Shown piece after piece: positions 1-64,000 of a stretch of 64,000 bases of DNA. The DNA lies in NCBI GenBank assembly GCA_963662545.2, contig CAXXLL010000002.1, forward strand, positions 1,632,001 through 1,696,000. The letters are read 5' to 3'. Every line of letters starts with the position of its first letter. Within the stretch, counting starts at the first letter, position 1. Source of the DNA: Gammaproteobacteria bacterium. Lineage in GTDB: Bacteria > Pseudomonadota > Gammaproteobacteria > Ga0077536. A model generated the notes under the pieces. That model did no database searches, was not told the origin of the DNA, and saw only the letters and a program-made list of their open reading frames with translations. The translations under genes were made by a program, and so were the position numbers.

Positions 1-714
1 GGCTACTTCGCACGGCCTTACTTTGAAGCGCTCGACACCGCCGGCGGCCATTTCATCGTGCGCGCGGGTCAGGGCATCAATCCGCTGATCCTGTGCGCTC
101 GTCAGACCCATGGGCGGCGGGTTAAACGCTTTGAGAATCAACGCTTGAAAGCGGTGGCATCGACGTTAAAGCGTTTCGACTGCCTCGACATGGTCGTGCA
201 ATTCGACGGCGTGCAGGAACCTTGGACCTGTCGTTTAGTCGTGCACCCCAACCTCAAAGGCACAGCGCCTCGTTATCTCATCACCAATCTCGACGCCGCC
301 ACCTTTACCCCCGAGCATGTCAGCGACGCGTATCGCTTGCGCTGGCAGGTAGAACTGCTCTTCAAAGAGTGGAAGTCTTACGCCAATCTACACGCCTTTG
401 ATACCGCCAACCCGCACATCGCCGAAGGGCTTATCTGGGCCGCACTATGCGCCGCAACGCTGCAGCGCTATTGCGCTCATGTCACCGAGCGCTGGTTGAA
501 CGTCGCCATCTCGACTCATACCGCGGCCAAGTGCATTCATCACGTGCTCGGTCCCATTCTCCATACGCTTATCCATCGGCCCCGCGCTTTACACCGACCG
601 CTCGAACGCGCGTTGCGCTATTTGGCCAGCAACGCTCAGCGCGCAAAACCTGGCCGCGATTGCATTTCGGGACGACTCAAACTCGGCCTCCACCATGTTC
701 ATGCGGCCGCTTAA
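1..714 (+). CDS. IS4-family DDE transposase (5'-partial)
   Basis: Frame open from base 1; motifs ...HFIVRA, YLITNL and YRLRWQVELLFKEWKS. Confidence 0.85.
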   Translation, partial: GYFARPYFEALDTAGGHFIVRAGQGINPLILCARQTHGRRVKRFENQRLKAVASTLKRFDCLDMVVQFDGVQEPWTCRLVVHPNLKGTAPRYLITNLDAATFTPEHVSDAYRLRWQVELLFKEWKSYANLHAFDTANPHIAEGLIWAALCAATLQRYCAHVTERWLNVAISTHTAAKCIHHVLGPILHTLIHRPRALHRPLERALRYLASNAQRAKPGRDCISGRLKLGLHHVHAAA

Positions 715-727
715 GAACTAACCTATG
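1..727 (+). mobile_element. IS4-family insertion sequence, right part (left end outside window)
   Basis: Transposase C-terminus with the IS4 Y-(2)-R-(3)-E-(6)-K signature (YRLRWQVELLFKEWK). The stop codon lies inside a terminal motif CTTAAGAACTAACCTATG (710-727), which reads CATAGG... on the minus strand. Confidence 0.85.
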
Positions 728-767
728 AGTAACGATTAGGTCTGCAATGGGCTCGTAAGCGGTCGTC
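728..767. repeat. Composite palindromic repeat module, copy 1 (unit B 740-764; left part cut by IS4)
   Basis: GTAACGATTAGGTCTGCAATGGGCTCGTAAGCGGTCGTC aligns with GTAAGGATTACGTCCGCAATCCTCTCGAAAGCGGTCGTC at 8989-9027. Confidence 0.8.
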
Positions 768-809
768 CGATAGTTCGGGGGCGCGAGCAAGCGTTATGAG
801 CCGTTCTAA

Positions 810-1097
810 GTCCGGCCGCTTGAGTTCGACAACAAGGCCGTCTACCGCACGCTCGGCATCGTCGTATTGTGCGGTTCCAATACGCGCACCGGGCAGGGCG
901 AACTCGTTTTCGTCAGGGCGATCGGCGGCACCTACAATTTTTACATCGTGCAGAAAATTTGGCGGACGCCGGAGTTCGATATATCTACGGAGTTGCCGGT
1001 GCCCCTCGCCGAACGCCAGACCTGGCTCGAATACCTCACGTCCATTGATGTCTGCGATCTGGGTCTAGGGAACTGTCCGGAATCGGTGAAGGAATAA
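810..1097 (+). pseudogene. 5'-truncated hypothetical gene fragment
   Basis: Protein-like frame (VRPLEFDNKAVYRTLGIVVLCGSNTRTGQGE...CDLGLGNCPESVKE*) begins straight after an in-frame TAA, with no RBS or convincing start. Confidence 0.45.
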
Positions 1098-1122
1098 GCG
1101 GCATTGGGGCTAGCCCGCCCCG

Positions 1123-2214
1123 TTACGCGACCGCTTTACGTTCGCCGAATCCGGTTTGAAATCGTGGCGCCACCTCGTTGGCGAACATCGTCATCGACCG
1201 CTCAATTTTTTCGAACGGCAAAGCGTACAGATCGCAATGCGCGACGAAATGGTTGTAACCCATCTCGATGTGGCGTTCGATTTTCTCGGCCACTGTGTCC
1301 GGTGAACCGACAAACAAGAGATCCAACACCTGTTCCATAACCTCCGGTTTCCCCAGGCTTTTCAGCATATTGAACAGCGCCATCCAGGATTCATAGCCCT
1401 TGATCTTGTCGAAGCGCGTGCTATCCACGGTGTAGTGTCTTTGTTGCAATTGAAAAAAACGGGTCATGGTTTCGCGTGCAATCGCGTAGGCCTCTGCGTC
1501 GGTCTCGGCAATGACCGTCGGCACCCAATTAATGCGGTCGGCGCTCGTATCGCCGCCAATTTCCGCGGTGACCTTCGCCCATTCCTTGATGTTTGCCTCC
1601 TGAACCTCCGGGTCGGGATAACCCGCATTCAACACCGGCAGACCCATTTCGGCGTATTTGCGGGCGCTGGTCGGATTCGCATACGGCCCGTAAAACGTGA
1701 TGTTTTCCGTCCTTGCCCGCGGTCGCAGTTCAACCTCCCGGGTGACGCTCACGAACTCGCCCTCATAGGTAAAGCTGCCCCCGGCCAACGCTTTTCGCAG
1801 GATCGCCAGCGCATCATTGAAGCGCCCCTGGGCGTCCGGCATGGGCACGCCGTAGGCCTCATGTTCCATCGGCGCCGTCCCGCGACCCACGCCCATATAG
1901 AGATGCCCATCGGTTTGGTTCGACAACATCGCGATCTCGGCCGCGAGGCGCAACGGCTGATACCATGGCAGCACTAAGACGCAGGTGCCGAGACCCAGTT
2001 CCGGGCATTGCGAAGCGATCTGGGAGAGCGTGATCATCGGGCTCGGTGTTGCATAGTAGTCGGTGAAATGATGCTCGGCCACCCAGACCGCCTCATAGCC
2101 CAGATCCCGCCCCAGCCGAGCGATCTTCATGCGTGTTTGGTAGATTGTGTGGTCGTCCGAACCGAGTGCATCCGTCGGGTTTGCGGAAAAATCAAAATGA
2201 ATGTCCTGTGTCAC
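1123..2214 (-). CDS. LLM-class (luciferase-like) flavin-dependent oxidoreductase
   Basis: VWVAEHHF, PLRLAAEIAML and GVGRG motifs; GGAGGA RBS upstream of the GTG start. Confidence 0.9.
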   Translation of the reverse strand: MTQDIHFDFSANPTDALGSDDHTIYQTRMKIARLGRDLGYEAVWVAEHHFTDYYATPSPMITLSQIASQCPELGLGTCVLVLPWYQPLRLAAEIAMLSNQTDGHLYMGVGRGTAPMEHEAYGVPMPDAQGRFNDALAILRKALAGGSFTYEGEFVSVTREVELRPRARTENITFYGPYANPTSARKYAEMGLPVLNAGYPDPEVQEANIKEWAKVTAEIGGDTSADRINWVPTVIAETDAEAYAIARETMTRFFQLQQRHYTVDSTRFDKIKGYESWMALFNMLKSLGKPEVMEQVLDLLFVGSPDTVAEKIERHIEMGYNHFVAHCDLYALPFEKIERSMTMFANEVAPRFQTGFGERKAVA

Positions 2215-2290
2215 TGACGATCCTCCAATAAACCAAGCCTAAGATAATGGCGCATTTTCACATGTAACGGCGGCTTATGACACCCGTGAT

Positions 2291-3312
2291 GTCCGTTATG
2301 GGTGTGCGCCGTGCAAAGGCGGCGTTCTTCAGTGGGTGCAAGTCCCACCCGGCAACTGTCGCTCCAGCCGGAAGCAATCGGAGCAGTCATGGAGGTAACA
2401 AGATGGCTGAAGCCTTCGGTGTAGAGGGTCACTAGGTGACTTGGCGAGTGTGCAGGCCGTAAGGTGAGTGAACGCTGAGCAAGCCTCGAAAAGGACGATG
2501 CACGTGCCGACCGGTCAACCCCTATCGGGAAGGCTGAAAGGGCTGGGGAAGCGAGCGATGAGCGCACCCAGTCGGCGTGCCGGGGTAGTGGCGATGGCAT
2601 GTACACAGAGGAGAACGCGCGCAACACGGGAAGCCCGATGGCGTGGTCGGTCGTGGCGATCAACCGGAGACCGGTGACGGTCAGAGAGGGCGCTATGGGG
2701 TGGCGGAGAGGCCCGTAGTACTGAGGAAGCCGGGTAATGCTGGTGGAGGGAAGGGGCCTTAGTTCAAGACGGGCACTGAAAGCGGCAAAGCACAGGAGAT
2801 TGGGGCAACCCTAGGCAACTCCGGTAAGGTGCGGGCGCGGTGGAAGGCGTCACATGTTGAAGCGAAGGAAGAACCCGGATTGCGATCTGGGAAGCGAATG
2901 CCCACCCAAGTGGTGGCATTGGCGGTTGTGTGCAGAACGCTCGGTTCGTGCACGTCGGGATACACGGCCCGGTGTGGTGGGTCGGGTGAACTGCGGATGA
3001 CCTTTCGTGTGCCAAGGCATGAGTCTTGTCCGAGAGCCGGATGCGGTAGTTCCGCCTGTCCGGTTCGATGAGGAGGATGTGGAAACGGAGTGATGGTCCG
3101 GCTATTGAGGCACCGCCAGACGAAAGGGGCGGCAACAGATTGGCTGAACCTTAGACCACCGCGCCACATCCTTACTCTACCGATAGCCGCCTGATCGCGG
3201 CAGTGCAGCACCGCTAAAGTTTACGTCTGCAATGCGCTTGTAAGCGGTCGTCGAGTTGCTTCAAGCATCGAGTCGAGAGGGTACGACGACTTTCGACCAA
3301 CCAGAAGCGGTC
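2291..3312. repeat. Composite repeat module, copy 2 (unit A 2291-2303 + 3181-3191 split by the intron; unit B 3225-3249; unit C 3285-3312)
   Basis: Removing the intron restores the 24-bp unit GTCCGTTATGGGT|CGATAGCCGCC, followed by the GCAGTGCAGCA spacer and GTCTGCAATGCGCTTGTAAGCGGTC. Confidence 0.8.
2304..3180 (+). ncRNA. ORF-less (RT-deleted) group II intron, 877 nt
   Basis: 5' end GTGCG; domain V GAGCCGGATGCGG...CCGCCTGTCCGGTTC (3034-3066) with the AGC triad; long domain VI ending ...CCTTACTCTAC. Only relics of the start and end of the RT ORF remain in domain IV. Confidence 0.9.
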
Positions 3313-3423
3313 CTTCTCGGCCCGAACTCCGGCGTTTAATAACGCGGAAATAGGCGGTGCGCGCCGCGCCAGTGGCTTACGGGTGTACAATGCACGAGGA
3401 CTAACCGCGGAGATGCTAAGACC

Positions 3424-3894
3424 ATGAGCGCCAAACCCATCACCACGCCGCCCGGCTGTGACCTGTACGACCATGAGATCGATTGGCAGCCCTTCGCCGG
3501 CATCGAAAACCTCGAACTCACACTGTGTGATCTCGACGAAGAACGCCACGTAGTCGATCTGATCGTGCGCTTCGCGCCTAACAAGACCGTGACTATGCAT
3601 AATCACCTGGCGCAGACCAACATGCTCATCATCCAGGGGGAACTGCGCATGTACGAACCAGACGGCAGCATCCGCGAGGCGCGACCGGCCGGACGCTATT
3701 ACCGCGGTCGCACCGACGACACACACAGCGAGGGCGGCGGCCCGGACGGCGCGGTGGTCTTCTACAGCATGCGCTGCGACGGTGCGCACGACGTACTTGA
3801 AATTATGGACGAAGCTGCCAACGTGCAGGCGACGTTGACCATGGATGACGTTCGGGCGGCGTGGGACGCGCAGCAGCAAGCCCGTTCGGCGTGA
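3424..3894 (+). CDS. Cupin-domain protein (ChrR-like)
   Basis: Cupin metal motifs MHNHLAQT...QGEL and THSEGG; GGAG RBS. Confidence 0.8.
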   Translation: MSAKPITTPPGCDLYDHEIDWQPFAGIENLELTLCDLDEERHVVDLIVRFAPNKTVTMHNHLAQTNMLIIQGELRMYEPDGSIREARPAGRYYRGRTDDTHSEGGGPDGAVVFYSMRCDGAHDVLEIMDEAANVQATLTMDDVRAAWDAQQQARSA

Positions 3895-3967
3895 CGAGCG
3901 TGCGTATAGTCACTGTTCAATCAATTTCAGCGTCTCCTTAGAAGAAAACTGGAAACCAGGGTCGTGG

Positions 3968-4272
3968 GACCGCTCAGGGTCGTGAGCCGCCCACTCACGG
4001 CAGTGCAGTACCGCTCCAAATCACGTCTGCAATACCCTCAATAGCGGTCGCCCACTAGCGTTCGGCGGAACGTTAGCCGAGCAGGTCAGCTCACGGCCGA
4101 GGCTGTGTGAAAACTCAAAAACGGGACGACGAAAATAAAAAATTCTCCACCAACATAGTAGTTAAGGCCGTTGAAAAGGGATCGACATTTCAATTAGATC
4201 CAATTTCGAGTGTAGTTCCCCCACTTTTGAAAAACCAAAATAGTTTTCACACAGCCTCGGCCATGATCGGTC
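3968..4272. repeat. Composite repeat module, copy 3 (A 3968-3991, B 4025-4049, C 4085-4098 + 4263-4272 split by a MITE)
   Basis: Colinear with the copy at 8953-9254 over about 120 bp, including the spacer TAGCGTTCGGCGGAAC. Confidence 0.85.
4099..4258. mobile_element. MITE 1, IS1182-like ends, 160 bp
   Basis: Perfect 17-bp TIR GAGGCTGTGTGAAAACT / AGTTTTCACACAGCCTC; GGCC duplicated at 4095-4098 and 4259-4262; AT-rich non-coding interior. Confidence 0.88.
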
Positions 4273-4863
4273 ATAAACATCTTCATACTTTGCAAAAGAA
4301 AACCCCGCGCTAAGGTGGAGCTTCGTATTCTGATAGCGGTCCGGCATTCCTTCCGCCCGAGCACCCCCGCAAGCGAAGTTGCCGACCCTCAACGACTGAG
4401 GCTCGATGTCACCCCTAAACTCAACCACGGATGCCAGGCCTCTTAAGCCAACGGTCACAGCCTCGCGCGCCCACACCCCTGTAGCACCAGCCAACGCCGA
4501 ACATCGACCACCGAACAACGCTAAACTCGGCTCATCACCGCCTCAGAACTACTCAATTGGTTCTCGTTGACGAGACGCGCGACCGACGCATGGTCGAAAA
4601 ATGGCCGTTATTCGCTCTAGACTCCGATCTGCAATCTCCCCACAATCGTGATCGAGTATGTCACGTGCTCCAAATGGTAATTGTTACAAAGGGGGTCATA
4701 AGTAACCGATCATTGCCACAGACTTTGGTGCGCTACGGAGTACGTTTTTCCAATGAAGTGATGTTCGGATACTTTGTTTCGCCTTAGTAACTAGTGTGTA
4801 GTGCCCATCCAGGCTACATATTCGGATCTTCGTTTAACATAGCGCGGACCGGTTAACTGGGGG

Positions 4864-5517
4864 ATGACGTTGGCGAAGCTCGAGTTCTTCTTCGATTTTG
4901 CCAGCCCGTGGACCTATATGGCCTACTGCCGTGTCGAATCGATCGTCGCGGAGACCGGGTCGGATCTCGAATGGCGGCCGTTCGACATGAGCGACGTGTT
5001 CTAGAAGGCCAACCCCGGTGTTGCGACGATGCGCGCAAACCCCGTGCCTGCCAAAATCACGCACTATTACAAGGATATGCAGGATTGGGCGCGACGCCTT
5101 GGCATTACGATCGGCCGGCCGCCGGTATACGGCGGCGCTGCGCAACAATTACGCTGCGTTAAAGCGCTTAGCGGCGCATTGATCGCGCTGGAGCGAGATT
5201 GCATATCCGATTACTCACGTGCGATGTTCGAAGCGTACTGGCACGACTTGCGTGATCTTTCCGATGACGATGTATTGACCAATATCGTCTCGGATCTGGG
5301 CTTTGATGCGTCTGAATTTCTACAACGAGTCAACTCATCCGAGTTAAAAAACGAAATCGTCGCAAACGCCGAAGAGCTCATAGCCCGAGGCGGCTTCGGT
5401 TCGCCGACCTTTTTCGTCGACGGTGATGATATGTATTTCGGCAATGATCGGTTGGACTTCATACGTGAAGCACTATCGCATCGTCCAGATATCGCCGCGG
5501 GTAGCGGGCAGGGTTAA
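4864..5517 (+). pseudogene. 2-hydroxychromene-2-carboxylate isomerase / DsbA-family (GST-kappa-like) gene with an internal stop
   Basis: KLEFFFDFASPWTY at the N-terminus and GGFGSPTFFV...FGNDRL at the C-terminus are in one frame, interrupted by TAG at 5002-5004. Confidence 0.85.
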
Positions 5518-5522
5518 CGAGC

Positions 5523-6275
5523 TTGGAAGGCCAGGTCGCAATTGTAACCGGCGCTGGCAGCGGCATCGGCGCGGCCATCGTACGTGAATTCGTAACGTTG
5601 GGGGCTGCGGTGCTGATCGTGGACATCGATGGTGACCATGCTGCGAAGGTAGCGAAAGAACTGACAGACACCGGCGGGCACGCCGCGAGTTTAACGGTTG
5701 ACGTCACCGATCAAGCACAGGTCGACACCATCTCCAGCGCCGCGATCGAGCAATTCGGTGCCATTCATATCCTCGTGAACTGTGCCGGCATCGGTGAAAA
5801 CACGACGATCGCTGAGCACAGTATCGAACAATTCGAACGCATCATCGCGGTCAACTTGACTGGTAGCTACCGCTGTATCCGTGAGGTCATGGGCGAGATG
5901 ATGGCGCGCAAGTACGGCCGGATCATCAATGTGTCATCGGTCGCGGGGCTGCGCGGATGCGCGGGCCGTATCGGTTACGGCACGTCGAAGGCTGGCGTCA
6001 TCGGCTTGACCAAACATGCTGCGGTGGAGTTGGCGCCCTACAACATCACTGTCAACGCCATCGCGCCGGGTCCTATCGACACACCGTTGACCCAGGCGAT
6101 CCACCCACCAGACACGCGTGAGCAGTTCAACCGGGTTATCCCGCTGCACCGCTATGGTACGCTGGACGAAGTCGCGTTCAGCGTGGCCTTTTTGGCATCC
6201 GAGCGCGCGAGCTACATGACCGGACACACGCTCACCCTCGACGGCGGTTTCAGTTCGTCGGTCGCCATTTTCTGA
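5523..6275 (+). CDS. SDR-family NAD(P)-dependent oxidoreductase (FabG-like)
   Basis: TGAGSGIG, NCAG, YGTSK and NAIAPG motifs. Confidence 0.92.
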   Translation: MEGQVAIVTGAGSGIGAAIVREFVTLGAAVLIVDIDGDHAAKVAKELTDTGGHAASLTVDVTDQAQVDTISSAAIEQFGAIHILVNCAGIGENTTIAEHSIEQFERIIAVNLTGSYRCIREVMGEMMARKYGRIINVSSVAGLRGCAGRIGYGTSKAGVIGLTKHAAVELAPYNITVNAIAPGPIDTPLTQAIHPPDTREQFNRVIPLHRYGTLDEVAFSVAFLASERASYMTGHTLTLDGGFSSSVAIF

Positions 6276-6285
6276 AGGAGATCCC

Positions 6286-7353
6286 ATGAGATTTAGCATC
6301 ATTATCGTCCCGCAAGTTCGAGACGGGGAGCCTGAAGTATTCGAACAGATCGTTGAACAGATCGAATATGCCGAAGAGCTTGGCTACGACACCGTTTGGC
6401 TGACCGAACACCATTTCAGCCCCTACGGGCGGGCGGCCGTGCCGAGTATTGCGGCCCATGCCATCGCGCGGACCAAAAAAATTCGGATCAGCACGGCCGT
6501 TGTGGTTCTACCGTTTCATCACCCCGTGCGGGTCGCCGAAGAGTGGGCAACCCTCGATCACATGTCCAAGGGCCGTGTAGACGTCGGTCTCGGTCGGGGT
6601 AACCAGCCCGCGGAGTTCAAAGGTTTCGGCATTCCCATGGACGAGGCCGAACAGCGCTTCGCCGAATCCTTGGCGATCATCAAGCGCGCTTGGACCGAAG
6701 AGCGGTTCTCCTACGCTGGGCAATTCTGGCAGATCGAAGATCTGTCGGTACTACCCAAACCCTTTACGAAACCCCATCCGCCGTTATGGCAGGCCGCTTT
6801 GAGCGACTATACCGTCCAGAAGGTCATCGACCGCGACATCAACGGTCTGATCGGACCTTATCTGTGTCCGTACGAAACCTTGAAAACGAATTATTTCGAC
6901 GTGTGGCACGGACGTCTCCGCGAAGCCGGTCGAACTGATCTGGCCTTAGCACACAATGAGTTCGTCTATGTCGGCGAGAGTGACGCACAAGTCAAAGCCG
7001 ACATCGAGGAAAACATCATGTGGTATATCCGCACGGCCGCGAAGATTTGGGGCGAGCGCGATCGAAGCAAAGTCGCGAGTCAGTACGCGAATTACAACGA
7101 CATTCTCGAATACCTCGACGTCGTCCCATTCAGCGAGGTCTATAACGAATTGGGTATGTTCGGAACGCCCGACGCGGTAGCGGAAAAAGTCCGTTGGATG
7201 CGCGACGAAGGCGGTGTCGAGCAACTCATTAACTTCACGTGGTTTGGCGGCATCAGTCAGGAAAAGGCACTGCGCAACATGGAGCTGTTTGCGCACGAAG
7301 TGATGCCGCGGTTTAAGGAGCTGGTAGAAGTCGCCGGCGCGTTCGGGGCTTAA
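6286..7353 (+). CDS. LLM-class flavin-dependent oxidoreductase
   Basis: WLTEHHF, HPVRVAEEWATLD and GLGRG motifs; GAAGGAG RBS. Confidence 0.92.
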   Translation: MRFSIIIVPQVRDGEPEVFEQIVEQIEYAEELGYDTVWLTEHHFSPYGRAAVPSIAAHAIARTKKIRISTAVVVLPFHHPVRVAEEWATLDHMSKGRVDVGLGRGNQPAEFKGFGIPMDEAEQRFAESLAIIKRAWTEERFSYAGQFWQIEDLSVLPKPFTKPHPPLWQAALSDYTVQKVIDRDINGLIGPYLCPYETLKTNYFDVWHGRLREAGRTDLALAHNEFVYVGESDAQVKADIEENIMWYIRTAAKIWGERDRSKVASQYANYNDILEYLDVVPFSEVYNELGMFGTPDAVAEKVRWMRDEGGVEQLINFTWFGGISQEKALRNMELFAHEVMPRFKELVEVAGAFGA

Positions 7354-7394
7354 TTAGAGACCGTCGCGAAATTTACAGCACGGAGAAGCGCTCG

Positions 7395-8450
7395 ATGGGT
7401 GAGGAAACATTGAATAGAGAAATGATCGACGTATTTCGCGAAGAGTTGCGGCTTTGCGGTGTAGGTCCCGGCGAGAAGGTCGCGGTGCTGTCCGAAGGCG
7501 ATATCTTGCAAGATTACTCAGAGGCGTTTTTGCACGGTGCTGAAGAACTCGGCGCGGACGCCGTGCGCGTCAACGTCGCCGCGTCAGATACCAATGCCGG
7601 TGCGGAAGCGCGCCTCGCAGATTTGGGCACGAGTGCCTTGTCGACCGACCGTGAGTCGTTGGAGACGCTCAAAGGGTCTGACCTGGTCGTCGATCTGATG
7701 CTGCTGTTGTTTTCAAAAGAGCAACTCGAGATCCAGGCCTCGGGTACCCGCATCTTGCTCGCAGTCGAGCCTTTTGAATCCTTGAAACGTCTGTTCCCGA
7801 CGGACGCCCAGCGTAAGCGCGTGGAGTCCGGCGCGCGTCGCATGTTCGCAGCCGAGACCCTGCGGTTTACCAATGGCGTTGGCACCGACGTCCGCTATGA
7901 ACTGTTAAAGGGGCCGCCAACCAAATGCGTCATCACCGAATACGGTTTCACCGATATTCCCGGTCGCTGGGACCACTGGCCAAGCGGCTTTCTCGCCTCG
8001 GCTGGGACTAAGACGGGCGTCGAAGGACGGGTGGTGATGGATGTCGATGACATGATCTTGCCGTGGAAGCAGCTACTGCGCGCTCCCATCGATTTAACCA
8101 TTCGCGACGGCGTGATCACCGATGTCGCGGGAGGCGATGACGCGAAACAGTTTCGTGAGTACGTCGAAAGTTTTGAAGACCCGCGCGCCTATGGGATTTC
8201 ACACATTGGCTGGGGACTGAACGAAAACGCGAATTGGGATGTGAACGTGCCCGGCATCTGTCAGGACGGACGCGCCTACTACGGCAACGTGCTTTTTTCG
8301 ATCGGCCCGAATATCGAATTCGGCGGTGACAACGATACCGCCTGTCACCTGGATCTACCGATGAAGAATTGTTCGCTGTGGCTGGATGATGATCTGATCG
8401 TCGAAAACGGTCGCGTCATTCCCGACGATATGCGGGCGCCGGGGCGTTAG
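7395..8450 (+). CDS. nicX: 2,5-dihydroxypyridine 5,6-dioxygenase-like protein (NicX family, peptidase M29-like fold)
   Basis: Segments GTRILLAVEP, TEYG...PGRWDHWPSGFL, YGISHIGWGL and CHLD match my recollection of NicX, including the His/His/Asp iron ligands. Exact substrate is uncertain. Confidence 0.75.
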   Translation: MGEETLNREMIDVFREELRLCGVGPGEKVAVLSEGDILQDYSEAFLHGAEELGADAVRVNVAASDTNAGAEARLADLGTSALSTDRESLETLKGSDLVVDLMLLLFSKEQLEIQASGTRILLAVEPFESLKRLFPTDAQRKRVESGARRMFAAETLRFTNGVGTDVRYELLKGPPTKCVITEYGFTDIPGRWDHWPSGFLASAGTKTGVEGRVVMDVDDMILPWKQLLRAPIDLTIRDGVITDVAGGDDAKQFREYVESFEDPRAYGISHIGWGLNENANWDVNVPGICQDGRAYYGNVLFSIGPNIEFGGDNDTACHLDLPMKNCSLWLDDDLIVENGRVIPDDMRAPGR

Positions 8451-8462
8451 ACCAGGCAACGC

Positions 8463-8563
8463 ATGTCCCACACCGAAATCTGCCGCATGGATGCGGCCAC
8501 ACTCGCCGACAACATTCGTTCCAAGGCACTCTCGCCTACCGAGGTCATCGAGGCTGTCCTGCC
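8463..8563 (+). pseudogene. Amidase-family gene, N-terminal ~33 codons only
   Basis: MSHTEICRMDAATLADNIRSKALSPTEVIEAVL is a typical amidase/GatA N-terminus; it switches abruptly into transposase sequence. Confidence 0.75.
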
Positions 8564-8935
8564 CTCGCGGCACTCATTCCCAAACTCCGCGTCAACCTCA
8601 TCCGCTACCACGGCGTGTTCACCCCGAACAGTCCACACCGCGCAGCGGACACCCCCGCCCGTCGCGGCCGCAAAGCGCCAGGTACCAAGGGTTCCGAAAC
8701 ACCCGTCGAGCGCCGCGCCGCCATGAGCTGGGCGCAACGCCTCAAGCGCGTGTTCAACATCGACATTGAAACCTGCGAGGTATGTGGCGGTGCGGTGAAG
8801 GTCATCGCCTGCATCGAAGATCCCGCTGTCATCCAACGCATCCTCGACCATCTCGACCACCGCTCTGCACAGCCGACGCTTGTCTGCGTCCTTCCTTCAC
8901 TACCGCTCCGGTCGGCCGAAGCAAACGCACGATAA
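8564..8935 (+). pseudogene. IS91-family (Y2 HUH, rolling-circle) transposase, C-terminal remnant
   Basis: LAALIPKLRVNLIRYHGVFTPNS and MSWAQRLKRVFNIDIETCEVCGGAVKVIACIEDPAVIQRILDHL; the catalytic N-terminal part is absent. Confidence 0.85.
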
Positions 8936-8952
8936 TGCATCGCAACAAGTCC

Positions 8953-9254
8953 GGTCGTTCCCGGTCTAATCGCGGCAGTGCAACACTGGTAAGGATTACG
9001 TCCGCAATCCTCTCGAAAGCGGTCGTCCAGTAGCGTTCGGCGGAACATTAGCGGAGCACGTCGGCTCACGGCCGAGGCTGTGTCAAAAGTCGAAAAATGG
9101 AGCCCGCTGCGAAAATTTTCCCCAATGCACGACTTAGATTGTTATGCACGATTGATTAAGGGAACACACCGCCTAAGGTAGGCAAATCGAGCTAAACTTC
9201 TCCCACTTTCAAAATTCAAAAATACTTTTGACACAGCCTCGGCCAGAAGCCGAC
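8953..9254. repeat. Composite repeat module, copy 4 (half A 8953-8966, B 9000-9024, C 9060-9073 + 9245-9254 split by a MITE)
   Basis: Colinear with copy 3; the restored unit C is GTCGGCTCACGGCCAGAAGCCGAC. Confidence 0.85.
9074..9240. mobile_element. MITE 2, IS1182-like ends, 167 bp
   Basis: Perfect 17-bp TIR GAGGCTGTGTCAAAAGT / ACTTTTGACACAGCCTC; GGCC target duplication. Confidence 0.88.
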
Positions 9255-9425
9255 ATCACGTCCCGAGTTCCACTACCTTTGACAGCACTATTGTCTGTCC
9301 GTCAGTGGCCCCGTTTCCTGAGAGAAAAGTGGGCGTGCACGCAGAGCCCGAACGAGTGTGTGCACAGTGGCTATACTTGGATCTGGTGCGCAGAAGTTCT
9401 GGCTGCGGGGGAGGAGTGTGTCGCG

Positions 9426-9860
9426 ATGTCACGTTTATTTGTCATGCTCGCAAGTATGCTCGTGATTCCAGCCGTGGGCGCGTTCGATACGGAACACGAT
9501 AGCCGTGCCTTGCTCTATTTTGAGGTCCCGTTCGGCAAAGCGGCAGCAGCTCCGTCGTATTCTTTCGGAGTTCGTCTGGAGCGGGTGAATCACCAGGAGA
9601 AGATGGTGGTTTCGATGACTCGTCCCGTGAGGGCCGCTCCAGTCATGGATATTCGAGGAACCCTCGAAGGAATCAGTTCCTGGACGATAAACGGTGAGGA
9701 ACTCCTCGCTAATCGATATGTGACAAGCGCGGCCGAAGGGGGTTCTAAGACGGTCGTAATAACCATCGTTGTGGTGGCAGCGGTTGTGGGCGCGGCTCTA
9801 TTGATAGTTGACGCGGTGGAGGATGAGATCGAAGAGAGTATTGACTTCAGCAACAATTAG
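9426..9860 (+). CDS. Hypothetical exported/membrane-anchored protein
   Basis: GGAGGAG RBS, N-terminal signal-like segment, C-terminal hydrophobic helix and acidic tail. Confidence 0.65.
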   Translation: MSRLFVMLASMLVIPAVGAFDTEHDSRALLYFEVPFGKAAAAPSYSFGVRLERVNHQEKMVVSMTRPVRAAPVMDIRGTLEGISSWTINGEELLANRYVTSAAEGGSKTVVITIVVVAAVVGAALLIVDAVEDEIEESIDFSNN

Positions 9861-9992
9861 AACCTTCGGACGTGTTGCCTCAAGAAGGAATGTTACCGAA
9901 GTGTGACACCGTTGGGGCCGGCTCCTTAAGTGACCGGAAAAGTTGACAGTATTATTTTCTCTGTGAAGAGATAAATCCGTACGAGGCTGCAT

Positions 9993-10220
9993 GTCTTCTT
10001 CGGGTCCAGGCTGTCCGAAAACTCCGAAAAATCGTTACGTGACGAAAAATTTCCCCACTTGTTGTCCCTATAGCAGATGAATTAGGGATCACACTGCGCG
10101 ATTTGATCAGATTGGATAACGCATTCCCCACAAAATCGAATTTAGTTTTCGGACAGCCTGGGTCGACTCCGGACTCCCGCAGTGCAGCATGGCATGGCTG
10201 CTTACGGCGGTATAGCGGAC
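9993..10220. repeat. Composite repeat module, copy 5 (A 9993-10006 + 10165-10174 split by a MITE; B 10196-10220)
   Basis: Restored unit GTCTTCTTCGGGTCGACTCCGGAC, spacer GCAGTGCAGCA, then GGCTGCTTACGGCGGTATAGCGGAC. Confidence 0.75.
10007..10160. mobile_element. MITE 3, IS1182-like ends, 154 bp
   Basis: Perfect 17-bp TIR CAGGCTGTCCGAAAACT / AGTTTTCGGACAGCCTG; GGTC target duplication. Confidence 0.88.
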
Positions 10221-10367
10221 CCTAATCTCGTAAAGCCCGATTGCAGAGTGCGGTGTTTATGCGACGGCACTCGTCAGGTTAGGTCGAATCCAGGATGCCA
10301 ATATGTAAGAACGAGTCCAAGTTTTCACAAATTATGGTCTCGCGATGCGAACGGACCGGATTCACCG

Positions 10368-11363
10368 TTATGCCACGCGGGCATCGATGCGGTAGAGACC
10401 AGCACTGCGCGCTGCTGCGATTGCGCCCGCCAGCTCCGTATCTCGGGGCCGGCGATCGATATCGCGATATTTACCCTTACGGTCGTTTGGTCCCACCTGG
10501 TATTCCGGACGGTATTGCGACATCACGTTGACATAGGTATCGACCGACAATTCGTCAGCGAGCCAATTCAATATTGCGCGGGTCTCGTCTTCCTGTCCCG
10601 GCATCACCAGATGGCGCACCAGCAGCCCGCGCCGCGCTAGGCCGTCGGGGCCGAACCGAAGCGGTCCAACCTGGCGTTGCATCTCCTGGATCGCCGTTCT
10701 TGCCCGCTCGGGATAATCCTTGGCTTTGGCGAGGCGCCGGGCACTCTCGCGGTGCCAGAACTTGAAGTCGGGCATGTAGATGTCGACGATGCCGTCGAGC
10801 AGCCGCAGCGACGACACCGCGTCGTAAGCGCTGGTGTTGTAGACGACCGGAATATGGAAGCCCCTGGGCACTGCGGCCGCGACGGCCTCGATGACCTGGG
10901 GCGCGACATGCTCGGGGGTGACGAAATTGATGTTGTGACAACCGCGTTCCTGTAATGCCAACATGATGGATGCGATCTGATGAGCGTCGCATTCGGTGCC
11001 TGATTTTTGTTGAGAGATGTCCCAGTTCTGGCAGAACACACAGCGCAGGTTGCACTGCCCGAAGAATATCGTGCCCGAGCCGTACGAACCACGCAGGCAG
11101 TCTTCTTCGCCAAAGTGTGGGAAGGCGCTCGAGACGATCGCGTGCCGGCCCGTGTGGCATACCCGCGCGACGTTCTCCAGGCGGTTGACGTGGCAGTTAC
11201 GGGGACAGGCGCAGCAGTCCTCGAGTTCACCGAGGGCGTTCGCGACGCGTTGCTCGAGTTCGCCGCTACGGTAGAGTGTGAGATAGGCGGGTTCGAAGTG
11301 CTCGATCACGAAGCGCCGTTCGTGACGGGATGTGCGGGTACGAAGGCGTTCTACATCGCTCAT
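10368..11363 (-). CDS. pflX: Radical SAM protein, PflX-like
   Basis: CCACPRNCHVNR, HFGEE, CNLRCVFCQN (CxxxCxxC), DIYMPDFK and LLVRHLVMPG motifs. Confidence 0.85.
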   Translation of the reverse strand: MSDVERLRTRTSRHERRFVIEHFEPAYLTLYRSGELEQRVANALGELEDCCACPRNCHVNRLENVARVCHTGRHAIVSSAFPHFGEEDCLRGSYGSGTIFFGQCNLRCVFCQNWDISQQKSGTECDAHQIASIMLALQERGCHNINFVTPEHVAPQVIEAVAAAVPRGFHIPVVYNTSAYDAVSSLRLLDGIVDIYMPDFKFWHRESARRLAKAKDYPERARTAIQEMQRQVGPLRFGPDGLARRGLLVRHLVMPGQEDETRAILNWLADELSVDTYVNVMSQYRPEYQVGPNDRKGKYRDIDRRPRDTELAGAIAAARSAGLYRIDARVA

Positions 11364-11598
11364 TACACTGTCGCTTAAACGCCGGCCTACGCCGCCCGTT
11401 CGTACTGCGTGACGACGCAACACCTGCCGCGCCCGATGTTGTGCTGCAAGGCGATCTTCGCTCCTTCAATATGAAATGGCGTGATGCCACTTTCAGTTAC
11501 GCGAACGATACCGGACAATAGGCCGGTGCACATCATTTTGCGCTGCGGGGCGGCGCTTCAAACGCGTGCATCCCGAACACCTAAAAGGGGGAGATAGC

Positions 11599-12339
11599 AT
11601 GGCAAACGATCGGATCGCTCTGGTGACGGGTGCGAACCGGGGGCTGGGCTTTGAGATCTGTCGCCAGCTGGGCAGCCAGGGCCACACGATGATCGTCGCT
11701 TCACGCGATCCGGATAAGGGCGAAGCGGCAGCCGAAAGGCTTCGTGCCGAGGGCATTGACGCGCACGCCCAGCAGTTGGATGTGGCCGATTCCGCCAGTA
11801 TCGCGGCTGCGGCCGACGCCGTTGCAAAGCAATTCAGCGTGCTCGACGTGCTGGTGAACAACGCCGGCACCTTCGTCGAGGAGTGGGGCACCTTGCCGAG
11901 CGCGGTGACCGTGGCCCAGATGCGTGAAACCTTCGACACCAATTTCTTCGGCCCCCTCGAGGTCCTGCGCGAGTTCATACCGCTCATGCGCAAAAGCAAA
12001 GCTGGGCGCGTTGTCAACGTTTCGAGCGACATGGGTTCGCTCGCAAACATCAACAACCCGGAATCGATCGTCTACGACGTTATGGGTCCCGCCTATCAGG
12101 CGTCAAAGGTGGCCATCAATGCACTCACGACCTTGTTCGCGAAAGAATTCAAGGACACGAACTTCAAGGTCAATTCGTCGTCGCCCGGCTGGTCGCGTAC
12201 GGATATGGGGGGCGAGGAAGCGCCGCTCAGTCCCGCCGAAGGCGCGGACACCGCCGTGTGGCTCGCGACCCTGCCGGACGACGGGCCCACCGGGGGATTC
12301 TTCAGCGCGACGCGCGAGCGTGGCGCGATGGAGTGGTAG
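11599..12339 (+). CDS. SDR-family oxidoreductase (carbonyl reductase-like)
   Basis: TGANRGLG, NNAG, YQASK and PGWSRTDMGG motifs. Confidence 0.92.
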   Translation: MANDRIALVTGANRGLGFEICRQLGSQGHTMIVASRDPDKGEAAAERLRAEGIDAHAQQLDVADSASIAAAADAVAKQFSVLDVLVNNAGTFVEEWGTLPSAVTVAQMRETFDTNFFGPLEVLREFIPLMRKSKAGRVVNVSSDMGSLANINNPESIVYDVMGPAYQASKVAINALTTLFAKEFKDTNFKVNSSSPGWSRTDMGGEEAPLSPAEGADTAVWLATLPDDGPTGGFFSATRERGAMEW

Positions 12340-12384
12340 GCAGGGCGCGTCAAAAAGAACATTTAAATAAGAGGTGGTTTTACC

Positions 12385-13230
12385 ATGACCCGATGCGGTG
12401 TCATCATTTTCGCGACCGACAAGTCCATGCAGCCGATAGAACTGGCGAAGGCCGTCGAGGAGCGAGGGCTGGATTCACTCTTCGTGCCGGAGCACACGCA
12501 CATTCCCACGAATTCGGTTTCGCCGTTCCTGCCGGGGGGCGAAATACCCGAGCCTTATCGCCGAACTTATGATCCGTTCGTCGTGCTGGCCGCGTGTGCG
12601 GCTGTCACCGAACGCATCTCGCTCGGAACCGGCATCTGTCTGGTGTCACAACGGCATCCGATTACCCTGGCGAAGGAAGTAGCGACCCTCGACAACATAT
12701 CCAATGGACGGTTCATATTCGGTATCGGCGCCGGCTGGAACAAGCCGGAGATCGAGAACCACGGCACCGTGTTCGAGCAGCGCTGGGCCGTGTTGCGCGA
12801 ACGGATCCTCGCGATGAAAACCATATGGACCGAAGACGAGGCCGAGTTTCACGGCGAATTCGTAGATTTCGATCCCATCTGGTCCTATCCCAAGCCGGTG
12901 CAGGCCGGCGGACCCCCGATCTGGATCGGCGCCAATTCTAAATATGTCGCCGATCGGGTGGCCGAGTTCGCCGACGGCTGGCTGCCGATCGGCGGACGTG
13001 CCGGCGGCGCGAATATCGCTCAGGTTCGCGCGGCTTGCGAGAAGCGCGGGCGCTCGTTCGACGACATTACTCTGGCACTGTTTTTTCCGCCGATGGACGA
13101 GGGCGAAGCCCGTGAGCAAATCGAACTCGGATACTCGGAACTCATTTTCCACCTGCCTTCCGAGGGTGCGGACAAGGTATTGCCCGTGCTCGACGATATC
13201 GCGGTGCTTGCGGACAAGCTGCGCGGGTGA
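12385..13230 (+). CDS. LLM-class, probably F420-dependent oxidoreductase (Rv2161c-like)
   Basis: FVPEHTHIP, DPFVVL, LAKEVATLD and GIGAGWN; short 281-aa LLM typical of this family. Confidence 0.85.
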   Translation: MTRCGVIIFATDKSMQPIELAKAVEERGLDSLFVPEHTHIPTNSVSPFLPGGEIPEPYRRTYDPFVVLAACAAVTERISLGTGICLVSQRHPITLAKEVATLDNISNGRFIFGIGAGWNKPEIENHGTVFEQRWAVLRERILAMKTIWTEDEAEFHGEFVDFDPIWSYPKPVQAGGPPIWIGANSKYVADRVAEFADGWLPIGGRAGGANIAQVRAACEKRGRSFDDITLALFFPPMDEGEAREQIELGYSELIFHLPSEGADKVLPVLDDIAVLADKLRG

Positions 13231-14225
13231 GCGTGAATGAAGACCACCCGTTTCACCGTCTGACACCGGATTTCATTCTCGCGGCCGTCGAGTCACGCGG
13301 CTACGTTACCGACGGTCGGCTGCTCGCGCTCAACAGCTACGAAAACCGGGTCTACCAGATTGGAATCGAAGACGCGCAACCTTTGATTGCGAAGTTCTAT
13401 CGCCCCGGACGCTGGACCGACGAACAGATCCGCGAAGAACACGCCTTCTGTTTTGAACTCGTCGCGCAGGACCTGCCAGTGGTTGCACCGCTCGGCGACA
13501 GCCCTGCGGACAGCCTGGTTCACGTCGAGGAGTTCCCGATCGCCTTCTATCCGCGTCGGGGCGGTCGGGCGCCCGATTTGGACGATGACGAAAACCTGCG
13601 CACCATGGGACGCTACCTGGCACGCATGCACACCGTCGGCGCGGGCCGTCCATTCGAGTACCGGCCGGCCATCGACGTAGATTCATTCGGCACCGAGAGC
13701 GTCGCATACGTGAGCGGCAACTGCATACCCGATGATCTGCGGGCCGCCTACGACAGCCTGACCGTCGATTTGCTACGCCTGTGTGATGAGCGTTTTACGA
13801 TGTGTGAGGGCGTACGTATTCTGCGCGTGCATGGCGACTGTCACCACGGCAATGTCTTGTGGCGCGACGACGCGCCGCATTTCGTCGATTTCGACGACGC
13901 GCGCATGGCGCCCGCGGTACAGGATTTGTGGATGCTCTTGTCCGGACATCGCGAAGAGCAACGCGTGCAACTCAATACTATCCTCGAGGGCTATCATGAA
14001 TTCGCGGATTTCGATTTGCGTGAAATGGCATTGATCGAAGCGCTCAGGACCCTGCGCATGCTGCACTACGCAGCATGGTTGGCGCGTCGCAGGGATGATC
14101 CGGCCTTTCCCCTGGCATTCCCGTGGTTCAACTCGCAGGCGTATTGGGAGCGCCACGTGCTGGAGCTGCGTGAACAGTTTGCCGAGCTATGCGAACCGCT
14201 CTGGTCGGGAGAAATGCTACAGTGA
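13227..14225 (+). CDS. srkA: Stress-response Ser/Thr kinase SrkA (RdoA/YihE)
   Basis: LNSYENRVYQ, KFYRPGRW, HGDCHHGN, DFDD, QDLWMLL and DPAFPLAFPWF motifs. Confidence 0.93.
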   Translation: MSVNEDHPFHRLTPDFILAAVESRGYVTDGRLLALNSYENRVYQIGIEDAQPLIAKFYRPGRWTDEQIREEHAFCFELVAQDLPVVAPLGDSPADSLVHVEEFPIAFYPRRGGRAPDLDDDENLRTMGRYLARMHTVGAGRPFEYRPAIDVDSFGTESVAYVSGNCIPDDLRAAYDSLTVDLLRLCDERFTMCEGVRILRVHGDCHHGNVLWRDDAPHFVDFDDARMAPAVQDLWMLLSGHREEQRVQLNTILEGYHEFADFDLREMALIEALRTLRMLHYAAWLARRRDDPAFPLAFPWFNSQAYWERHVLELREQFAELCEPLWSGEMLQ

Positions 14226-14251
14226 ATGGCGCGGCAGAAGGCTAGTGAGAT

Positions 14252-14611
14252 ATGCGGATTAACCTCCATAAGCTCATCGGCTTTGCTACGGCGGTGGGGC
14301 TTGTCATTGCGGTGCTCGCGCTGGTCGGCATCGGTATATCGGGCGTTGACGACGCGCTCTTGATCCTCTTCTGGTGCGGTTGGGGCGTGGTCAGTGCCGC
14401 CTTGCTAGCCGGCCTTTTCACAGTCAGGATGCCGTTACCGCTGGACGGCCCGTTCAAGGTGATTCGATTCGGAATCGCCACGGTGATCCTCGGTTTTGCC
14501 ATGGAATCGCTTTCCGGTGCTTCGATGCGGCCGCTGTGGGGCTTCGGAGCCGCGACGGTGTTCGTGGGGATCGGTTGGGCCCTGTGGTCGATCGGGGGCA
14601 TGCGGGAATGA
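14252..14611 (+). CDS. Hypothetical membrane protein (about 4 TM)
   Basis: Four hydrophobic stretches; fits between co-oriented genes. Confidence 0.6.
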   Translation: MRINLHKLIGFATAVGLVIAVLALVGIGISGVDDALLILFWCGWGVVSAALLAGLFTVRMPLPLDGPFKVIRFGIATVILGFAMESLSGASMRPLWGFGAATVFVGIGWALWSIGGMRE

Positions 14612-14748
14612 ACAGGTGGCCTATGCGGGACACCACACCAGTGTCGGCAAAAGCTTGCTGAATCTTGGTGCCCCGATTGACTGTTTCGCGACGCGGGCCT
14701 ACTTTGCGCGAGGTAGAAACGACGAGGCCCAAAACGAAGGAGACATCC

Positions 14749-15216
14749 ATGTTCGCCGACAATGCCTATGAATCAATGGCTGCACGTGAAGTCATCGAGC
14801 TACACGAATTTCTCGAAAACTGGTTCACAGGCCGCTGCACGAACGCCGACGAAGTATGGTCAGCTCGGTTATTGTCGCGTTTCACCGATGATTTCCACAT
14901 CACTATGCCCGCGGGGACACTCCTGTCGGGCGGCGGGCTGTGGGATCCCCTGCGTGCCGAACACGGGCGCAACCCGACCTTCAAGATCAACATCAGGGCC
15001 ATCGTTCAGGCCGCACGCCTGCGCAACGGCGTTTCGGTGTGGACTTATGAAGAATGGCAGCGCAACGCGTTGAATGCCTCGCCGCCCGATAACGGGCGCG
15101 CGGCGAGCGTGGTGTTTATCGAGGATCCCACGACGGCGACGGGATTGAAATGGGCTCACGTTCACGAGACTTGGTTGCCGGCGGAAACCATAGCCGCCGA
15201 TGCGTTCGACTGGTAG
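14749..15216 (+). CDS. NTF2/DUF4440-like hypothetical protein
   Basis: EVIELHEFLENWF...YEEWQ...WAHVHETW pattern; GAAGGAG RBS. Confidence 0.7.
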   Translation: MFADNAYESMAAREVIELHEFLENWFTGRCTNADEVWSARLLSRFTDDFHITMPAGTLLSGGGLWDPLRAEHGRNPTFKINIRAIVQAARLRNGVSVWTYEEWQRNALNASPPDNGRAASVVFIEDPTTATGLKWAHVHETWLPAETIAADAFDW

Positions 15217-15260
15217 TCGTAACACAGACTTAACGAGATTTAAGGCGAGGAACTCTTATC

Positions 15261-16274
15261 ATGTTGCCGATCGGTTATTTCCCATGTACCCAGGATGCGC
15301 CGGATGGTAAGAATATCGCCCGGGTCATCGACGAGCTGGTTGAACAGGCGGAGCTGTGTGAACAGGTCGGCTTCGATGGTTTCTTCTTTACCGAGCATCA
15401 CCAGCAGGAAGACGGATATCTGCCGTCCCCGGTGCTTCTGTCCGGCATGATCGGCATGCGCACCCAGCGTATCAAGGTCGGCAGCTGCGTGTTGCTCGCG
15501 CCGCTCTATCATCCCATTCGCCTGGCCGAGGACATCGCGGTCGTCGACCAGGCGACCAAGGGGCGCATGGTGGCGGCGGTGGGCATCGGCTATCAGCCGC
15601 ACGATTTCGACGCCTTCGGTGTTCCCATCAAGCAGCGCGCGCGGCGCACCGAGGAAATCGTCGAGATTCTCCGTCTGGCATGGACGGGCCAACCATTCAG
15701 CTACGAGAGCAAATATCACACCATCGACAACGTGCGCGTTACGCCGCCCGCTTACCAGCAGCCGGGGCCGCCGATCTGGCTCGCGGGCTGGGTGCCTGCC
15801 GGCTTGGAGCGTGCGGGCCGGATGGGTGACGGCTGGATCGCCGACCCCATTCAGTCGCTGGCCGTGATCAAGGATTACGCGAAGCAGTACCGCGCCGAGG
15901 CGAGAAAACACGGCCGCAAGCCATATGTCGTACTCATGCGGGACTGCGTCATCGGTGAATCCTGGGATGCCTGCGTCGCCAAGAGCGAACCGACAATGGT
16001 GACGCATCGCTGGTATTTTCGCTACGGCGCCTATGTAATGGATGACTACATCAAGGACGTCAAGGATCCCGAGGAACTGAGTTTCGACGTGGCGAAGAAG
16101 GATCGCCTCATCGCCGGCAATCCCGAACAATGCCTTGACCAGCTCTTGATGTGGAAGCAAGAGATCAATCCCGATTACATCATGCTGCGCATGCGCCAGC
16201 CCGGAGGACCGCCGCAGCCGGAAGCGCTTGCCGACATCCGCATGTTCGGCGAAAAGGTCATCCCTAATTTGTAG
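15261..16274 (+). CDS. LLM-class flavin-dependent oxidoreductase
   Basis: FTEHH, YLPSP, HPIRLAEDIAVVD and GIGY motifs. Confidence 0.92.
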   Translation: MLPIGYFPCTQDAPDGKNIARVIDELVEQAELCEQVGFDGFFFTEHHQQEDGYLPSPVLLSGMIGMRTQRIKVGSCVLLAPLYHPIRLAEDIAVVDQATKGRMVAAVGIGYQPHDFDAFGVPIKQRARRTEEIVEILRLAWTGQPFSYESKYHTIDNVRVTPPAYQQPGPPIWLAGWVPAGLERAGRMGDGWIADPIQSLAVIKDYAKQYRAEARKHGRKPYVVLMRDCVIGESWDACVAKSEPTMVTHRWYFRYGAYVMDDYIKDVKDPEELSFDVAKKDRLIAGNPEQCLDQLLMWKQEINPDYIMLRMRQPGGPPQPEALADIRMFGEKVIPNL

Positions 16275-16393
16275 CCGTCCTGACCGTGAGAACGGCATCG
16301 ATCGACCGATGTAGCAAGCCGGCGAATCAAATTTGAGGTTCTCGATTGGTATCAAGGACGGCGGTACATAACAGCAAGCTGTAGGTGACGGTA

Positions 16394-17350
16394 ATGGCAT
16401 ATTTTGAAGATAACTCTCTATCGATCGGCAACACACCGCTCGTCAAACTCAAGCGGGTCGTCGACCCGGACAAGGCGACGGTGCTGGCGAAGATCGAGGG
16501 CCGCAATCCAGCGTACTCGGTCAAGTGCCGCATCGGCGCATCGATGATCTGGGATGCGGAGGAGAAAGGCCTGCTGAAGCCGGGTATCGAGGTGGTCGAA
16601 CCCACCAGCGGCAATACCGGCATCGCGCTGGCCTACGTGTGTGCGGCGCGGGGTTACAAGCTGACCCTGACGATGCCGGAGACGATGAGCATCGAGCGTC
16701 GCCAGGTGCTCAAGGCGTTCGGCGCCAATTTGGTATTGACCGAAGGCCCGAAAGGCATGCCGGGTGCTATAAAGAAAGCCGAGGAAATCGTCGCCAGTGA
16801 TCCGAAACGCTACTACATGCCGCAGCAATTCGAGAATCCGGCGAATCCCGCGATCCATGAATCGACGACCGGCCCCGAGATCTGGGAGCAGACGGACGGC
16901 GCCGTCGACGTGTTCGTTTCAGGGGTGGGTACCGGCGGCACGATCACCGGTGTTTCGCGATACATCAAGCATACCCGCGGCAAGGCGATCACCTCGGTGG
17001 CGATCGAGCCCGAACCGAGCCCGATCATCACGCAAACCTTGGCGGGCGAGGAACTCAAGCCGGCGCCGCACAAGATCCAGGGCATCGGTGCAGGCTTTAT
17101 TCCGGGCACACTGGATTTGTCGGTGGTCGATCGCGTGGAACTCGTGTCGAACGAGGAAGCGGTCGAAATGGGCCGGCGCCTGGCGACCGAGGAAGGCATA
17201 CTCAGCGGGATCTCCTGCGGTGCCGCGGTCGTGGTGGCCCGGCGGATCTCGGAGGAGCCGGCGTTCGCGGGCAAGACCATCGTCGTGATCCTGCCCGATG
17301 CGGGCGAACGCTATCTCTCGAGCGTAATGTTCGAGGATTTAGACGTATAG
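16394..17350 (+). CDS. cysK: Cysteine synthase A
   Basis: [18 protein letters not shown] (PLP lysine), [23 protein letters not shown] and GERYLS. Confidence 0.96.
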
Positions 17351-17405
17351 CTTACGGTCCACGGTCGTGATCGAATTGCGGGGTGAAGCAATTGGAATCG
17401 AGCGC

Positions 17406-18053
17406 ATGAAACGAAACTCGATGCTGGCCGTCGCCACCTTACTGGGACTGATAGTGACTGCTCCGAGTTACGCCACGCTTACCGTGTTCAGCGATCGCGC
17501 GAGCTGGGAGGCCGCTATCGGCGGCAGTGACGGGTTCGAGAACTTCAACGGCGTGACCCCGTTTGGAATGTCTTCCGGCGTGAATGGTGCGGGTTTGATC
17601 GACATCGAGATAATCGGCGACCCTACCCTCAATCGAATCGATGCCGGCAGCGGTGGGGCGGACACGGATGGTTCGAATTATTTCCACGGCGCGCTCGATT
17701 TCTCGGGTGTTACGCCGTCGGACTTGATCACCGTGTTGATTAACCAACCGGTCATTGGGTTCGGCGCCGACTGGGCAACTACGATCACAGGCGGTGAATT
17801 GATCATGACCATCGGCAACGACACCGTCGCGTTCACTGACCATTTTACCGGCCTGGGCGACGGCTTCCTCGGGGTCATTGCGACGGCGGCGTTCTCGAGT
17901 GTGGTGCTGGATACCGAGCTGGGCACGGCCGAGCAGTTCGGTATGGACAACTTCACCTTCAAGACGGTCGCAGAGCCGCCGCCCCTTGCGCTTATGGCGC
18001 TTGGAATGGTTCTGAGAACGCCATTGCTTCGAGGTGTGACTCGAACGCGGTGA
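17406..18053 (+). CDS. Secreted protein with a PEP-CTERM-like tail
   Basis: Signal peptide, Gly/Thr/Asp-rich body, and C-terminal VAEP followed by a hydrophobic stretch and Arg residues. Confidence 0.65.
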   Translation: MKRNSMLAVATLLGLIVTAPSYATLTVFSDRASWEAAIGGSDGFENFNGVTPFGMSSGVNGAGLIDIEIIGDPTLNRIDAGSGGADTDGSNYFHGALDFSGVTPSDLITVLINQPVIGFGADWATTITGGELIMTIGNDTVAFTDHFTGLGDGFLGVIATAAFSSVVLDTELGTAEQFGMDNFTFKTVAEPPPLALMALGMVLRTPLLRGVTRTR

Positions 18054-19781
18054 TCAACTCGCGCGCCGTACGGGTTTCTTGCTGTTTTGCAGTGCCTCGT
18101 CGTAGCCGTATTTCTCGCGCGCCTGTTCAGGGCTTACGTATCCTTCGCTCACGTCCTCGCTGACCGCTTCGCGCGCGCGTTCGATGGGGTCGCCGTATCC
18201 GCCCCCACCGGGCGCCATCACCTGCACGCGGTCGCCGGGCTTCATCGGCACGTTCGAGTATTTGCTGGGGCTGACTTTGCCGAAGGCCTCGGCGATCGTC
18301 TGCCATTGCGTGCTGCCGGCGGCCTGGTAGAGCGTCGCCCCGGGCAGACCATCCATGCCGCCCTTCAGCCCCCAGGCCGTTAACTTGTGCTTATTGGTCA
18401 TCTGGCTGATCAGCATCTCACCCGTGCACAGCATGGTCTTGGTGTTGCTCAGCCCGCCGCGATGGCGTCCCGGTCCGCCTGAATCGGGACGCAGGGCGTA
18501 CTCTTCGACGATCCATGGGAAGCGCGTTTCGAACACCTCCATCGGCGTGTTCGCACAATTTCCGTTGATCGAGTCCGTCGCGTCATTGCCGTCGGCAAAT
18601 GAACGGCCACCGTAACCGACGTAGCTGAAATCAAATCCGCCGTACGGTTCGTCATTCATTTCATCGTAGCCGCCGAAGACGAAGCAGCCGTGCGTCGTGC
18701 CCTCGGATGCCATCACGCGATCCGGCACGCACTCCGCCATGGCGCCGAAGATCGCGCACACGATGACCGGATGCGTTTCGGTATTGCCGCCGACCGAGGA
18801 ACCGGGGTAATTGACGTTCATGACGGTGCCCGCCGGCGCGATCACGCGAATCGGTCGGAAGCAGCCCGAATTCTTGGGGATCGTCTGATCCGTCAGGTGC
18901 AGCATCGCGTTGATCGCGGCCGACCAGGCGACGCCGAGGGTCGCGTTGATCGGGCCCTTGGCCTGTGGCGAGGAACCGGTGTAGTCGATCACCACTTCGT
19001 CGCCCTGTACGTATACCGCCACGTGGATTTCGAATTCGCGATCCTCGATGCCGTCGTCTTCCACACGATCGACGAAGGTGTACTTGCCATCCGGAAACGA
19101 TGCGATCTCGGCTCGCATGCGCCTTTCCGAATACGTCAGCAGATCGGTCACGGTCTGCCCGAAGACGTCTTTGCCATATTTTTTTACCAATTCGATCATG
19201 CGTCGCTCGCCCAGATCGACAGCGCTGATCAAGGCGCGCATATCACCGTAGTTGCCCCGTGGTGTGCGCACGTTGGCGAGCATCATCTTCCAGACTTCGG
19301 GTACGTCCTTGCCACGCTTGATGATCTTGACGGGCGGCACACGCAGGCCTTCGTGAAAGATCTCCGTCGCTTCGCCGGGAAAACCACCCGGCACCATCCC
19401 GCCAACTTCGACAAAATGGCCGATGCAGACGGCGAAGGCGGTGATCTCGTTGTCGACGAAGATGGGTTTGAAGACTGTGTGCTCCGGGGTGTGGAGCCCG
19501 CCGCGGTAGGGATCGTTGTGCACGATCACGTCGCCTTCCCCCATTTCTTCCAGCGGTACTTCTTTGACCATGGAACGCACGAGCAATGGAACGCCCCCTA
19601 TCTGCGCCGGACAAAAGTCAGCCACGGCAATCATCTCGCCGTCGGGGCTCGCCAGCGCGCAGGTGAAATCCTCGGCTTCGCTGAAGATCGTCGAATAGGC
19701 GGTTTTCTGAACGTTGATACCCATTTCACGGGTGATCGCGACCATCGCCGATTCGATGATGTTCAGGTTGATCATGTCCAT
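18054..19781 (-). CDS. hyuB: Hydantoinase B/oxoprolinase family protein
   Basis: NDPYRGGLHTPE, HFVEVGGMVPGG, EIFHEGLRVPP, DSGGPGRHRGG and GGGGYGDP. Confidence 0.9.
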   Translation of the reverse strand: MDMINLNIIESAMVAITREMGINVQKTAYSTIFSEAEDFTCALASPDGEMIAVADFCPAQIGGVPLLVRSMVKEVPLEEMGEGDVIVHNDPYRGGLHTPEHTVFKPIFVDNEITAFAVCIGHFVEVGGMVPGGFPGEATEIFHEGLRVPPVKIIKRGKDVPEVWKMMLANVRTPRGNYGDMRALISAVDLGERRMIELVKKYGKDVFGQTVTDLLTYSERRMRAEIASFPDGKYTFVDRVEDDGIEDREFEIHVAVYVQGDEVVIDYTGSSPQAKGPINATLGVAWSAAINAMLHLTDQTIPKNSGCFRPIRVIAPAGTVMNVNYPGSSVGGNTETHPVIVCAIFGAMAECVPDRVMASEGTTHGCFVFGGYDEMNDEPYGGFDFSYVGYGGRSFADGNDATDSINGNCANTPMEVFETRFPWIVEEYALRPDSGGPGRHRGGLSNTKTMLCTGEMLISQMTNKHKLTAWGLKGGMDGLPGATLYQAAGSTQWQTIAEAFGKVSPSKYSNVPMKPGDRVQVMAPGGGGYGDPIERAREAVSEDVSEGYVSPEQAREKYGYDEALQNSKKPVRRAS

Positions 19782-19842
19782 GCCGTCACCCTCCGTTTAC
19801 CGCTCACCACTAGCTGCCGTCGTAGCTGTCGCGAATCACGCG

Positions 19843-20058
19843 CTACTCGGTTTCGTGAAGCCCTTCCTTGGGTAGCGGAATGCGGGGTTCTTCAATACCT
19901 TTCGCACGCGCGCCCGCCCATTCAATACACCAATTTGAACAGAACAGCTGTTCCTTGCCCGTGACATCAGCGTTGATGCCTTCACCGTAGATGAGGACGC
20001 CGCAGTTGTCGCATTTGACGTAGCGTTCGATGTAATAGCCATTGTCCGAAAATCTCAT
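19843..20058 (-). CDS. Small Cys-rich metal-binding protein (TRASH/MYM-like)
   Basis: CDNC...FCSNWC; GAGGAG/AGGA RBS; lies between hydantoinase A and B. Confidence 0.7.
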   Translation of the reverse strand: MRFSDNGYYIERYVKCDNCGVLIYGEGINADVTGKEQLFCSNWCIEWAGARAKGIEEPRIPLPKEGLHETE

Positions 20059-20083
20059 GTCCTTCTCTCCTCGACGCAGCGTT

Positions 20084-22120
20084 TCACGCGGTCGCGATTT
20101 CTCCGATCAATATGTTGCCGTACTCGTCGATGCGAACCGGGCAGCCCGGTGCTATCACCGTGACCGAGGCGTCCTCTTCGATGACGGCAGGTCCGGTCAT
20201 GCGATGCCCCGCCTTGAGTGTGTGCCGCTGAAAGACGGGCGTCGCTCGTGGACCGTCGTCGAAGATCACCTCGCGTTCTCCTTCGGGGACGGGGTCACCC
20301 GCGGCCGCGTCGAGTTTCGGTAGGTCCGGTTTCGGCCGCGCCGATACGGCCGTGATCTTGATGCTGATGAGTTCTATCGTCTCGCGGTGAATGTCAAAGT
20401 TGTAGCGCGCCTTGTGCGCGGCGTGAAACTTACCCCAAATGGACGCGATGCTGGCGTCGTCGAATGTTTCGAAGTCGATGGAGACTTCGAGTTCGTGATT
20501 CTGGCCGAAATAGCGCATCTCTAGCGAGCGGTAGAGTTCGATATTTTCGCCGTAGCCCTGGCGGGTTAGCGCCTCGATCGATTCACGGGCGAGATCGCCC
20601 ATGACCTGATTCGCATGTTCACGATTAAAGGCCTTGGACGTCATCTGCGTGGTTCGTTCGAGGTCGATGCGCGCATCGGTCATGATGAATCCGAAAGCGG
20701 AGAACTGCCCGGGGTGATTCGGTACGATACCGCTCGGGATATTCGCCTGCTGCATGAGATCGCAAATATGCACGGGACCGGCGCCGCCGAATGCGAGCAG
20801 GGTGAATTCCCGGGGGTCGAGTCCGCGTTCCGTCAATACCATGCGGAGCGCACCGACCATGTTGTTGTTCGAGATGTGCACGATGCCGAGCGCGGCGTCG
20901 GCGACGCTCCGGTCGATCTTAGCGGCGACGACGGCGACGGCCTGGCGCGCGGCGGCAGCGTCCAGCGTCATTTCGCCGCCCAGAAAATTATCCGGGTTGA
21001 TACGCCCGAGCACGACGTTTGCATCGGTTGCGCACGCATCCTTGCCGCCGCGCCCGTAGCAGGCCGGGCCGGGGTCGGCGCCCGCACTGCGAGGTCCAAC
21101 CTGTAGCATGCCACCCTTGTCGATCCAAGCGATGGATCCGCCGCCGGCCCCTATGGTGCGGATGTCGATCATCGGGATCTGGATGGGTACGCCGAACTCG
21201 ATTTCGAAGCTCGTGGTGAAGCTCTCGCGTCCGCCGACGACGGTGGACACGTCGGTCGACGTGCCCCCCATGTCGAGGGTAACCAGATGGTCGATGCCGA
21301 TCAGCCGTGCGATCTGTTTGGCCCCGACTACGCCCCCGGTCGGGCCGGACAGGCTCAGCTGGATCGGCGCGGCGCTCGCGGCATCGAGCGTCATCTCGCC
21401 GCCGTTCGATTTGATGACGGCAACCTGGCCGATGTCACTCTCGACGCGCAGCCGCCGTTCCAGCGCATCGAGGTTGGCCGCAACCAGAGGTTTCACGTAG
21501 GCGTCGGCGATAGTCGTCGACGAGCGTTCGTGTTCCTTCCATTTCGGCAGCAGTTCATAGGAGATGGAGACCGGTTTGTCGGGACAAACTTCGGCGAAGA
21601 TCTCGCGTACGCGGCGCTCGTGATCCGGTATGACGTAAGAGCACAGTAGGCAAATCGCGATGGATTCAATTTCGGGATCGCGGGCGATTTCCTGCGCGAC
21701 CAAGCGTGCCTGATCTTCGTCGAGCGGCCGGTAGACGCCCTCGCGCGGCGTGATGCGCTCGTCAATTTCGAAGCAGTGCCGCCGCTTGACCAGCGGTTTG
21801 GATTTGATCCAGGTGATGTCGTAATGGCTTTTTCGCTTGCCCCGCTGGATGAAGGGGACGTCCTTGAAACCGCGGGTGGTCACGAAGGCGACGTTCGCGC
21901 CTTTGCGTTCCAGGATGGCATTGGTCGCGATAGTGGTTCCAAAGCGCAGGTGGTCGATAGCGCCGTCCATGCTGGATCGGGCGAGCCCGTCGATAATGCC
22001 ATCACTGGGGTCGCGCGGCGTAGACAGGGTTTTCCATACCTCGAGCGCGCGCGTATCGGGTTGATAGGCCACGAAGTCGGTAAAGGTTCCGCCGACATCG
22101 ATACCGACTATACGTGCCAT
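20084..22120 (-). CDS. hyuA: Hydantoinase A/oxoprolinase family protein
   Basis: GIDVGGTFTD, GTTIATNA, SGPTGG, DMGGTSTD and SAGADPGPACYGRGG. Confidence 0.92.
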   Translation of the reverse strand: MARIVGIDVGGTFTDFVAYQPDTRALEVWKTLSTPRDPSDGIIDGLARSSMDGAIDHLRFGTTIATNAILERKGANVAFVTTRGFKDVPFIQRGKRKSHYDITWIKSKPLVKRRHCFEIDERITPREGVYRPLDEDQARLVAQEIARDPEIESIAICLLCSYVIPDHERRVREIFAEVCPDKPVSISYELLPKWKEHERSSTTIADAYVKPLVAANLDALERRLRVESDIGQVAVIKSNGGEMTLDAASAAPIQLSLSGPTGGVVGAKQIARLIGIDHLVTLDMGGTSTDVSTVVGGRESFTTSFEIEFGVPIQIPMIDIRTIGAGGGSIAWIDKGGMLQVGPRSAGADPGPACYGRGGKDACATDANVVLGRINPDNFLGGEMTLDAAAARQAVAVVAAKIDRSVADAALGIVHISNNNMVGALRMVLTERGLDPREFTLLAFGGAGPVHICDLMQQANIPSGIVPNHPGQFSAFGFIMTDARIDLERTTQMTSKAFNREHANQVMGDLARESIEALTRQGYGENIELYRSLEMRYFGQNHELEVSIDFETFDDASIASIWGKFHAAHKARYNFDIHRETIELISIKITAVSARPKPDLPKLDAAAGDPVPEGEREVIFDDGPRATPVFQRHTLKAGHRMTGPAVIEEDASVTVIAPGCPVRIDEYGNILIGEIATA

Positions 22121-22231
22121 CAGCGCCTTCTCCTGGACTTTAGGGACAGTCTCGCGCTAAAGAGCGTAGCAGATGTGCAGGTGGAATTGGTCGACGCTGC
22201 GGATTACCCGCCGCGGATGTACGACGAAAGT

Positions 22232-24700
22232 CTACTCGGCCCGGCGTTGTTCCGCCGCCCGCCGCAGGCCCTCGCCGATGCCTGGGCAAAGCGCCACCGC
22301 TTCCTGGACTTCCGAGCGGCTCAATTCGTAGAGTGCGCAGGCAGTCGCCGCACGGCAGGTCGCGGTGCGCGGTTCGTCTTCGAGAATGGCGATCTCGCCG
22401 AAGAAATCGCCTGCGAACAGGGTCGCCAGTTCGTGATCCTCGCCACCGTCGTCGCGTCTTAAGACCCGCATCACGCCGCGGGCGATGAAATACATCGTCG
22501 CCCCGGTCTCGCCCTGGCGAATGACGTCGTCGCCAGGCGCCACGGTGACGGGTTTCAGGCGCGCGACGATCTGCGCGACATCGGCCGTCGGCGCATCGGC
22601 GAAGAACGGTACCTTCTTTAACAGTTCGGAAGGATCGACGTCCAGTGCGGCGACCGTAACGCGGCCCAGGTTACGGATACGCAGATCGAATTGTTCGAGC
22701 AATTCTTCCCCGAGTCCGTGCGGCAGCGCGCCGGTATCGACATGCGCCTCAATAGCGTCCCGCTCGACGCGAAGGATCAAACGTTCGGCCAGTCGCATCT
22801 GCATGGCGGCGACGAATTCCGGAAACTGCTCGGCCCAGTCGTCGAGTCGTTTACGCGCGTCGTTACGACGCACCGTGTAATGTTCGCGCAGCTTATTGAC
22901 GGCCTGTCCACTCAAGGTTTGCGCTTCGCCCGCCTCGATTAGAAATTCCTCGACGCGCCGGCAGGCCTGAAATTCGGCCCAGGCAATCTGATAGGCGCGC
23001 GTCACCGCGCGCGTGCTCATATGGCGGGCAAGCGCCTTTGGCAAATGCGTGGCCAGGCGCTGGAACAGCGAGGTTTTCTCGATCGTTTCGCTGATGCTCG
23101 TGTCCGAAGGCAGGTGACCGTAATGTCGCAGTTCGTCGATCATGGCGGAGACGGCGTGGGCGGCGGCCCGGTAGGCATCCTCGGTGATGTGGTGGCGGGC
23201 GAACTGTTCGTAATAGGCCGCCTTTTCATTGGCCAAGCAACGCAGGTGCAGTACGCGCAGCTCCTCGGTTTCGTCGAGTTCGTGTACGCGTAATTCGGCG
23301 ATTGCCGCCCGCAGCTGGGTAATCTCCTCGCGGTGCTGTATCTCGAGGTCGCGCGCGATGCGCGCCGAGAACAGCCCACCCGCGCCGAGTTCAGGGATGC
23401 GGTCGACCGCACGCAATGACGATTCGACCATGGCCTCGTCGCGCGCGAAGCGATCCCCGGCGCTCGGGATGTCGAGTCCGAGCCAACGCATCAAGGGTTC
23501 CATCGTCAGACCTTGGACGATCAGAGTGAACAGCACGGCGCCCATGACGACTGCGGTAAATGCGCGCGTCCACTCGAAATCGCCGAGGCTTAATACGACC
23601 GCAATGGCGACGGCGCCGCGTAATCCGCCCCAGTACATCACGGTCTGATAGGAGCGAGAGACCGCTTCAGCGCCGGGCAGCCGGCCGAGCGCGGGAACGA
23701 GACTGTAGATCACCAACGCGCGGGAGATGAGCATGGCGAATATGGCGATCAAAAGTACATCGGCGAACAAGGCGAGGGCCTCGAGATCGATAGTCAAGCC
23801 GACCAGCAGGAAGATCAGGGCGTTGGCGACGAAAGAGATATAAGCCCAGAAATGCTCGATGTAGTCGCTGATGCCCGGTGACAGTTTGCTTCGACCCCAG
23901 CCCCCGATGGTGAGCCCCGCGGCGACGGTAGCCATGACGCCGCTGACGTGGAAGATCTCTTCGCCGACGATGAACGAGAGATAAGCCAGCACAGTCAGAA
24001 TCGATATCTCGATGGCCTGGTTTTCATAGACGGCGCCCAGGATGAAGCCGGCGGCGAGCGCCATCAGCCAGCCGACCAGAACACCGCCGATGAACACGAA
24101 CACGAATTCGAGCACGCCGTTCGCCACCGTTTCCCAGCTTGCGAACCCGGCGATCGCGATCGCGAGCAGGATCTTGGCGGCGACGATGGCGGTGGCATCG
24201 TTGAAAAGGCTTTCACCTTCGACCAGGACCGTCAGGCGCTGCGGCGCGCCGAGTTGACGGAACAGCGCGATGACGGCGACCGGATCGGTCGCCGATAAAA
24301 TCGCGCCCAGGACCAGCGCGGCGATGAAGGGAACGTCGGTCAGGGCGGCGACGAGTCCCGCGATCACGACCGTTGAAATCAGCAGGCCCGGGACGGCGAG
24401 GGTGAGTACCGGCAGGAGATTTTCGCGCAGCTGCCGCGCATCGAGATGCAACGCGGATTCGAAAATGAGGCTGGGTAGAAACACATAAAGAATGATGTCA
24501 GGCGAGATGTGGAACGCGAGCATCCGCGCCAACGATACCGGCAGCACGGGCGAGAGAGCCGTGATCCCGAGACCGACGATGACCAGGAGGATCGTAAACG
24601 GCAGATGCATTCGCTTCGCAAGTGCTAGAGTCGCCGAAGCCAGCAGCAACAAAATGCACAGGCCGAGTACGAGTTCGGCGATTGCGCTGTGATGTTCCAT
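22232..24700 (-). CDS. CPA1-family cation/H+ antiporter with a C-terminal cyclic-nucleotide-binding domain
   Basis: SATDPVAV, EGESLFNDA and WGGLRGAV in the transporter part; IRQGE...GDFFGEIA...PRTAT in the cNMP domain. Confidence 0.92.
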   Translation of the reverse strand: MEHHSAIAELVLGLCILLLLASATLALAKRMHLPFTILLVIVGLGITALSPVLPVSLARMLAFHISPDIILYVFLPSLIFESALHLDARQLRENLLPVLTLAVPGLLISTVVIAGLVAALTDVPFIAALVLGAILSATDPVAVIALFRQLGAPQRLTVLVEGESLFNDATAIVAAKILLAIAIAGFASWETVANGVLEFVFVFIGGVLVGWLMALAAGFILGAVYENQAIEISILTVLAYLSFIVGEEIFHVSGVMATVAAGLTIGGWGRSKLSPGISDYIEHFWAYISFVANALIFLLVGLTIDLEALALFADVLLIAIFAMLISRALVIYSLVPALGRLPGAEAVSRSYQTVMYWGGLRGAVAIAVVLSLGDFEWTRAFTAVVMGAVLFTLIVQGLTMEPLMRWLGLDIPSAGDRFARDEAMVESSLRAVDRIPELGAGGLFSARIARDLEIQHREEITQLRAAIAELRVHELDETEELRVLHLRCLANEKAAYYEQFARHHITEDAYRAAAHAVSAMIDELRHYGHLPSDTSISETIEKTSLFQRLATHLPKALARHMSTRAVTRAYQIAWAEFQACRRVEEFLIEAGEAQTLSGQAVNKLREHYTVRRNDARKRLDDWAEQFPEFVAAMQMRLAERLILRVERDAIEAHVDTGALPHGLGEELLEQFDLRIRNLGRVTVAALDVDPSELLKKVPFFADAPTADVAQIVARLKPVTVAPGDDVIRQGETGATMYFIARGVMRVLRRDDGGEDHELATLFAGDFFGEIAILEDEPRTATCRAATACALYELSRSEVQEAVALCPGIGEGLRRAAEQRRAE

Positions 24701-24712
24701 CCGACCCCGACC

Positions 24713-25438
24713 TCAACGGACCACTGCGGTACGCCGCCAATTGTCCCACAGCAGGCGCGCCAGATGATTGAAACCGACCATGTGTGAAGCGCAATCGGCC
24801 CGAAAATCGTCCAGACCCTGCGGACCGAGCTCGGCATGCAGCGCATCGCGATAGGCCGGGATCGCGCCCCAGTCATCGACCGTCGAATCCACCACTTCCA
24901 CATGAAACTGAAAACTGAAAGCCGTGCGCCCGACGGCGAGTGCCTGTATCGCGCAGGCCGGTGATTCTGCCAAAACGCGTGCGCCCGGTGGTGGTGAATC
25001 GACCTCCGCGCCATGCCATTGCAGGGCGGGAAACGACGCCGGCATGCCGGAGAAATATCCGCTCTTTACGCCGGCGGCGGTCAAGGCGACGTCCATCACG
25101 CCAATTTCAGCCTGCCGTGACTTGGCGACCCGGCCGCCGAGCGCGTCCGCCAGCAACTGATGGCCCAGACAGACGCCTAGATAAGGCCGTTGGAGTTCAC
25201 CGACGACAGTTCGGATCGCGGTCTTTTCCTGAGCGAGCCAGCCGTGTGCGTCCTCTTCCCACACGTCCATGGGTCCGCCCATGACAATGAGTGCGTCGTA
25301 GTTGGCGACGTCGGGCATCGCCTCGCCCTGATCGAGTTCGACCGTGTCCCAGCGGACCCCTTCCTCACGCATGAAATCGCGGAAGATACCCGGATGCTCC
25401 ACGTCAATGTGTTGCAAAACCAGAAATTGCTGCGTCAT
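24713..25438 (-). CDS. Type 1 glutamine amidotransferase-like protein
   Basis: MGGPMD, GVCLGHQ, LQWH and QFHVE motifs. Confidence 0.9.
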   Translation of the reverse strand: MTQQFLVLQHIDVEHPGIFRDFMREEGVRWDTVELDQGEAMPDVANYDALIVMGGPMDVWEEDAHGWLAQEKTAIRTVVGELQRPYLGVCLGHQLLADALGGRVAKSRQAEIGVMDVALTAAGVKSGYFSGMPASFPALQWHGAEVDSPPPGARVLAESPACAIQALAVGRTAFSFQFHVEVVDSTVDDWGAIPAYRDALHAELGPQGLDDFRADCASHMVGFNHLARLLWDNWRRTAVVR

Positions 25439-26190
25439 TCGAGCGGTTCTCGATCCCGGTTGTCCGGTCCGCCGCCGGTGGCGGTGATGCCGAGAAATGT
25501 GATGATCCACTGCTTGAGCATGCGATTGTCGTGTGCGCGGGCTAGCGAATGAAGTGCCGCAAGATAGGTCGTCTCCGGCATCCGATCCCGGCGCCATTCC
25601 ACCAGCTTGCGGATGAACTCCACGCTGAATTCGGGATGCCCCTGGACGCCCAGAATGCGATCGGTGAAACGGACGATGAAGTTTTCACAATGACTGTTAC
25701 GCGCGAGGCGCATGGCGCCCGGCGGCAGCGCAGTGACCTGGTCCTGGTGGCACACGGGCACCACGAACCGATCGCGCTGCGGACGCATCCAGGGCTCGTC
25801 GCTCAGCACTTCGTATTCTCCGATGCCGAGCCCCCAGCCCTGGGGGGCGACCTCAACCTGGCCGCCGAGTGCCTGGCCGAGGATCTGGTGGCCGAAGCAC
25901 AGCCCGACGATGGGCTGCCCGTTCTGCGCGACGCCCTTGATGAAGGTTTCGAGGCGCGCTATCCACGGCAGCGCATCGTAAGCGCCGTGGCGGCTTCCGG
26001 AGATGAGGTAACCATCGCACGTATTCGCATGCGGCGGCAGTTCTTCCCGTGTGATATCGAACACCTGCCACTCGATTTCGGTCGTTACCTCGTCGAACGC
26101 TTCGGCGAACATGTCAGGAAAATCCGGGAATTGCCCCGCAAACGGTTCCATCACGTGGTCGCAGAGCAGAAAACCGAGCCGGTATGCCAT
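25435..26190 (-). CDS. Type 1 glutamine amidotransferase-like protein
   Basis: ISGS, GLCFGHQ, HQDQV and QGHPEF; 4-bp overlap with the next gene. Confidence 0.9.
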   Translation of the reverse strand: MAYRLGFLLCDHVMEPFAGQFPDFPDMFAEAFDEVTTEIEWQVFDITREELPPHANTCDGYLISGSRHGAYDALPWIARLETFIKGVAQNGQPIVGLCFGHQILGQALGGQVEVAPQGWGLGIGEYEVLSDEPWMRPQRDRFVVPVCHQDQVTALPPGAMRLARNSHCENFIVRFTDRILGVQGHPEFSVEFIRKLVEWRRDRMPETTYLAALHSLARAHDNRMLKQWIITFLGITATGGGPDNRDREPLE

Positions 26191-26203
26191 AATTTTCCTT
26201 TAA

Positions 26204-26365
26204 GGAACCTCTGAATAAGTCATGGTGCGTCTGAATTGTTCATGAAATTGTGCAGATCAAGGCACGAAGCGCAGGCAATAGCGGGGACTATTGGCAAGGT
26301 TCGTAACGCTGAGCTGCGCGATTTAATGGGCAAGGCAGATGTGCCATGACTTATTCAGCGGTTCC
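26204..26365. mobile_element. MITE with IS5-like ends, 162 bp
   Basis: TIR GGAACCTCTGAATAAGTCATGG / CCATGACTTATTCAGCGGTTCC (21 of 22 match); flanks TTAA and TTGA; no ORF. Confidence 0.8.
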
Positions 26366-26484
26366 TTGAGCACCCAGCTTTTCTTTGCGTGTTATGCGTC
26401 TCTGCGAGAGTATCATCAAGGTCGCTTTCCAGCGCGGCGGGATCCGTGTCGTAGCGCTCATACTCTCATACAGAATTAGTTGAA

Positions 26485-27555
26485 ATGAAATTCGGCGTAT
26501 TTCTTCCCAACGGCAGCAACGGTTATATCCCTTCGGCGGGAAGTCCGGTCTACTTGCCGACCTTTCAACACAACAAGGACATATCGATCGAAGCCGAGAA
26601 GCAGGGACTGGATTTCGTCCTTTCGATGATGAAATACCGCGGCTTCGGCGGCGACACGGGCTATTGGGACGCCTGCCTCGAATCCTTCACCTTGATGGCA
26701 GCGCTCGCCGCCGTGACCAAGCGAGTCGAACTCTACCCTTCGATTTCGATCCTGAGTCAGCATCCCGCGGTCGTCGCGCGCATGGTCGCCACGATCGACG
26801 ACATCAGCGGCGGGCGCTGCGGCTTGAACATCGTCACCGGTTGGAATCGGCCGGAATACGCGCAGATGGGTTTGTGGCCCGGCGATTCCCATTACGAACG
26901 GCGTTATGACTACGCAGAAGAATATCTGACGATTTTGAGAGAACTTTGGGAAACTGGCCGCTCGAGTCAGAAAGGCGAGTTTTTCGAGCTCGACGATTGT
27001 GCGATGTACCCGGCGCCCAGCCGTAAGATTCCGATCGTCTGCGCCGGCCAGTCACCGCGCGGCAAGCAGTTCGTCGCCGAGATGGCGGATCAGCAATTCG
27101 TCATGACCGCCGACTCGAAGCTGGCACCGGGCGTGGCCGACATCAAGGACCGTGCGCGTAAAACGGGCCGCAAAGTCGGCATCTATGCGCTCTATCACAT
27201 GATTGTGGCCGACAGCGATGACGACGCGGTTCGCATGGCTGAAGAAATCGTCGCGCGCGCCGACCGCGGCGCGATTGCCAATATCCTGGCCAGCGCCGAT
27301 CTCGACACCAACGTGGACGGCACGAGTGACCACCTCAAGGCTGCCCTCGAGCTAGGCATAGAGGAAGGCAACATCGCCTTCATGAGCATTCCCGTCGTGC
27401 TCGGATCACCGGCCACGGTCGCCCGGCGAATCGATCAAATTTCTGAAAACACCGGCATTGACGGCATGCTGTTCAGCTGGCCCGACTTCGTGTCCGGCAT
27501 ACGCCGATTCGGCGAAGACGTAATCCCGCTGTTGAAATGCCTGAAAGCGGCCTGA
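26485..27555 (+). CDS. LLM-class monooxygenase, RutA (pyrimidine monooxygenase)-like
   Basis: GVFLPNGSNG, LSMMKYRGFGG, LESFTLMAALAAVT and CAGQSPRG resemble RutA. Confidence 0.85.
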   Translation: MKFGVFLPNGSNGYIPSAGSPVYLPTFQHNKDISIEAEKQGLDFVLSMMKYRGFGGDTGYWDACLESFTLMAALAAVTKRVELYPSISILSQHPAVVARMVATIDDISGGRCGLNIVTGWNRPEYAQMGLWPGDSHYERRYDYAEEYLTILRELWETGRSSQKGEFFELDDCAMYPAPSRKIPIVCAGQSPRGKQFVAEMADQQFVMTADSKLAPGVADIKDRARKTGRKVGIYALYHMIVADSDDDAVRMAEEIVARADRGAIANILASADLDTNVDGTSDHLKAALELGIEEGNIAFMSIPVVLGSPATVARRIDQISENTGIDGMLFSWPDFVSGIRRFGEDVIPLLKCLKAA

Positions 27556-27571
27556 GTTTGTTATAAACGCC

Positions 27572-27952
27572 TCAGGTTTTCTTCCTGGCGCGCCCCGGTT
27601 GCCGGTCTTTCTCCACGGCAGCGATCGCTTCGTCGTAAGGCTGGGTGTCGCCAGTCGCCACCGCCTCGAGTTCGATCTCGACGATGCGCAGGATTTCGCC
27701 GAGGTAGCTTTCGCGCCAGGCGGCGCGCTCGGCCATGACCGCGGCGCCTGGCTCGTAAGCCTCAATTTCGGCGCGCTTCAGCAGGCCCTTAGTTTCCAGC
27801 AAGCGTTCGATGGTATCGAGGCGATCACGTGCGACTGCCACCTCCCCGGCGAGTCCCATGACCATGGAGACGACCTTGTCGACATTCGGATCGTCGAAGA
27901 AATAGGGGCGTTCGCCCCGGGCCTTGCGCTTGAGCCGGCTGGTCGTGCCCAC
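27572..27952 (-). CDS. Conserved hypothetical protein
   Basis: ARGERPYFFDDPNVDK...LAGEVAVARDRLDTIERLLE; co-oriented immediately after the methyltransferase. Confidence 0.75.
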   Translation of the reverse strand: MGTTSRLKRKARGERPYFFDDPNVDKVVSMVMGLAGEVAVARDRLDTIERLLETKGLLKRAEIEAYEPGAAVMAERAAWRESYLGEILRIVEIELEAVATGDTQPYDEAIAAVEKDRQPGRARKKT

Positions 27953-27962
27953 CTGCCGGTTC

Positions 27963-29144
27963 CTATTTGGCGTTGCCGTAAATAAACCACAAGCCGCCGC
28001 CGCCGAAGTCGCCGCCCTGGAATACTTTGGAGCGCTTCGCCTCGGCCACTTGCAAGGCACTGGGGATCATGGCCTCGAATTCCTTGTCGGGATCGAATCC
28101 GCCTTCGCGGGAAAGCGCCTGGAGATCGATTTCGTGTGAACGCGCCCAGAATGGCTCGTTGTTGTTCAGTGTGTCCCAGTCGAGCATGAAAGCGTCGAAC
28201 GGATCCATACCCGCGTAGGGCGGTGTTTCCGCATGAACCATCATGCCGCCGGGTTTGAGTAAGCGGTGACACTCCTTGACGATGTTGTGAATCGCTTTCT
28301 CCGAGGTTTCGTGCAGGAGAATATGTGAGACGATGAGATCGAAGAAGCCGTCCGGAAATTTCGTTTTCTCCGCATTCTGCTGCGAAAAATGAATCTTCGC
28401 CCCGAGATCGTTTGCGCGAGCGTGCGCATAGCGGAGCATCGGCGCCGCGACGTCGATGGCATGCACCTGCGCTTCGGGATATGCCCGCGTATAGGGCACC
28501 GTGCTGTGTCCGACGGCGCAGCCCATATCGAGGATCCGCTGCGGTGCGAAATCAGGGTGATGGTCCTCGAGCCACAGGGCGATACTCGCGCCGATATCGT
28601 CGTTATAAGGCCCCATCTGTCCCATCGCATAGATATGCACCCCACGGTCGTACACCATGCCGGGCGAAGCATCTTCGGGCGTAAATTCGCTGTGATAAGC
28701 ACCCGGCTGGCAATGGATGTCGACCGCGGTGTGGTACCGCGGCGTCTTGAGATTCGAATCGAGTTTGAGCGAGCCCTTTGTCTTCTGGCCGCGCTGGTGC
28801 CTGATCTTGTCATTGAGGGCATCGAATTCGCGTTCGACCGGTTTCTGGCAGGCCGACCACATCATTTCCTGGCTGTTTCTTAGCAGGGCGCTGAACATCT
28901 GGTAGTACGGGTCTCGGGTCATGACATCGCGAACTTCGAAACGATCTTTCGGCGCGCGCCGATGCCCTTTTTCGAACGCCGGCTTCACGGCCAGGTCGTA
29001 GCGTTTCCGGTTGCCGCCGTGGACGTGCCGGACCAGGAACTGCTTGTAAGAGCGAACGAATTCCTGCCGCGCGAATTCATCGTGCGTCGTGCCGGGAAGT
29101 GCCACATGTGCGGCCTGGGCGTTGGGATCCTTCGTTGCTGCCAT
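27963..29144 (-). CDS. Class I SAM-dependent methyltransferase
   Basis: ILDMGCAVG, FDLIVSHILLHE and LLKPGG motifs. Confidence 0.9.
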   Translation of the reverse strand: MAATKDPNAQAAHVALPGTTHDEFARQEFVRSYKQFLVRHVHGGNRKRYDLAVKPAFEKGHRRAPKDRFEVRDVMTRDPYYQMFSALLRNSQEMMWSACQKPVEREFDALNDKIRHQRGQKTKGSLKLDSNLKTPRYHTAVDIHCQPGAYHSEFTPEDASPGMVYDRGVHIYAMGQMGPYNDDIGASIALWLEDHHPDFAPQRILDMGCAVGHSTVPYTRAYPEAQVHAIDVAAPMLRYAHARANDLGAKIHFSQQNAEKTKFPDGFFDLIVSHILLHETSEKAIHNIVKECHRLLKPGGMMVHAETPPYAGMDPFDAFMLDWDTLNNNEPFWARSHEIDLQALSREGGFDPDKEFEAMIPSALQVAEAKRSKVFQGGDFGGGGLWFIYGNAK

Positions 29145-29282
29145 CGGTATTTCTCCTGCCCTCGGGCTTGGATGCGACGGCAATACAATCTACAGATTTT
29201 CACCGACGCGCGAAAGTACGCTGATGTACACTCTCGCTTCCCACAACGCAGAGGCAGCGTTACTGTTGGGCGGATTAGAATC

Positions 29283-31331
29283 ATGAGCTACCGATTGGGC
29301 GCCGACGTCGGCGGTACATTTACGGACCTGTTGCTCGTCAACGAGCAAACGGGTGAGATCGCGGCCGCCAAGGTACCGTCGACACCGGCGGACCCCTCGA
29401 TCGGCGTTCTGCAGGGCATAGAGCGCGTGTGCAAGGCGGCGGGGGTGGCGCCCTCCGACATCACCCATGTCATGCACGGGACCACGGTGGCAACCAATAC
29501 CATGCTGACCGGGACCGGCGCGCGCGTGGGGCTCGTGACCACCAAGGGTTATCGACAGGTCCTGCAGATCGCCCGCTCCTTCGTTCCGGGCGGCCTCGGC
29601 GGCTGGGTCATTTATAACCAATCTGATCCAATAGCGCCGTTGGAGCTGACCATCGAGGCGGATGAACGGATGGGAGCGGACGGCAGGGTCGTTCGAGACC
29701 TCGACGAGGCCGCTCTGGCTGCGGACCTTGCAGGCCTCGGCCGTGAAGGCGTTGAGGCGCTGACGGTCAGCCTGATCAATTCGTACACCAACGGCAGCCA
29801 TGAAGTGCGGGTGCGCGAGATTGCGATGGAGGCTTTGCCCGGGATACCGGTGTCGCTGTCGTCATTGGTGATTCCCGAAATGCAGGAATACGAGCGCACG
29901 GTCACGACGGTCGCGAATTCCTACGTACGTCCCAAGGTTGAGGTCTATCTCAAAAACCTGGAACGGGAACTCGCGGTCAAGATGGGTCGGGTTAAGCTCA
30001 ATATCCTGCGCTCCGACGGTGGTCTGGCCTCGGCCGAAGCCGCCGCCAATTATCCGGTAAACATGCTCATGAGCGGCCCCGCGGGCGGCGTTGCAGGTGC
30101 GATCTGGGTCGCGCGTAATGCGGGCTTTGATGATCTGTTAACGCTCGACATGGGCGGCACCTCGACGGATGTCGCGCTGGTCCAGGACGGTGTCGCGCAA
30201 ATCAGGCGCGAGACCACCGTCGGTGATGTCACCGTACGCGCTTCTTCGATTGACGTGAGGTCCGTGGGCGCGGGCGGCGGCTCGATTGCGCACGTCCCCG
30301 AATTAACCGGTGCGTTGCGGGTCGGTCCGCAAAGCGCCGGTGCGGATCCCGGTCCGGCCGCTTACAATCGTGGAGGTACGGAGCCGACCGTCACGGACGC
30401 GAACCTCGTACTCGGCTACCTGCCGGGTGTCGCTAAGCTGGGCGGTGATATGGCGATCGACGTCGACAGCGCACGCGCTGCCGTAACCCGGATCGCCAAA
30501 GCCATGGATCTGCCGGTCGAACGCGCCGCAGCAGGTATCTACGACATCGTCAACGAAAACATGTTCGGCGCTTTGCGCCTGGTATCGGTCGAAAAGGGCT
30601 ATGACCCGCGCAATTTCGCGCTGATCGCCTTCGGTGGAGCCGGCCCATTGCACGCGAACGCTTTAGGGCGTCTGATGGGCTCCTGGCCGGTGATCATTCC
30701 GCCGGGTCCCGGAGTCCTCTGTGCTTATGGCGATGCCACGACGCGGTTGCGCGACGAGGCTTCCCGGACCTTCATCCGCCGCTTTTCCGAGACGAACGCC
30801 ACGGCGCTGCGCGATGCCTTGCTCGAGTTGGAACGGGTTGCAGCGGCCGCTTTACGTGCGGAAGGTGTCGACGCTCGGGAGCAGATCACGAGCTACCAGG
30901 TCGACCTGCGCTACCATGGCCAGGGACTGTTACTGACAGTTGATATTGAACTCGACGACCTCGCGGATGGCTTGGACGTCCTGGCCGCGCGATTCGACGC
31001 GATGCACGAACAACTCTTCACCTTCGCGCTGCCGGCGGAGAAGGAAATCGTGAATTTGCGCAGCGTGGCGCTGGGCAGCGCTCCGAGCGTGAAGGCGCAG
31101 CAACTTGCGCGCGGTGCCGATCCGGAAAGTGCGGTCTATGAACGCCAGGCGGTGTTCGTTGGCGGCGAATGGCTGGACACGAAGATCTATGATCGCGCTC
31201 GAATCGGCAGCGGGGCAAAAATATCCGGCCCCGCGATCGTGACTGAAATGGATGCGACCACGCTGATCCTCCCGGGTCACCTCGGCACCGTCGACGACTT
31301 CGGAAATATCCTGATTACACCGGAGCCCTAA
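29283..31331 (+). CDS. hyuA: Hydantoinase A/oxoprolinase family protein
   Basis: GADVGGTFTD, HGTTVATN, SGPAGG, DMGGTSTD and SAGADPGP. Confidence 0.92.
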   Translation: MSYRLGADVGGTFTDLLLVNEQTGEIAAAKVPSTPADPSIGVLQGIERVCKAAGVAPSDITHVMHGTTVATNTMLTGTGARVGLVTTKGYRQVLQIARSFVPGGLGGWVIYNQSDPIAPLELTIEADERMGADGRVVRDLDEAALAADLAGLGREGVEALTVSLINSYTNGSHEVRVREIAMEALPGIPVSLSSLVIPEMQEYERTVTTVANSYVRPKVEVYLKNLERELAVKMGRVKLNILRSDGGLASAEAAANYPVNMLMSGPAGGVAGAIWVARNAGFDDLLTLDMGGTSTDVALVQDGVAQIRRETTVGDVTVRASSIDVRSVGAGGGSIAHVPELTGALRVGPQSAGADPGPAAYNRGGTEPTVTDANLVLGYLPGVAKLGGDMAIDVDSARAAVTRIAKAMDLPVERAAAGIYDIVNENMFGALRLVSVEKGYDPRNFALIAFGGAGPLHANALGRLMGSWPVIIPPGPGVLCAYGDATTRLRDEASRTFIRRFSETNATALRDALLELERVAAAALRAEGVDAREQITSYQVDLRYHGQGLLLTVDIELDDLADGLDVLAARFDAMHEQLFTFALPAEKEIVNLRSVALGSAPSVKAQQLARGADPESAVYERQAVFVGGEWLDTKIYDRARIGSGAKISGPAIVTEMDATTLILPGHLGTVDDFGNILITPEP

Positions 31332-31340
31332 GGAGGACAC

Positions 31341-33215
31341 ATGGCCGCGCGTTTGATCGAAACCAACGATACCCCGCTCGAGCAGGTCGAGGTCGACGCG
31401 GTCACGCTAGACATCATCGAGAACGCACTTAAGAACGCGCGTTTCGAAATGGATGCCGTCCTGTTCCGCACGGCCATGTCGCCGGGCATCAGGGAGCAGC
31501 ACGACGAATTCCCCATGATTGCGAACCGCGACGGCAAGATGGTCGTCGGTCAATTCGGATCCTTTATTCACGGTTTTTCCCAGGGTTACGAGGGTACCAT
31601 CGAGGACGGCGACATTTTCCTCACGACCGATCCCTACGCTTGCAATGGTGCGATCAGTCACGCCAACGACTGGCTCGTACTGATGCCGATCTTCAAGGAC
31701 GGCCGACTGATCGCGTGGACGGCCATGTTCGGCCACATGACCGACATCGGTGGCAAGGTGCCAGGCAGCCTGCCGACCGATGCGCGCCAAATTTACGAAG
31801 AAGGCATCGTCGTACCGCCGATCAAGATTTACCGAGCCGGCGTCCTGCAGGACGATTTGCTCAAACTCATTCTTCACAACTGCCGGCTGCCGCATTGGAA
31901 CCACAGCGACTTCAACGCGATCATCGCCGCCTGCCGCACGGCGGCGAAGCGATGTGTCGAACTGACCGAACGGTTCGGCGACGACATTTTTTATTCTGCA
32001 ATGGACGAATTGCTCGAACGCAACCGCCGTGCGATGGCACAGCTTATCGCCAAGGTCATTCCGGAAGAGAAACGCTATTTCGAGGATTACGTATGCGACG
32101 ACGGGTTGGGTATGGGGCCTTACAAACTGGCCTGCACCATGTGGCGCGAAGGGGAGAAAGTCATTTTCGATTTCTCGGGCACCGATCCACAGTCCGTCGG
32201 CTCGATTAATTTTTACCTCAACGAAGAAATGTTCAAGATGTTCTGCGGCGTTTTCATGATCATGGTTTTCGATCCGCAGATCATGTTCAACGATGGCTTT
32301 TACGACTTGATGGAGGTTCGAATCCCGGAAGGAACGCTGCTCAAACCGAAGCATCCCGCCGCGCTGTCCTGTCGTACGCACGCCCTAGGGCGCATATTCG
32401 ACATCATCAGCGGCCTGTTTGGTCAGGGTGCGCCGGAATTCATGTGCGCGGCCGGCTTCTCCGACAGTCCCCATTTCATGTACTCCGGGGTCGATTCCCA
32501 TGGCGACTGGTACCAGTTGTATCAGATTGGCTTCGGCGGCATTCCGGGCAGGCCCATGGGCGACGGCCCGGATGGTCATTCGCTTTGGCCGAATTTCACG
32601 AACGTTCCCAACGAGTTTCTGGAAAGTTACTTTCCCTTGCGAATCGACATCTATGAAACGATCGCGGATTCGGGCGGGCCGGGTCTGCATCGCGGCGGCA
32701 ACGGCGTGCGCGTCGGCTATCGGTTTCTCGAACGCGGCGAGATCTCCGTGCACGACGATCGCTGGCTGACCTATCCCTGGGGCGTGAACGGGGGCCTGCC
32801 CGGCGCGCGCAGCCGCAAGCTGTTGCAGCGTGCGGACGGCACTGAGCAACTGGTGCCTTCTAAATGCGATCGCGTCGCAGTCGAAGCCGGCGATCTGCTG
32901 TTGTTCGAAACCTGGGGCGGCGGTGGCTGGGGTGATCCGCTGGCGCGCGACCCGGATCGCGTTGCCCTCGATGTCCGGCGCGGTTTAGCTACCGTGGAGG
33001 GTGTGCGGCGCTACGGCGTTGTCGTCGGCGACGATGGCCGAGCGATCACCGACAAAACCGAAACGCTGCGCGGCGAGATGGCTGCCGCCCGGACCGAAAT
33101 ACTGCTCGTCGACAAGGGCGGTACGATCGAGGAGCTGAAAGCGCGTTGCCTGGAAGAAACCGGTTTCGAACCGCCGGTGGCACCGGTATTCGGTACTGGT
33201 ACCGGGCCGACGTAG
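31341..33215 (+). CDS. hyuB: Hydantoinase B/oxoprolinase family protein
   Basis: DPYACNGAISH, HMTDIGGKVPGS, DSGGPGLHRGG and GGGGWGDP; AGGAGG RBS. Confidence 0.92.
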   Translation: MAARLIETNDTPLEQVEVDAVTLDIIENALKNARFEMDAVLFRTAMSPGIREQHDEFPMIANRDGKMVVGQFGSFIHGFSQGYEGTIEDGDIFLTTDPYACNGAISHANDWLVLMPIFKDGRLIAWTAMFGHMTDIGGKVPGSLPTDARQIYEEGIVVPPIKIYRAGVLQDDLLKLILHNCRLPHWNHSDFNAIIAACRTAAKRCVELTERFGDDIFYSAMDELLERNRRAMAQLIAKVIPEEKRYFEDYVCDDGLGMGPYKLACTMWREGEKVIFDFSGTDPQSVGSINFYLNEEMFKMFCGVFMIMVFDPQIMFNDGFYDLMEVRIPEGTLLKPKHPAALSCRTHALGRIFDIISGLFGQGAPEFMCAAGFSDSPHFMYSGVDSHGDWYQLYQIGFGGIPGRPMGDGPDGHSLWPNFTNVPNEFLESYFPLRIDIYETIADSGGPGLHRGGNGVRVGYRFLERGEISVHDDRWLTYPWGVNGGLPGARSRKLLQRADGTEQLVPSKCDRVAVEAGDLLLFETWGGGGWGDPLARDPDRVALDVRRGLATVEGVRRYGVVVGDDGRAITDKTETLRGEMAAARTEILLVDKGGTIEELKARCLEETGFEPPVAPVFGTGTGPT

Positions 33216-33294
33216 TATGGTTTGATCGAATCGCCGCGGGCCGCGCCGACTCTTCACTGCGGCGGCGAGGTGGCAGTCACAGGAGGATTCCCCG

Positions 33295-34893
33295 ATGAGT
33301 TCGACCCAGTCCCTGGCGCCACGCGACGGCGTCATCGAGCGCCTCGCCGATATCGTGGGCGCAGACCACTGCCTGACTTCGGAGAAAGACCGACGCTTCT
33401 TCTCGACGGATCTCAGTTACATTCCGGACGAGGTCGCCGAAGTCGTCGTGCAGCCCGACAACGCAGAACAACTCGCCGCGTGTGTTCGCTGCGCGACGGA
33501 TGCCGGCATGGCGGTGGTAGCACGCGGCGGCGGTATGTCCTATACGCGCGGTTACCAGCCGGAGCGCGCGGATTCAATGCTTATTGACCTGCGCCGTTTG
33601 AACCGCATTCTCGACATCAATACCGAAGACATGTATGTCGCCGTCGAGACGGGTTGTACGTGGATGCAACTGTACGAGGCCTTGAGTGAGCGGGGCGTCC
33701 GAACGCCCTATTTCGGTCCCCTGTCGGGGATGTACGCCACGGTTGGTGGCGCGCTGTCGCAGAACAGCCTGTTTTTAGGCTCTGGCGTTTACAACACGGT
33801 GGCCGAAAGCGTCATCGGGCTCAAGGTGGTGCTCGCCGACGGCAGCCTGCTGCAGACGGGCTCGGCGGCGCACATCAACGGCCAGCCGTTCTGGCGTCAT
33901 TTCGGACCTGATCTGACCGGTATTTTTACGGCCGACACCGGCGCTTTCGGCGTCAAGGCCGAAGCCACCCTGCGATTGATCGAGGCGCCCGAAGTCACGC
34001 TATTCATGTCCTACGCCTTCGACACCATCGAGGCGATGATCGCAACGCAGACGGTGCTGGCCCGCAAACGGATCTGCGCGGAATGCTACGGTTTCGATCC
34101 GTACTACAACGCGGCCTTCGAAAAGCAGGGCTTCACTTTCGGCGAGGGACTGGCGGTGCTGCGGGACGTCGCCATAAGCGAAGGCGGCATCAAGGGTCTG
34201 TGGACGTCCTTCAAGGTCGCCACCGCGGGAAAGACGTTCCTCAGCAAGGTGAATTACTCGTTGCACATGACGTTTGACAGCTACGACAAGGATGTTGCAC
34301 ACACGGCGCTGGAGCTCGCACGCGGAATTTGTCTCGAACAAGGCGGCCGTGAAATCGACAACACGCTGCCGACTGTGTTCAGAGCCCAACCGTTCGGCGG
34401 CGTGCGCACGGTGCTGCTCGGTTCCGAAGGCGAGATCTGGCTGCCGGTGCACGGGTTCATGCCCTTGTCTAAAGCCGTGGAAGTGGGTAATGCGACGGAA
34501 TCTTTTTTCGCCGAGCATCGCGAAACGATGGAAAAATACAATATTCACAGTTCCTACTTGACCTGTTTCGCCGGTACAGAGTTTGTGATCGAACCCAGCA
34601 TTTACTGGCACGACGAGCTCGGTGATTTCCGCTTGAGTCTGATCGAAGACGAGTTTGCCGAAAAGTGGAAAGACATTCCCGCGGACGAGGAAAAGCGCAA
34701 GATTGCACTCAAACTCCGCGACGACCTGCGCGATCTCTACGATCGGCACGGCTGCTGTCATCTGCAGTTGGGCAAGTACTATCCCTACCAGGAGATGATG
34801 AATAACGAAGCACTCCGCAAGCTGCTTAACGGCGTCAAGGATTTGCTCGATCCGGCGCGCCAGATAAATCCGGGGTCGTTGGGATTGCGCTGA
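33295..34893 (+). CDS. FAD-binding oxidoreductase (VAO/PCMH type)
   Basis: VVQP, ARGGGMSY, ATVGG, VLADG and C-terminal KDLLDP...NPG. Confidence 0.9.
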   Translation: MSSTQSLAPRDGVIERLADIVGADHCLTSEKDRRFFSTDLSYIPDEVAEVVVQPDNAEQLAACVRCATDAGMAVVARGGGMSYTRGYQPERADSMLIDLRRLNRILDINTEDMYVAVETGCTWMQLYEALSERGVRTPYFGPLSGMYATVGGALSQNSLFLGSGVYNTVAESVIGLKVVLADGSLLQTGSAAHINGQPFWRHFGPDLTGIFTADTGAFGVKAEATLRLIEAPEVTLFMSYAFDTIEAMIATQTVLARKRICAECYGFDPYYNAAFEKQGFTFGEGLAVLRDVAISEGGIKGLWTSFKVATAGKTFLSKVNYSLHMTFDSYDKDVAHTALELARGICLEQGGREIDNTLPTVFRAQPFGGVRTVLLGSEGEIWLPVHGFMPLSKAVEVGNATESFFAEHRETMEKYNIHSSYLTCFAGTEFVIEPSIYWHDELGDFRLSLIEDEFAEKWKDIPADEEKRKIALKLRDDLRDLYDRHGCCHLQLGKYYPYQEMMNNEALRKLLNGVKDLLDPARQINPGSLGLR

Positions 34894-34897
34894 TCCA

Positions 34898-35695
34898 GTG
34901 CCCGTATCGATTCGCAAGTCCTACGCCGACACCAGCGGCGGGCAGATCCATTACCGTCACACGGGCAGCGGGGGCACGCCTATCGTCCTGCTCCAGCAGA
35001 CCGCGAGCTCCTCGCAGATGTATCTACGGATGATGGAAGTCCTGGGCGAGGACTTTGAGCTCGTAGCCTTCGACACGCCGGGATTCGGCGGATCCTTCGA
35101 TCCGCCCCAGCAATCGCGACCGTCGATTGAGGATTATGCCGGCTGGCTTCTCGAAGCGATGAACGCGGTGGGATTATCGGCGTTTCATCTCTTCGGACAC
35201 CACACGGGCGCGTGTATCGGCGTGGAGATCGCAGCGGCGCACCCCGACCGCGTGGCCTCGTTAATGCTATGCGGCCCGGTGCCGTTGACCGCTGCCGAGC
35301 GCCATGAATTCAGCAAGCAGTTCGGTAAACCGATCGCGCCGACGCCGGACGGCTCCTATCTGCTCGAGACCTGGGAGTATCTTCGCAGCCTGGGCGCCGA
35401 CCGGGACCTCGCGCTGCACCATCGCGAGATGATCGATACCTTGCGCGCTTACGAGGGTCGGGCCATCGCGTATGCCGCCGTCTGGAAGCAGGACTGGACG
35501 GCTACCTACGAAAAGCTTACCTGTCCCCTCTTGCTCCTGTGCGCCGAGGACGACGTGCTGTACCCGTTTTTCGAACGCGCGCAGACCCTGCGTAGCGATG
35601 CTAAGGCGGTGACGATCAGCGGCGCCAACTTTGCACCCGATCTCGACACCGAGGCGGTCGCGAGTGCGATCCGGAAGTTTTTGGCTGACGGCTGA
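34898..35695 (+). CDS. Alpha/beta-fold hydrolase
   Basis: GQIHYR, FDTPGFGGS and the nucleophile elbow GHHTG. Confidence 0.85.
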   Translation: MPVSIRKSYADTSGGQIHYRHTGSGGTPIVLLQQTASSSQMYLRMMEVLGEDFELVAFDTPGFGGSFDPPQQSRPSIEDYAGWLLEAMNAVGLSAFHLFGHHTGACIGVEIAAAHPDRVASLMLCGPVPLTAAERHEFSKQFGKPIAPTPDGSYLLETWEYLRSLGADRDLALHHREMIDTLRAYEGRAIAYAAVWKQDWTATYEKLTCPLLLLCAEDDVLYPFFERAQTLRSDAKAVTISGANFAPDLDTEAVASAIRKFLADG

Positions 35696-35784
35696 ACGGG
35701 CATCGTCAACGTAAAAGGGCCGCGAACGTAGCGCCGTGAGGCGCGGCGAGCGTATTTTGATCATTCATTGAGGAAGAGCGGTCG

Positions 35785-36660
35785 ATGCAAATCGGATATA
35801 TCGGGGCAGGATTGATGAGTACGCCCATGATCGAGAATCTGCTCGACGATGGCCACGAAGTCACCGTATGGAACCGCACTGCGGCCAAGGCGGAGGCCCT
35901 GGTCGCGCATGGGGCGAAGTTCGCCCCCGAGGCGGCCGCCGTCTGTTCTCCGGGCGGGCTCGTCATGAGCTGTCTCGCCGACGATGCCGCACTCGAGGCG
36001 GTGTTCGAAGACGGCAGCGTACTTCAGGCCCTGGGACCGGGGGGCATTCACGCGTCGATGAGCACCATTTCGGCCGCCTGCGCCGCGCGGCTGGCCGAAC
36101 GGCATGGCGATCTGGGGATCGTCTACCTCGCCGCGCCGATTTGCGGCCGTCCGGATGCGGTGAAGGCGCGCCGGCAGTCCTTTCTCCTTGCTGGTGATGC
36201 GAGCGCCAAAGCGCGCGTGATCGGAACGCTCGAAGCGCTCGGCCGGCGCGTGTTCGATTTCGGTGAGGATCCGACCGCTGCCAACGTCGTCAAGATCAAT
36301 TTCAATTTTCTGATCGTCTCGGCGGTCGAGGCGATGGCCGAGGCATTTGCGGTCATTGAAAAATCAGGTCTCGACGTTGCGGCGTTCCATGAGATGATCA
36401 TCGGCACGGCCTTCGGTTGTCCCCTGTATGAAGGCTACGGGCGTCAGCTTCAGCAACAAGCGTGGGACGTGGCCGGCTTCAGGCTGGCCCTCGGACTGAA
36501 GGACGTTAAACTGGTCGCCGAGACCGCTGCCGCATGTGGCGCGCGGATGCGCCTCGGCGAATTATTGTTGAAACGTTTCGAAACTGCCGTCGCCAACGGC
36601 CTGTCGGACAAAGACTGGACTGCGGTCGCAGAAGAGATCCGCGCCGAAGCTGGATTGTAG
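35785..36660 (+). CDS. NAD(P)-dependent oxidoreductase, beta-hydroxyacid dehydrogenase family
   Basis: IGAGLM, WNRT, MSTIS and LGLKDV motifs. Confidence 0.9.
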   Translation: MQIGYIGAGLMSTPMIENLLDDGHEVTVWNRTAAKAEALVAHGAKFAPEAAAVCSPGGLVMSCLADDAALEAVFEDGSVLQALGPGGIHASMSTISAACAARLAERHGDLGIVYLAAPICGRPDAVKARRQSFLLAGDASAKARVIGTLEALGRRVFDFGEDPTAANVVKINFNFLIVSAVEAMAEAFAVIEKSGLDVAAFHEMIIGTAFGCPLYEGYGRQLQQQAWDVAGFRLALGLKDVKLVAETAAACGARMRLGELLLKRFETAVANGLSDKDWTAVAEEIRAEAGL

Positions 36661-36695
36661 AGCAACGGAACCACCGTAACTGGAGCGAATGTCTA

Positions 36696-37562
36696 ATGGC
36701 GAAAGTCGGTGTAATCAAGGAAATCTGGCGCTTCCCAGTGAAGTCCATGCAGGGCGACACGGTGGCACGATGCACGGTATCGAAACAGGGCCTGCTGGGC
36801 GATCGCTGTTGGGCGATGCGCGATGAAGGGCGTAAAGAAGTTCAATGGGGCAAGAAGTACCCGCAGCTGATGCTGTGCAAAGCGCGTTACCGCGAAGAAC
36901 CGGACGGCGGTGACATCAAGCCCGTTGAGATAACCTTTCCCGACGGCGAAACCGTGGGCAGCGACGATGCGGCCGTGCACGCCAAGCTGACGGAACTCAT
37001 CGGCCGCGAAGCAATGCTGTGGCCCTTGCAACCGGCCAGCGACGTTAAATTCTATAAACGCTATAAGCCCGATGAAGAACAGTTCATGAAGGAGATAGCC
37101 GAGGCTTTCGCCCGCGAACCGGGCGAGCCGGTGCCCGACATGAGTCAGTTCCCGGAAGTGCTCATGGATCACGTTTCGGTGCCGGGGACGTTCTTCGACA
37201 ACGAGGAACTTAATATGATCACGACGGCCTCGATGCGCTACATTGCATCGAAGAATCCTGAAGCCTCTTGGGACATTCGACGCTTTCGGCCGAATTTCTA
37301 CATCGAGACGGACAGTGGACTCGAAGGACTCGTGGAAAACGAGTGGGTCGGCCGGCGCTTGCGGATCGGCGCGACCACGGTCGAAATATCGGCGCCGACG
37401 CCGCGTTGCGGGATGACCGTGCGGCCACAGGGCGACCTCGACTACGACAAGAGTATTCTGCGTACTATCGTCAAGGACGGCGATCAGAATCTCGGCGTCG
37501 GCGCGCATTTTCGTGAGGGTGGCGAGGTTCGGGTTGGCGATACGGTCGAGGTACTCGATTGA
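36696..37562 (+). CDS. MOSC-domain protein
   Basis: IWRFPVKSM, GDR, RRFRPN, PRCGM and GEVRVGD motifs. Confidence 0.9.
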   Translation: MAKVGVIKEIWRFPVKSMQGDTVARCTVSKQGLLGDRCWAMRDEGRKEVQWGKKYPQLMLCKARYREEPDGGDIKPVEITFPDGETVGSDDAAVHAKLTELIGREAMLWPLQPASDVKFYKRYKPDEEQFMKEIAEAFAREPGEPVPDMSQFPEVLMDHVSVPGTFFDNEELNMITTASMRYIASKNPEASWDIRRFRPNFYIETDSGLEGLVENEWVGRRLRIGATTVEISAPTPRCGMTVRPQGDLDYDKSILRTIVKDGDQNLGVGAHFREGGEVRVGDTVEVLD

Positions 37563-37584
37563 ACAGCCGTTCGGTCAAACCTAC

Positions 37585-38274
37585 ATGATTTCGTTTAACG
37601 GATTCCCCAAGGGGTGTATTCCCTACCTTAAACGGCTCGCAAGGAATAACGAACGCGCCTGGTTTAATGAGAACAAGCCGCGTTACGAGGATTGCGTGCG
37701 TGAACCGGCGCTCGCTTTTATCGAGGCCATGGGACCGGAAATCGGGAAGTTATCGCCGCATTTTCGCGCGATTCCCAAGAAAGTGGGCGGTTCGTTGATG
37801 CGCGTGTACCGCGATACGCGCTTCGCCAGGGATAAAACGCCCTACAAAACGAATATCGGAATTCAGTTCCGCCACGAACTCGGCAAGGACGTCCATGCGC
37901 CGGGATTTTATGTTCACATCGAGCCGGGTAATTGTTTCATTGGCGCGGGGATTTGGCATCCCGAATCTAAGGTGCTAACGCGGATCAGAGAATTCATTGC
38001 GGATAATCCAAACGCCTGGAAGCAGGCGAGCATGAAGCGGCGATTCAAGAAGGATTTCTCGTTCGTCGGCGGTACGCTCAAGCGGCCCCCGCGCGGGTTT
38101 TCCCCCGACCATGAGCTGATCATCGATCTCAAGCGCAAGGATTTCATCGCCTGCAAGAATTTCGACGACACGGAGATCCTGAGCCGCGCATTCGTACACT
38201 TCGTCTTCCGTGCGTTCAAGCGCGCCGATCCGCTCATGAGTTATCTCTGCATGGCAGTAGACGCCCAATATTGA
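37585..38274 (+). CDS. DUF2461 family protein
   Basis: NNERAWF, RVYRDTRFARDKTPYK, GFYVHIEP and LKRPPRGF motifs. Confidence 0.9.
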   Translation: MISFNGFPKGCIPYLKRLARNNERAWFNENKPRYEDCVREPALAFIEAMGPEIGKLSPHFRAIPKKVGGSLMRVYRDTRFARDKTPYKTNIGIQFRHELGKDVHAPGFYVHIEPGNCFIGAGIWHPESKVLTRIREFIADNPNAWKQASMKRRFKKDFSFVGGTLKRPPRGFSPDHELIIDLKRKDFIACKNFDDTEILSRAFVHFVFRAFKRADPLMSYLCMAVDAQY

Positions 38275-39023
38275 TCGTTGCGCCGATAGAGGAGGCTCGT
38301 TCGTTGCGTCCCGCCGTTCGATTTTCGTTCCGTCCTTGGGGTCAATTGATCGCGGCGGCCCTCGTCGCGTGGTCGACAGCGGGCTGGGCCGCCGAAGAAG
38401 CCAGCGTCAGCCCAGGCGTCAACCGTCAATACCTTCGGCCCGACGTAAACGTCGCGGAATGGATCGATCGCTTCGAAGGCGAGAGCCGCGAAATCTACGC
38501 CCTGCGTCACGCTATCGCCGATGCGGTTGGGATCGAAGCCGGCGACGTGGTGGCCGATGTCGGCGCCGGCACCGGACTGTTCGTCCCGCTGTTTGCGGCG
38601 CGTGCCGGCTCCGACGGTCATGTCTATGCGCTCGATATCGCGCCCAAGTTTGCAGCCCACATTCGCGACCGCGTTGACGAGGCCGGTCTGGCCGGCGTCA
38701 GTGTTGTGCTGAGCCGGGAACGATCGATCACCTTGCCGCGGGACTCGATCGACATCGTCTTTCTGTGTGACGTCTATCATCACCTCGAATATCCGCAAAC
38801 CGTACTCGCCTCCATACGCCGCGCCCTGCGACCGCCGGGACGACTGGTCGTCATCGATTTCGAGCGAATCCCTGGCGCCACCCGGCCATGGATACTCGGA
38901 CACGTCCGTGCGGGTCGCGAGACCGTGATCGAAGAGATCCAGGCCGCGGGTTTCGTCCTCGAAGAGATGGACGCGGTCGACGGTTTGAAAGAGAACTACT
39001 TCCTGCGCTTCCGTAATCCCTGA
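38271..39023 (+). CDS. Class I SAM-dependent methyltransferase, probably exported
   Basis: VADVGAGTG, CDVYHH and LRPPGRLVVIDF; signal-like N-terminus. Start codon uncertain. Confidence 0.85.
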   Translation: MIVAPIEEARSLRPAVRFSFRPWGQLIAAALVAWSTAGWAAEEASVSPGVNRQYLRPDVNVAEWIDRFEGESREIYALRHAIADAVGIEAGDVVADVGAGTGLFVPLFAARAGSDGHVYALDIAPKFAAHIRDRVDEAGLAGVSVVLSRERSITLPRDSIDIVFLCDVYHHLEYPQTVLASIRRALRPPGRLVVIDFERIPGATRPWILGHVRAGRETVIEEIQAAGFVLEEMDAVDGLKENYFLRFRNP

Positions 39024-39029
39024 CGCGCC

Positions 39030-40346
39030 GTGTTGGCGCCGCGCTTCGGCCTGCTCTCTCTGGTCGGCCTGGTAGTCGCCAACATGATCGGCGTGGGCGT
39101 TTTTACGACCTCGGGATTCGCGCTGGCGGACCTCGGCACGCCGGACCGCGTGATGCTCGCCTGGCTGACGGGCGGCTTGCTGGCCGTTTGTGGAGCACTC
39201 AGCTATGGAGCGCTGGTGCGGCGCATGACTGATTCGGGGGGCGAATATCTGTTTCTGTCGCGTGCCATACATCCGGCGGCCGGTTTCGTTGCCGGCTGGG
39301 TGTCACTGCTGGCCGGATTTACGGGCGCCATCGCCCTGGCGGCGACGGCGCTCGAAGCGTATCTGTTGCCGGCTGGCACGCGCGCCGGCTGGATCCCCGA
39401 GGACGCGGTGGCGCTTACGGTGGTTTTCGCGGCCGGCGCCTTGCACGTCCGTAAGGTCGGTCTCGGTGCAGGCATCCAGAATGCGCTCGTGATCGTGAAA
39501 CTCGTTCTGATCGGCGCGATCACCGTCTTCGCCCTGGTGAAGCTGTCCACGACTACGGGTCCCACGGGCATGCCTTTGGCGATCGGGGATGGCGCCGTAC
39601 CGGATTTCGAGTGGTCGGGATTCGCCATAAGCCTGATGTGGATATCGCTGAGTTACTCCGGTTTCAACGCAGCGGTCTACGTCGCCGGTGAAGCCCGGGA
39701 CGCGAAACGCCAGGTTCCCCGCGCCTTGATCCTGGGCACGGTCGTCGTCACCGTCATCTACCTTGCGCTCAACGCCTTGTTCGTCTATGGCGCACCATTC
39801 GCGGCGATCGCGGGGTACGAAGACGTCGCCGCACGCGCGCTGACGGCGCTCGGCGGTGAGACCCTGGGCTTGACGATGCGCGGCATCGTCATCCTGGCGT
39901 TGGCGACTTCGGTGTCATCAATGATCATGGCCGGTCCGCGCGTCTACGCACGCATGGCCGACGACGGGGTGTTACCGCGCGTTTTCGCCACGCAGGACGG
40001 TCGGATCGCACGCGCGGTGACCTTGCAAGTAGTGCTCGCCGCGCTGATCATCGTCGTGTCGGATCTGCGGGAACTACTATCCTATCTCGGCTTCACGCTG
40101 TCGGTCAGCGCAGCCCTGACGGTCAGTAGCTTGTTTGTACTGAGGCGGCGCGAAGGCGCGGCGGCGGTGCCGGTTCCGGGTTATCCTTGGGTGCCGGGCC
40201 TTTACGTCGGTGCGACATTGATGTTTGCCGCAATCGCCGCAATGTATCGCCCGTTAGAGCCCGTCGTCGGTGTCGCCACTCTCGCGACCGGGGTCGTCGC
40301 GTGGCTCATCATCGAACGGCGGCGGAATCGTATTAAAGCTCTTTGA
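39030..40346 (+). CDS. APC-family amino acid permease
   Basis: ANMIGVGVF, SGGEYLFL, YSGFNAA and GPRVYARMA; about 12 TM segments. Confidence 0.92.
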   Translation: MLAPRFGLLSLVGLVVANMIGVGVFTTSGFALADLGTPDRVMLAWLTGGLLAVCGALSYGALVRRMTDSGGEYLFLSRAIHPAAGFVAGWVSLLAGFTGAIALAATALEAYLLPAGTRAGWIPEDAVALTVVFAAGALHVRKVGLGAGIQNALVIVKLVLIGAITVFALVKLSTTTGPTGMPLAIGDGAVPDFEWSGFAISLMWISLSYSGFNAAVYVAGEARDAKRQVPRALILGTVVVTVIYLALNALFVYGAPFAAIAGYEDVAARALTALGGETLGLTMRGIVILALATSVSSMIMAGPRVYARMADDGVLPRVFATQDGRIARAVTLQVVLAALIIVVSDLRELLSYLGFTLSVSAALTVSSLFVLRRREGAAAVPVPGYPWVPGLYVGATLMFAAIAAMYRPLEPVVGVATLATGVVAWLIIERRRNRIKAL

Positions 40347-41412
40347 CACCCCCGCTCACGGGATGGCCCTGGGCCCGCCAGCCGAGCATGCCGCCGGCGA
40401 GGTTAGCGGCATCGGAGACGCCCGCGCGGCGCAGGATGACGATGGCCTGTGCCGAGCGACCGCCGGCGCGGCAGACGGTGACAATGGGCTTGTCCGTTTG
40501 CACTTCGTCCATGCGCTCGTTAAGGGCGCCGAGCGGTATCAGTGTCGCGCCCGCGATGTGGCCGAGCGGCCCGTCGTATTCGTCTGGTTCGCGGACGTCG
40601 AGAATATGCACCTCGGCAGGATGCTCTTCGATCCAACTCGGTTCGATTTCCCAGATGCCGGCAAAGGTGTAGCTGAGCGGCGCCCAGCTCGGCGTATCGT
40701 CCGGCAGCTCGTCGTTGTCGGGTCGGCCACATTTCAGGTTTGCCGGCAGCGCGATGTCGAGTTTCTTCGGGTGATCGAGCCCGAGGTTATTCATATAGCC
40801 CGTAAAGTCCTGCTCGCTGATCTGACCGCCGAGGCGCGGATTGAATTGCTTCTCTTCGCCGACGCTGGTCACGGTCAGGCCATTGTAGTCGTGCCCGGGA
40901 TAAAGCCGCGTAGTGTCGGGCAGTGAAAAAATTTGGGTACGCACCGAGCGGTACAAGTTCGCCGGGCTCCCCTGCTGAAAATCCGTTCGGCCGCAGCCGC
41001 GCACGAGGATGGTGTCGCCGGTGAAGGCCATGCTCTCGTCGTCCATCACGTAGGTGATGCAGCCGTCGGTGTGTCCGGGCGTTTCCCGGACTTCGAGAAA
41101 GCGATTTCCGAACGGCAGGTGGTCACCCTGTCGCAAATAGATGTCGGCCCCCGCAACCCCGGCATTTTTCGAGATCGCAATCTGCGCGCCGGTGCGCCGC
41201 TTGAGCAGCCAGGCGCCAGTCACGTGATCGGCGTGGCAGTGCGTATCGGCCACGGTTATGAGGGTCAGCCCGAGTTCGTGCAACAGCGCCGTATCGCGGC
41301 GGGCAAGTTCGAACACGGAATCGATCAGCAAGGCCTCACCGCTCTGCAGGTCGCCCAGTAGATAGGTTAAAGTCGAAGATTCCTGGTCGAAAAGCGGTCG
41401 AAATATGAGCAT
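40333..41412 (-). CDS. Persulfide dioxygenase (ETHE1-like MBL fold)-rhodanese fusion
   Basis: THCHADHVTG, TPGHT, GCGRTDFQ and YPGHDY, then rhodanese motifs LDVREPDEY, CRAGGRS and LAGGMLGW. Confidence 0.9.
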   Translation of the reverse strand: MLIFRPLFDQESSTLTYLLGDLQSGEALLIDSVFELARRDTALLHELGLTLITVADTHCHADHVTGAWLLKRRTGAQIAISKNAGVAGADIYLRQGDHLPFGNRFLEVRETPGHTDGCITYVMDDESMAFTGDTILVRGCGRTDFQQGSPANLYRSVRTQIFSLPDTTRLYPGHDYNGLTVTSVGEEKQFNPRLGGQISEQDFTGYMNNLGLDHPKKLDIALPANLKCGRPDNDELPDDTPSWAPLSYTFAGIWEIEPSWIEEHPAEVHILDVREPDEYDGPLGHIAGATLIPLGALNERMDEVQTDKPIVTVCRAGGRSAQAIVILRRAGVSDAANLAGGMLGWRAQGHPVSGGVKEL

Positions 41413-41444
41413 CGCTATTCCTCAGGGCGCGACGGCGGATGCAC

Positions 41445-42113
41445 TCACAGGCTTTTGGCGACAGCGCGTTCGAACGCGAGCGCGATCGTGCGGGGATCCT
41501 GAGCGCCCGAAAACAACAGTTTACCGTTGAAGAGGAACGCTGGAACGCCCTGTACGCCGAGTTCCTGGGCTTCACGCTCTTGCGCGTCGATAGCGGCATC
41601 CGCTTCGTCATCGGCGAGCAGGGCATCGACTGCCGCTGCGTCCAGCCTGGCATCGTGCGCAACCGCGCCCAGTACGGCAGCGTCACCGATGTCGCGGCCT
41701 TCGACGAAGTAAGCGGCGAAGAGGGTGTCGACAAGATCGTTCTGGCGCCTGTGCTCTTCCGCATAGGCAATGAGCCGATGGGCAAGGCGGGTGTTTGGGG
41801 TTCGCGCGATGCGATCGACCTCCATCGGCAGGCCGTCGGCCTTGGCATTTGCCGCGACGTTCGCGTAGAGCTGCCGAGCGTATTCGATTGAACCGAATTT
41901 ACGCTCGCAATAGGTGTCGCGGTCCATCCCTTCGCGGGGCATGGTCGGATTGAGTTCGAACGGGCGCCAGCGAACGTCGATTTCGATTTCAGGATCGAGC
42001 AATTCGAGCCCCTGCTCAAGGCGGTGCTTGCCGATGTAGCACCATGGACAGATAGGGTCGGAAACTACGTCCAGCTGAATCTTGCGCCGGGCATCGGGTG
42101 TGTTTGCGCTCAT
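41445..42113 (-). CDS. DsbA-family oxidoreductase (FrnE-like)
   Basis: SDPICPWCYIG, PFELNP, GVQGVP and SGAQ motifs. Confidence 0.92.
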   Translation of the reverse strand: MSANTPDARRKIQLDVVSDPICPWCYIGKHRLEQGLELLDPEIEIDVRWRPFELNPTMPREGMDRDTYCERKFGSIEYARQLYANVAANAKADGLPMEVDRIARTPNTRLAHRLIAYAEEHRRQNDLVDTLFAAYFVEGRDIGDAAVLGAVAHDARLDAAAVDALLADDEADAAIDAQEREAQELGVQGVPAFLFNGKLLFSGAQDPRTIALAFERAVAKSL

Positions 42114-42281
42114 GTGGGTGCCCCTCGAGCTTGCTCGGGTCGTGGTATGGCATTGTGTCGCTCCGGCGTCCGGAAAAAAAGACCGGCATTCGGCAAACGC
42201 TTGCCGGGTTTGCCGGCGAACCCGGCAAATTAATGCCCTCGCTCAGCAAGGGCACGGTCGGTACACCAGGTTCTACGATCC

Positions 42282-42297
42282 TGGCACACGAATTGCT
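42282..42297 (+). promoter_or_regulatory. Sigma-54 (-24/-12) promoter
   Basis: TGGCACACGAATTGCT, with GG and GC separated by exactly 10 nt, about 40 bp upstream of the ATG at 42339. Confidence 0.8.
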
Positions 42298-42338
42298 GAA
42301 ATTACCAGCGACAAGCTCCTGTGGACGTTCAAGAAACC

Positions 42339-42884
42339 ATGTTAAGCGGATTTCAAGCCCAGACGCTTCGTGCCTATACGCCGCCGTCGGTTGCGCCCGC
42401 GCCGGCACTCAAAATTTTCGGTGACGACGGATTGACCTTCCGCGACGTCATTGACCTGGTCAATCCGCTGCACCATCTGCCGATCATCGGCAATCTGTAT
42501 CGTCGTATCACGGGCGACATCATCGACCCCGCGATCCGCGTTGCCGGGGGCGCTTTGTTCGGCGGACCGCTGGGGGCGGGTTTCGCGGCCGTCAGCATTG
42601 CGGTCAAAGGGATGTTGGAATTCAGTGACGAAGTAGAGGCGGGCAGTGGGACGATAGACAAGCATCGTCCAGATTCTCGCGGTGGATGGATGGTCGCCGC
42701 CACGCGCGCCGTCAACGGCTCACGCGCGCCGGACCTTGTGGCGGTCGCGGTAGAACTTGGCGACGCCCCGGCACGCGTACGGCGCGGCGGCTGGATGGCG
42801 CAGGCGGCGTACGCAATGGCGGATGCGCGTGCGCGTTCGGGCGGGGATGGTATGCCGCGTGCCCGCATTGATACGACCGCCTAA
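42339..42884 (+). CDS. Conserved hypothetical protein
   Basis: FRDVIDLVNPLHHLPIIGNLYRRITGD...GGALFGGPLG motif; RGGWM occurs twice. Confidence 0.75.
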   Translation: MLSGFQAQTLRAYTPPSVAPAPALKIFGDDGLTFRDVIDLVNPLHHLPIIGNLYRRITGDIIDPAIRVAGGALFGGPLGAGFAAVSIAVKGMLEFSDEVEAGSGTIDKHRPDSRGGWMVAATRAVNGSRAPDLVAVAVELGDAPARVRRGGWMAQAAYAMADARARSGGDGMPRARIDTTA

Positions 42885-42907
42885 AACGCGACCCTTCGAA
42901 CACTGCC

Positions 42908-43978
42908 TCAAGCGAAAGCGGGCATGATCTCGGAGGCGACCTGGTCGACCACTTCGCGTGTCGCCCGGATCGGCTGGATCGCGACCTGGTGTACGCCGGC
43001 GTCCCGCATCGCTTCGATCATCCCGAGGACTTCCTGCTTAGTGCCGGTCAGCGTCGTGGCCTGGATAATTTTCTTGGTCATCAAGGCCTCGTGTTCCGCT
43101 TTCAGGTGCTGGAGGTAGCCGGTGTAGAGCTTGAGATGCCGTGTTTCGACCGGTGCGTCCGGTTCGCGGTAGACGCCGACGAAGTCCATCAGTTCGTCGC
43201 GGAAGTCTTCCGGCAGGGCCTTGGGATCCTTGTGACAGGACAGCGCAAAGATGTTGCTGCTGGACGCCACCATCGGTCCTACCGCCGCGCGTACCTCGGG
43301 CGTTTCAATCTGCTCGTCAGATTCCGTCAGGTAGAAAGCCGTCATCGAAAGAACATAGATGTCGTCCGGGTTGCGGCCGGCGGCCTCCGCGCCTTCACGC
43401 ATGTGTCCGATCATCCACTTGACGATGGACGGATGCACCGCGCCGAACAGGATCAGTCCGTCCGCAATTCGCCCGGCGAGCCGCGCGACTTTGGGGCCGC
43501 TGGCGGAAATGTAGATTGGAATCCGGTCCTTGATGTTGATAAACCCGAGGTCCGGATTCAGGAATTTGATCTTTCGATGGCGCTCGTCTTCGCTGTAATC
43601 GACGGTATCGCCGTTGAACAAACCCTTGCAGACACGAACGTGGTCCTCGAGTTCGGCCACTCGGGCGGCCGGCATGCCCATCGTTCGCCGCGTTGTGTTG
43701 CCGGTGCCAATGCCCATGATGACGCGTCCCGGCGCGAGCGAATTGATCGTGGCCATGCCGCAGGCCGACAGCGGCGCGATGCGAGATTTCGGATTGGTTA
43801 CGCCGGGCCCGAGCTTGATTTTCGTCGTGCGATCAGCGCACAGAGCGAGCGCCGTGTAGACTTCGCTGCCGAGCATTTGTGTGTCATAAAGCCATGCGTG
43901 GGAAAAGCCATTGTCTTCAGCGTACTTCACGTCGCCATGAATGTGGCAGTCCCCCATGAACACGAATCCAAAATCCAT
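42908..43978 (-). CDS. LLM-class oxidoreductase (Mer-like)
   Basis: WLYD, LGPGVTNP, GIGTG, IYISASGPK and AGRIADG; GGAGG RBS. Confidence 0.9.
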   Translation of the reverse strand: MDFGFVFMGDCHIHGDVKYAEDNGFSHAWLYDTQMLGSEVYTALALCADRTTKIKLGPGVTNPKSRIAPLSACGMATINSLAPGRVIMGIGTGNTTRRTMGMPAARVAELEDHVRVCKGLFNGDTVDYSEDERHRKIKFLNPDLGFINIKDRIPIYISASGPKVARLAGRIADGLILFGAVHPSIVKWMIGHMREGAEAAGRNPDDIYVLSMTAFYLTESDEQIETPEVRAAVGPMVASSSNIFALSCHKDPKALPEDFRDELMDFVGVYREPDAPVETRHLKLYTGYLQHLKAEHEALMTKKIIQATTLTGTKQEVLGMIEAMRDAGVHQVAIQPIRATREVVDQVASEIMPAFA

Positions 43979-44106
43979 TCTTATTCCTCCCCCTTCGTTT
44001 AATGTCGATGCGATCGTTCGGCGTCGATGAATGGGTCGGGCTGACGTCTCGTCCGGGCCCGCATAAATTAACAGGCTAGCGAAAAACGCAGCTCATCGAC
44101 AGTCTG

Positions 44107-44778
44107 TTAAATGTCTACTCCGGTTAAGCGATTACCGATCCATTCACCGATGTCCCGGATTTCCGTCAGGTCGATGCCGTGTTCGACCGGGTAGGTCCGG
44201 TATTCGGCGGCGTAGCCCATTTCCAGGAGACGACGATAGCTGGCCTCGCCGTGGGATTCGGGCACCATGGGGTCGCGGGTGCCGTGACAGATCAAGATCG
44301 GCAGGTTTTCGTTGACCGTGCCGGGCACAATTGAATTTCGGGTGGCGAAGTAGGTAGAGATCGCAACCAGACCGGCGAGACGCTTTGTGAAAGTCAGCGC
44401 GATCTCGTAGCCAACGGCACCACCCTGCGAGAACCCCGCGACGATGATACGGCGACTGTCGATGCCGCGTCCGATCTCACGCTCGATAAGTGCCGCGCCT
44501 GCAGCCGCGGATGCGCGCAGCTGGGTTTCATCGATTTTTCGCTCGAGGTCCATTTCTAGAATGTCGTACCAGGCCGGCATGACGTAGCCGTTGTTGATCG
44601 TGACGGGTATTGCAGGGGCGTGCGGAAACACGAAACGTACTGCGGCCACACCGTCCAGTCCGAGCTGCGGCACTATGGGTTCGAAGTCATGGCCGTCGGC
44701 GCCGAGTCCGTGTAACCAGATCACGGCCGCCGTCGCCGGCGACGACGGTTCGACTTCTACGCAGGGGAGATATTGCAA
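44107..44778 (-). CDS. Phospholipase/carboxylesterase (acyl-protein thioesterase-like)
   Basis: WLHGLGADG, FPHAP, AWYDI, GFSQGG and HGTRDPMV motifs. Confidence 0.93.
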   Translation of the reverse strand: MQYLPCVEVEPSSPATAAVIWLHGLGADGHDFEPIVPQLGLDGVAAVRFVFPHAPAIPVTINNGYVMPAWYDILEMDLERKIDETQLRASAAAGAALIEREIGRGIDSRRIIVAGFSQGGAVGYEIALTFTKRLAGLVAISTYFATRNSIVPGTVNENLPILICHGTRDPMVPESHGEASYRRLLEMGYAAEYRTYPVEHGIDLTEIRDIGEWIGNRLTGVDI

Positions 44779-45288
44779 TTAGAGGTCTGCGTCGGCGAGT
44801 TCCAGGCTGACCGGAACGGGCGTGGTGAGCATGTCGAGCAAAGGGCAATGGGTGTCGACGGCGGCTTTGAGTTTCTGCAGCGCGTCGCGTGACGCGCACG
44901 ATTCGATATGAACCGTGCCACGGATCTTCTGGTAACCGGCCCTTACCGTTTCATCGACGCCAAAAAAGCCGCGCAGATCGATATCGCCCTTAAGTTCTAC
45001 CGAGACGCGCTCGATGTCGATCCCCATGGCCGTCGCGTAGGCTTTGTAGGTGATCTCCTGGCAGGCACCGAGCGCCGCGAGCAGCAGTTCGATCGGATTA
45101 GGCCCCGCATCTCCGCCACCCAGTTGCGGTGGCTCGTCGACCACTACGTGGTGGTCCCGGATCGTGACGTCGGAGCGGAATCCTTCGACGAGTTCCGATT
45201 TTGAGTGAAAAGTCGCGAGTGCTTCCGCCGGATTCAGCCGGTATTTTTCCTGCGTGGCGGATATGGTCTCGCGTAAGGAATCATTCAT
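44779..45288 (-). CDS. OsmC-family protein
   Basis: DEPPQLGG...PNPIELLLAALGAC...HCP. Confidence 0.92.
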   Translation of the reverse strand: MNDSLRETISATQEKYRLNPAEALATFHSKSELVEGFRSDVTIRDHHVVVDEPPQLGGGDAGPNPIELLLAALGACQEITYKAYATAMGIDIERVSVELKGDIDLRGFFGVDETVRAGYQKIRGTVHIESCASRDALQKLKAAVDTHCPLLDMLTTPVPVSLELADADL

Positions 45289-45700
45289 CGGTCACACCTA
45301 GTCCTGTTGATGAGGGGATATCATCATATTCAACCGCTTCGATCGCGTGAAGGAGTCAGCGGATGAATTGCGGAGAACGGGCCTGCGTCGTCGCGGGTGC
45401 CCGGAGGGAATCGGCGCAGGCCAGCTGCATTCGGCCTGCGAACCGGAAGGTAAACCATCGTCATCAGGCAGTGGTCATGCAGCGCCCGTTGGTCGAATCC
45501 TCCTGTCTATCAGGCGGTAAATAACCGACGGTTGACGGCACCACGGGATGGCAAACCATCGACGTCTCCGAAACAGGCTGACGAAAAACGGAGTTTTTCA
45601 CCGGCCTGTCAGGACTTCAGATCGGCGCTAAGCCCGTCTACGCCGTCATTCAGCGCGCCCGTCAACATAACGAAAGGGCCGCCCGGCGCGGTCGCAGCGA

Positions 45701-45976
45701 TTACGACCCCGCCTGGTGGCCTTGCTCGGTGAGGCGGCGAAGGCGTCCATCCTTGTTCATGAGTTCCAAATCGTCGAAACTGCCTATGTGTTCACCGTTT
45801 ATGAATATCTGCGGGACGGAACGTTCACGCGGGAGGCGTTCGATGAACGCTGCCCGGTTCTCGTCATTCTCGGCGATATCGATCTGCTGATAAGAAAGGC
45901 CTAATTGCAGCAGCAGAGCCTTGGCCTCCTTGCAGTAGTTGCAATTCGGGCTCGTGAATATTTCTATGTTCGCCAA
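45701..45976 (-). CDS. grxC: Glutaredoxin 3-like protein
   Basis: CNYC active site and SVPQIFINGEHIGS; AGGAGG RBS before the TTG start. Confidence 0.8.
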   Translation of the reverse strand: MANIEIFTSPNCNYCKEAKALLLQLGLSYQQIDIAENDENRAAFIERLPRERSVPQIFINGEHIGSFDDLELMNKDGRLRRLTEQGHQAGS

Positions 45977-46040
45977 GCAGTAAACCTCCTGCCCACGTGT
46001 ACTATTCGGGAAACTCGGCCCCGAGTTTCTCAGCAAAAAC

Positions 46041-46616
46041 TCAATAAGTGACGTGGAGAATCGGTTTGATGTCGGAGAAAACGGGCTCGAGGGCCACGCC
46101 CAAGGCATCGCCAAACTTACTTACGGCGATGTAGATGGTGATGGTGAACACGGCCTCTACGATTTGCGGCTCTGTCCAGTGCTGGTGCAGACGGCCCCAG
46201 AGATCTTTCGACAAGCGATTCGCATCGACCCCGATTTGCACGGTTAAATCCAGCACCACTTTTTCAGCATCAGTAAAGTGCGGACTGTTCTTGTATCAAT
46301 CATCGCCGATATCAGCGATCTTCTCTTCTGAAATTCCCATCCGTTTGCTCAAGGTCTCATGCTGCACTATGCAATACTGACAGTCGTTGCGATGAGTCGC
46401 TTTCAAAATAATCAATTCTTTCGTCACCCATTCGAGTTCGCCGTCCTTCAGGACCGCCATGATCAGGTCAGTGAAGACCGTACCCAGTTCCGGGGTGTGG
46501 CCGAACACTTTGAAAATGTTCAAGAGCATTTCAAAACGCCCCTCGGCCTTGTCGTAAAATCGGATTGTCTCGTCATTTGCTTGTTCACGTTCTACGTATG
46601 AAACAGACATTTTCAT
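46041..46616 (-). pseudogene. Carboxymuconolactone decarboxylase/AhpD-like gene with an in-frame TGA
   Basis: The two track ORFs (46296-46616 and 46041-46259) share a frame, separated only by TGA at 46298-46296; KELII...NDCQYCIVQH motif. Confidence 0.82.
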
Positions 46617-46633
46617 TTACCTCCTAGATAGTC

Positions 46634-46649
46634 TTGAACAATCATTCAA
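46634..46649. promoter_or_regulatory. Putative TetR operator upstream of the AhpD-like gene
   Basis: TTGAACAATCATTCAA, an imperfect 16-bp palindrome matching the box at 47285. Confidence 0.65.
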
Positions 46650-46668
46650 AACTGAGTCCAAAAGAAGA

Positions 46669-47250
46669 TCACCGCAGTTGGGCCATAGCGCCGTCCGCAA
46701 TTGATCTCATTAACGCGCGTTCCGGGCGGCTTCGTGCCAGGACAAGCAGCCCGATCAACGCGGCGAGTAACGCTCGCGAAATATCTTTCGCGTGCAAGTC
46801 CGGAGCAATCTCACCGGTCTTTTGGCCGGCTTTGATTACTCGGTAGAAGAATTTTTCGGTCTCTTTCTGGCTGGCAGCGACGATCGCGCCGATCTCGTCG
46901 TCATGCGCAGCCACTTCGAGCGCGGTATTGGTCAGAAAACATCCGCGCCGTGAACTATCGTGCGAGATCACCTCCAGCCATTCATCGAACAGTCGGCGAA
47001 TGGCTTTTCGGGGAGGATGGGTGTTCTCGAGATCACACAGCCACGCGTGGCGACATTTCCTGTCGTAACGTTTGAGTGCCGCGATGAACAGAGCCCGTTT
47101 GCTTTCGAAAGTGTCATAGATACTGCCCCGGTTGAGCCCCATGCCATGCACGAGATCCTGCATGGAAGTTGCCTCGTATCCGCGAGACCAGAAGATCCCC
47201 ATCGCCTTTTCCAGCGCGTCATCGATATTAAAGTTTTTTTCCCAGGGCAT
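46669..47250 (-). CDS. TetR/AcrR-family regulator (NemR/ComR-like)
   Basis: FWSRGYEATSMQDL...GLNRGSIYDTFESK HTH, and RGCFLTN. Confidence 0.93.
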   Translation of the reverse strand: MPWEKNFNIDDALEKAMGIFWSRGYEATSMQDLVHGMGLNRGSIYDTFESKRALFIAALKRYDRKCRHAWLCDLENTHPPRKAIRRLFDEWLEVISHDSSRRGCFLTNTALEVAAHDDEIGAIVAASQKETEKFFYRVIKAGQKTGEIAPDLHAKDISRALLAALIGLLVLARSRPERALMRSIADGAMAQLR

Positions 47251-47284
47251 GATCGGATCCTCAGGCCGCAATTTAAGCATAGTA

Positions 47285-47300
47285 TTGAACGATCGGTCAA
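47285..47300. promoter_or_regulatory. Putative TetR autoregulatory operator
   Basis: TTGAACGATCGGTCAA, a near-perfect palindrome 35 bp upstream of the tetR start. Confidence 0.7.
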
Positions 47301-47430
47301 AACCAGTACGCAGGATTATTTTTAGTCATATTCGGGCGGGTCGGGCAACGGCCGAATTTAATTTCGGTGCCCATTTGGCCGAGCAGGTATCATCGTACCA
47401 ACCGCTTCGATCGAGCGCAGGAGACGCTGA

Positions 47431-48258
47431 ATGAATTACGAAGGACAGGTTTGCATCATCACCGGCGGCGCCTCCGGTATCGGGCGCGCACTGGCAGCGG
47501 AACTCTGCAGGCGCGGCGCTACTGTCGTGCTGAGTGACATCGACGGTACGACGGCTGATGCGGCCGCATCAGAGCTTCGCTCGGCGGGCGCACGGGCAGA
47601 ATCGGCGGAAGTCGATGTCACCGATGCCGCAGCCGTGGGCGGCCTGGTGGAGAACGCAATTGAGAAGCACGGGCGGCTCGACCTCATGTTCAATAACGCC
47701 GGCATCGCAGTCACCGGCGATGCGCGCGATCTAAGCCTTGAACACTGGCGTCGCGTTATCGACGTCAACCTCATGGGCGTCGTCTATGGCTCGGACGCGG
47801 CCTACAAGGTCATGGCACGGCAAGGGCACGGCCATATCGTCAACATCGCCTCGCTTGCCGGCCTGACGCCATTCCCAACCAACGTACCCTATAGCACGAC
47901 CAAGCATGCTGTCGTCGGACTTTCGATGTCCCTGCGCGCGGAGGGAGAGGCACTGGGGGTGGGCGTCAGCGCGGTGTGCCCCGGATTCATCGATTCCAAC
48001 ATCTATACCGCGAGCGAAGCGGTTAACGTGCCGCAGGAAATGCTGCTCGATCAGATTCCGTTCAAGAAGGTCCCGGCCGATGACGCGGCCCGCAAGATCC
48101 TCGATGGCGTGGCGCGCAACAAACCCATCATCGTGTTTCCATGGTATGCCCACCTGATCTGGTGGCTGTACCGGCTGAGTCCGCGCACGGCCGCGCCATT
48201 GGGCCGGCAGGCGATCCGGGATCTGCGCAAGATTCGGCAAAGCGCGGACGAGGCCTGA
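47431..48258 (+). CDS. SDR-family oxidoreductase
   Basis: TGGASGIG, NNAG, YSTTK and VCPG motifs. Confidence 0.92.
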   Translation: MNYEGQVCIITGGASGIGRALAAELCRRGATVVLSDIDGTTADAAASELRSAGARAESAEVDVTDAAAVGGLVENAIEKHGRLDLMFNNAGIAVTGDARDLSLEHWRRVIDVNLMGVVYGSDAAYKVMARQGHGHIVNIASLAGLTPFPTNVPYSTTKHAVVGLSMSLRAEGEALGVGVSAVCPGFIDSNIYTASEAVNVPQEMLLDQIPFKKVPADDAARKILDGVARNKPIIVFPWYAHLIWWLYRLSPRTAAPLGRQAIRDLRKIRQSADEA

Positions 48259-48276
48259 GGCCCGCGGAACGGCGCT

Positions 48277-48720
48277 GTGATCGACAGGGCCATTATAGGA
48301 TTCCGCACCAAGCCTTTTGCGGCCGAGGTTGAAAAGGGCCGCCTGCGGCTGTTTGCGAAGGCCATCGGCGAAACGGATCCCATTTATTTCGACGAAGCGG
48401 CGGCACGGGCGGCGGGCTTCCGCTCGCTGCCCGTCCCCCTGACCTTTCTTTTCTGCCTCGAGATGGAGCGCCCCGATCCCTACGACTGGTTCGATCAACT
48501 GGGGATCCCCCTGGGTCGCGCGCTGCACGGTGAGCAGTCCTTCGAATACCACAATGGCACTTGTGCCGGCGACGTCCTCACGTTCGAATCAGAGATCATC
48601 GATATTTACGATAAGCGCGGCGGTGCGCTCGAGTTCCTGGTGCAAGAAAACCACATCACCGATCAGCGCGGCGACCGCGTCGCAAAGTTCACGCGCACCC
48701 TTGTCATACGGCATGACTGA
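48277..48720 (+). CDS. MaoC-family dehydratase, N-terminal-type subunit
   Basis: FAKAIGETDPIY and LHGEQSFEY motifs. Confidence 0.88.
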   Translation: MIDRAIIGFRTKPFAAEVEKGRLRLFAKAIGETDPIYFDEAAARAAGFRSLPVPLTFLFCLEMERPDPYDWFDQLGIPLGRALHGEQSFEYHNGTCAGDVLTFESEIIDIYDKRGGALEFLVQENHITDQRGDRVAKFTRTLVIRHD

Positions 48721-48732
48721 ACCCAGCGATCC

Positions 48733-49155
48733 ATGATGCAGCTGCCCGACTATGAGGCGATCGAGGTCGGCGACGAGCTGCGGCCGCTGAGCCTGCCGCC
48801 GATCACCCGGCAGGCGCTCGCCGTGTACTGCGGTGCTTCCGGCGACCACAATCCGATCCATGTGGACATCGATTTCGCGCGTGAATCCGGGCTCGACGAC
48901 GTCATTGCGCACGGCATGCTCGTGATGGCCTATATGGGTCGCATGCTCACGCAGTGGGTGCCGCAGAGCGCGGTTCGCCAGTTCGACACTCGTTTCCTTG
49001 CGATGACGCGCGTGGGTGACCGCATTACGGCCAGCGGCCGGGTGGCGGAGAAATATACGGATGGCGATAAACGCTACGTTCGCGTCGAGATCGTCGCGAG
49101 CGATCAGACGGGCGAGGCGAAAACTTCCGGCTCTGCAGTCATAGCGTTGGCGTGA
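48733..49155 (+). CDS. MaoC-family dehydratase, catalytic subunit
   Basis: ASGDHNPIH and IAHGM hydratase motifs. Confidence 0.92.
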   Translation: MMQLPDYEAIEVGDELRPLSLPPITRQALAVYCGASGDHNPIHVDIDFARESGLDDVIAHGMLVMAYMGRMLTQWVPQSAVRQFDTRFLAMTRVGDRITASGRVAEKYTDGDKRYVRVEIVASDQTGEAKTSGSAVIALA

Positions 49156-49832
49156 AGCTGGGAAGGGGGCACGTACCGTCCCTCCGGGACCGTCGCATTG
49201 CGGACGCACTGTTTCTGATCCAGATAGTGGGTGCGACAACGTTTGGCGCGGCCCAGTTTCGGGTCATGCAATCGACCGTTGAGGGCGTCAACACTTCGTG
49301 GTTCGCGTTCTGGCTGGCCTTTCTGGTACTCAATCTTGTGCTCGCGATCAACGCGCACCGAACGGCGCCGAGCCGAGTTTCCCGCCAGACCGTCGTCATC
49401 TACGTGGTCTGGACGGCGGTCATCTCGGTAGATCTCCTCATGCTGTTGCGCGCTTCGGGGGCAACCTGGAGTACGCTCGACACGATCACAACCGCCGCCA
49501 CCTTGGCGGGGATCGGCACGGCAATGGCAGTCGGACGCCTGCGCGGATTCGGAGTTTCCGATCCAATGATGCGGGCGACCATTGCCGTATTCTGCCGGGG
49601 CGTGCCCCAATTGACGCTGGCTTATAACGTCTGGATCGAGGGTGGCGCGGGTCTCTCGCTCGTCGGGATCGCCGCGGGCCACGTGATCATTTCGCTCCGG
49701 CTGTTCCACGTGTGGTTTTCGATCCGCGATGCCGGCTGCGATCGCAATCGACTCGGAATCGCCATCGGCGAGGCGGCGAATGAGCTAAGCTGGATCGTCG
49801 TGACCGTCGTGTGGGCCGCGGTCATGCTGTAA
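49152..49832 (+). CDS. Hypothetical membrane protein (about 7 TM)
   Basis: Multiple hydrophobic helices; GTGA overlap with the upstream gene. Confidence 0.7.
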   Translation: MKLGRGHVPSLRDRRIADALFLIQIVGATTFGAAQFRVMQSTVEGVNTSWFAFWLAFLVLNLVLAINAHRTAPSRVSRQTVVIYVVWTAVISVDLLMLLRASGATWSTLDTITTAATLAGIGTAMAVGRLRGFGVSDPMMRATIAVFCRGVPQLTLAYNVWIEGGAGLSLVGIAAGHVIISLRLFHVWFSIRDAGCDRNRLGIAIGEAANELSWIVVTVVWAAVML

Positions 49833-49863
49833 CAGTTCAGGACGGAACGAGGAGAAGGGAAAC

Positions 49864-50316
49864 GTGATCAAAATCAACGGCATGGCGCACGTTATATTGA
49901 GCGTTAGCAATTGGCCGGCCTGCCGCGCGTTCTACACAGAATTGCTGCCATTTCTCGGCATGTCGCTCGTGTTCGACGGCGAGGACATGATTTACTACGT
50001 CGGCGCGCGCACCGCGCTTGGTGTTGGCAAATGTGACAAACGGTACGAGGACGAGCACTTCGTGCAGAACGGCATCGGCCTGCACCACCTGTGCTTTCGC
50101 GCACGCAACAACGCCGATGTCGACGCGGTGCAAGAACTCCTGGTGTCGATGGACGCCACCATCGTACACGGACCCGAGGCCGGGCCCTGGGCGCCCGGGT
50201 ATTATTCTGTCCTGTTCGAAGATCCGGCCGGTACGCGGCTCGAGGTCAATCATGTGCCGGGCAAGGGCCTGTTGGCCGACGATGCCTCGTTCAACCCGGT
50301 CGATGGATACCGTTAG
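49864..50316 (+). CDS. VOC (glyoxalase/bleomycin resistance) family protein
   Basis: MAHVILSV, GLHHLCF and YYSVLFEDPAGTRLE motifs. Confidence 0.92.
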   Translation: MIKINGMAHVILSVSNWPACRAFYTELLPFLGMSLVFDGEDMIYYVGARTALGVGKCDKRYEDEHFVQNGIGLHHLCFRARNNADVDAVQELLVSMDATIVHGPEAGPWAPGYYSVLFEDPAGTRLEVNHVPGKGLLADDASFNPVDGYR

Positions 50317-50967
50317 CACGGAGACATTGCACTGGGTGATCAGATGGGACGAGAGGTCCCGGCAGAGGCGACAAATTCCTCGATGCGTGATCCATCGCAA
50401 ACAAACTCTGGCGGCTCGCGAGGCTTCACAAACCGCGGGAACGCTCGGCTTTGCCGATATCCTCGGCCTCTCAGTGTCAGACCTGACGTCCACAGCTTTC
50501 ATGGTGCTTACACTGACACTTTGGGGCCCATCGCTAGAATCATGCCCATCACCGCGCGTCGCGGCGGCCATCGCGGCCGCCAACCGGGTCAAGAAAATCG
50601 ACGGGAGCGTGGCTTCTGGCAGGTGAGTTTGCAGGTCGATTGGGTTAGGCTGGCACCTGTCAACTCCCCTATTTGACGCACCGCAGCAATTTGGTGAAAC
50701 CGGCACCACCGATACGACTTATTGGGCAACGGGCCGCCCGAAAAAAAACGGGCGATGGAATGAACGGAAATCGCCGGAAGCGGAACATACCCCTAGACTG
50801 AATTCGGGCCTTTAGCTAAGGCCTTGGATGACAGCGTCAGATGCGGTATCTTCTGCGCCGCTAGCAGAGCCTGAACGCGGGTATTGAAGGGCTCCAAGAC
50901 GAAAAGCCGCGGATCAGGTGACTTTAAAAATTTATTTTCGATATCCGATCGGAAAGGCAGGGAATAT

Positions 50968-52416
50968 ATGCATATTAGAAAGTACGATTACGAGTACAGC
51001 CGGCGCCACTTCATGGAGAAAGTGGCTAAAGGGACGGGTAGTGCCGGCGTTCTGTCGGCCTTATGGCCGTTAATGGCGCATACCGGCGACAGCTACAAGG
51101 CTTATCCCGAAGAACTGACCGACATCGAGGCCTATACCAAGGGTAAGGTCAAGGTGGGCGACGTCATCGACAAGGACAACATCGAACTGGTCCAAGATAT
51201 TATCGATCCGATGTTGTTCCAGGAAGTGACCCAGGACGGCCGTTCGTTCTTCGTTCTACCGACGCAGACCGAGACGGAAGTGCATTTCCCGCCCTATTAC
51301 CTCGATGCAACCTTGAAAAACTGGGGCCAGGCGAAGTTCGGTCCCGACGGCAACGTCTATACCCAGGACGGCAAGCCCTGGATCGGCGGCCATCCGTTCC
51401 CGGATCCGCAGGACGGTTACGAGACGATCGCCAATATCACGCTGTCCTGGGGCCGGCATGACCAGGACATGTTCGCCATCCCGACCGTGTCTCTCGATCC
51501 CGAAGGGGAGATTCAGTACAAATACGACTTCGTGTGGGCACAGCAACAGTGCACCGGCCTGGTCCATCCCAGCGCCGGCGGCAATCCCTATATTCCCGGC
51601 AAAGAGCACATGACCCGTTACCAATCGGTCTGGTTCACCTCGCCCAACGACGTCAAGGGCACGGCGTTCATGAACGAGTGGTATTACGATCAGGCCAAGT
51701 ACCCTGAACTGTTCGGCTATCTGCCGGCGTTCAAGCGCGTACGTCGATTCCCGACCAACCAGCGCTTCGAGCCGCTGGTGGCCGGTATCAACCTGTTCCT
51801 GTCCGACGCCTGGGCATCCGGCGATCCGATGCTGACCTGGGGCAACTGGAAAATCATCCACCGCGGTCCCTACCTCGGTGCCATGCACCACAACTGGGTG
51901 CCGCAGAATGAAAACTGGAAACTCCCGGTCTGTGGTGGACCGAAGGGCCAGTCCTATTTTTATGCCGGCCGTTCACTCATTCCGGAAGTCCTCGTCATCG
52001 AAGGCGAACCGACGGGCTACCCGCGTGCACCACTCAGCAAGCGTCGCATCTACCTCGACGCGCGCAACATCGAGTATCCGCAGGCCATCTCGTTCGACCG
52101 CCGCGGCGAAATCTGGAAGTCCTTCGAACCAGGTTTCGGGCAGTGCAAGACCGATCCGTCCCTGGCAGAACTTTGGAGTTCTGGGCCCGATTCATCGGGT
52201 GCAGGCATCGAGGCGTCGGTCCTGGCGTCCGACGGCCGTCCGGACTGGATGTGGAACTGGGTGATCAGCAACGACATTCAATCGAAGCGCATCACTTACT
52301 TCCACCAGGCCCATCACTGCAAGGGCGGTTGGAAGTCTGAGTATGACAAGGTGGACTCCGAAGAATTCTTGTCTTCATATATGACCACCTCGGCCATGCG
52401 TCGACTCGGAACGTAA
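50968..52416 (+). CDS. DUF1329-like exported protein with a Tat-type signal
   Basis: SRRHFM twin-arginine leader, GHPFPDP, YLPAFKRVRR and SKRRIYLD...FDRRGEIWK. Confidence 0.8.
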   Translation: MHIRKYDYEYSRRHFMEKVAKGTGSAGVLSALWPLMAHTGDSYKAYPEELTDIEAYTKGKVKVGDVIDKDNIELVQDIIDPMLFQEVTQDGRSFFVLPTQTETEVHFPPYYLDATLKNWGQAKFGPDGNVYTQDGKPWIGGHPFPDPQDGYETIANITLSWGRHDQDMFAIPTVSLDPEGEIQYKYDFVWAQQQCTGLVHPSAGGNPYIPGKEHMTRYQSVWFTSPNDVKGTAFMNEWYYDQAKYPELFGYLPAFKRVRRFPTNQRFEPLVAGINLFLSDAWASGDPMLTWGNWKIIHRGPYLGAMHHNWVPQNENWKLPVCGGPKGQSYFYAGRSLIPEVLVIEGEPTGYPRAPLSKRRIYLDARNIEYPQAISFDRRGEIWKSFEPGFGQCKTDPSLAELWSSGPDSSGAGIEASVLASDGRPDWMWNWVISNDIQSKRITYFHQAHHCKGGWKSEYDKVDSEEFLSSYMTTSAMRRLGT

Positions 52417-52438
52417 AACCCGTTCCCGACGTCAATTC

Positions 52439-52476
52439 AAAAACCGCGGATCGGGAAACCGGTCCGCGGTTTTTTT
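52439..52476 (+). terminator. Rho-independent terminator (probably bidirectional)
   Basis: AAAAACCGCGGATCGG-GAAA-CCGGTCCGCGGTTTTTTT hairpin with a U-tract. Confidence 0.9.
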
Positions 52477-52567
52477 ATGTCAAATGAATTACTGGATCGT
52501 CATGCGCGGCCTACTTTCATAGCGGTGACGGCGCGGTATGATAGCGCCCGAAAAGGGGGGGCTTATC

Positions 52568-53242
52568 GTGGCGACTGTCATCGTGACCGGCGCGGATCGC
52601 GGCATTGGTGCTGCACTCGTACGCAATTATCACCGACGCGGAGACCGTGCCATAGCCGCATGCCTGGATGACGGCCGCGATATGATCGCTGACGGCCTCG
52701 AGGTTCACACGCAGGTTGACGTCACCGACATGGGCTCGCTGCTGCGCTTACGCGATCGCCTGGGCGATACCCGCATCGATATCCTCATCAGCAACGCCGG
52801 CGCGTTCCACCCGGATAAATTCGACGATCTTGATTACGGCGCAATGCAGCGGCTTTATGACATCAATGCGCTGGGGCCCTTGCGGGTGGCGCAGGCGCTG
52901 GTGCCGCTGATGGGCGCGGGTGGGAAAATGGGCATCATCACCAGCCGGGTTGGCTCGCTTGCCGACAACAGTTCCGGCGGTATGTATGGCTACCGCATGT
53001 CGAAATGCGCCGCCAACCAGCTCGGGGTCAATCTCTATCACGAGCTCAAACCACGTCGTATAGCGGTCATGCTGTTGCATCCTGGCCAGGTCGCCACGAC
53101 CATGACGCGCGACCTCGGGGTGCCCGGCGATTTCATCACCCCGGAACAATCGGCAGCCGGCCTTGTTCGTCAGCTCGACCTACTCAACGCAGAGTCGTTG
53201 CCCGAGTTTCGTCACACTGACGGCACCTTGTTACCGTGGTAA
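52568..53242 (+). CDS. SDR-family oxidoreductase (C-factor-like)
   Basis: TGADRGIG, SNAG, YRMSK and LHPGQVAT motifs. Confidence 0.9.
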   Translation: MATVIVTGADRGIGAALVRNYHRRGDRAIAACLDDGRDMIADGLEVHTQVDVTDMGSLLRLRDRLGDTRIDILISNAGAFHPDKFDDLDYGAMQRLYDINALGPLRVAQALVPLMGAGGKMGIITSRVGSLADNSSGGMYGYRMSKCAANQLGVNLYHELKPRRIAVMLLHPGQVATTMTRDLGVPGDFITPEQSAAGLVRQLDLLNAESLPEFRHTDGTLLPW

Positions 53243-53261
53243 GAAACCGGGAGTTTCGAGC

Positions 53262-53981
53262 ATGATCAGAGTTTTCGGTCTGGCCAAAACCTGGGACTTT
53301 CCAGACGCCAGTCCCTATGTCTGCAAGCTCGTGATGTGGTTACGCCTGGCCGGCCTCGAATACGAACTGCTCTACGTGCCCTGGCCGGAAATGATCGAAC
53401 GTGCACCGCGCAAGAGCGTGCCCTGGATCGAGGACGCCGACGGTGAGGTTATTCATGACTCGCAGCGCATCATCGATCGTCTGACCGACAAGCGTGACAT
53501 CACGCTCGATGCCCACCTGTCGCCCCGCGAACGCGCCCAGATGCGTGCCTGGCAGCGCCTGCTCGAAGATCACTATTACTGGGCCGGGCTGGTGCAGATG
53601 CGCTGGGTCGAGGATCACAACTGGGCCATCTACAAAAAGGAACTGGCAGCCGAGCTCGAGTCCTCACCCGAAGTCGAACAGTTTTTTCAAGAGATTCGCG
53701 ATTATTTGGTGAATGAATTCCACGGCCATGCGGTCGGCAAGATGACCCTCGACGAAGTGCGTACCGTCGCCTGTCAAGATCTCGATGCGCTATCGGACTG
53801 GCTCGGCGATGCGGCCTATTTCATGGGTGATAGACCTACCAGCGTCGACGCCGTCCTGTACGCCTGGCTGTTACAGACCTATGCCACGCCGTGCACCTCG
53901 CCGGTGGTCGATCACGCCCGCACCCTGGGCAAGCTCGAGGCCTATTTCAATCGCCTGCATGCCGCGTTCTGGGACGCCTGA
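53262..53981 (+). CDS. Glutathione S-transferase family protein (metaxin/FAX-like)
   Basis: SPYVCKL, VPWIED, DSQRII and YFMGDRPTSVDA motifs. Confidence 0.88.
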   Translation: MIRVFGLAKTWDFPDASPYVCKLVMWLRLAGLEYELLYVPWPEMIERAPRKSVPWIEDADGEVIHDSQRIIDRLTDKRDITLDAHLSPRERAQMRAWQRLLEDHYYWAGLVQMRWVEDHNWAIYKKELAAELESSPEVEQFFQEIRDYLVNEFHGHAVGKMTLDEVRTVACQDLDALSDWLGDAAYFMGDRPTSVDAVLYAWLLQTYATPCTSPVVDHARTLGKLEAYFNRLHAAFWDA

Positions 53982-54005
53982 GACCGCGGGCGCGAGGAGG
54001 GAAGT

Positions 54006-54884
54006 ATGATCAAAATGTATGGACACGTGCCCGCCTGGGGCATCCCGGACCTCAGTCCCTATGTCACTACCATCGATCTCTACCTGCGCATGACCGGTTT
54101 GCCCTACGAGCTTGAACTCGGTGATCTCGGCATAGCGCCGTATGGCAAGCTGCCCTACATCGAAGACGGTGACACCGTCGTCGCCGATACCAGCTTCATT
54201 CTCGAACATCTCAAGAGGACCTATGGCGATCCGCTAGACGGCGGCCTCGATGAGAAAGAGGAAGCAGTGCGGCTGATGTTGTGGCGCATGATGGATGAAA
54301 GTTTCTATTGGTACCTGATCCAAGGCCGTTACCGGCGCGACGAAGATTTCGCACTCTATGATCCCTTGTGGGCGCAGTTCTTCGGTCACCTGTCTGAGAC
54401 CGAAAAAACCACCGCGATTACGGGGATCGAAAGCGGCCTATCCGCCTATTGGGCGGCGGCAACCGCTGCGGAAAACACGCTCGCGGCCTCGGGCCATGGC
54501 AGTATCGTACAGATCGCCTCGATCGCCGGCGCGCGCATGGGGATCGAATTCGCGAGTGAGGCTTACTGCGCCGCAAAAGCCGGCATCGTCGGCCTGACGC
54601 GTAAACTCGCTAAACGCCTCGGGCCGCGTGGCGTGCGGGTCAACTGCATCGCACCGGGCGTGATCAAAACGCCGCGCCTGCGTTTCTCAGGTTCGGACGA
54701 ACCCGAGTTCGCGCGCCGTACGCGCAAAGTGACGCCGCTTCAGCGCCTCGGCCGCGCCGAGGAAGTCGCCGATCTGGTGCTATTCCTGGCCTCGGATCGT
54801 TCCAGCTACATCACCGGCCAGGACATCGCCATCGACGGCGGCTTATCGGTGGCGACGATGTTCGAATCCGTGGTGTTGCCGTGA
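54006..54884 (+). pseudogene. In-frame chimera: GST N-terminal half fused to an SDR C-terminal half
   Basis: SPYV...APYGKLPYI...DTSFI (GST) up to about 54430, then GSIVQIAS, YCAAKAG, RVNCIAPG and YITGQ...DGG (SDR lacking its Rossmann TGxxxGxG motif). Confidence 0.75.
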
Positions 54885-54966
54885 GAGCGGTGGGCATTCG
54901 GCTACTCGATTCCACCACGCGCTCGACCCGATCCGATATATCGACGTTGGTCTGGAACAGCCACGT

Positions 54967-55476
54967 TCAGGAGCAGGATGCGCGATACTCCCCCGGCGTC
55001 GCGCCGAATTGATTCTTGAACAACCGTGAAAAGTGCGATTGCGACGAAAATCTGAGCCGTTGCGCAATCCCGCAAATCGGGACGCTGCCGTCCGACAGCA
55101 GCTTACGCCCGTACTCGAGCTTTTTCTCGACGACGTAGCGATGCGGCGGTACGCCCGTCAGCGTCTTGAACGCTCGGGCGAAGTGGTACGGGCTCAGGCA
55201 AGCCTCGGCGGCGAGGTCGCCTAGCGTGATCTTCTTCTCCATGTTGCACTGGATGTAGTCGAACACGCGCCGGCTGCGAGTCTTTCCCAGCGCCCCATCC
55301 GGACGTGGGAAACGGCACTGCCGCAGCGCGAGGTTCGAATAATGCCGCAACATGTGTGCGCACAAGGTGGCGCTGATCGAGTCGATCAACAGCGCCCCGG
55401 CGGGTGATTCGTCATCCATTTCCTGCAGGACGGCGCGGGCGCAAGTTCGAGCATCTTCCGCCCCATGGAGGCTGAG
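54967..55476 (-). pseudogene. AraC-family regulator, C-terminal part only
   Basis: LSPYHFARAFK and FSSQSHFSRLFK...TPGEYR HTH motifs; the frame is closed by a TGA about 19 codons upstream of the track ATG, so the sensor domain is missing. Confidence 0.7.
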
Positions 55477-55559
55477 TCACTTGCACTGGGCGCGAACGCT
55501 CCGGCTCGTCGGAGACCGCGACACTTCCGCCCGGCTGCGAAGGCCGATTGGATGAGGAG

Positions 55560-55757
55560 TCAGTCGGTCGGATGGGGCGCGGTGTCGTCTGCCGTGGTAT
55601 CGGCCGGGCGGCTGTCATCGTCCGACTCGGGTGTCGACTCAGCGGTTTCTTTCTCCGCTTTGGAGGCAAGCTTGGCCAACCGCTTCGCCTCGCGCTTCTC
55701 GGCCTTGGCCTTAGCCCTTGAATTTCGTTCGAACGCGTAGTTCGTCTTTCGCGCCAT
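55560..55757 (-). CDS. Small Lys/Ala-rich hypothetical protein
   Basis: AGGAGG RBS; MARKTNYAFER...; directly downstream of the cold-shock gene. Confidence 0.7.
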   Translation of the reverse strand: MARKTNYAFERNSRAKAKAEKREAKRLAKLASKAEKETAESTPESDDDSRPADTTADDTAPHPTD

Positions 55758-55843
55758 CCTGCACGACCTCCTGACAACGGCGAATGTAAAGGCGGCAACC
55801 GCATCGCGAGACGCGATTGCCGATCGTTAAAAAAGGAGGCGAC

Positions 55844-56053
55844 TCATTCGACCAGGCGGACGTTCTCCGCCGAAGTGCGGCCGTCACGGCCGGCGCCGAT
55901 CTCGTACTCTATTTTCTGGCCTTCCGCCAGTCCGCTAATTCCGGCTTTTTCGAGGGCGGAGATATGAATGAACACGTCCTTGCTCTTGTCTTCAGGTGCA
56001 ATAAACCCGAATCCTTTCGTCGGGTTAAACCACTTAACAGTTCCCATCGCCAT
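55844..56053 (-). CDS. cspA: Cold-shock protein (CspA family)
   Basis: GTVKWFN, KGFGFI (RNP1) and DVFIH (RNP2). Confidence 0.95.
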
Positions 56054-56556
56054 TGTAATTTCCTCAGTTTCGGTTCGGTATTTGTAGGTTTAGTTTGTTC
56101 GCGTGCGGCGTGACCGATCAGTCATCCCAACGTTGCATCCACGATATCGGCGTCGCTATCAAAAGCCCCCGCAGCGACTGAGTCCTGAGCCCAACGGATT
56201 CGAATGTCAGCGAACTTGCTCCTGGTGGCGGAAGGGCTGTACGTGCCCACGCCGGTCCACGCATTGTGAGTCTAAAATCGGGGATAGCCTTGGAGGGGTA
56301 TGCCGCGAGTGCGGGCTGACCTGAACCGGTTTGTCAGCCAAGTTGCGCGAGCGTACACGATTCTTTTGAGAAATGCATCCTGGAATCGGGGGCTTACATT
56401 GGAACGTTCAGGAATGAAGTCGTGAAACGACGGTGCGGGACACCGGCGATGCCAGGCGTAAATGCGTCCCCGCGGAAACGCTATTTTAGTGAGAATCATT
56501 CGCATGCACTGAACGAGCCTAGGTAGGCTATTTCCGGCAGTGCTTAGGTATTACGA

Positions 56557-57450
56557 TCAGTGCCCTTGGCGCAAGTGGGCAGGCGTGAACACGATGTTAC
56601 GGATGGCCGGATTGATCCTGATGTCGGCGGTCGCGAGGACGGTACGGCGATCGCGTTTGTAATCCCGCATTACGACGCGAAATGGGACCCAGCGGTCGCT
56701 CACTTTGCGCACGTGTTGCCGCTCGACGAAGAGCACTTTGTGGAGTGAGCCGTTCGGCGCGAAGAACTCCGTCTTCACGGGCAGGCACTTTTTCTGATCG
56801 ACATAGGTCAGGATGCGTGAATAGGCGGATTTCCCGTCAACGGGAATGTTCTCGAGCACGTACACCGGGTGTCCGTCGAGGGTCACATCGTCGAGCCGCG
56901 TGGCTATACCCGTATCGACCATCTGCTGGAAATGGGTGAAATCTTCGTAGCTCAGATCCGTTCCCAACATCGAGGCCCCGAGCGTGCGCGCCCCCACCGG
57001 GCGTACCTGACGGCGCTCGGGAATGTACATGAACACGTCAGGGTTCGCGCCTTCGCGCTCGATCAATAGCACCGCCACACCCGCCCGCTCAGGCGGTGCC
57101 ACGATGCTCACGACCAGCTTCGCGCGGCCGTCTTCAAAACGTTTCCACGAAAGGTAGCCGCTCGATTCGCTGATCGCGCCGTCGTCATCGAGCATCTGGA
57201 CGTCGAGTCTCTGGGTCATGGAGTAATCGGGGACGGTGCGCGCGACGCAGGCGCGGACCTCGAGGTCTTCGATGCGAGAGGCGTCCATGGCTGATACTGT
57301 CGAGGTATCGATTACGAGGGTGAAGACGCAGACGGCTATGGCTGTACGGGCGCGGCGGTTGGTCCAGGGATTGCTGCGTTGCACAGTGACTTCCACGGTT
57401 TCGTTCGGCGGTGTGAGGATGGGTTGTGTAGCGGACGTCGTTGCTGACAT
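56557..57450 (-). CDS. Outer-membrane lipoprotein-sorting (LolA-like) protein
   Basis: MYIPERRQVR, LGTDLSYED and SAYSRI motifs; GAGGAGG RBS. Confidence 0.8.
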   Translation of the reverse strand: MSATTSATQPILTPPNETVEVTVQRSNPWTNRRARTAIAVCVFTLVIDTSTVSAMDASRIEDLEVRACVARTVPDYSMTQRLDVQMLDDDGAISESSGYLSWKRFEDGRAKLVVSIVAPPERAGVAVLLIEREGANPDVFMYIPERRQVRPVGARTLGASMLGTDLSYEDFTHFQQMVDTGIATRLDDVTLDGHPVYVLENIPVDGKSAYSRILTYVDQKKCLPVKTEFFAPNGSLHKVLFVERQHVRKVSDRWVPFRVVMRDYKRDRRTVLATADIRINPAIRNIVFTPAHLRQGH

Positions 57451-57756
57451 TGTTGTGTCCTCCTCAGTTTGTGGAAGACAGTTTCAATGGCGCGGGGCCT
57501 GCGCGATGTGGGAAATCGCACTTCTCGTGTTGAATCGATGCACCGAACGGAGTGGTCATGGTGGACGGCGGCGCTCGTGCCCTCGAAAAATAGATCGCCA
57601 ATCGCTGCCGGATGGAGGTTGAAATGGGGTGACGGGTCGGCTCTGCGGTCGCGTGGCCGACCTAGTGTGATTTCTATTATTCTTCTAAAATATTATATTA
57701 ATCATATAAATATATAATATATCTCGATTATAAGTGAGATTCGATGCGCTCGGCGT

Positions 57757-58431
57757 TTATTTGCCGAACAGGCCTTTGAATGCGTCCTTAAGCTTACCGG
57801 CCGCACCCGTGACGGCCTTAGTGGTGGCCTGCCCTGCCTTTTCGAGCTTCGACGGGGGCTTACTCGCGGTGCTATCCGCGGGCAGTTCGGCGTCGCCGCG
57901 CGCGATGGCACAGACGTCGGTATCGGCGCTGACGCGATCGAAAACACCCTCGGCCAGCAAAGACAGTCCGCCGGTTGCAATGGCTGCCCCGACTTTGAGC
58001 CCCGCCGTCGCTGCGCCCTTGGCGTCGGTGGTGGGCTTGGGGTGCGCGAGGGTTCCGCCGAGCCGCACGAATTCCGACAGGCTCGTAAGGTTCAGACCGA
58101 TGCCTTCACGCGGTTTGGGATTGACGCCGATATCGATCTTCTCGGTCTTGAAGTCCACGGCGCCGCCGCCGAGGATATTCAGCTTGGCCGTACTGATGCC
58201 GATCCCCGTCTCTGCGGACATTATCCCGCCTTTCACGGGGAAATTGACGACGGCACATTCGATCACGGTCCCGTCATCGGATTTACTGAGCGGATTGAGA
58301 ATGTCGAAGGCCTTCATGAAGAGGTCCGCGCCGGCGATGCCCGCCACCTGGTTGGATAATTCAAGGCCGGTGACGTCAATGCGGATGTGACCATTGGCGC
58401 TGCCCATGATTGCCGCCAGAGATTTGCCTTC
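57757..58431 (-). pseudogene. AsmA-family protein, C-terminal fragment
   Basis: GKSLAAIMGSANG...IECAVVNF...GGGAVDFKTEKID...VRLGGTLAHP; homology stops abruptly near 58431. Confidence 0.75.
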
Positions 58432-58987
58432 AGTATCATTTCGGCTTGATTTCTTGACATATCTTTCCTAGATTCAATTAATTGCTGACAATACGTCGTC
58501 GCTTAGAAAATGTTGCGTCACCAATATGTCACAACGCCGCCAGAATTCTGAGGGAGACGGAGCAGGTAACACAGCGTCATGTTTCAACGGGCCGAGAACG
58601 AGGTGGCCCTGTTTTGTGCGGAACCCGGCGAGACAGCGGTTTCTGCACGCGATGGATTGTACCGCGGCCCGGACGCAGTGCGCTCGGGCCCTGGGCGATG
58701 ATGCAATTGAGGTGCCCAACGAGGCCGGTACTATGGACGCTGCGCGATGTCGAACGGCCATGGCCGCATCTCTACCGCTGGTGCGGGCAGGGTTTGAAGC
58801 CCGTGTTTGCGCAACGGGTGCTGGCGCGCCAGCAGCGCTGGGCAGAGGGCAGGTTCGGCGTGATGAAGCCCAGTTCTTCGATGCGATACCGGTTGAGTGC
58901 GTGAGCGCGTGGGACACAACGCCCCGGAATGACGCCTCACAGCAGCTGACAGGCCCTTTATCTCATCTTCCCGAAAAGACCTGCAAA

Positions 58988-59014
58988 ATTGCGCCCATTG
59001 CGCCCATTGCGCCC
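58988..59014. repeat. Perfect tandem repeat (ATTGCGCCC) x3
   Basis: Read directly from the sequence. Confidence 0.85.
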
Positions 59015-59592
59015 TTCATCGGCGCCGTTTGGGCTATGGAGCATCGTTATGGCTCCACGTTGTAGCTGTTCTAACAATGTCTTAGGTCCTTGAATTGACA
59101 TCCAAACCACGCCCCCGGTGGAGGCCGGTCCATGCGTGAATGCCTTGAGTCGTGAAGCCACGCAGCCACCACGATACCCGCCTCGTCGCGCGTCTCGAGC
59201 TGGAAGGCGTATCGCGCATCCCTGTTTCTCAACGGCACGTCGATGCACGCGCCGGACAACACCCCTTCGCTGGAAGCTGTCGTGGATAGATGGTTCCGCA
59301 ATTACCGTACCGCCGCAACGAGTAGCCGCCCTCGCAGGGGACGGCGAGAGCGCGTGATCCCCGAGCAGGGCGTGCCGGTGGTCGCGGGGCGATAGCCCCA
59401 TGCGATGGCGCGGGCGACCCTGGCGCGCAGAATCTCATGACCCTGCGAGACACCCTGTGTGAAGTATTGCAGGCCCCTGTCGGTCTCGGTCAACGTGCGC
59501 CCCCGCTCACGTCCCGGGCGCTCGAATCATGGCTGAACCGGGTTCCCGATACGCGATAAATGAGTTTATCGCGCATGTGGAAAGAGTCGCGG

Positions 59593-59666
59593 ATGGGACC
59601 CGTTGGCTTGAAGCACCAGAGGGGGGAGCCTCCAACGGTGTCGGCGAATTTCCTAAGTACCTATGG
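59593..59666. repeat. Direct repeat copy 1, ending in an IS4-like terminus
   Basis: ATGGGACCCGTTGGCTTGAAGC...GGGGGGAG...CCAACG..GTCGGCG...CCTAAGTACCTATGG, similar to 60723-60794. Confidence 0.75.
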
Positions 59667-59939
59667 GTCTGAGCCTCACACTTTTCGCGCTACGCGCGAG
59701 CGGTGCACACCGCCCTGCCAAAGCCGCTCAACCCCGCTCCGGTTCGCGGATCGCCTTGACGCCTCGAACCGTGTTGTTTGGGCTCGCGTTGCACTTGTAC
59801 GTAGCAGTAATGTTGCGAGTGCCCTATCGCAAGATGTGTCCCGGTTGCGGCGTCACCTGCCCACCACCACTCGAATGCGGTAGCTACCCGTGGTTGTCAA
59901 GTTTCGAGATAGCGATGCGATCGCAGGTGCGCTCCTCGT

Positions 59940-60117
59940 CGTCCGCAACCGCCATCTCGGCCTTTTCCGCATCGTCTGCGACCGCCACTTTGGCAGCCGG
60001 CTCAGGCGTCGGCCTCTCGATCGCGGCGGTTATAGCGGTCTACGGCGCAACCTGGTCATCGCCACAGGCGCTGATGAGCATGCCCGCCAGGCAAAGCAAT
60101 ACTCCACGGCATGACAG
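59940..60117 (-). pseudogene. Degenerate duplicate of the adjacent small lipoprotein gene
   Basis: VLLCLAGMLISACG lipobox, no in-frame ATG after the GGAGG RBS, TAG at 60042-60040, and a shared VADDEE motif. End coordinate approximate. Confidence 0.6.
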
Positions 60118-60170
60118 GGCGTCCTCCCAGGCCGTGGGTGCAAGCGCCGGTGAGGTCAGGTGACTACCGG

Positions 60171-60317
60171 TTAATCCTCTTCCTCGTCGTCCGCCGCAAC
60201 CGGCTCTGCTGGTGTCTCGGTCACGGCGGGTGCGGTGGTCTGTGTCTCGGCCTGGTTTCTGTCGCAAGCGCCGATGAGCATTCCCACCAGACAAAGCAGT
60301 ACTACGCGATAGAGCAT
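60171..60317 (-). CDS. Small lipoprotein (48 aa)
   Basis: GGAGG RBS; MLYRVVLLCLVGMLIGAC lipobox; acidic tail. Confidence 0.7.
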   Translation of the reverse strand: MLYRVVLLCLVGMLIGACDRNQAETQTTAPAVTETPAEPVAADDEEED

Positions 60318-60722
60318 GATGGCTTCCTCCCAGGTTGGTCCAAGTGTAAGGGCTGATGATGTCAGATGATTGCGGGTTAAGCATAACAGCGAAATCGTCT
60401 CGACCGATGTTTTTCGAAGGGCGTGTTGCCGCCACCAACGCGATTGAGAGTCTGCACAGCCAGGTGAAAGAGCATTCGAAACAAGAGCCACTTCGCCAAT
60501 GGTGAAGCTGCTACCAAGCTGATCTGCTGGCATTGCGCTACATCACCGCGAAGTGGAAGAATCCACCGGTCGCTTGGCGCAAGGCGAAGGCGCAGTTCGC
60601 GATCCAATTTGGAGAACGATTTACCCTGTACGATTGATCAACCCAACTGGCTCATACACAAAATTCCTGACACCACCAATGCGTAGTAATTACCGTGGTC
60701 GCGCAGGTGAGGAGTTTCGTTC

Positions 60723-60794
60723 ATGGGACCCGTCGGCCTGAAGCGATAGGGGGGATCTCCCAACGCCGTCGGCGTTTGGCTTAAGTACCTATGG
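60723..60794. repeat. Direct repeat copy 2, ending in an IS4-like terminus
   Basis: ATGGGACCCGTCGGCCTGAAGC...GGGGGGAT...CCAACG..GTCGGCG...CTTAAGTACCTATGG. Confidence 0.75.
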
Positions 60795-60883
60795 TAGCGG
60801 TGGACCCCATCGATTGGACAGCTGAACGGCGGAGCTAAGTGAAATCTTCTGTATTAAAGTACTCGGCGGAGAAGGAGCAGAAG

Positions 60884-61177
60884 ATGACAAAGAGGAAACG
60901 ACGCAATCATTCGGCAAGCTTCAAGGCGAAAGTGGCTGTGGCGGCGGTTCGAGAGGACCGCACGGTGGTTGAACTCGCTGAGCAGTTTGATATTCACCCC
61001 AATCAAATCCAGGACTGGAAGAAGAAGCTGTTGTCGCATGCGGAGGAGTTTTTTGGCAATGGCGCTAAGGACGGAGGCGAGAACGGTGAACGCGAGACCG
61101 AGAAGCTCCACGCCAAAATCGGTCAACTGACAATGGAGAAGGATTTTTTATCCAAAGCGCTCGGTCGCGACCGATGA
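60884..61177 (+). CDS. IS3 transposase OrfA
   Basis: [13 protein letters not shown]...[21 protein letters not shown], and LHAKIGQL. Confidence 0.92.
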
Positions 61178-62013
61178 GCGAGCGCAGACAGATGGTCCAG
61201 CGCGAACATTCATTGCCGGTCACCCGGCGCTGTGAGCTGCTCGAGGTCGCGCGCTCGACGGCGTACTACCGCCCGAGCCCAGTGTCGGAGGCAGACTTGG
61301 CGCTGATGCGTCTGATCGACGAGATTCATCTCGAACGCCCGTTCTACGGCAGTCGTCGGATGCGCGACGAACTGGAGACCCGCGGGCATTGGGTCAATCG
61401 CAAGCGGGTGCAGCGACTGATGCGCCAGATGGGGCTGGCGGCGCTCTATCCGAAGCCTCGCACAAGCGTGGCGGGTCGTGGCCATAAGGTCTACCCGTAC
61501 TTGCTCAGGGACATTTCGGTCGCGCGGGCGAACCAGGTCTGGGCAACGGACATCTGCTATATCCCGATGGCCCGGGGGTTCATGTATCTGGTCGCGGTGA
61601 TGGATTGGTACTCGCGGCGGGTGCTCTCGTGGCGGGTATCGAACACGTTGGACAGTGCGTTCTGTGTCGAGGCACTTGAGGAGGCGTTGGCTCGGTACGG
61701 GGCGCCGGAGATCTTCAACACCGACCAGGGCGCGCAATTCACCTCCGAGGCGTTCACCGATGTGCTCAAGACACACGGCGTGGCGATCAGCATGGATGGC
61801 AAGGGGCGCTGGCTCGACAACGTTTTCGTCGAGCGACTGTGGCGCAGCGTGAAGTACGAGGATATCTACCTGCGAGCCTATGACACGCCGGCCGCGCTGC
61901 GTGTCGGCCTCACCCGCTATTTCGATTTCTACAATGCTCGGCGCCGCCACACGGCGCTGGACCGACGCACCCCGGATGCGGTGTACTTCGATGAGGTCGC
62001 CCAAGCGGCCTAA
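61174..62013 (+). CDS. IS3 transposase OrfB (DDE integrase core)
   Basis: [17 protein letters not shown] and [15 protein letters not shown] motifs. Confidence 0.94.
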
Positions 62014-62608
62014 GACCCAGTGGAGATTTCACTTAAGACAGTGTCCAAGATCCGGGGTCCACTTCTCTTTCAACCCCAGGCCGACCTCCAGTAGTCCCCG
62101 CAGGGCGCGATGTGATGGAGCAATGCGGTCGGGAAATTTCCCTCACTGCTCGCTTCTGATTCACTTCGTTACGAGGGCCGACCCCCATGTAAGCATGAGC
62201 ACGCAGGCGGCGCGGTAGACGTCGGAGAATTGGTATGGGATGCTCAGATGAGGCTAGGGATCGTCGACTATTTGCGCCGCTTGGGTTTATGCAGGGAGGA
62301 TAAACGCCGAATTTCGTCAAGTCGAGGATCAGAAGAATTGACCCGGCGGCATCGAATTGTCCTGTACCGCCGATGTCAAAGGGCATTGCGATCCAGATTG
62401 GGCGTGATGAACGAAACGTAACTTGCGAAGGGCCGGGATCGGTTTACGAAATGGAAACGGATCACCGAGGCGGCGATCAAGGCAAATGATTCAGTACCTT
62501 GATTCAGTTTCGCGTCGATGGCGCTAATCTGAGCAGCTGCCCGTAAATGTACTTCATATCAACTTAGCGTTTGCGTAATCGGCACCTGGGCAGGACTGGA
62601 CAACACGC

Positions 62609-64000
62609 ATGAAGATCCTCATGGCGCGCATTAGCCCATTCATGGCGCTGTACGAATGGTTTCGAGCGACGCTGCCGACATTGCTAATGGTGGCATTGTC
62701 TGTTCAGTCCACAAGCGCTTCTGAGCCCTTACGACCATCGAACTACGTCCCCGTTGGTATCGAAATCTCCGAGCTATCGATGTATTTCAAGCTGTCTCCT
62801 TCACCCGAGAGCTTTAAACCGCGTCGCGATGTCCCGGCGTGGGATGCTTCACTTCCGATCGACTGGTCTGCCGATCCGTTTAAGGACCGCAATTGGCAGT
62901 TCCAACTTCATGCGTGGCGGGTCATGGACTTCCATTTAAACCAGTACCGGGAGACCGACGACGCGACGTGGTTGCAGGGTGCTGTCGAGATTGCCCTCGA
63001 CTGGGAACGTTACCACGTGAATTTAGGCAAGCGTAGCGCCTTTACATGGTACGACATGGCCACGGGGCTCCGATCGTCACGATTGGCGTTTTTGCTCGAC
63101 CATATCCTTTCAGGCCAGCTTGACGTCAGCAATACCGATCTTGCAGCACTCATGCGCCTGGTCGATCTCCACGCGGAAAAACTCCAGGAGCCCAAGTTTC
63201 TCGCCGGGAACAACCACGCTATTTTTCAACTAGTCGGGCTCGACGCGTTGTGCGAAGTCGCATCATGGCGCAAAGCCTGTAGCGAGGCTCACCCCTATGC
63301 CAGCGCGGCATTCGCCGAGCTGATACGGCGGCAGTTCACAGATGAAGGCGTTCATACCGAAAGCTCGCCGGCCTACCATCAGTTCGTGCTGCGGAAGCTC
63401 CGCACTACGCGTGCCGTTGAGCGGTTCGGCCACGCCGACGTGGCATCCATGCTGGAACGGGCGGAGACGGTCACGCCGTGGCTGACTTATCCGAATAAAG
63501 AAATCATCGCTGTCGGCGACAGTACCGGCACGGGGCCTGCGCTGGAAACACCTGTTGAGCCGGTGTGCATGTCTGATACTTCATGTTGGGCGGTTCGTGA
63601 CCTCACGAGGTCAGGATATGCGATCATTCGGTCCCTTCCAGAGACGCCCCTGGACGAGGCGAGCCTATTGTTCGTTAGTGCGATGGCCCACTCGACCGGA
63701 CATAAACACGCCGATGATCTTGGCTTTGTGTTGATGGAAGGCGGCCGTAAGGTCTTCGTGGACAGTGGGAAGTACGGCTACAACGACGACGAGGCGAGGC
63801 GCTATGTTGTCAGTGCCCGGGCACACAATGTGCCGAGCTTGGCCGGCCGCACGATTGGGCCGAAGGATCTAAATGTCGATACAGCGCATATTGGTCCGAT
63901 CTGGCTGAATGGATCTAAGTTCATGATTGATGGCGCTGTTGAGCGCCCGGGACTATTCCGCCACGAACGCACCTTTCACTACACACCGGGGATCTCACTC
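62609..64000 (+). CDS. Heparinase II/III-family protein (3'-partial; absent from the ORF track because it has no stop in the window)
   Basis: Manual translation gives PIDWSADPFKDRNWQFQLHAWR, WYDMATGLR, NNHAIF, GVHTESSPAYH, VGDS, HKHADDL, VDSGKYGY and AHN. Confidence 0.85.
   Translation, partial: MKILMARISPFMALYEWFRATLPTLLMVALSVQSTSASEPLRPSNYVPVGIEISELSMYFKLSPSPESFKPRRDVPAWDASLPIDWSADPFKDRNWQFQLHAWRVMDFHLNQYRETDDATWLQGAVEIALDWERYHVNLGKRSAFTWYDMATGLRSSRLAFLLDHILSGQLDVSNTDLAALMRLVDLHAEKLQEPKFLAGNNHAIFQLVGLDALCEVASWRKACSEAHPYASAAFAELIRRQFTDEGVHTESSPAYHQFVLRKLRTTRAVERFGHADVASMLERAETVTPWLTYPNKEIIAVGDSTGTGPALETPVEPVCMSDTSCWAVRDLTRSGYAIIRSLPETPLDEASLLFVSAMAHSTGHKHADDLGFVLMEGGRKVFVDSGKYGYNDDEARRYVVSARAHNVPSLAGRTIGPKDLNVDTAHIGPIWLNGSKFMIDGAVERPGLFRHERTFHYTPGISL

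Follow-up and report, generated by a model that had tools for sequence, protein, structure and literature searches.

Modules of one genus-restricted family divide genomic islands of a marine gammaproteobacterium into same-direction cassette arrays

The first 10 kb of a 64,000-nucleotide stretch of the genome of an uncultured marine gammaproteobacterium (the window, which begins at C2:1632001 and is read on the + strand) contains a composite repeat, here called the module, that recurs between unrelated gene segments. This raises the question of whether the module is a recombination site of a cassette system and, if so, of which kind. A first-pass annotation described five palindromic copies near the remnant of an IS91-family transposase gene, and proposed that they may be single-stranded hairpin sites of an integron-analogous system served by a Y2 HUH transposase. 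The features of this part of the window are listed below.

1–728, +: IS4-type insertion sequence (IS), 3' part (DDE_Tnp_1, Pfam PF01609, E = 2.7e-16); transposase ORF open at the window start
730–787, +: module copy 1, unit B and a few flanking bases only (exact unit B at 740–764; profile positions 60–119)
780–2303, no strand: cassette 1, with a 99.7% identical copy at C2:662313–663836 in another array
796–1097, +: cassette 1, 5'-truncated ORF; the gene extends upstream in the C2:662313–663836 copy
1123–2214, −: cassette 1, luciferase-like monooxygenase (Bac_luciferase, E = 7.4e-46)
2291–2303, +: module copy 2, left arm of unit A, separated by the intron (read from the sequence)
2304–3180, +: ORF-less group II intron in unit A (RF02003 at 2330–2467, 100.8 bits)
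3174–3326, +: module copy 2, remainder (profile positions 19–167, E = 1e-35)
3424–3894, +: cassette 2 gene, ChrR-like cupin (Cupin_7, E = 4e-8)
3962–4098, +: module copy 3, complete to the GGCC of unit C (profile positions 13–161, E = 2.5e-33; alignment row L075)
4099–4267, no strand: MITE in unit C of copy 3 (inverted repeat 25 nt, 96% complementary)
4282–8569, +: cassette 3 (ORF table, Pfam)
4864–5517, +: cassette 3, DsbA-like pseudogene with an in-frame stop near 5001 (Pfam DSBA, 3e-27)
5523–6275, +: cassette 3, SDR (adh_short_C2, 2.5e-67)
6286–7353, +: cassette 3, luciferase-like monooxygenase (Bac_luciferase, 3.1e-65)
7395–8450, +: cassette 3, ORF without a family (no Pfam match)
8463–8569, +: cassette 3, short gene fragment at the cassette end
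8570–8950, +: 3' remnant of an IS91-family (Y2) transposase gene, and element end (BLASTN)
8951–9073, +: module copy 4, unit A shortened, the rest complete to the GGCC of unit C (profile positions 21–169, E = 1.8e-36)
9074–9247, no strand: MITE in unit C of copy 4 (inverted repeat 31 nt, 90% complementary)
9426–9860, +: cassette 4 gene, small predicted exported or membrane protein (ORF table; no Pfam match)
10007–10160, no strand: MITE in the unit A loop of the D element (inverted repeat 18 nt, 100% complementary)
10157–10329 (profile to 10343), +: D, the terminal element of the array (D profile, E = 2.2e-62)
10330–10336, no strand: right copy of a 7-bp target-site duplication (6 of 7 bases identical to the left copy)

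The unit-B motif occurs exactly at window positions 740, 3225, 4025 and 9000, always on the + strand, with a degenerate match at 10196; six matches are found at up to three mismatches, compared with 1.70 expected, and none of 100 shuffles reaches six. Whole-module profile matches lie at 730–787 (unit B only), 3174–3326, 3968–4116 and 8951–9099, and neither motif nor profile search found further copies in the window beyond 10.35 kb, in agreement with the first-pass annotation, which saw no clear copy past 10.3 kb. Its account of the repeat holds for the motif copies and the inserted elements, but not for the copy number, copies 1 and 5, or the hairpins. Copy 1, described as a full module, consists of unit B only: the unit C claimed for it is the interior of a truncated gene, and its left part has been replaced by the IS4-type element, of which a 93.6% identical copy (C2:440379–441823) ends at window position 728. 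Copy 5 is the terminal D element (10157–10343) rather than an ordinary copy. The intron and the three MITEs are real insertions. For the intron, RF00029 also matches at 3032–3180, with 36.1 bits, under the gathering score of 40; beyond it copy 2 continues with the right part of unit A, a GCAGTGCAG box, unit B, a variable part, unit C and the right end. The MITE of copy 3 has GGCC on either side, with the module's final 10 nt at 4272–4281; the right end of copy 4 follows its MITE at 9252–9261; and the MITE in D has GGTC on either side. Much of the palindromy ascribed to unit C comes from the terminal inverted repeats of MITEs that have entered its GGCC. The IS91-type remnant at copy 4 was correctly recognized: Pfam gave no match for its ORF (8615–8935), and the DNA at 8570–8935 matches Y2_Tnp loci elsewhere by BLASTN (for example C2:665906–666011 and C2:668839–669039). 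The element end adjoins the left boundary of copy 4, and the same end adjoins the modules in alignment rows L065 and L084.

A module profile search found 121 copies of the approximately 150-bp module in this genome, where five had been described, and unit B at up to two mismatches matches the genome 114 times, compared with seven for the reversed control. Eleven arrays, which make up 6.2% (6.23%) of the genome's DNA, hold 115 of the 121 copies, and of 100 neighbouring pairs less than 12 kb apart, 98 share an orientation. The modules split unrelated DNA segments, the cassettes (0.12–10 kb, median 2.06 kb), in long same-direction arrays within flexible islands; the annotated bracketing in one orientation, and clustering in variable islands rather than a REP-like scatter, are borne out genome-wide. 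The window shows the final 10 kb of a 33-kb array. The family is genus-restricted: the profile finds it in all three species of the genus and in none of 78 genomes of 17 other (sister) genera, and BLAST agrees with this. The two congeners, G001 and G002 (this genome being G000), carry at least 27 modules in one and at least seven in the other, and G001 has a 44-kb array on contig C14.

Each module has three inverted pairs (dyads) of one 7-bp half-site, GTCCGCT-type and AGCGGAC-type, placed at the left end with unit A, within unit B, and just after unit B with the right end; the conserved GCAGTGCAG box lies between units A and B. Among 41 copies from the three species, 10 alignment columns are invariant and 44 conserved at 90% or more, and the dyads enclose hypervariable spacers. 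The modules end in terminal inverted repeats of 10–18 nt, and identical runs of at least 30 nt across the box and unit B are common to many copies. The units reported as palindromic are dyad-symmetric in sequence, but hairpins are not conserved: the RNAalifold consensus reaches only −0.84 kcal/mol with three pairs, covariation is the same as in shuffles (0.062 vs 0.062 and 0.148 vs 0.146), and only three of 12 single-stranded DNA folds have z below −2. Conservation in the module is of sequence and not of fold, with neither covariation nor excess stability, and the proposal of single-stranded hairpin sites is not supported. No target duplication was found around 25 modules with both flanks intact, and no conserved origin-like sequence at cassette left edges; unit B is unlike the host's dif-like site.

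The array is carried by a transposon-like element that is bounded by terminal inverted repeats and flanked by a 7-bp target duplication. This element, 33,256 bp long, runs from a U end at C2:1609074, directly preceded by the left copy of the duplication, to the D end in the window. There are five such U...D pairs in the genome, from 1.3 to 33 kb long. The head of U is the inverted repeat of the tail of D, the terminal inverted repeats of the unit measure at least 65 nt, and 7-bp direct repeats flank all five pairs (7, 6, 5, 5 and 6 of 7 bases matching). D is composed of a module-like head (unit A loop and GCAGTGCAG box), a dyad and a tail of about 110 nt; its head corresponds to module profile positions 19–55 in six of six copies, and the tail of U to positions 124–155 in two of five, weakly (E = 0.05–0.09). 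The dyads that U and D have in common with modules are short and only about 60% similar. In two U...D units there is one cassette and no complete module, and both ends also occur in both congeners. The unit lacks its own transposase, and its outermost bases are similar to the termini of a resident 1687-bp IS5/IS1182-type IS. Searching G000 gave no empty platform (head, dyad and tail, no cargo), and one candidate from G001 proved to be a truncated head.

The same cassettes are found in differing contexts and orders between arrays, strains and species, as the idea of shuffled inter-module segments had anticipated. The cassette at 780–2303 has different neighbours in the other array. A 671-bp cassette recurs at 99.3% identity, one copy joining the right arm of unit B directly and the second standing after a complete module. 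A contig of a 99%-identical strain (row L125) keeps the upstream cassette and differs in the right part of the module and the downstream cassette. Between species, the order U-X1-module-X2-D in G000 compares with module-X2-module-X1 in G002, where these cassettes lie at another locus, beside a tRNA gene; they are 96–97% identical between the two genomes, and neighbouring core DNA about 91%. By our reading, U in this G000 unit resembles the matching module part in G002 at only about 75%, compared with 96% for the cassette, so a recent integration of that circle did not produce the unit. Seven homology breakpoints were mapped, and these are scattered over the module: one separates unit A from the GCAGTGCAG box, two fall at the left margin of unit B, one at its right arm, one about 20 nt after it, one somewhere between the box and unit C, and one about 10 nt before the right end. 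Homologous recombination explains this spread at least as readily as crossover at one point does. Gene direction in cassettes is unbiased (47:47), and cassettes contain pseudogenes, fragments of genes and numerous IS, so that the arrays might be no more than junkyards.

IS91-family elements, IS5/IS1182-type IS with their MITEs, and the group II intron are guests that enter at fixed module motifs. The insertion point is after ...GGAC for IS91-family elements, at GGTC or GGCC with a 4-bp duplication for the IS5/IS1182-type IS and MITEs, and GGGT^CG in the unit A loop for the intron, with an identical junction in row L081; two more intron copies (C3:14622 and C3:2554780) both lie beside modules. 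An IS or MITE end is present in unit A of 25 of 60 aligned modules and in unit C of 11. All six two-gene IS91 elements are co-oriented with the modules, and each follows directly on a ...GGAC end that belongs either to a module-type unit or to a further element of this kind; they thus use modules as targets, like the IS5/IS1182-type IS, the MITEs and the intron. Their right ends carry an AGCGGAC-type motif, as does the right end of the module, and 11 of the 20 Y2_Tnp matches in this genome fall inside arrays. Local alignments of the module with both IS91 ends remain within shuffles (23, 18 and 33, shuffle means 24–27). The co-occurrence with IS91 expected by the first-pass annotation is present here but not in the congeners, which have modules but only Y2 fragments (open frames of 86–121 aa), with no intact IS91 transposase in G001 or G002. 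The recombinase of the two-gene elements is absent from both (E ≤ 1e-40) and present in nine module-free genomes of five other genera. The IS91 link to modules is secondary, and the congeners' gene content argues against service by a Y2 HUH transposase.

No dedicated enzyme for the modules, in the sense of a conserved recombinase, was found in the three module-bearing genomes. G002 has only two Phage_integrase matches, none of the 15 in G001 lies in the 44-kb array, and the one serine recombinase gene of G000 is broken. Among seven Y1 (RAYT-type) matches, only a 78-aa fragment is inside an array. Two intI genes score above the TIGR02249 cut-off, at about 112 kb and 52 kb from the nearest arrays, and the integron next to the one at C2:996723 carries canonical attC sites (about 125 nt, CCTAAC...GTTAGG cores) that do not resemble the module.

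For the census, clustering, co-orientation, U and D ends with their inverted repeats and target duplications, sequence conservation, cassette recurrence and secondary insertions observed here, we tentatively favour an explanation that we consider possible rather than probable: modules would be double-stranded recombination sites through which cassette-plus-module units accrete and shuffle. Each module would be recognized by a protein, in size and layout like attP or res-type sites, and arrays would grow and shuffle by Campbell-type recombination. A circle of one cassette and one module would integrate at a resident module, automatically leaving same-direction copies on both sides, and excision would be the reverse reaction. 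An array would be founded when a module recombines with the palindromic dyad at the centre of a MITE-like platform with long terminal inverted repeats, leaving as hybrid ends U (platform head plus module right part) and D (module left part plus platform tail); the complete U...cassettes...D unit is in turn inserted like a transposon, with the 7-bp duplication. We infer that founding and accretion are both the work of a putative sequence-specific recombinase whose gene is not next to the arrays, with the crossover falling in unit B or close to it. Present-day shuffling probably also involves homologous recombination between modules.

Homology might also suffice by itself, with modules serving as portable homology: RecA-dependent single crossovers between the module of an incoming or excised circle and any resident copy would assemble and reshuffle arrays, and gene conversion would homogenize the copies. 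The dispersed breakpoints, the lack of a conserved recombinase in three module-bearing genomes and the identical runs of 30 nt or more over the GCAGTGCAG box and unit B would all fit, and Campbell integration by homology likewise yields co-oriented flanking copies. We nevertheless regard this as somewhat unlikely: it would not preserve invariant dyad half-sites around hypervariable spacers across three species, the 98:2 co-orientation requires selection or a directional process, and the U and D junctions cannot have been made by homology because the dyads shared with modules are short and only about 60% similar. A module that spread alone, as a selfish or structural MITE- or REP-like repeat, into intergenic DNA of junkyard islands, the cassettes being incidental, would account for the restriction to one genus, the 10–18-nt terminal inverted repeats, the IS-rich arrays (25 and 11 of 60 modules with an IS or MITE end in units A and C) and the unbiased gene direction. 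Independent insertion predicts random orientation, whereas 98 of 100 pairs are co-oriented, and neither the missing target duplications at 25 intact modules, the 115 of 121 copies within 6.2% of the genome, the specific U and D half-elements that terminate arrays nor the recurrence of whole cassettes with module parts is expected from it; we judge this explanation unlikely.

The model of the first-pass annotation, in which single-stranded hairpins are cut and joined by an IS91/ISCR-type Y2 enzyme and cassettes are captured by rolling-circle read-through at ...GGAC ends, seems distinctly improbable. It gains from the 11 of 20 Y2_Tnp matches in 6.2% of the genome, from the six of six two-gene elements that are co-oriented and start after ...GGAC, from the shared AGCGGAC-type motif and from the truncated genes at cassette edges, which read-through capture would leave. 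Set against these are the absent hairpin signal, the congeners with modules and arrays but no intact Y2 gene, the partner recombinase in nine module-free genomes of five genera and in neither congener, alignments to IS91 ends no better than shuffles, and cassette left edges without a conserved origin-like sequence. Its integron analogy is supported in the traits of the arrays and not in the hairpin and Y2 parts. That the modules are themselves attC sites of an unusual kind, with the genome's integron integrases serving the arrays as CALINs, is barely credible. The two intI genes above the cut-off and the co-oriented arrays speak for it, as does the homing of group II introns and IS to modules, which resembles their homing to attC sites as described in PMC3001079. 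The attC reading is contradicted on the defining features: attC cores are absent from module ends, a folded-structure signal is lacking, and cassette genes are not co-oriented with the sites. The nearest arrays are about 112 kb and 52 kb from the intI genes, and because the genome has a separate canonical integron, with sites of about 125 nt and CCTAAC...GTTAGG cores, the module is not an attC, as the first reading had already held.

The module family divides several large islands into same-direction cassettes much like an integron, but with different sites, which we prefer to read, tentatively, as double-stranded recombination sites. Like integrons and CALINs, the arrays occupy variable regions and have co-oriented sites (60–150 bp) between unrelated segments; group II introns and IS are drawn to the sites, and cassettes are reordered. 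Unlike them, the module lacks RYYYAAC/GTTRRRY cores and a conserved fold, the array head lacks integrase, attI and promoter, the cassettes are of greater size (median 2 kb), can include operons, fragments or IS and have genes in either direction, and the arrays lie inside elements bounded by inverted repeats and target duplications, while the genome's true integron uses other sites. With IS91/ISCR arrays they share a fixed tetranucleotide at junctions (here GGAC), head-to-tail stacking, genes truncated at segment edges and, in this genome, enrichment in Y2 transposase genes; however, apart from the terminal motif the module has no significant similarity to IS91 ends, arrays occur in congeners that have no intact Y2 gene, and the IS91 elements behave like sequences inserted in modules. 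REP/BIME elements with RAYT (Y1) are comparable as short, dyad-symmetric, genus-specific, extragenic repeats and IS targets, but modules are concentrated (115 of 121 in 11 arrays) instead of dispersed among core genes, are uniform rather than alternating in orientation, are composite and 150 bp long, and have no associated Y1 gene.

Tandem accretion at site-specific sites occurs in Xer-dependent IMEX arrays at dif, in pdif modules and in tandem islands at att, where direct site copies flank each integrated unit and hybrid attL/attR-like ends lie outside. Modules likewise flank each unit as direct copies, with hybrid ends on the outside, but unit B is not dif-like, there is no element-encoded integrase, the sites number 121, and the array is carried in a mobile element with terminal inverted repeats. 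The res, IRS and rst sites of the Tn3 family are multi-subsite resolution sites found once per transposon, beside the recombinase gene. They match the module in length (about 120–150 bp), in having several inverted half-site pairs with differing spacings, and in recombination between directly repeated copies, which is proposed for modules; unlike them, modules are many and have no linked recombinase gene. Finally, the U...D unit resembles MITEs and non-autonomous transposons with cargo in its terminal inverted repeats of at least 65 nt, its 7-bp target duplication, its several copies per genome and the lack of its own transposase, and differs in its cargo, a cassette array of up to 33 kb that is punctuated by modules and inserted at a central dyad.

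The module, a repeat of about 150 bp built of units A, B and C, recurs far beyond the window in the genome under study (G000; 5.58 Mb in three contigs). At up to two mismatches the unit-B motif has 114 matches genome-wide, against seven for the reversed control, and a module profile made from 94 copies matches 121 times. Eleven arrays, which together cover 347,645 bp (6.23% of G000), house 115 of these 121 modules; the biggest, at 612973-749010 of contig C2, extends over more than 136 kb and holds 39 modules. Neighbouring modules less than 12 kb apart have the same orientation in 98 of 100 pairs. The segments between modules, which we refer to as cassettes, range from 122 to 10,109 bp (n = 98; median 2059.5 bp), and in the 94 with an ORF of 100 aa or more the longest one runs with the modules 47 times and against them 47 times. 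We classify these loci as cassette arrays which are bounded by recombination-site-like repeats and lie inside an element with terminal inverted repeats (TIRs).

Within the window, unit B has six matches at up to three mismatches where 1.70 are expected, a number reached by none of 100 shuffles. The array and its contents are as follows.

Features of the module array (window positions)
1-728: end of an IS4-type element
740, plus strand: exact unit-B motif
first segment: truncated ORF and luciferase-like monooxygenase (minus strand)
2304-3180: group II intron without an ORF
3225, plus strand: exact unit-B motif
second segment: cupin
4025, plus strand: exact unit-B motif
4099-4267: MITE
third segment, a five-gene stretch: DsbA-like pseudogene, SDR, luciferase-like monooxygenase, ORF without a family, fragment
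8570-8935: 3' remnant of an IS91-family transposase gene; its DNA matches loci scoring as Y2_Tnp, and a Pfam search of the remnant gave no match
9000, plus strand: exact unit-B motif
9074-9247: MITE
fourth segment: small exported protein
10007-10160: MITE
10196: degenerate unit-B match

The DsbA-like thioredoxin-fold gene (4864-5517) is a pseudogene within the third cassette, with an in-frame stop near 5001, and a 351-aa ORF in the same catabolic-looking cassette (7395-8450) has no Pfam family. Rfam searches, at the gathering threshold and, over 600-10500, at E <= 1, returned the group II intron and no other family.

To judge from the records, all genomes of the organism to date are metagenome-assembled. 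Parts of the window stretch are present in 24 sequencing runs (Logan contigs); in the four that were compared over window 1-12000, contigs agree fully with the window sequence in the stretches between repeats and break off at modules, MITEs and IS. The contig joints in these runs, with sides of 22-32 letters that match other module copies, are uninformative on excision or empty sites. For annotation, the repeats account for the breaks that assemblies of this organism show at these places. The right end of C2 (2586676-2591134) is identical, in inverted orientation, to 4459 bp in the left part of contig C3 (8971-13429; 100% identity), and an 8.3-kb block containing three modules has two copies that are 99.8% identical (C2:2578406-2586680 and C3:909923-918197); behind these matches is a large repeat or else a join made in assembly.

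Alignments of 60 module copies and, separately, of 41 copies from three species define the structure of the module. A left end of GATGTCCGCT type and a right end of AGCGGAC type form mutually inverted repeats. Unit A consists of half-sites flanking a GGGTCG loop and is followed by a conserved GCAGTGCAG box; in unit B, GTCTGCAAT and AGCGGTC stand on either side of a hypervariable 9 nt; 3' of unit B come a variable stretch with a few sub-types and then unit C (CGGCC). The 7-bp half-site occurs six times per module in alternating orientation, and across the three species 10 alignment columns never vary, with conservation of 90% or higher in a further 44.

The first-pass annotation had proposed that the modules may be single-stranded hairpin sites served by an IS91-family Y2 HUH transposase. 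The hairpin part of this proposal is not borne out by the fold, covariation and RNAalifold tests. The consensus fold of the 60 copies (RNAalifold) has -0.84 kcal/mol and 3 pairs; covariation is 0.062 in units A and B and 0.062 in shuffles (260 of 500 as high), and 0.148 against 0.146 for the closing pair and box (200 of 500 as high). When six copies were folded as ssDNA on both strands (n = 12), z-scores lay between -2.46 and +0.42, with 3 of 12 below -2. Module dyads are not conserved as folds. An RNA reading was also discarded: in single-sequence folds the left arm of unit B repeatedly pairs with the GCAGTGCAG box, and the variable positions show no compensation in the alignments inspected. 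The sequence pattern, in which half-sites stay constant and spacers vary freely, suggests recognition by a protein of the DNA in its double-stranded form.

Starting from the degenerate fifth copy, we found that arrays end in a left terminal element U (about 155 nt) and a right terminal element D (about 185 nt), both of which are in part module-like. The head of D carries the unit A loop and box (module profile positions 19-55, matched in 6 of 6 D copies), and the end of U carries unit C and the right end (positions 124-155, matched weakly in 2 of 5 U copies); in both, a unit-B-like dyad stands where the module-like sequence ends. Outward of the dyad, the U head of each pair recurs in inverted form in its D tail, over about 65 nt. 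The five U...D pairs in G000 measure 1.3, 1.9, 4.7, 7.5 and 33 kb, and two of the five units contain one cassette each and no whole module. A 7-bp direct repeat brackets each of the five (7, 6, 5, 5 and 6 of 7 bases identical), so that U...D is a transposon-like insertion, with the terminal inverted repeats and the target-site duplication of a TIR transposon or MITE. The window array is the right part of a 33,256-bp unit that runs from C2:1609074 to window 10329. Both congeneric species (G001 and G002) carry U and D; one pair in G001 (contig C13), 17 kb apart, encloses modules.

That the cassettes themselves are TIR transposons with a GGYC duplication is ruled out, because the left copy is always GGCC and the right copy GGTC. 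The gene adjoining D has an 80% ortholog in G001, with no D, U or module within 40 kb and with synteny gone on that side, and the left flank of the U...D unit has its matches at dispersed positions in G001 and G002; this route yielded no empty site. No cargo-free platform, that is, a MITE-like head-dyad-tail, was found in G000, and a candidate in G001 proved to be a truncated U head.

Several comparisons speak for movement of cassettes. The window cassette at 780-2303 has a second copy (99.7% identity) among different neighbours in the big array. A 671-bp cassette occurs twice at 99.3%, in one case fused to the right arm of unit B and in the other following a whole module, and a 2.3-kb module-cassette-module block is repeated at 94.9%, with shared sequence ending about 20 nt after unit B. 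A strain 99% identical to G000 is represented by a 5.7-kb contig (L125) that agrees with G000 in the upstream cassette and in the left part of its module; the right part of the module and the downstream cassette differ from that locus and have their G000 counterparts at C2:606840. This contig (5732 nt; 98.97% identity over 4834 nt to C3:899429-904262, with a module) is filed under a Candidatus Poribacteria MAG and, by its sequence, is probably from a strain of the gammaproteobacterium studied here. Finally, the two cassettes of one G000 unit, arranged U-X1-module-X2-D, are found in G002 as module-X2-module-X1 at another locus, beside a tRNA gene, with 96-97% identity in the cassettes and about 91% in adjoining core DNA. 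In G002 (locus L158 of contig C26, 7700-7790) a module array comes immediately after a tRNA gene; after the ortholog of this gene in G000 (C3:1174130-1174214) there is other, module-free DNA.

Modules are also targets of four unrelated kinds of mobile element. The end of an IS or MITE abuts GGGTCG of unit A in 25 of the 60 aligned modules, and in 11 of 60 the end of a MITE lies directly against GGCC of unit C, both with 4-bp duplications. The autonomous guest is a 1687-bp IS of IS5/IS1182 type (transposase DUF772/DDE_Tnp_1/DDE_Tnp_1_6), of which at least 14 copies at 99.5-100% identity (one at 10616-12302 of the excerpted locus L041) indicate a recent burst, nearly all into GGTC of unit A. The group II intron has three copies in G000, each beside a module at GGGT^CG.

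IS91 elements with an integrase gene are noted in TnPedia. G000 has six two-gene IS91 elements (tyrosine recombinase and Y2 transposase), all co-oriented with the modules; each starts directly after a ...GGAC terminus, which belongs either to a module-type unit or to another of these elements, and their right ends have the same AGCGGAC-type terminal motif as the module. The enrichment near modules that the first-pass annotation anticipated is present in G000, where 11 of 20 Y2_Tnp matches lie in arrays; the causal role that it gave to the transposase has three results against it. G001 and G002 have modules with Y2 fragments only (121, 86 and 100 aa), contrary to the expected co-occurrence with an intact gene; the recombinase of the two-gene elements was not found in either at E <= 1e-40 and is present in nine genomes of five genera without modules; and local alignments of the module to both IS91 ends score no better than shuffled sequence, by which the module as a miniature IS91 was also rejected. 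From recombinase distribution, Y2 fragments and alignments we conclude that IS91 elements are insertions which recognise the module end and not the engine; a HUH mechanism is improbable.

No dedicated enzyme was found that is linked to the arrays or common to the three module-bearing genomes. A GIY-YIG nuclease gene (190 aa) has three copies (L041 4068-4640; C2:606125-606679; C3:385457-386008), each on or close to an array's upstream edge, co-oriented with that array and followed by a U-like half unit; as a candidate enzyme it was rejected, the gene not being found in G001 or G002. The sole serine recombinase gene of G000 is broken, and of the FimB-like 196-aa recombinases one has an array at a distance of 2 kb and another is far from all arrays; neither kind was retained. 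XerCD acting through site likeness was rejected as well: the one dif-like site (C2:2180004), two mismatches from a proteobacterial dif consensus, shares no arm with unit B by inspection. Modules have no preferred orientation with respect to this site.

By sequence profile R1, the module is present in 3 of 3 species of the genus and in none of 78 genomes from 17 other genera of the family; BLAST concurs, with 3 of 41 genomes positive, G000 included. An exact-pattern scan, of low sensitivity, found four stretches in three records among public genome contigs, and two short metagenome contigs in which modules lie amid otherwise unrelated DNA. In one metagenome contig of another lineage (L161), a module adjoins an 85% homolog of the group II intron 5' end (441-550, 600-685), and the intron-module association therefore reaches past G000. 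Our literature search, at the level of titles and abstracts, found no published description of such arrays or of the module repeat.

How might the arrays have formed? A circle with one module would recombine with the dyad of a palindromic platform in a Campbell-type event, and later circles would recombine with resident modules, by which the array would grow. Co-orientation, hybrid U and D ends, and single-cassette units without a whole module are what Campbell-type recombination is expected to give. We prefer, tentatively and as something possible though short of probable, site-specific founding and accretion, to which homologous recombination contributes. Homology alone gains from two observations: a dedicated enzyme is neither array-linked nor shared by the three genomes, and seven mapped breakpoints range from the boundary of unit A and box to 10 nt before the right end, a spread that homologous recombination explains at least as well as a dedicated enzyme. 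In analyses of mutual information between alignment columns and in two-segment change-point scans, both aimed at a crossover, most module 'mosaics' reflect a conserved left half versus a variable right half, and informative right-identical pairs number two. As the whole account, homology is in our judgement unlikely; that the module is simply a repeat spreading independently is quite unlikely.

Beside the preferred founding-and-accretion reading stands a more far-reaching one, which we regard as somewhat unlikely: a new integron-analogous capture system, in which a multi-dyad site of about 150 bp, read as dsDNA, would stand in for a folded attC and circles would be stacked at a palindromic landing pad in the middle of a mobile TIR element by a recombinase acting in trans. 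That recombinase would be a still unrecognised one or a host enzyme, and the whole cassette array could itself transpose. If the modules are recombination sites, this lineage has two cassette systems, its ordinary integron and the module arrays; the latter system is the larger (at least 348 kb, 121 sites) and has a different site logic, no linked integrase, and packaging in transposable units. The range of routes by which bacteria are known to build up and rearrange their accessory genes would then be broader, and there would be a defined sequence with which to test for a new recombinase specificity. If they are portable homology only, one repeat family still organises 6% of a genome into exchangeable blocks and serves as a common homing target for the four kinds of mobile element.

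Compared with known systems, the modules resemble and depart from several. REP/BIME elements are dispersed between core genes, whereas the modules cluster in arrays (115 of 121 in 11 arrays, 6.23% of the genome); and where REP/BIME elements with RAYT flank a Y1 gene, module arrays have no such gene, only one of seven Y1_Tnp matches in G000 falling in an array, as a 78-aa fragment (C2:745668). G000 has two intI genes above the TIGR02249 cut-off, about 112 kb and at least 52 kb from module arrays. One (462.5 bits) lies at C2:996723, positions 16724-17665 of an excerpted classical chromosomal integron (L039, C2:980000-999900), and upstream of it stand attC sites, at least 11 in number and each about 125 nt long, that have CCTAAC...GTTAGG cores and separate short cassettes (L039, about 1900-15560), an integron with no relation to the module arrays; the other (C3:1527239-1528180; 461.1 bits; locus L040, C3:1510000-1529900) has no repeated attC-like family in the 17 kb upstream. 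RYYYAAC and GTTRRRY cores are absent from the module ends, as stated in the first-pass annotation, and the genome's true attC sites are unlike the module; that the modules are attC sites has a next to negligible probability. An attC site keeps its hairpin structure while its sequence is free, whereas the module has no conserved fold; and integron cassettes are short and single-gene with co-oriented genes, unlike the 47:47 split and 2059.5-bp median found here. PMC3001079 describes group IIC introns that home to attC, which the module-homing group II intron recalls, and a co-oriented array of sites separating cassettes is a feature that the modules share with integrons.

Follow-up and report, generated by a model that had tools for sequence, protein, structure and literature searches.

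The window, that is, the whole stretch of 64,000 nucleotides that was analysed, comes from a sponge-associated bacterium. Close to its start, gene cassettes are divided by a repeat, and one repeat copy is interrupted by a group II intron. The features of the locus are as follows.

1-728, forward strand: 3′ part of a DDE (IS4-type) insertion sequence (DDE_Tnp_1), with 11 further copies at 94-100% identity
1123-2214, reverse strand: cassette gene, luciferase-like monooxygenase (Bac_luciferase, 157 bits)
2288-2303, forward strand: 5′ exon homing motif GATGTCCGTTATGGGT, with IBS2 GTCC at 2291-2294 and IBS1 GGGT at 2300-2303 (profiles, covariation)
2304-3180, forward strand: ORF-less group II intron of 877 nt, GUGCG...CUAC (Rfam matches, copies, alignment of relatives)
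roughly 2304-2626, forward strand: whole domain I (RNAalifold consensus of eight relatives)
2330-2467, forward strand: domain I core (Rfam group-II-D1D4-4, 100.8 bits)
2493-2496, forward strand: EBS2 GGAC, in the unpaired stretch AAAGGACGAUG (covariation with the exon)
2516-2523, forward strand: EBS1 loop CAACCCCU, of which ACCCC at 2518-2522 pairs with exon GGGT (covariation, hairpin of the consensus fold)
2627-2790, forward strand: domains II and III, limits approximate (dot-bracket of the consensus fold)
2800-2878, forward strand: relic of the ltrA start, ~27 codons, including ASHVEAKEEPG (DNA homology up to intron position 575)
2879-3005, forward strand: domain IV filler of 127 nt (nothing significantly similar in relatives)
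3008-3022, forward strand: relic of the ltrA end, ..AKA and then the stop TGA at 3020-3022 (alignment to the relatives' ltrA)
3034-3066, forward strand: domain V, 33 nt, with the AGC triad at 3035-3037, the pentaloop UAGUU at 3047-3051 and the CU bulge at 3056-3057 (sequence and alignment to seven relatives)
3070-3177, forward strand: enlarged domain VI, ~108 nt, with the bulged branch A at 3174, 7 nt before the 3′ end (alignment)
3181-3320, forward strand: 3′ exon, formed by the right part of the array repeat (CGATAGCCGCCTGATCGCGGCAG...) (nhmmer; repeat also in both congeners)
3424-3894, forward strand: next cassette gene, cupin-domain protein (Cupin_7, 33.5 bits)

The IS4-type element cuts the preceding repeat copy, whose remnant runs from 729 to about 815. 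The cassette at 780-2303 recurs at C2:662313-663836 with 99.7% identity over 1524 nt, and this match ends exactly at GGGT. A scan of 2100-3450 for promoters and terminators gave none.

The segment 2304-3180 is a real intron of the self-splicing type (group II). Its start GTGCG at 2304 and its end CTAC at 3180 were located by inspection of the sequence, and ends of this type are common to seven aligned relatives; one relative has GCGCG. The initial annotation had suggested a comparison with covariance models, and these agree with the assignment. In detail, RF02003 (group-II-D1D4-4) matches 2330-2467 with 100.8 bits (E 2.6e-21; gathering score 49), and RF00029 (domains V-VI) matches 3032-3180 with 36.1 bits, a score which stays under the gathering threshold of 40 owing to ~85 inserted nt in domain VI. 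In the RNAalifold consensus of the eight relatives, the window intron retains 132 of the 138 consensus pairs, and the ORF-bearing relatives retain 124-137. The long domain VI is found in all eight aligned members of the lineage, and compensatory changes are seen in its basal stem (CGGGAUGUGG/CCACAUCUCG in relatives versus GAGGAUGUGG/CCACAUCCUU in the window intron).

The intron contains no RT ORF. The longest frame of the forward strand has 80 aa and belongs to no Pfam family, and the mechanical frames of the reverse strand (150, 150, and 123 aa) show no credible family. Over its positions 1-575 and 703-877, the intron can be aligned, at ~78-82%, to introns of 1.93-2.02 kb with an ltrA gene; the full-length ltrA has RVT_1 and GIIM and no nuclease domain. 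For positions 576-702 there is no DNA match to relatives. Both extremities of ltrA are still recognizable. The P. fungorum ltrA begins with a TTG, to which the TTG at 2800 corresponds in the alignment, and the start relic is out of frame downstream of a 2-nt insertion, with weak blastx matches to the relatives' N-termini (E 0.097 to 5). The stop region ..GCCAAGGCATGA (3011-3022) aligns with the ..AKA-stop end of the relatives' ltrA, for instance with CCG TGG GCG AAG GCA TGA (..PWAKA-stop) of Buttiauxella and Planctomyces. A relic of the RT core within 2879-3005 was considered and rejected, its sole support being an insignificant blastx match (E 0.79).

These alignments show that the window intron arose by deletion within a widespread lineage, in which the 1.98-kb members encode an endonuclease-less RT/maturase. 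The loss of the ORF recurs in this lineage, because independent ORF-less derivatives with different breakpoints exist in Bradyrhizobium (725 nt) and in three of the 19 complete metagenome copies (728, 840, and 885 nt). The initial annotation was right about the canonical ends, domains V and VI, the missing RT ORF and its relics in domain IV, and also about the loop of EBS1 (2516-2523), which is confirmed by covariation among the relatives.

In this covariation, three types of EBS1 loops correspond to three types of exons. ACCC faces exon GGGT in the window copy, its twin on C3 and four plasmid relatives, GACAUA faces TATGTC in the Planctomyces plasmid copy, and AAAUU faces AATTT in the Buttiauxella plasmid copy. 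In both full genomic copies the EBS1-IBS1 pairing consists of 4 bp plus a mismatch. Similarly, EBS2 GGAC faces GTCC in the window, Bradyrhizobium, and Microvirga copies, and GGUC faces GACC in the Sinorhizobium copy; the register is off by 1 nt in two relatives and ambiguous in one. Among 48 metagenome relatives, whose EBS2 was preset to GGAC through the search pattern, exon positions -13 to -10 are GTCC in 22, GACC in eight, and GTCT in five. The presence of an EBS2-IBS2 pairing is a character of IIB-type rather than IIC introns. Judged from the sequences of its members, the lineage is of IIB-type architecture with EBS1 and EBS2, an endonuclease-less RT/maturase, and an unusually long domain VI.

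These 48 metagenome relatives all follow the 16-nt motif of the window's 5′ exon (AATGTCCGCTTYGGGT), which in their case is embedded in unrelated DNA. The motif also precedes the relatives in plasmids of Paraburkholderia, Bradyrhizobium, Microvirga, and Sinorhizobium, whose 3′ exons are unrelated and lack the repeat. The 3′ exons of relatives are conserved at position +1 alone, which is C in 21 out of 24. A search of the JGI metagenomes for the exact 29-nt EBS region gave no match.

In the window, the motif at 2288-2303 doubles as the left edge of the array repeat, as seen in the profile of 64 free copies. This repeat of ~125-140 nt (115 nhmmer hits) forms co-oriented arrays and divides gene cassettes, which have been shuffled among arrays as well as among congeners. 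Large duplicated blocks are common to different arrays (e.g., 8.3 kb at 99.8% between C2 and C3), and the sequence identity of duplicated cassettes breaks at GGGT^C. The repeat is confined to the genus (two out of two congeners, both without the intron, and none of the 38 other relatives) and has no match in the plasmid collection. Its right part is absent from the foreign intron-bearing loci scanned, the only three hits being in two loci (L018 and L019) that had been selected on account of the repeat.

According to the initial annotation, the intron lies in the center of a unit of a palindromic repeat family and its splicing restores a 24-bp unit exactly. These three statements need revision. 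The insertion site is the 5′ junction of the unit, with ~16 conserved nt on its left and ~125 nt on its right. The dyad symmetry of the repeat is only weak: a spacer of 10 nt is flanked by G(T/A)CCGCT and AGCGG(C)C, the positions in these arms pair in 36-55 of the 64 copies and do not covary, and RNAalifold gave no consensus hairpin for 76 copies on either strand. An exact copy of the ligated junction (12+12 nt) exists in neither the window nor the genome; the most similar one has three mismatches, and removal of the intron gives back a normal member of the repeat family.

A classical attC was rejected as a reading of the repeat. The boxes of attC sites are RYYYAAC and GTTRRRY; the repeat does not contain them, and the genuine attC family of this genome, located beside intI (C2:985242-995550), is a different one. 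Xer-like recombinases may or may not serve as the integrase of the arrays; those present are part of IS91-type units, in which a tyrosine recombinase is combined with a Y2 transposase and which are inserted just past the repeat ends. Three arrays have a GIY-YIG gene upstream, a further candidate recombinase.

The genome contains two full copies and one 5′-truncated copy of the intron. The second full copy (C3:2554800-2555676) differs by one mismatch in 877, and the truncated copy (C3:14622-15128) retains the upstream GATGACCGCT. All three sit at GGGT^C, the 5′ junction of the repeat, in agreement with the earlier description of a site-specific ORF-less intron. The shared insertion point, the differing flanks and the single difference in 877 between the full copies argue for separate insertions. 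In the genomes of 40 relatives, merely pieces of 32-63 nt of the intron were detected, in three of them.

It had been proposed that a related maturase acts in trans and that its gene should be sought in the genome. The dependence on a protein in trans is supported, but the gene is missing: in the assembly (three contigs, 96.85% complete) neither RVT_1 nor GIIM was found, and tblastn with the relatives' IEPs gave nothing below E 0.13. The two weak tblastn matches (E 0.13 and 0.44) were discarded, since neither place shows an intron RNA motif. The same genome carries another ORF-less intron, which is unrelated to the one in the window. Among the 64 free junctions, GTCC-N5-GGGT^C occurs at 12 and GGGT^C at 48, and all are empty. 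Since the genome has no RT and the 12 matching junctions are empty, the intron copies are most likely stranded, and these empty junctions indicate little or no current spread of the intron.

It is therefore very probable that the window intron is a non-autonomous, ORF-deleted copy of a cosmopolitan lineage, which homed by base pairing with an RT supplied in trans and whose helper is now lost, the copies most likely being stranded. The intron RNA would have paired with the DNA sequence GTCC-N5-GGGT^C through EBS2 GGAC (2493-2496) and EBS1 ACCCC (2518-2522), and would then have reverse spliced into the site, where the trans-supplied RT would have made the DNA copy. In this genome the site is the junction core of the genus-specific cassette repeat, so the intron would have met many landing sites and taken at least three. 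With the helper RT no longer in the assembly, the copies most likely remain stranded in intergenic DNA; they seem to be carried unspliced in RNA libraries and may or may not still splice. The identity and limits of the intron, the deletion of its ORF, the EBS/IBS pairing, the sites of the copies and the lack of an RT in the assembly are established; retrohoming with a helper that was later lost, as well as the present immobility, is what we infer.

A rather unlikely possibility is that the intron is still mobile and spliced, with a helper RT/maturase maintained in the population. This helper could be encoded in the missing 3% of the genome, which is 96.85% complete, on an unassembled plasmid or in other strains. 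In its favor, the copies are very young (one difference in 877), and the same sponge metatranscriptomes include related introns with other EBS loops and a variant in which 387 nt replace 2772-3013. On the other hand, three methods failed to find an RT in the three large contigs, the twelve matching junctions are empty, and no ORF-bearing form is present among the joints of one DNA-type run.

It is also unlikely, and somewhat more so, that the ribozyme is dead, its splicing being blocked by the altered domain V loop and the short EBS1 pairing. The initial annotation suspected that this loop may impair catalysis. The part of the claim that stands is the loop itself, which is UAGUU and not a GNRA tetraloop, versus GAGAU or GAAAU in 20 out of 25 metagenome and five out of seven plasmid relatives. 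The suspicion is weakened, however, by the 5-nt domain V loops of the whole lineage, mostly GAGAU or GAAAU (in the 25 metagenome relatives GAGAU 13, GAAAU 7, UAGCU 2, GAGAG 2, and AAAAU 1). Loops that are not GNRA-like also exist in ORF-bearing members of the lineage, namely UAGCU in a relative whose open frame has 447 aa and UAGAA in two plasmid copies that keep ltrA intact. The almost complete set of consensus pairs (132 out of 138), the intact AGC triad, bulge and branch A, and the compensatory substitutions in the domain VI stem also argue against a dead ribozyme. In favor of a dead ribozyme, contigs of the RNA libraries bridge both splice sites unspliced (X15, 1762-2495 and 3154-3262; X14, 2147-2495), and unspliced junctions are the only ones seen; at an intergenic site there would be no selection on splicing. 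The ligated joint from 2303 to 3181, which the initial annotation proposed to look for, is absent among the four joints listed for three RNA runs, whose contigs drop rare forms and may include DNA and are thus compatible with splicing as well as with its absence.

A broader and decidedly tentative reading regards the repeat as the recombination site of an undescribed non-attC cassette system, whose left arm and half-spacer would form the natural homing site of the cosmopolitan intron lineage. In that case, introns might either track recombination cores as IIC-attC introns track attC, or have helped to build the cassettes. Leon and Roy are said to have proposed a role of introns in building integron cassettes. 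If this reading is true, two unrelated ORF-less introns in a genome with no RT would point to a host or foreign factor for splicing or mobilization.

The interpretation of the initial annotation, that is, an intron lineage with this repeat family as its special target, just as attC is the target of group IIC-attC introns, is quite improbable. It would explain why three out of three copies sit at one point of the repeat and why the left-edge profile of the repeat equals the homing logo of the lineage at ~15 positions, secondary preferences included. Moreover, other elements share these repeat junctions, namely the unrelated ORF-less intron and an insertion sequence together with the miniature elements derived from it. 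However, the relatives (48 from metagenomes and four from plasmids) follow the 5′ motif with unrelated 3′ exons conserved at +1 alone. The initial annotation had itself named insertion at unrelated targets as evidence against specialization, and the relatives do lie in unrelated DNA, though behind the same 16-nt motif. This motif occurs only 0-2 times per plasmid in five intron-bearing plasmids, neither the plasmid collection nor the foreign intron-bearing loci scanned contain the right part of the repeat, and the repeat is limited to the genus, with the intron lacking in both congeners.

Finally, spread of the copies as DNA, through cassette recombination, segmental duplication or gene conversion instead of reverse splicing, would suit the large duplicated blocks, the shuffled cassettes and the genome without RT, but it is very improbable, as the identity between copies runs from G1 to C877, the flanks are far more diverged (a 970-nt match of the intron with 19 nt 5′ and 72 nt 3′ has 97.9% identity, versus one mismatch in the 877 nt), and a moving cassette would bring one repeat along.

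ORF-less bacterial introns are a known kind; here, however, no helper enzyme gene is left anywhere in the assembly. The genome, which has no RT gene, carries one ORF-less intron in two full copies and a truncated one, together with another ORF-less intron of unrelated sequence. It is therefore a natural case for studying how such introns splice and how long they last once the helper is gone. The analysis also defines a widespread soil lineage whose homing site is long and very specific and whose domain VI is enlarged. The uncharacterised repeat of the cassette arrays, which draws introns, an insertion sequence, and miniature derivatives to a single position, makes the array probably a more interesting object than the intron.

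Among known systems, the class D introns RmInt1 and RmInt2 of Sinorhizobium are described as endonuclease-less, with a homing site of ~20 nt and tolerance of IBS2 mismatches (PMC4615759). As in the window lineage, their target is defined by the pairing of IBS1 and IBS2, by a linker, and by distal bases of the 5′ exon that the IEP reads. Their IBS2-IBS1 linker is given as 1-2 nt (PMC4615759), versus 5 nt here. The class D motif LX3AX3PXLF[V/A]HW (PMC4615759) is absent from three relatives' IEPs, which end in ..PWAKA or ..VAWRV; the window copy has no IEP.

S.ma.I2 and its relatives, the group IIC-attC introns, home to the repeat which lies between cassettes as their recombination site, and other mobile elements target it as well (PMC4424553, PMC3001079). 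The window intron resembles them in targeting a cassette-dividing repeat which is shared with other mobile elements. Class C introns are described as lacking EBS2 (PMC3753933), and an orientation of IIC-attC introns opposite to the cassettes is implied in PMC7923331. In contrast, the window intron has EBS2 and is co-directional with the repeats, which have no R boxes and no consensus hairpin.

IIB introns are also described in integron arrays and CALINs, namely UHB.I2, H.ha.F1, and H.ha.F2 (Sonbol and Siam 2021, PMC7923331). They share with the window lineage the IIB type, the endonuclease-less IEPs, the orientation of the cassettes, the position adjoining array repeats and the occurrence of truncated copies. 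They differ in lineage and target sequence; they follow attC or attC-like hairpins and have IEP genes within or near them (PMC7923331).

The TeI3-type introns of Thermosynechococcus elongatus are ORF-less and accompanied by related ORF-bearing introns in the genome (Mohr, Ghanem and Lambowitz 2010, PMC2882425). Like the window intron, they are bacterial, have lost the ORF and are present in several copies, and they are thought to be spliced and mobilized through the protein of a related intron (PMC2882425), whereas no RT/maturase gene was found in the window genome. The window intron shows the internal ORF deletion, the preserved ribozyme and the near-identical copies at cognate sites that mark this type. 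A related IEP-encoding intron, its remaining mark, was not found in the genome (96.85% complete).

C.te.I1 of Clostridium tetani is a single intron, located within a gene and alternatively spliced, whereas the window intron is intergenic, has two full copies plus a fragment, and is only a candidate for splicing. A 2015 review describes ORF-less group II introns as almost always located beside a related RT gene and gives C.te.I1, in a genome with no IEP-related gene, as the sole known exception (PMC4424553). The window intron resembles C.te.I1 in being ORF-less and residing in a genome with no IEP-related gene found.

The annotated element is a true group II intron that has lost its ORF by deletion and belongs to a widespread lineage. 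The intron and its parts are located in the window as follows:

2304-3180, + strand: group II intron of 877 nt, starting with GTGCG and ending with CTAC
2800-2878, + strand: relic of the start of ltrA (the intron-encoded RT/maturase gene), ~27 codons, containing ASHVEAKEEPG
3008-3022, + strand: relic of the end of ltrA, last codons and stop
3034-3066, + strand: domain V, with AGC at 3035-3037, CU bulge at 3056-3057 and loop UAGUU at 3047-3051
3070-3177, + strand: domain VI, in which A3174, 7 nt from the 3′ end, is bulged

Positions 2330-2467 matched the Rfam family group-II-D1D4-4 with 100.8 bits (gathering score 49, E 2.6e-21), which is the sole gathering-level RNA match within the 64-kb window. 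Under relaxed thresholds, 3032-3180 matched RF00029 (domain V/VI) with 36.1 bits, below the gathering score of 40 because of a long insert in domain VI. The canonical ends and domains V and VI of the initial annotation are confirmed, and so is the lack of an RT ORF: + strand frames reach at most 80 aa, the longest without a Pfam family, and the mechanical - strand frames (150, 150 and 123 aa) belong to no credible family. In an RNAalifold consensus of eight lineage members, the window copy keeps 132 of the 138 pairs (ORF-bearing relatives, 124-137). A long domain VI characterises the lineage; in the window copy, compensatory changes are seen in the basal stem of this domain.

A metagenome pattern scan with EBS2 = GGAC and EBS1 = ACCC fixed (the intron bases pairing with IBS2 and IBS1 in the 5′ exon) returned >120 contigs, of which 80 were examined. 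The domain V loop has 5 nt across the whole lineage. It reads GAGAU (4), UAGAA (2) or GAAAU (1) in seven plasmid relatives, and GAGAU (13), GAAAU (7), UAGCU (2), GAGAG (2) or AAAAU (1) in the 25 of the 80 loci in which the search pattern caught domain V; one of the UAGCU relatives has a 447-aa open frame. UAGUU is indeed a minority, non-GNRA form, but given this variety it is by itself no sign of a dead ribozyme, and the earlier suspicion of impaired catalysis is weakened to that extent.

None of the 80 plasmid-collection records matching the intron covers 80% of its length. Positions 1-575 are ~74-78% and positions 703-877 are 78-82% identical to plasmid introns of 1.93-2.02 kb from Paraburkholderia, Microvirga, Sinorhizobium, Buttiauxella, Xenorhabdus and a Planctomyces strain (70% over positions 1-467 in the last), and positions 576-702 have no significant match to anything. 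The ltrA products of the three relatives scanned (441-464 aa) contain both RVT_1 and GIIM and lack a nuclease domain. In the P. fungorum copy, the annotated ltrA start, a TTG at intron position 494, aligns with the TTG at window 2800, which marks 2800-2878 as the relic of the first ~27 codons; the RT-ORF relics previously noticed in domain IV are hereby placed at both ends of the lost gene. In a Bradyrhizobium plasmid the ORF was lost independently, leaving an intron of 725 nt with different breakpoints (520/708). Nineteen metagenome copies have both of their ends within one contig: 16 measure 1984-2026 nt and three measure 728, 840 and 885 nt. These short forms indicate that ORF loss recurs in the lineage.

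The host genome, a sponge-associated Gammaproteobacteria bacterium, contains three copies (blastn; C2 and C3 are its contigs):

C2:1634304-1635180: full intron, the window copy
C3:2554800-2555676: full intron, one mismatch at position 652
C3:14622-15128: 5′-truncated intron, positions 370-877

Directly 3′ of all three stand C-G and then an array repeat. The 5′ flanks of the full copies end in ..ATGGGT and ..TAGGGT, and beyond this the flanks of the copies differ; the truncated copy has ..GATGACCGCT directly upstream, which points to a deletion of ~6 exon bases together with intron positions 1-369. No RT is left to the intron in this genome (three contigs, 96.85% complete). RVT_1 and GIIM had no matches, and tblastn with the IEPs (intron-encoded proteins) of three relatives found nothing below E 0.13, the two weak matches lacking an intron RNA motif. 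The search for an RT-encoding relative proposed in the initial annotation therefore came back empty in this genome. Another group II intron lacking an ORF, unrelated to the first, lies at C2:445294-445949 (~655 nt; RF01999 115.7 bits, RF00029 54.9 bits). It has a canonical short domain VI, runs opposite to the repeat at an array junction, where it adjoins the end of a different miniature element, and has a 69-nt 3′ fragment at C2:1713391-1713458.

The hairpin loop 2516-2523 (CAACCCCU), earlier proposed as EBS1, is confirmed as such by its covariation with the last exon bases in three loop types. ACCC lies opposite exon GGGT in the window copy, its C3 twin and four plasmid relatives, GACAUA opposite TATGTC in the Planctomyces plasmid copy, and AAAUU opposite AATTT in the Buttiauxella copy. 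EBS2 is the unpaired GGAC at 2493-2496, opposite exon GTCC at -13..-10; in the Sinorhizobium copy GGUC faces GACC. Exceptions are a single mismatch in the P. fungorum copy, a 1-nt shift in two relatives and one relative in which the pairing is unclear. The 5′ exon was readable in 48 of the 80 metagenome contigs, all distinct, with the consensus AATGTCCGCTTYGGGT at -16..-1. GGGT ends the exon in 43/48, and -13..-10 reads GTCC (22), GACC (8), GTCT (5) or GTCG (4). The 3′ exon is conserved at +1 only (C in 21/24). Conserved -16..-14 and -9..-7, unexplained by RNA pairing, would be consistent with reading of exon bases by the IEP. According to PMC4615759, the endonuclease-less IEPs of RmInt1 and RmInt2 recognise distal bases of the 5′ exon. 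The relatives' IEPs do not have the C-terminal motif of class D.

The repeat (~125-140 nt) had 115 nhmmer matches in the host genome, 108 of them near-full. Among the matches listed there are 19 clusters, and copies within one array are nearly always co-oriented. The arrays comprise ~300 kb in all, with cassettes of 1-4 genes between copies. For instance:

C2:612996-748958: array of 38 copies
C3:887254-930739: array of 17 copies
C2:1620428-1641034: array of 8 copies, covering window 1-9034
Window 729-815, 3181-3320, 3957-4095 and 8940-9075: repeat copies

The profile (64 copies, left side free) reads gatG.CCgctt.GGGT followed by CGTCAGCgGCCt.aTCGCGGCAGtGCAGCAC...ATTACGTCTGCAATgC.CTCgtaAGCGGTCGTC... 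No consensus fold was obtained on either strand (RNAalifold); a dyad G(T/A)CCGCT / AGCGG(C)C pairs in 36-55 of the 64 copies, without covariation. Identity with attC was rejected, the genome's own classical attC sites being entirely different in look: intI (462 bits) at C2:996723 accompanies ~ten 110-nt sites (GCCTAAC...GTTAGGC) at C2:985242-995550. Two true integron integrase genes are present (C2:985242-997664 and C3:1527239-1528180, ~461-462 bits to TIGR02249), and self-comparison showed no repeat array beside that of C3. Both congeners carry the repeat (13 and 5 matches), which did not turn up in any of 38 other relatives and is confined to the genus among the 41 genomes searched. Exact-pattern matches were also found in two public MAG contigs, both with the left motif, L019 (labelled Chloroflexota) and L018 (labelled Pseudomonadota); the different phylum labels suggest horizontal spread or mis-binning.

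The left edge of the repeat equals the homing logo of the lineage at ~15 positions. The 64 free junctions show GGGT|C in 48 cases and GTCC-N5-GGGT|C, as at the occupied window site, in 12. Judging from these sequences, RNA-guided homing probably brought the intron to its site, the junction of an uncharacterised repeat between gene cassettes. The idea that its lineage is specialised on this repeat is not supported, on four counts. In the foreign intron-bearing loci scanned, the repeat's right part is missing (its only matches, L018 and L019, had been included because they carry the repeat), five intron-bearing plasmids have the 16-nt motif 0-2 times each, no second free motif was found in 603 kb of both-strand foreign-locus sequence, and the congeners' junctions carry the motif without the intron. 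An array junction confined to this genus coincides with the homing site of a soil-wide intron.

The congener locus has 13 co-oriented copies over 47 kb, and its single cassettes are found again in the host genome at 92-96% identity, in different arrays and changed order. A second copy of the cassette at window 780-2303 lies at C2:662313-663836 (99.7% identity). The match ends exactly at GGGT(C), after which a miniature element takes the intron's place, followed by a different repeat copy. Several other duplicated stretches end <=7 nt from a junction. The arrays may be read as rows of gene cassettes that are exchanged at or near GGGT^C, and the array marked by the intron is worth its own study.

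Other elements also adjoin the repeats. A 1.75-kb insertion sequence (DUF772 + DDE transposase, e.g., C2:687178-688928; 17-bp inverted ends CAGAGTGTGTGAAAACT, 4-bp duplication GGTC) and its ~170-bp miniature derivatives adjoin 41/108 copies at GGGTCG, the intron's site. A DDE insertion sequence at window 1-728 (11 further copies, 94-100% identity) removed the 5′ half of the preceding repeat copy. IS91-type units (Xer-like tyrosine recombinase, 293 aa; Y2 transposase, 384 aa) directly follow repeat 3′ ends (..GCAGT|CGGCC), within arrays or at their heads, and a GIY-YIG nuclease-domain gene (190-234 aa) lies upstream of three array heads.

Window 4096-4261 and 9076-9250: DUF772 + DDE insertion sequence or miniature derivatives
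C2:1616781-1619284, C2:613105-615613 and four more: IS91-type units
C2:1616068-1616640: GIY-YIG gene, with homologues ~7 kb upstream of arrays C2:612996 and C3:379287

The intron interrupts no reading frame, being placed between two genes:

1123-2214, - strand: luciferase-like gene, divergent
3424-3894, + strand: cupin gene

Its stretch is present in sponge metagenome runs. Metatranscriptome contigs bridge the unspliced 5′ splice site (X15, 1762-2495, 0 differences; X14, 2147-2495) and 3′ splice site (X15, 3154-3262). The joint 2303>3181 is none of the four listed from three runs, whose contigs cannot show absence and whose libraries may contain DNA. Runs X14-X16 also contain a variant with 387 nt replacing 2772-3013 (region 2771-3014) and related introns that diverge from the window at 2491-2494, with other EBS2/EBS1 loops; several lineage members therefore share the community.

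The intron is of an ordinary kind; what is uncommon is its presence in several copies without a helper. According to a 2015 review (PMC4424553), ORF-less bacterial introns stand nearly always beside related IEPs, C.te.I1 being the one exception. Links to integron arrays are described for group IIC-attC introns and for a few IIB introns (PMC4424553, PMC7923331).
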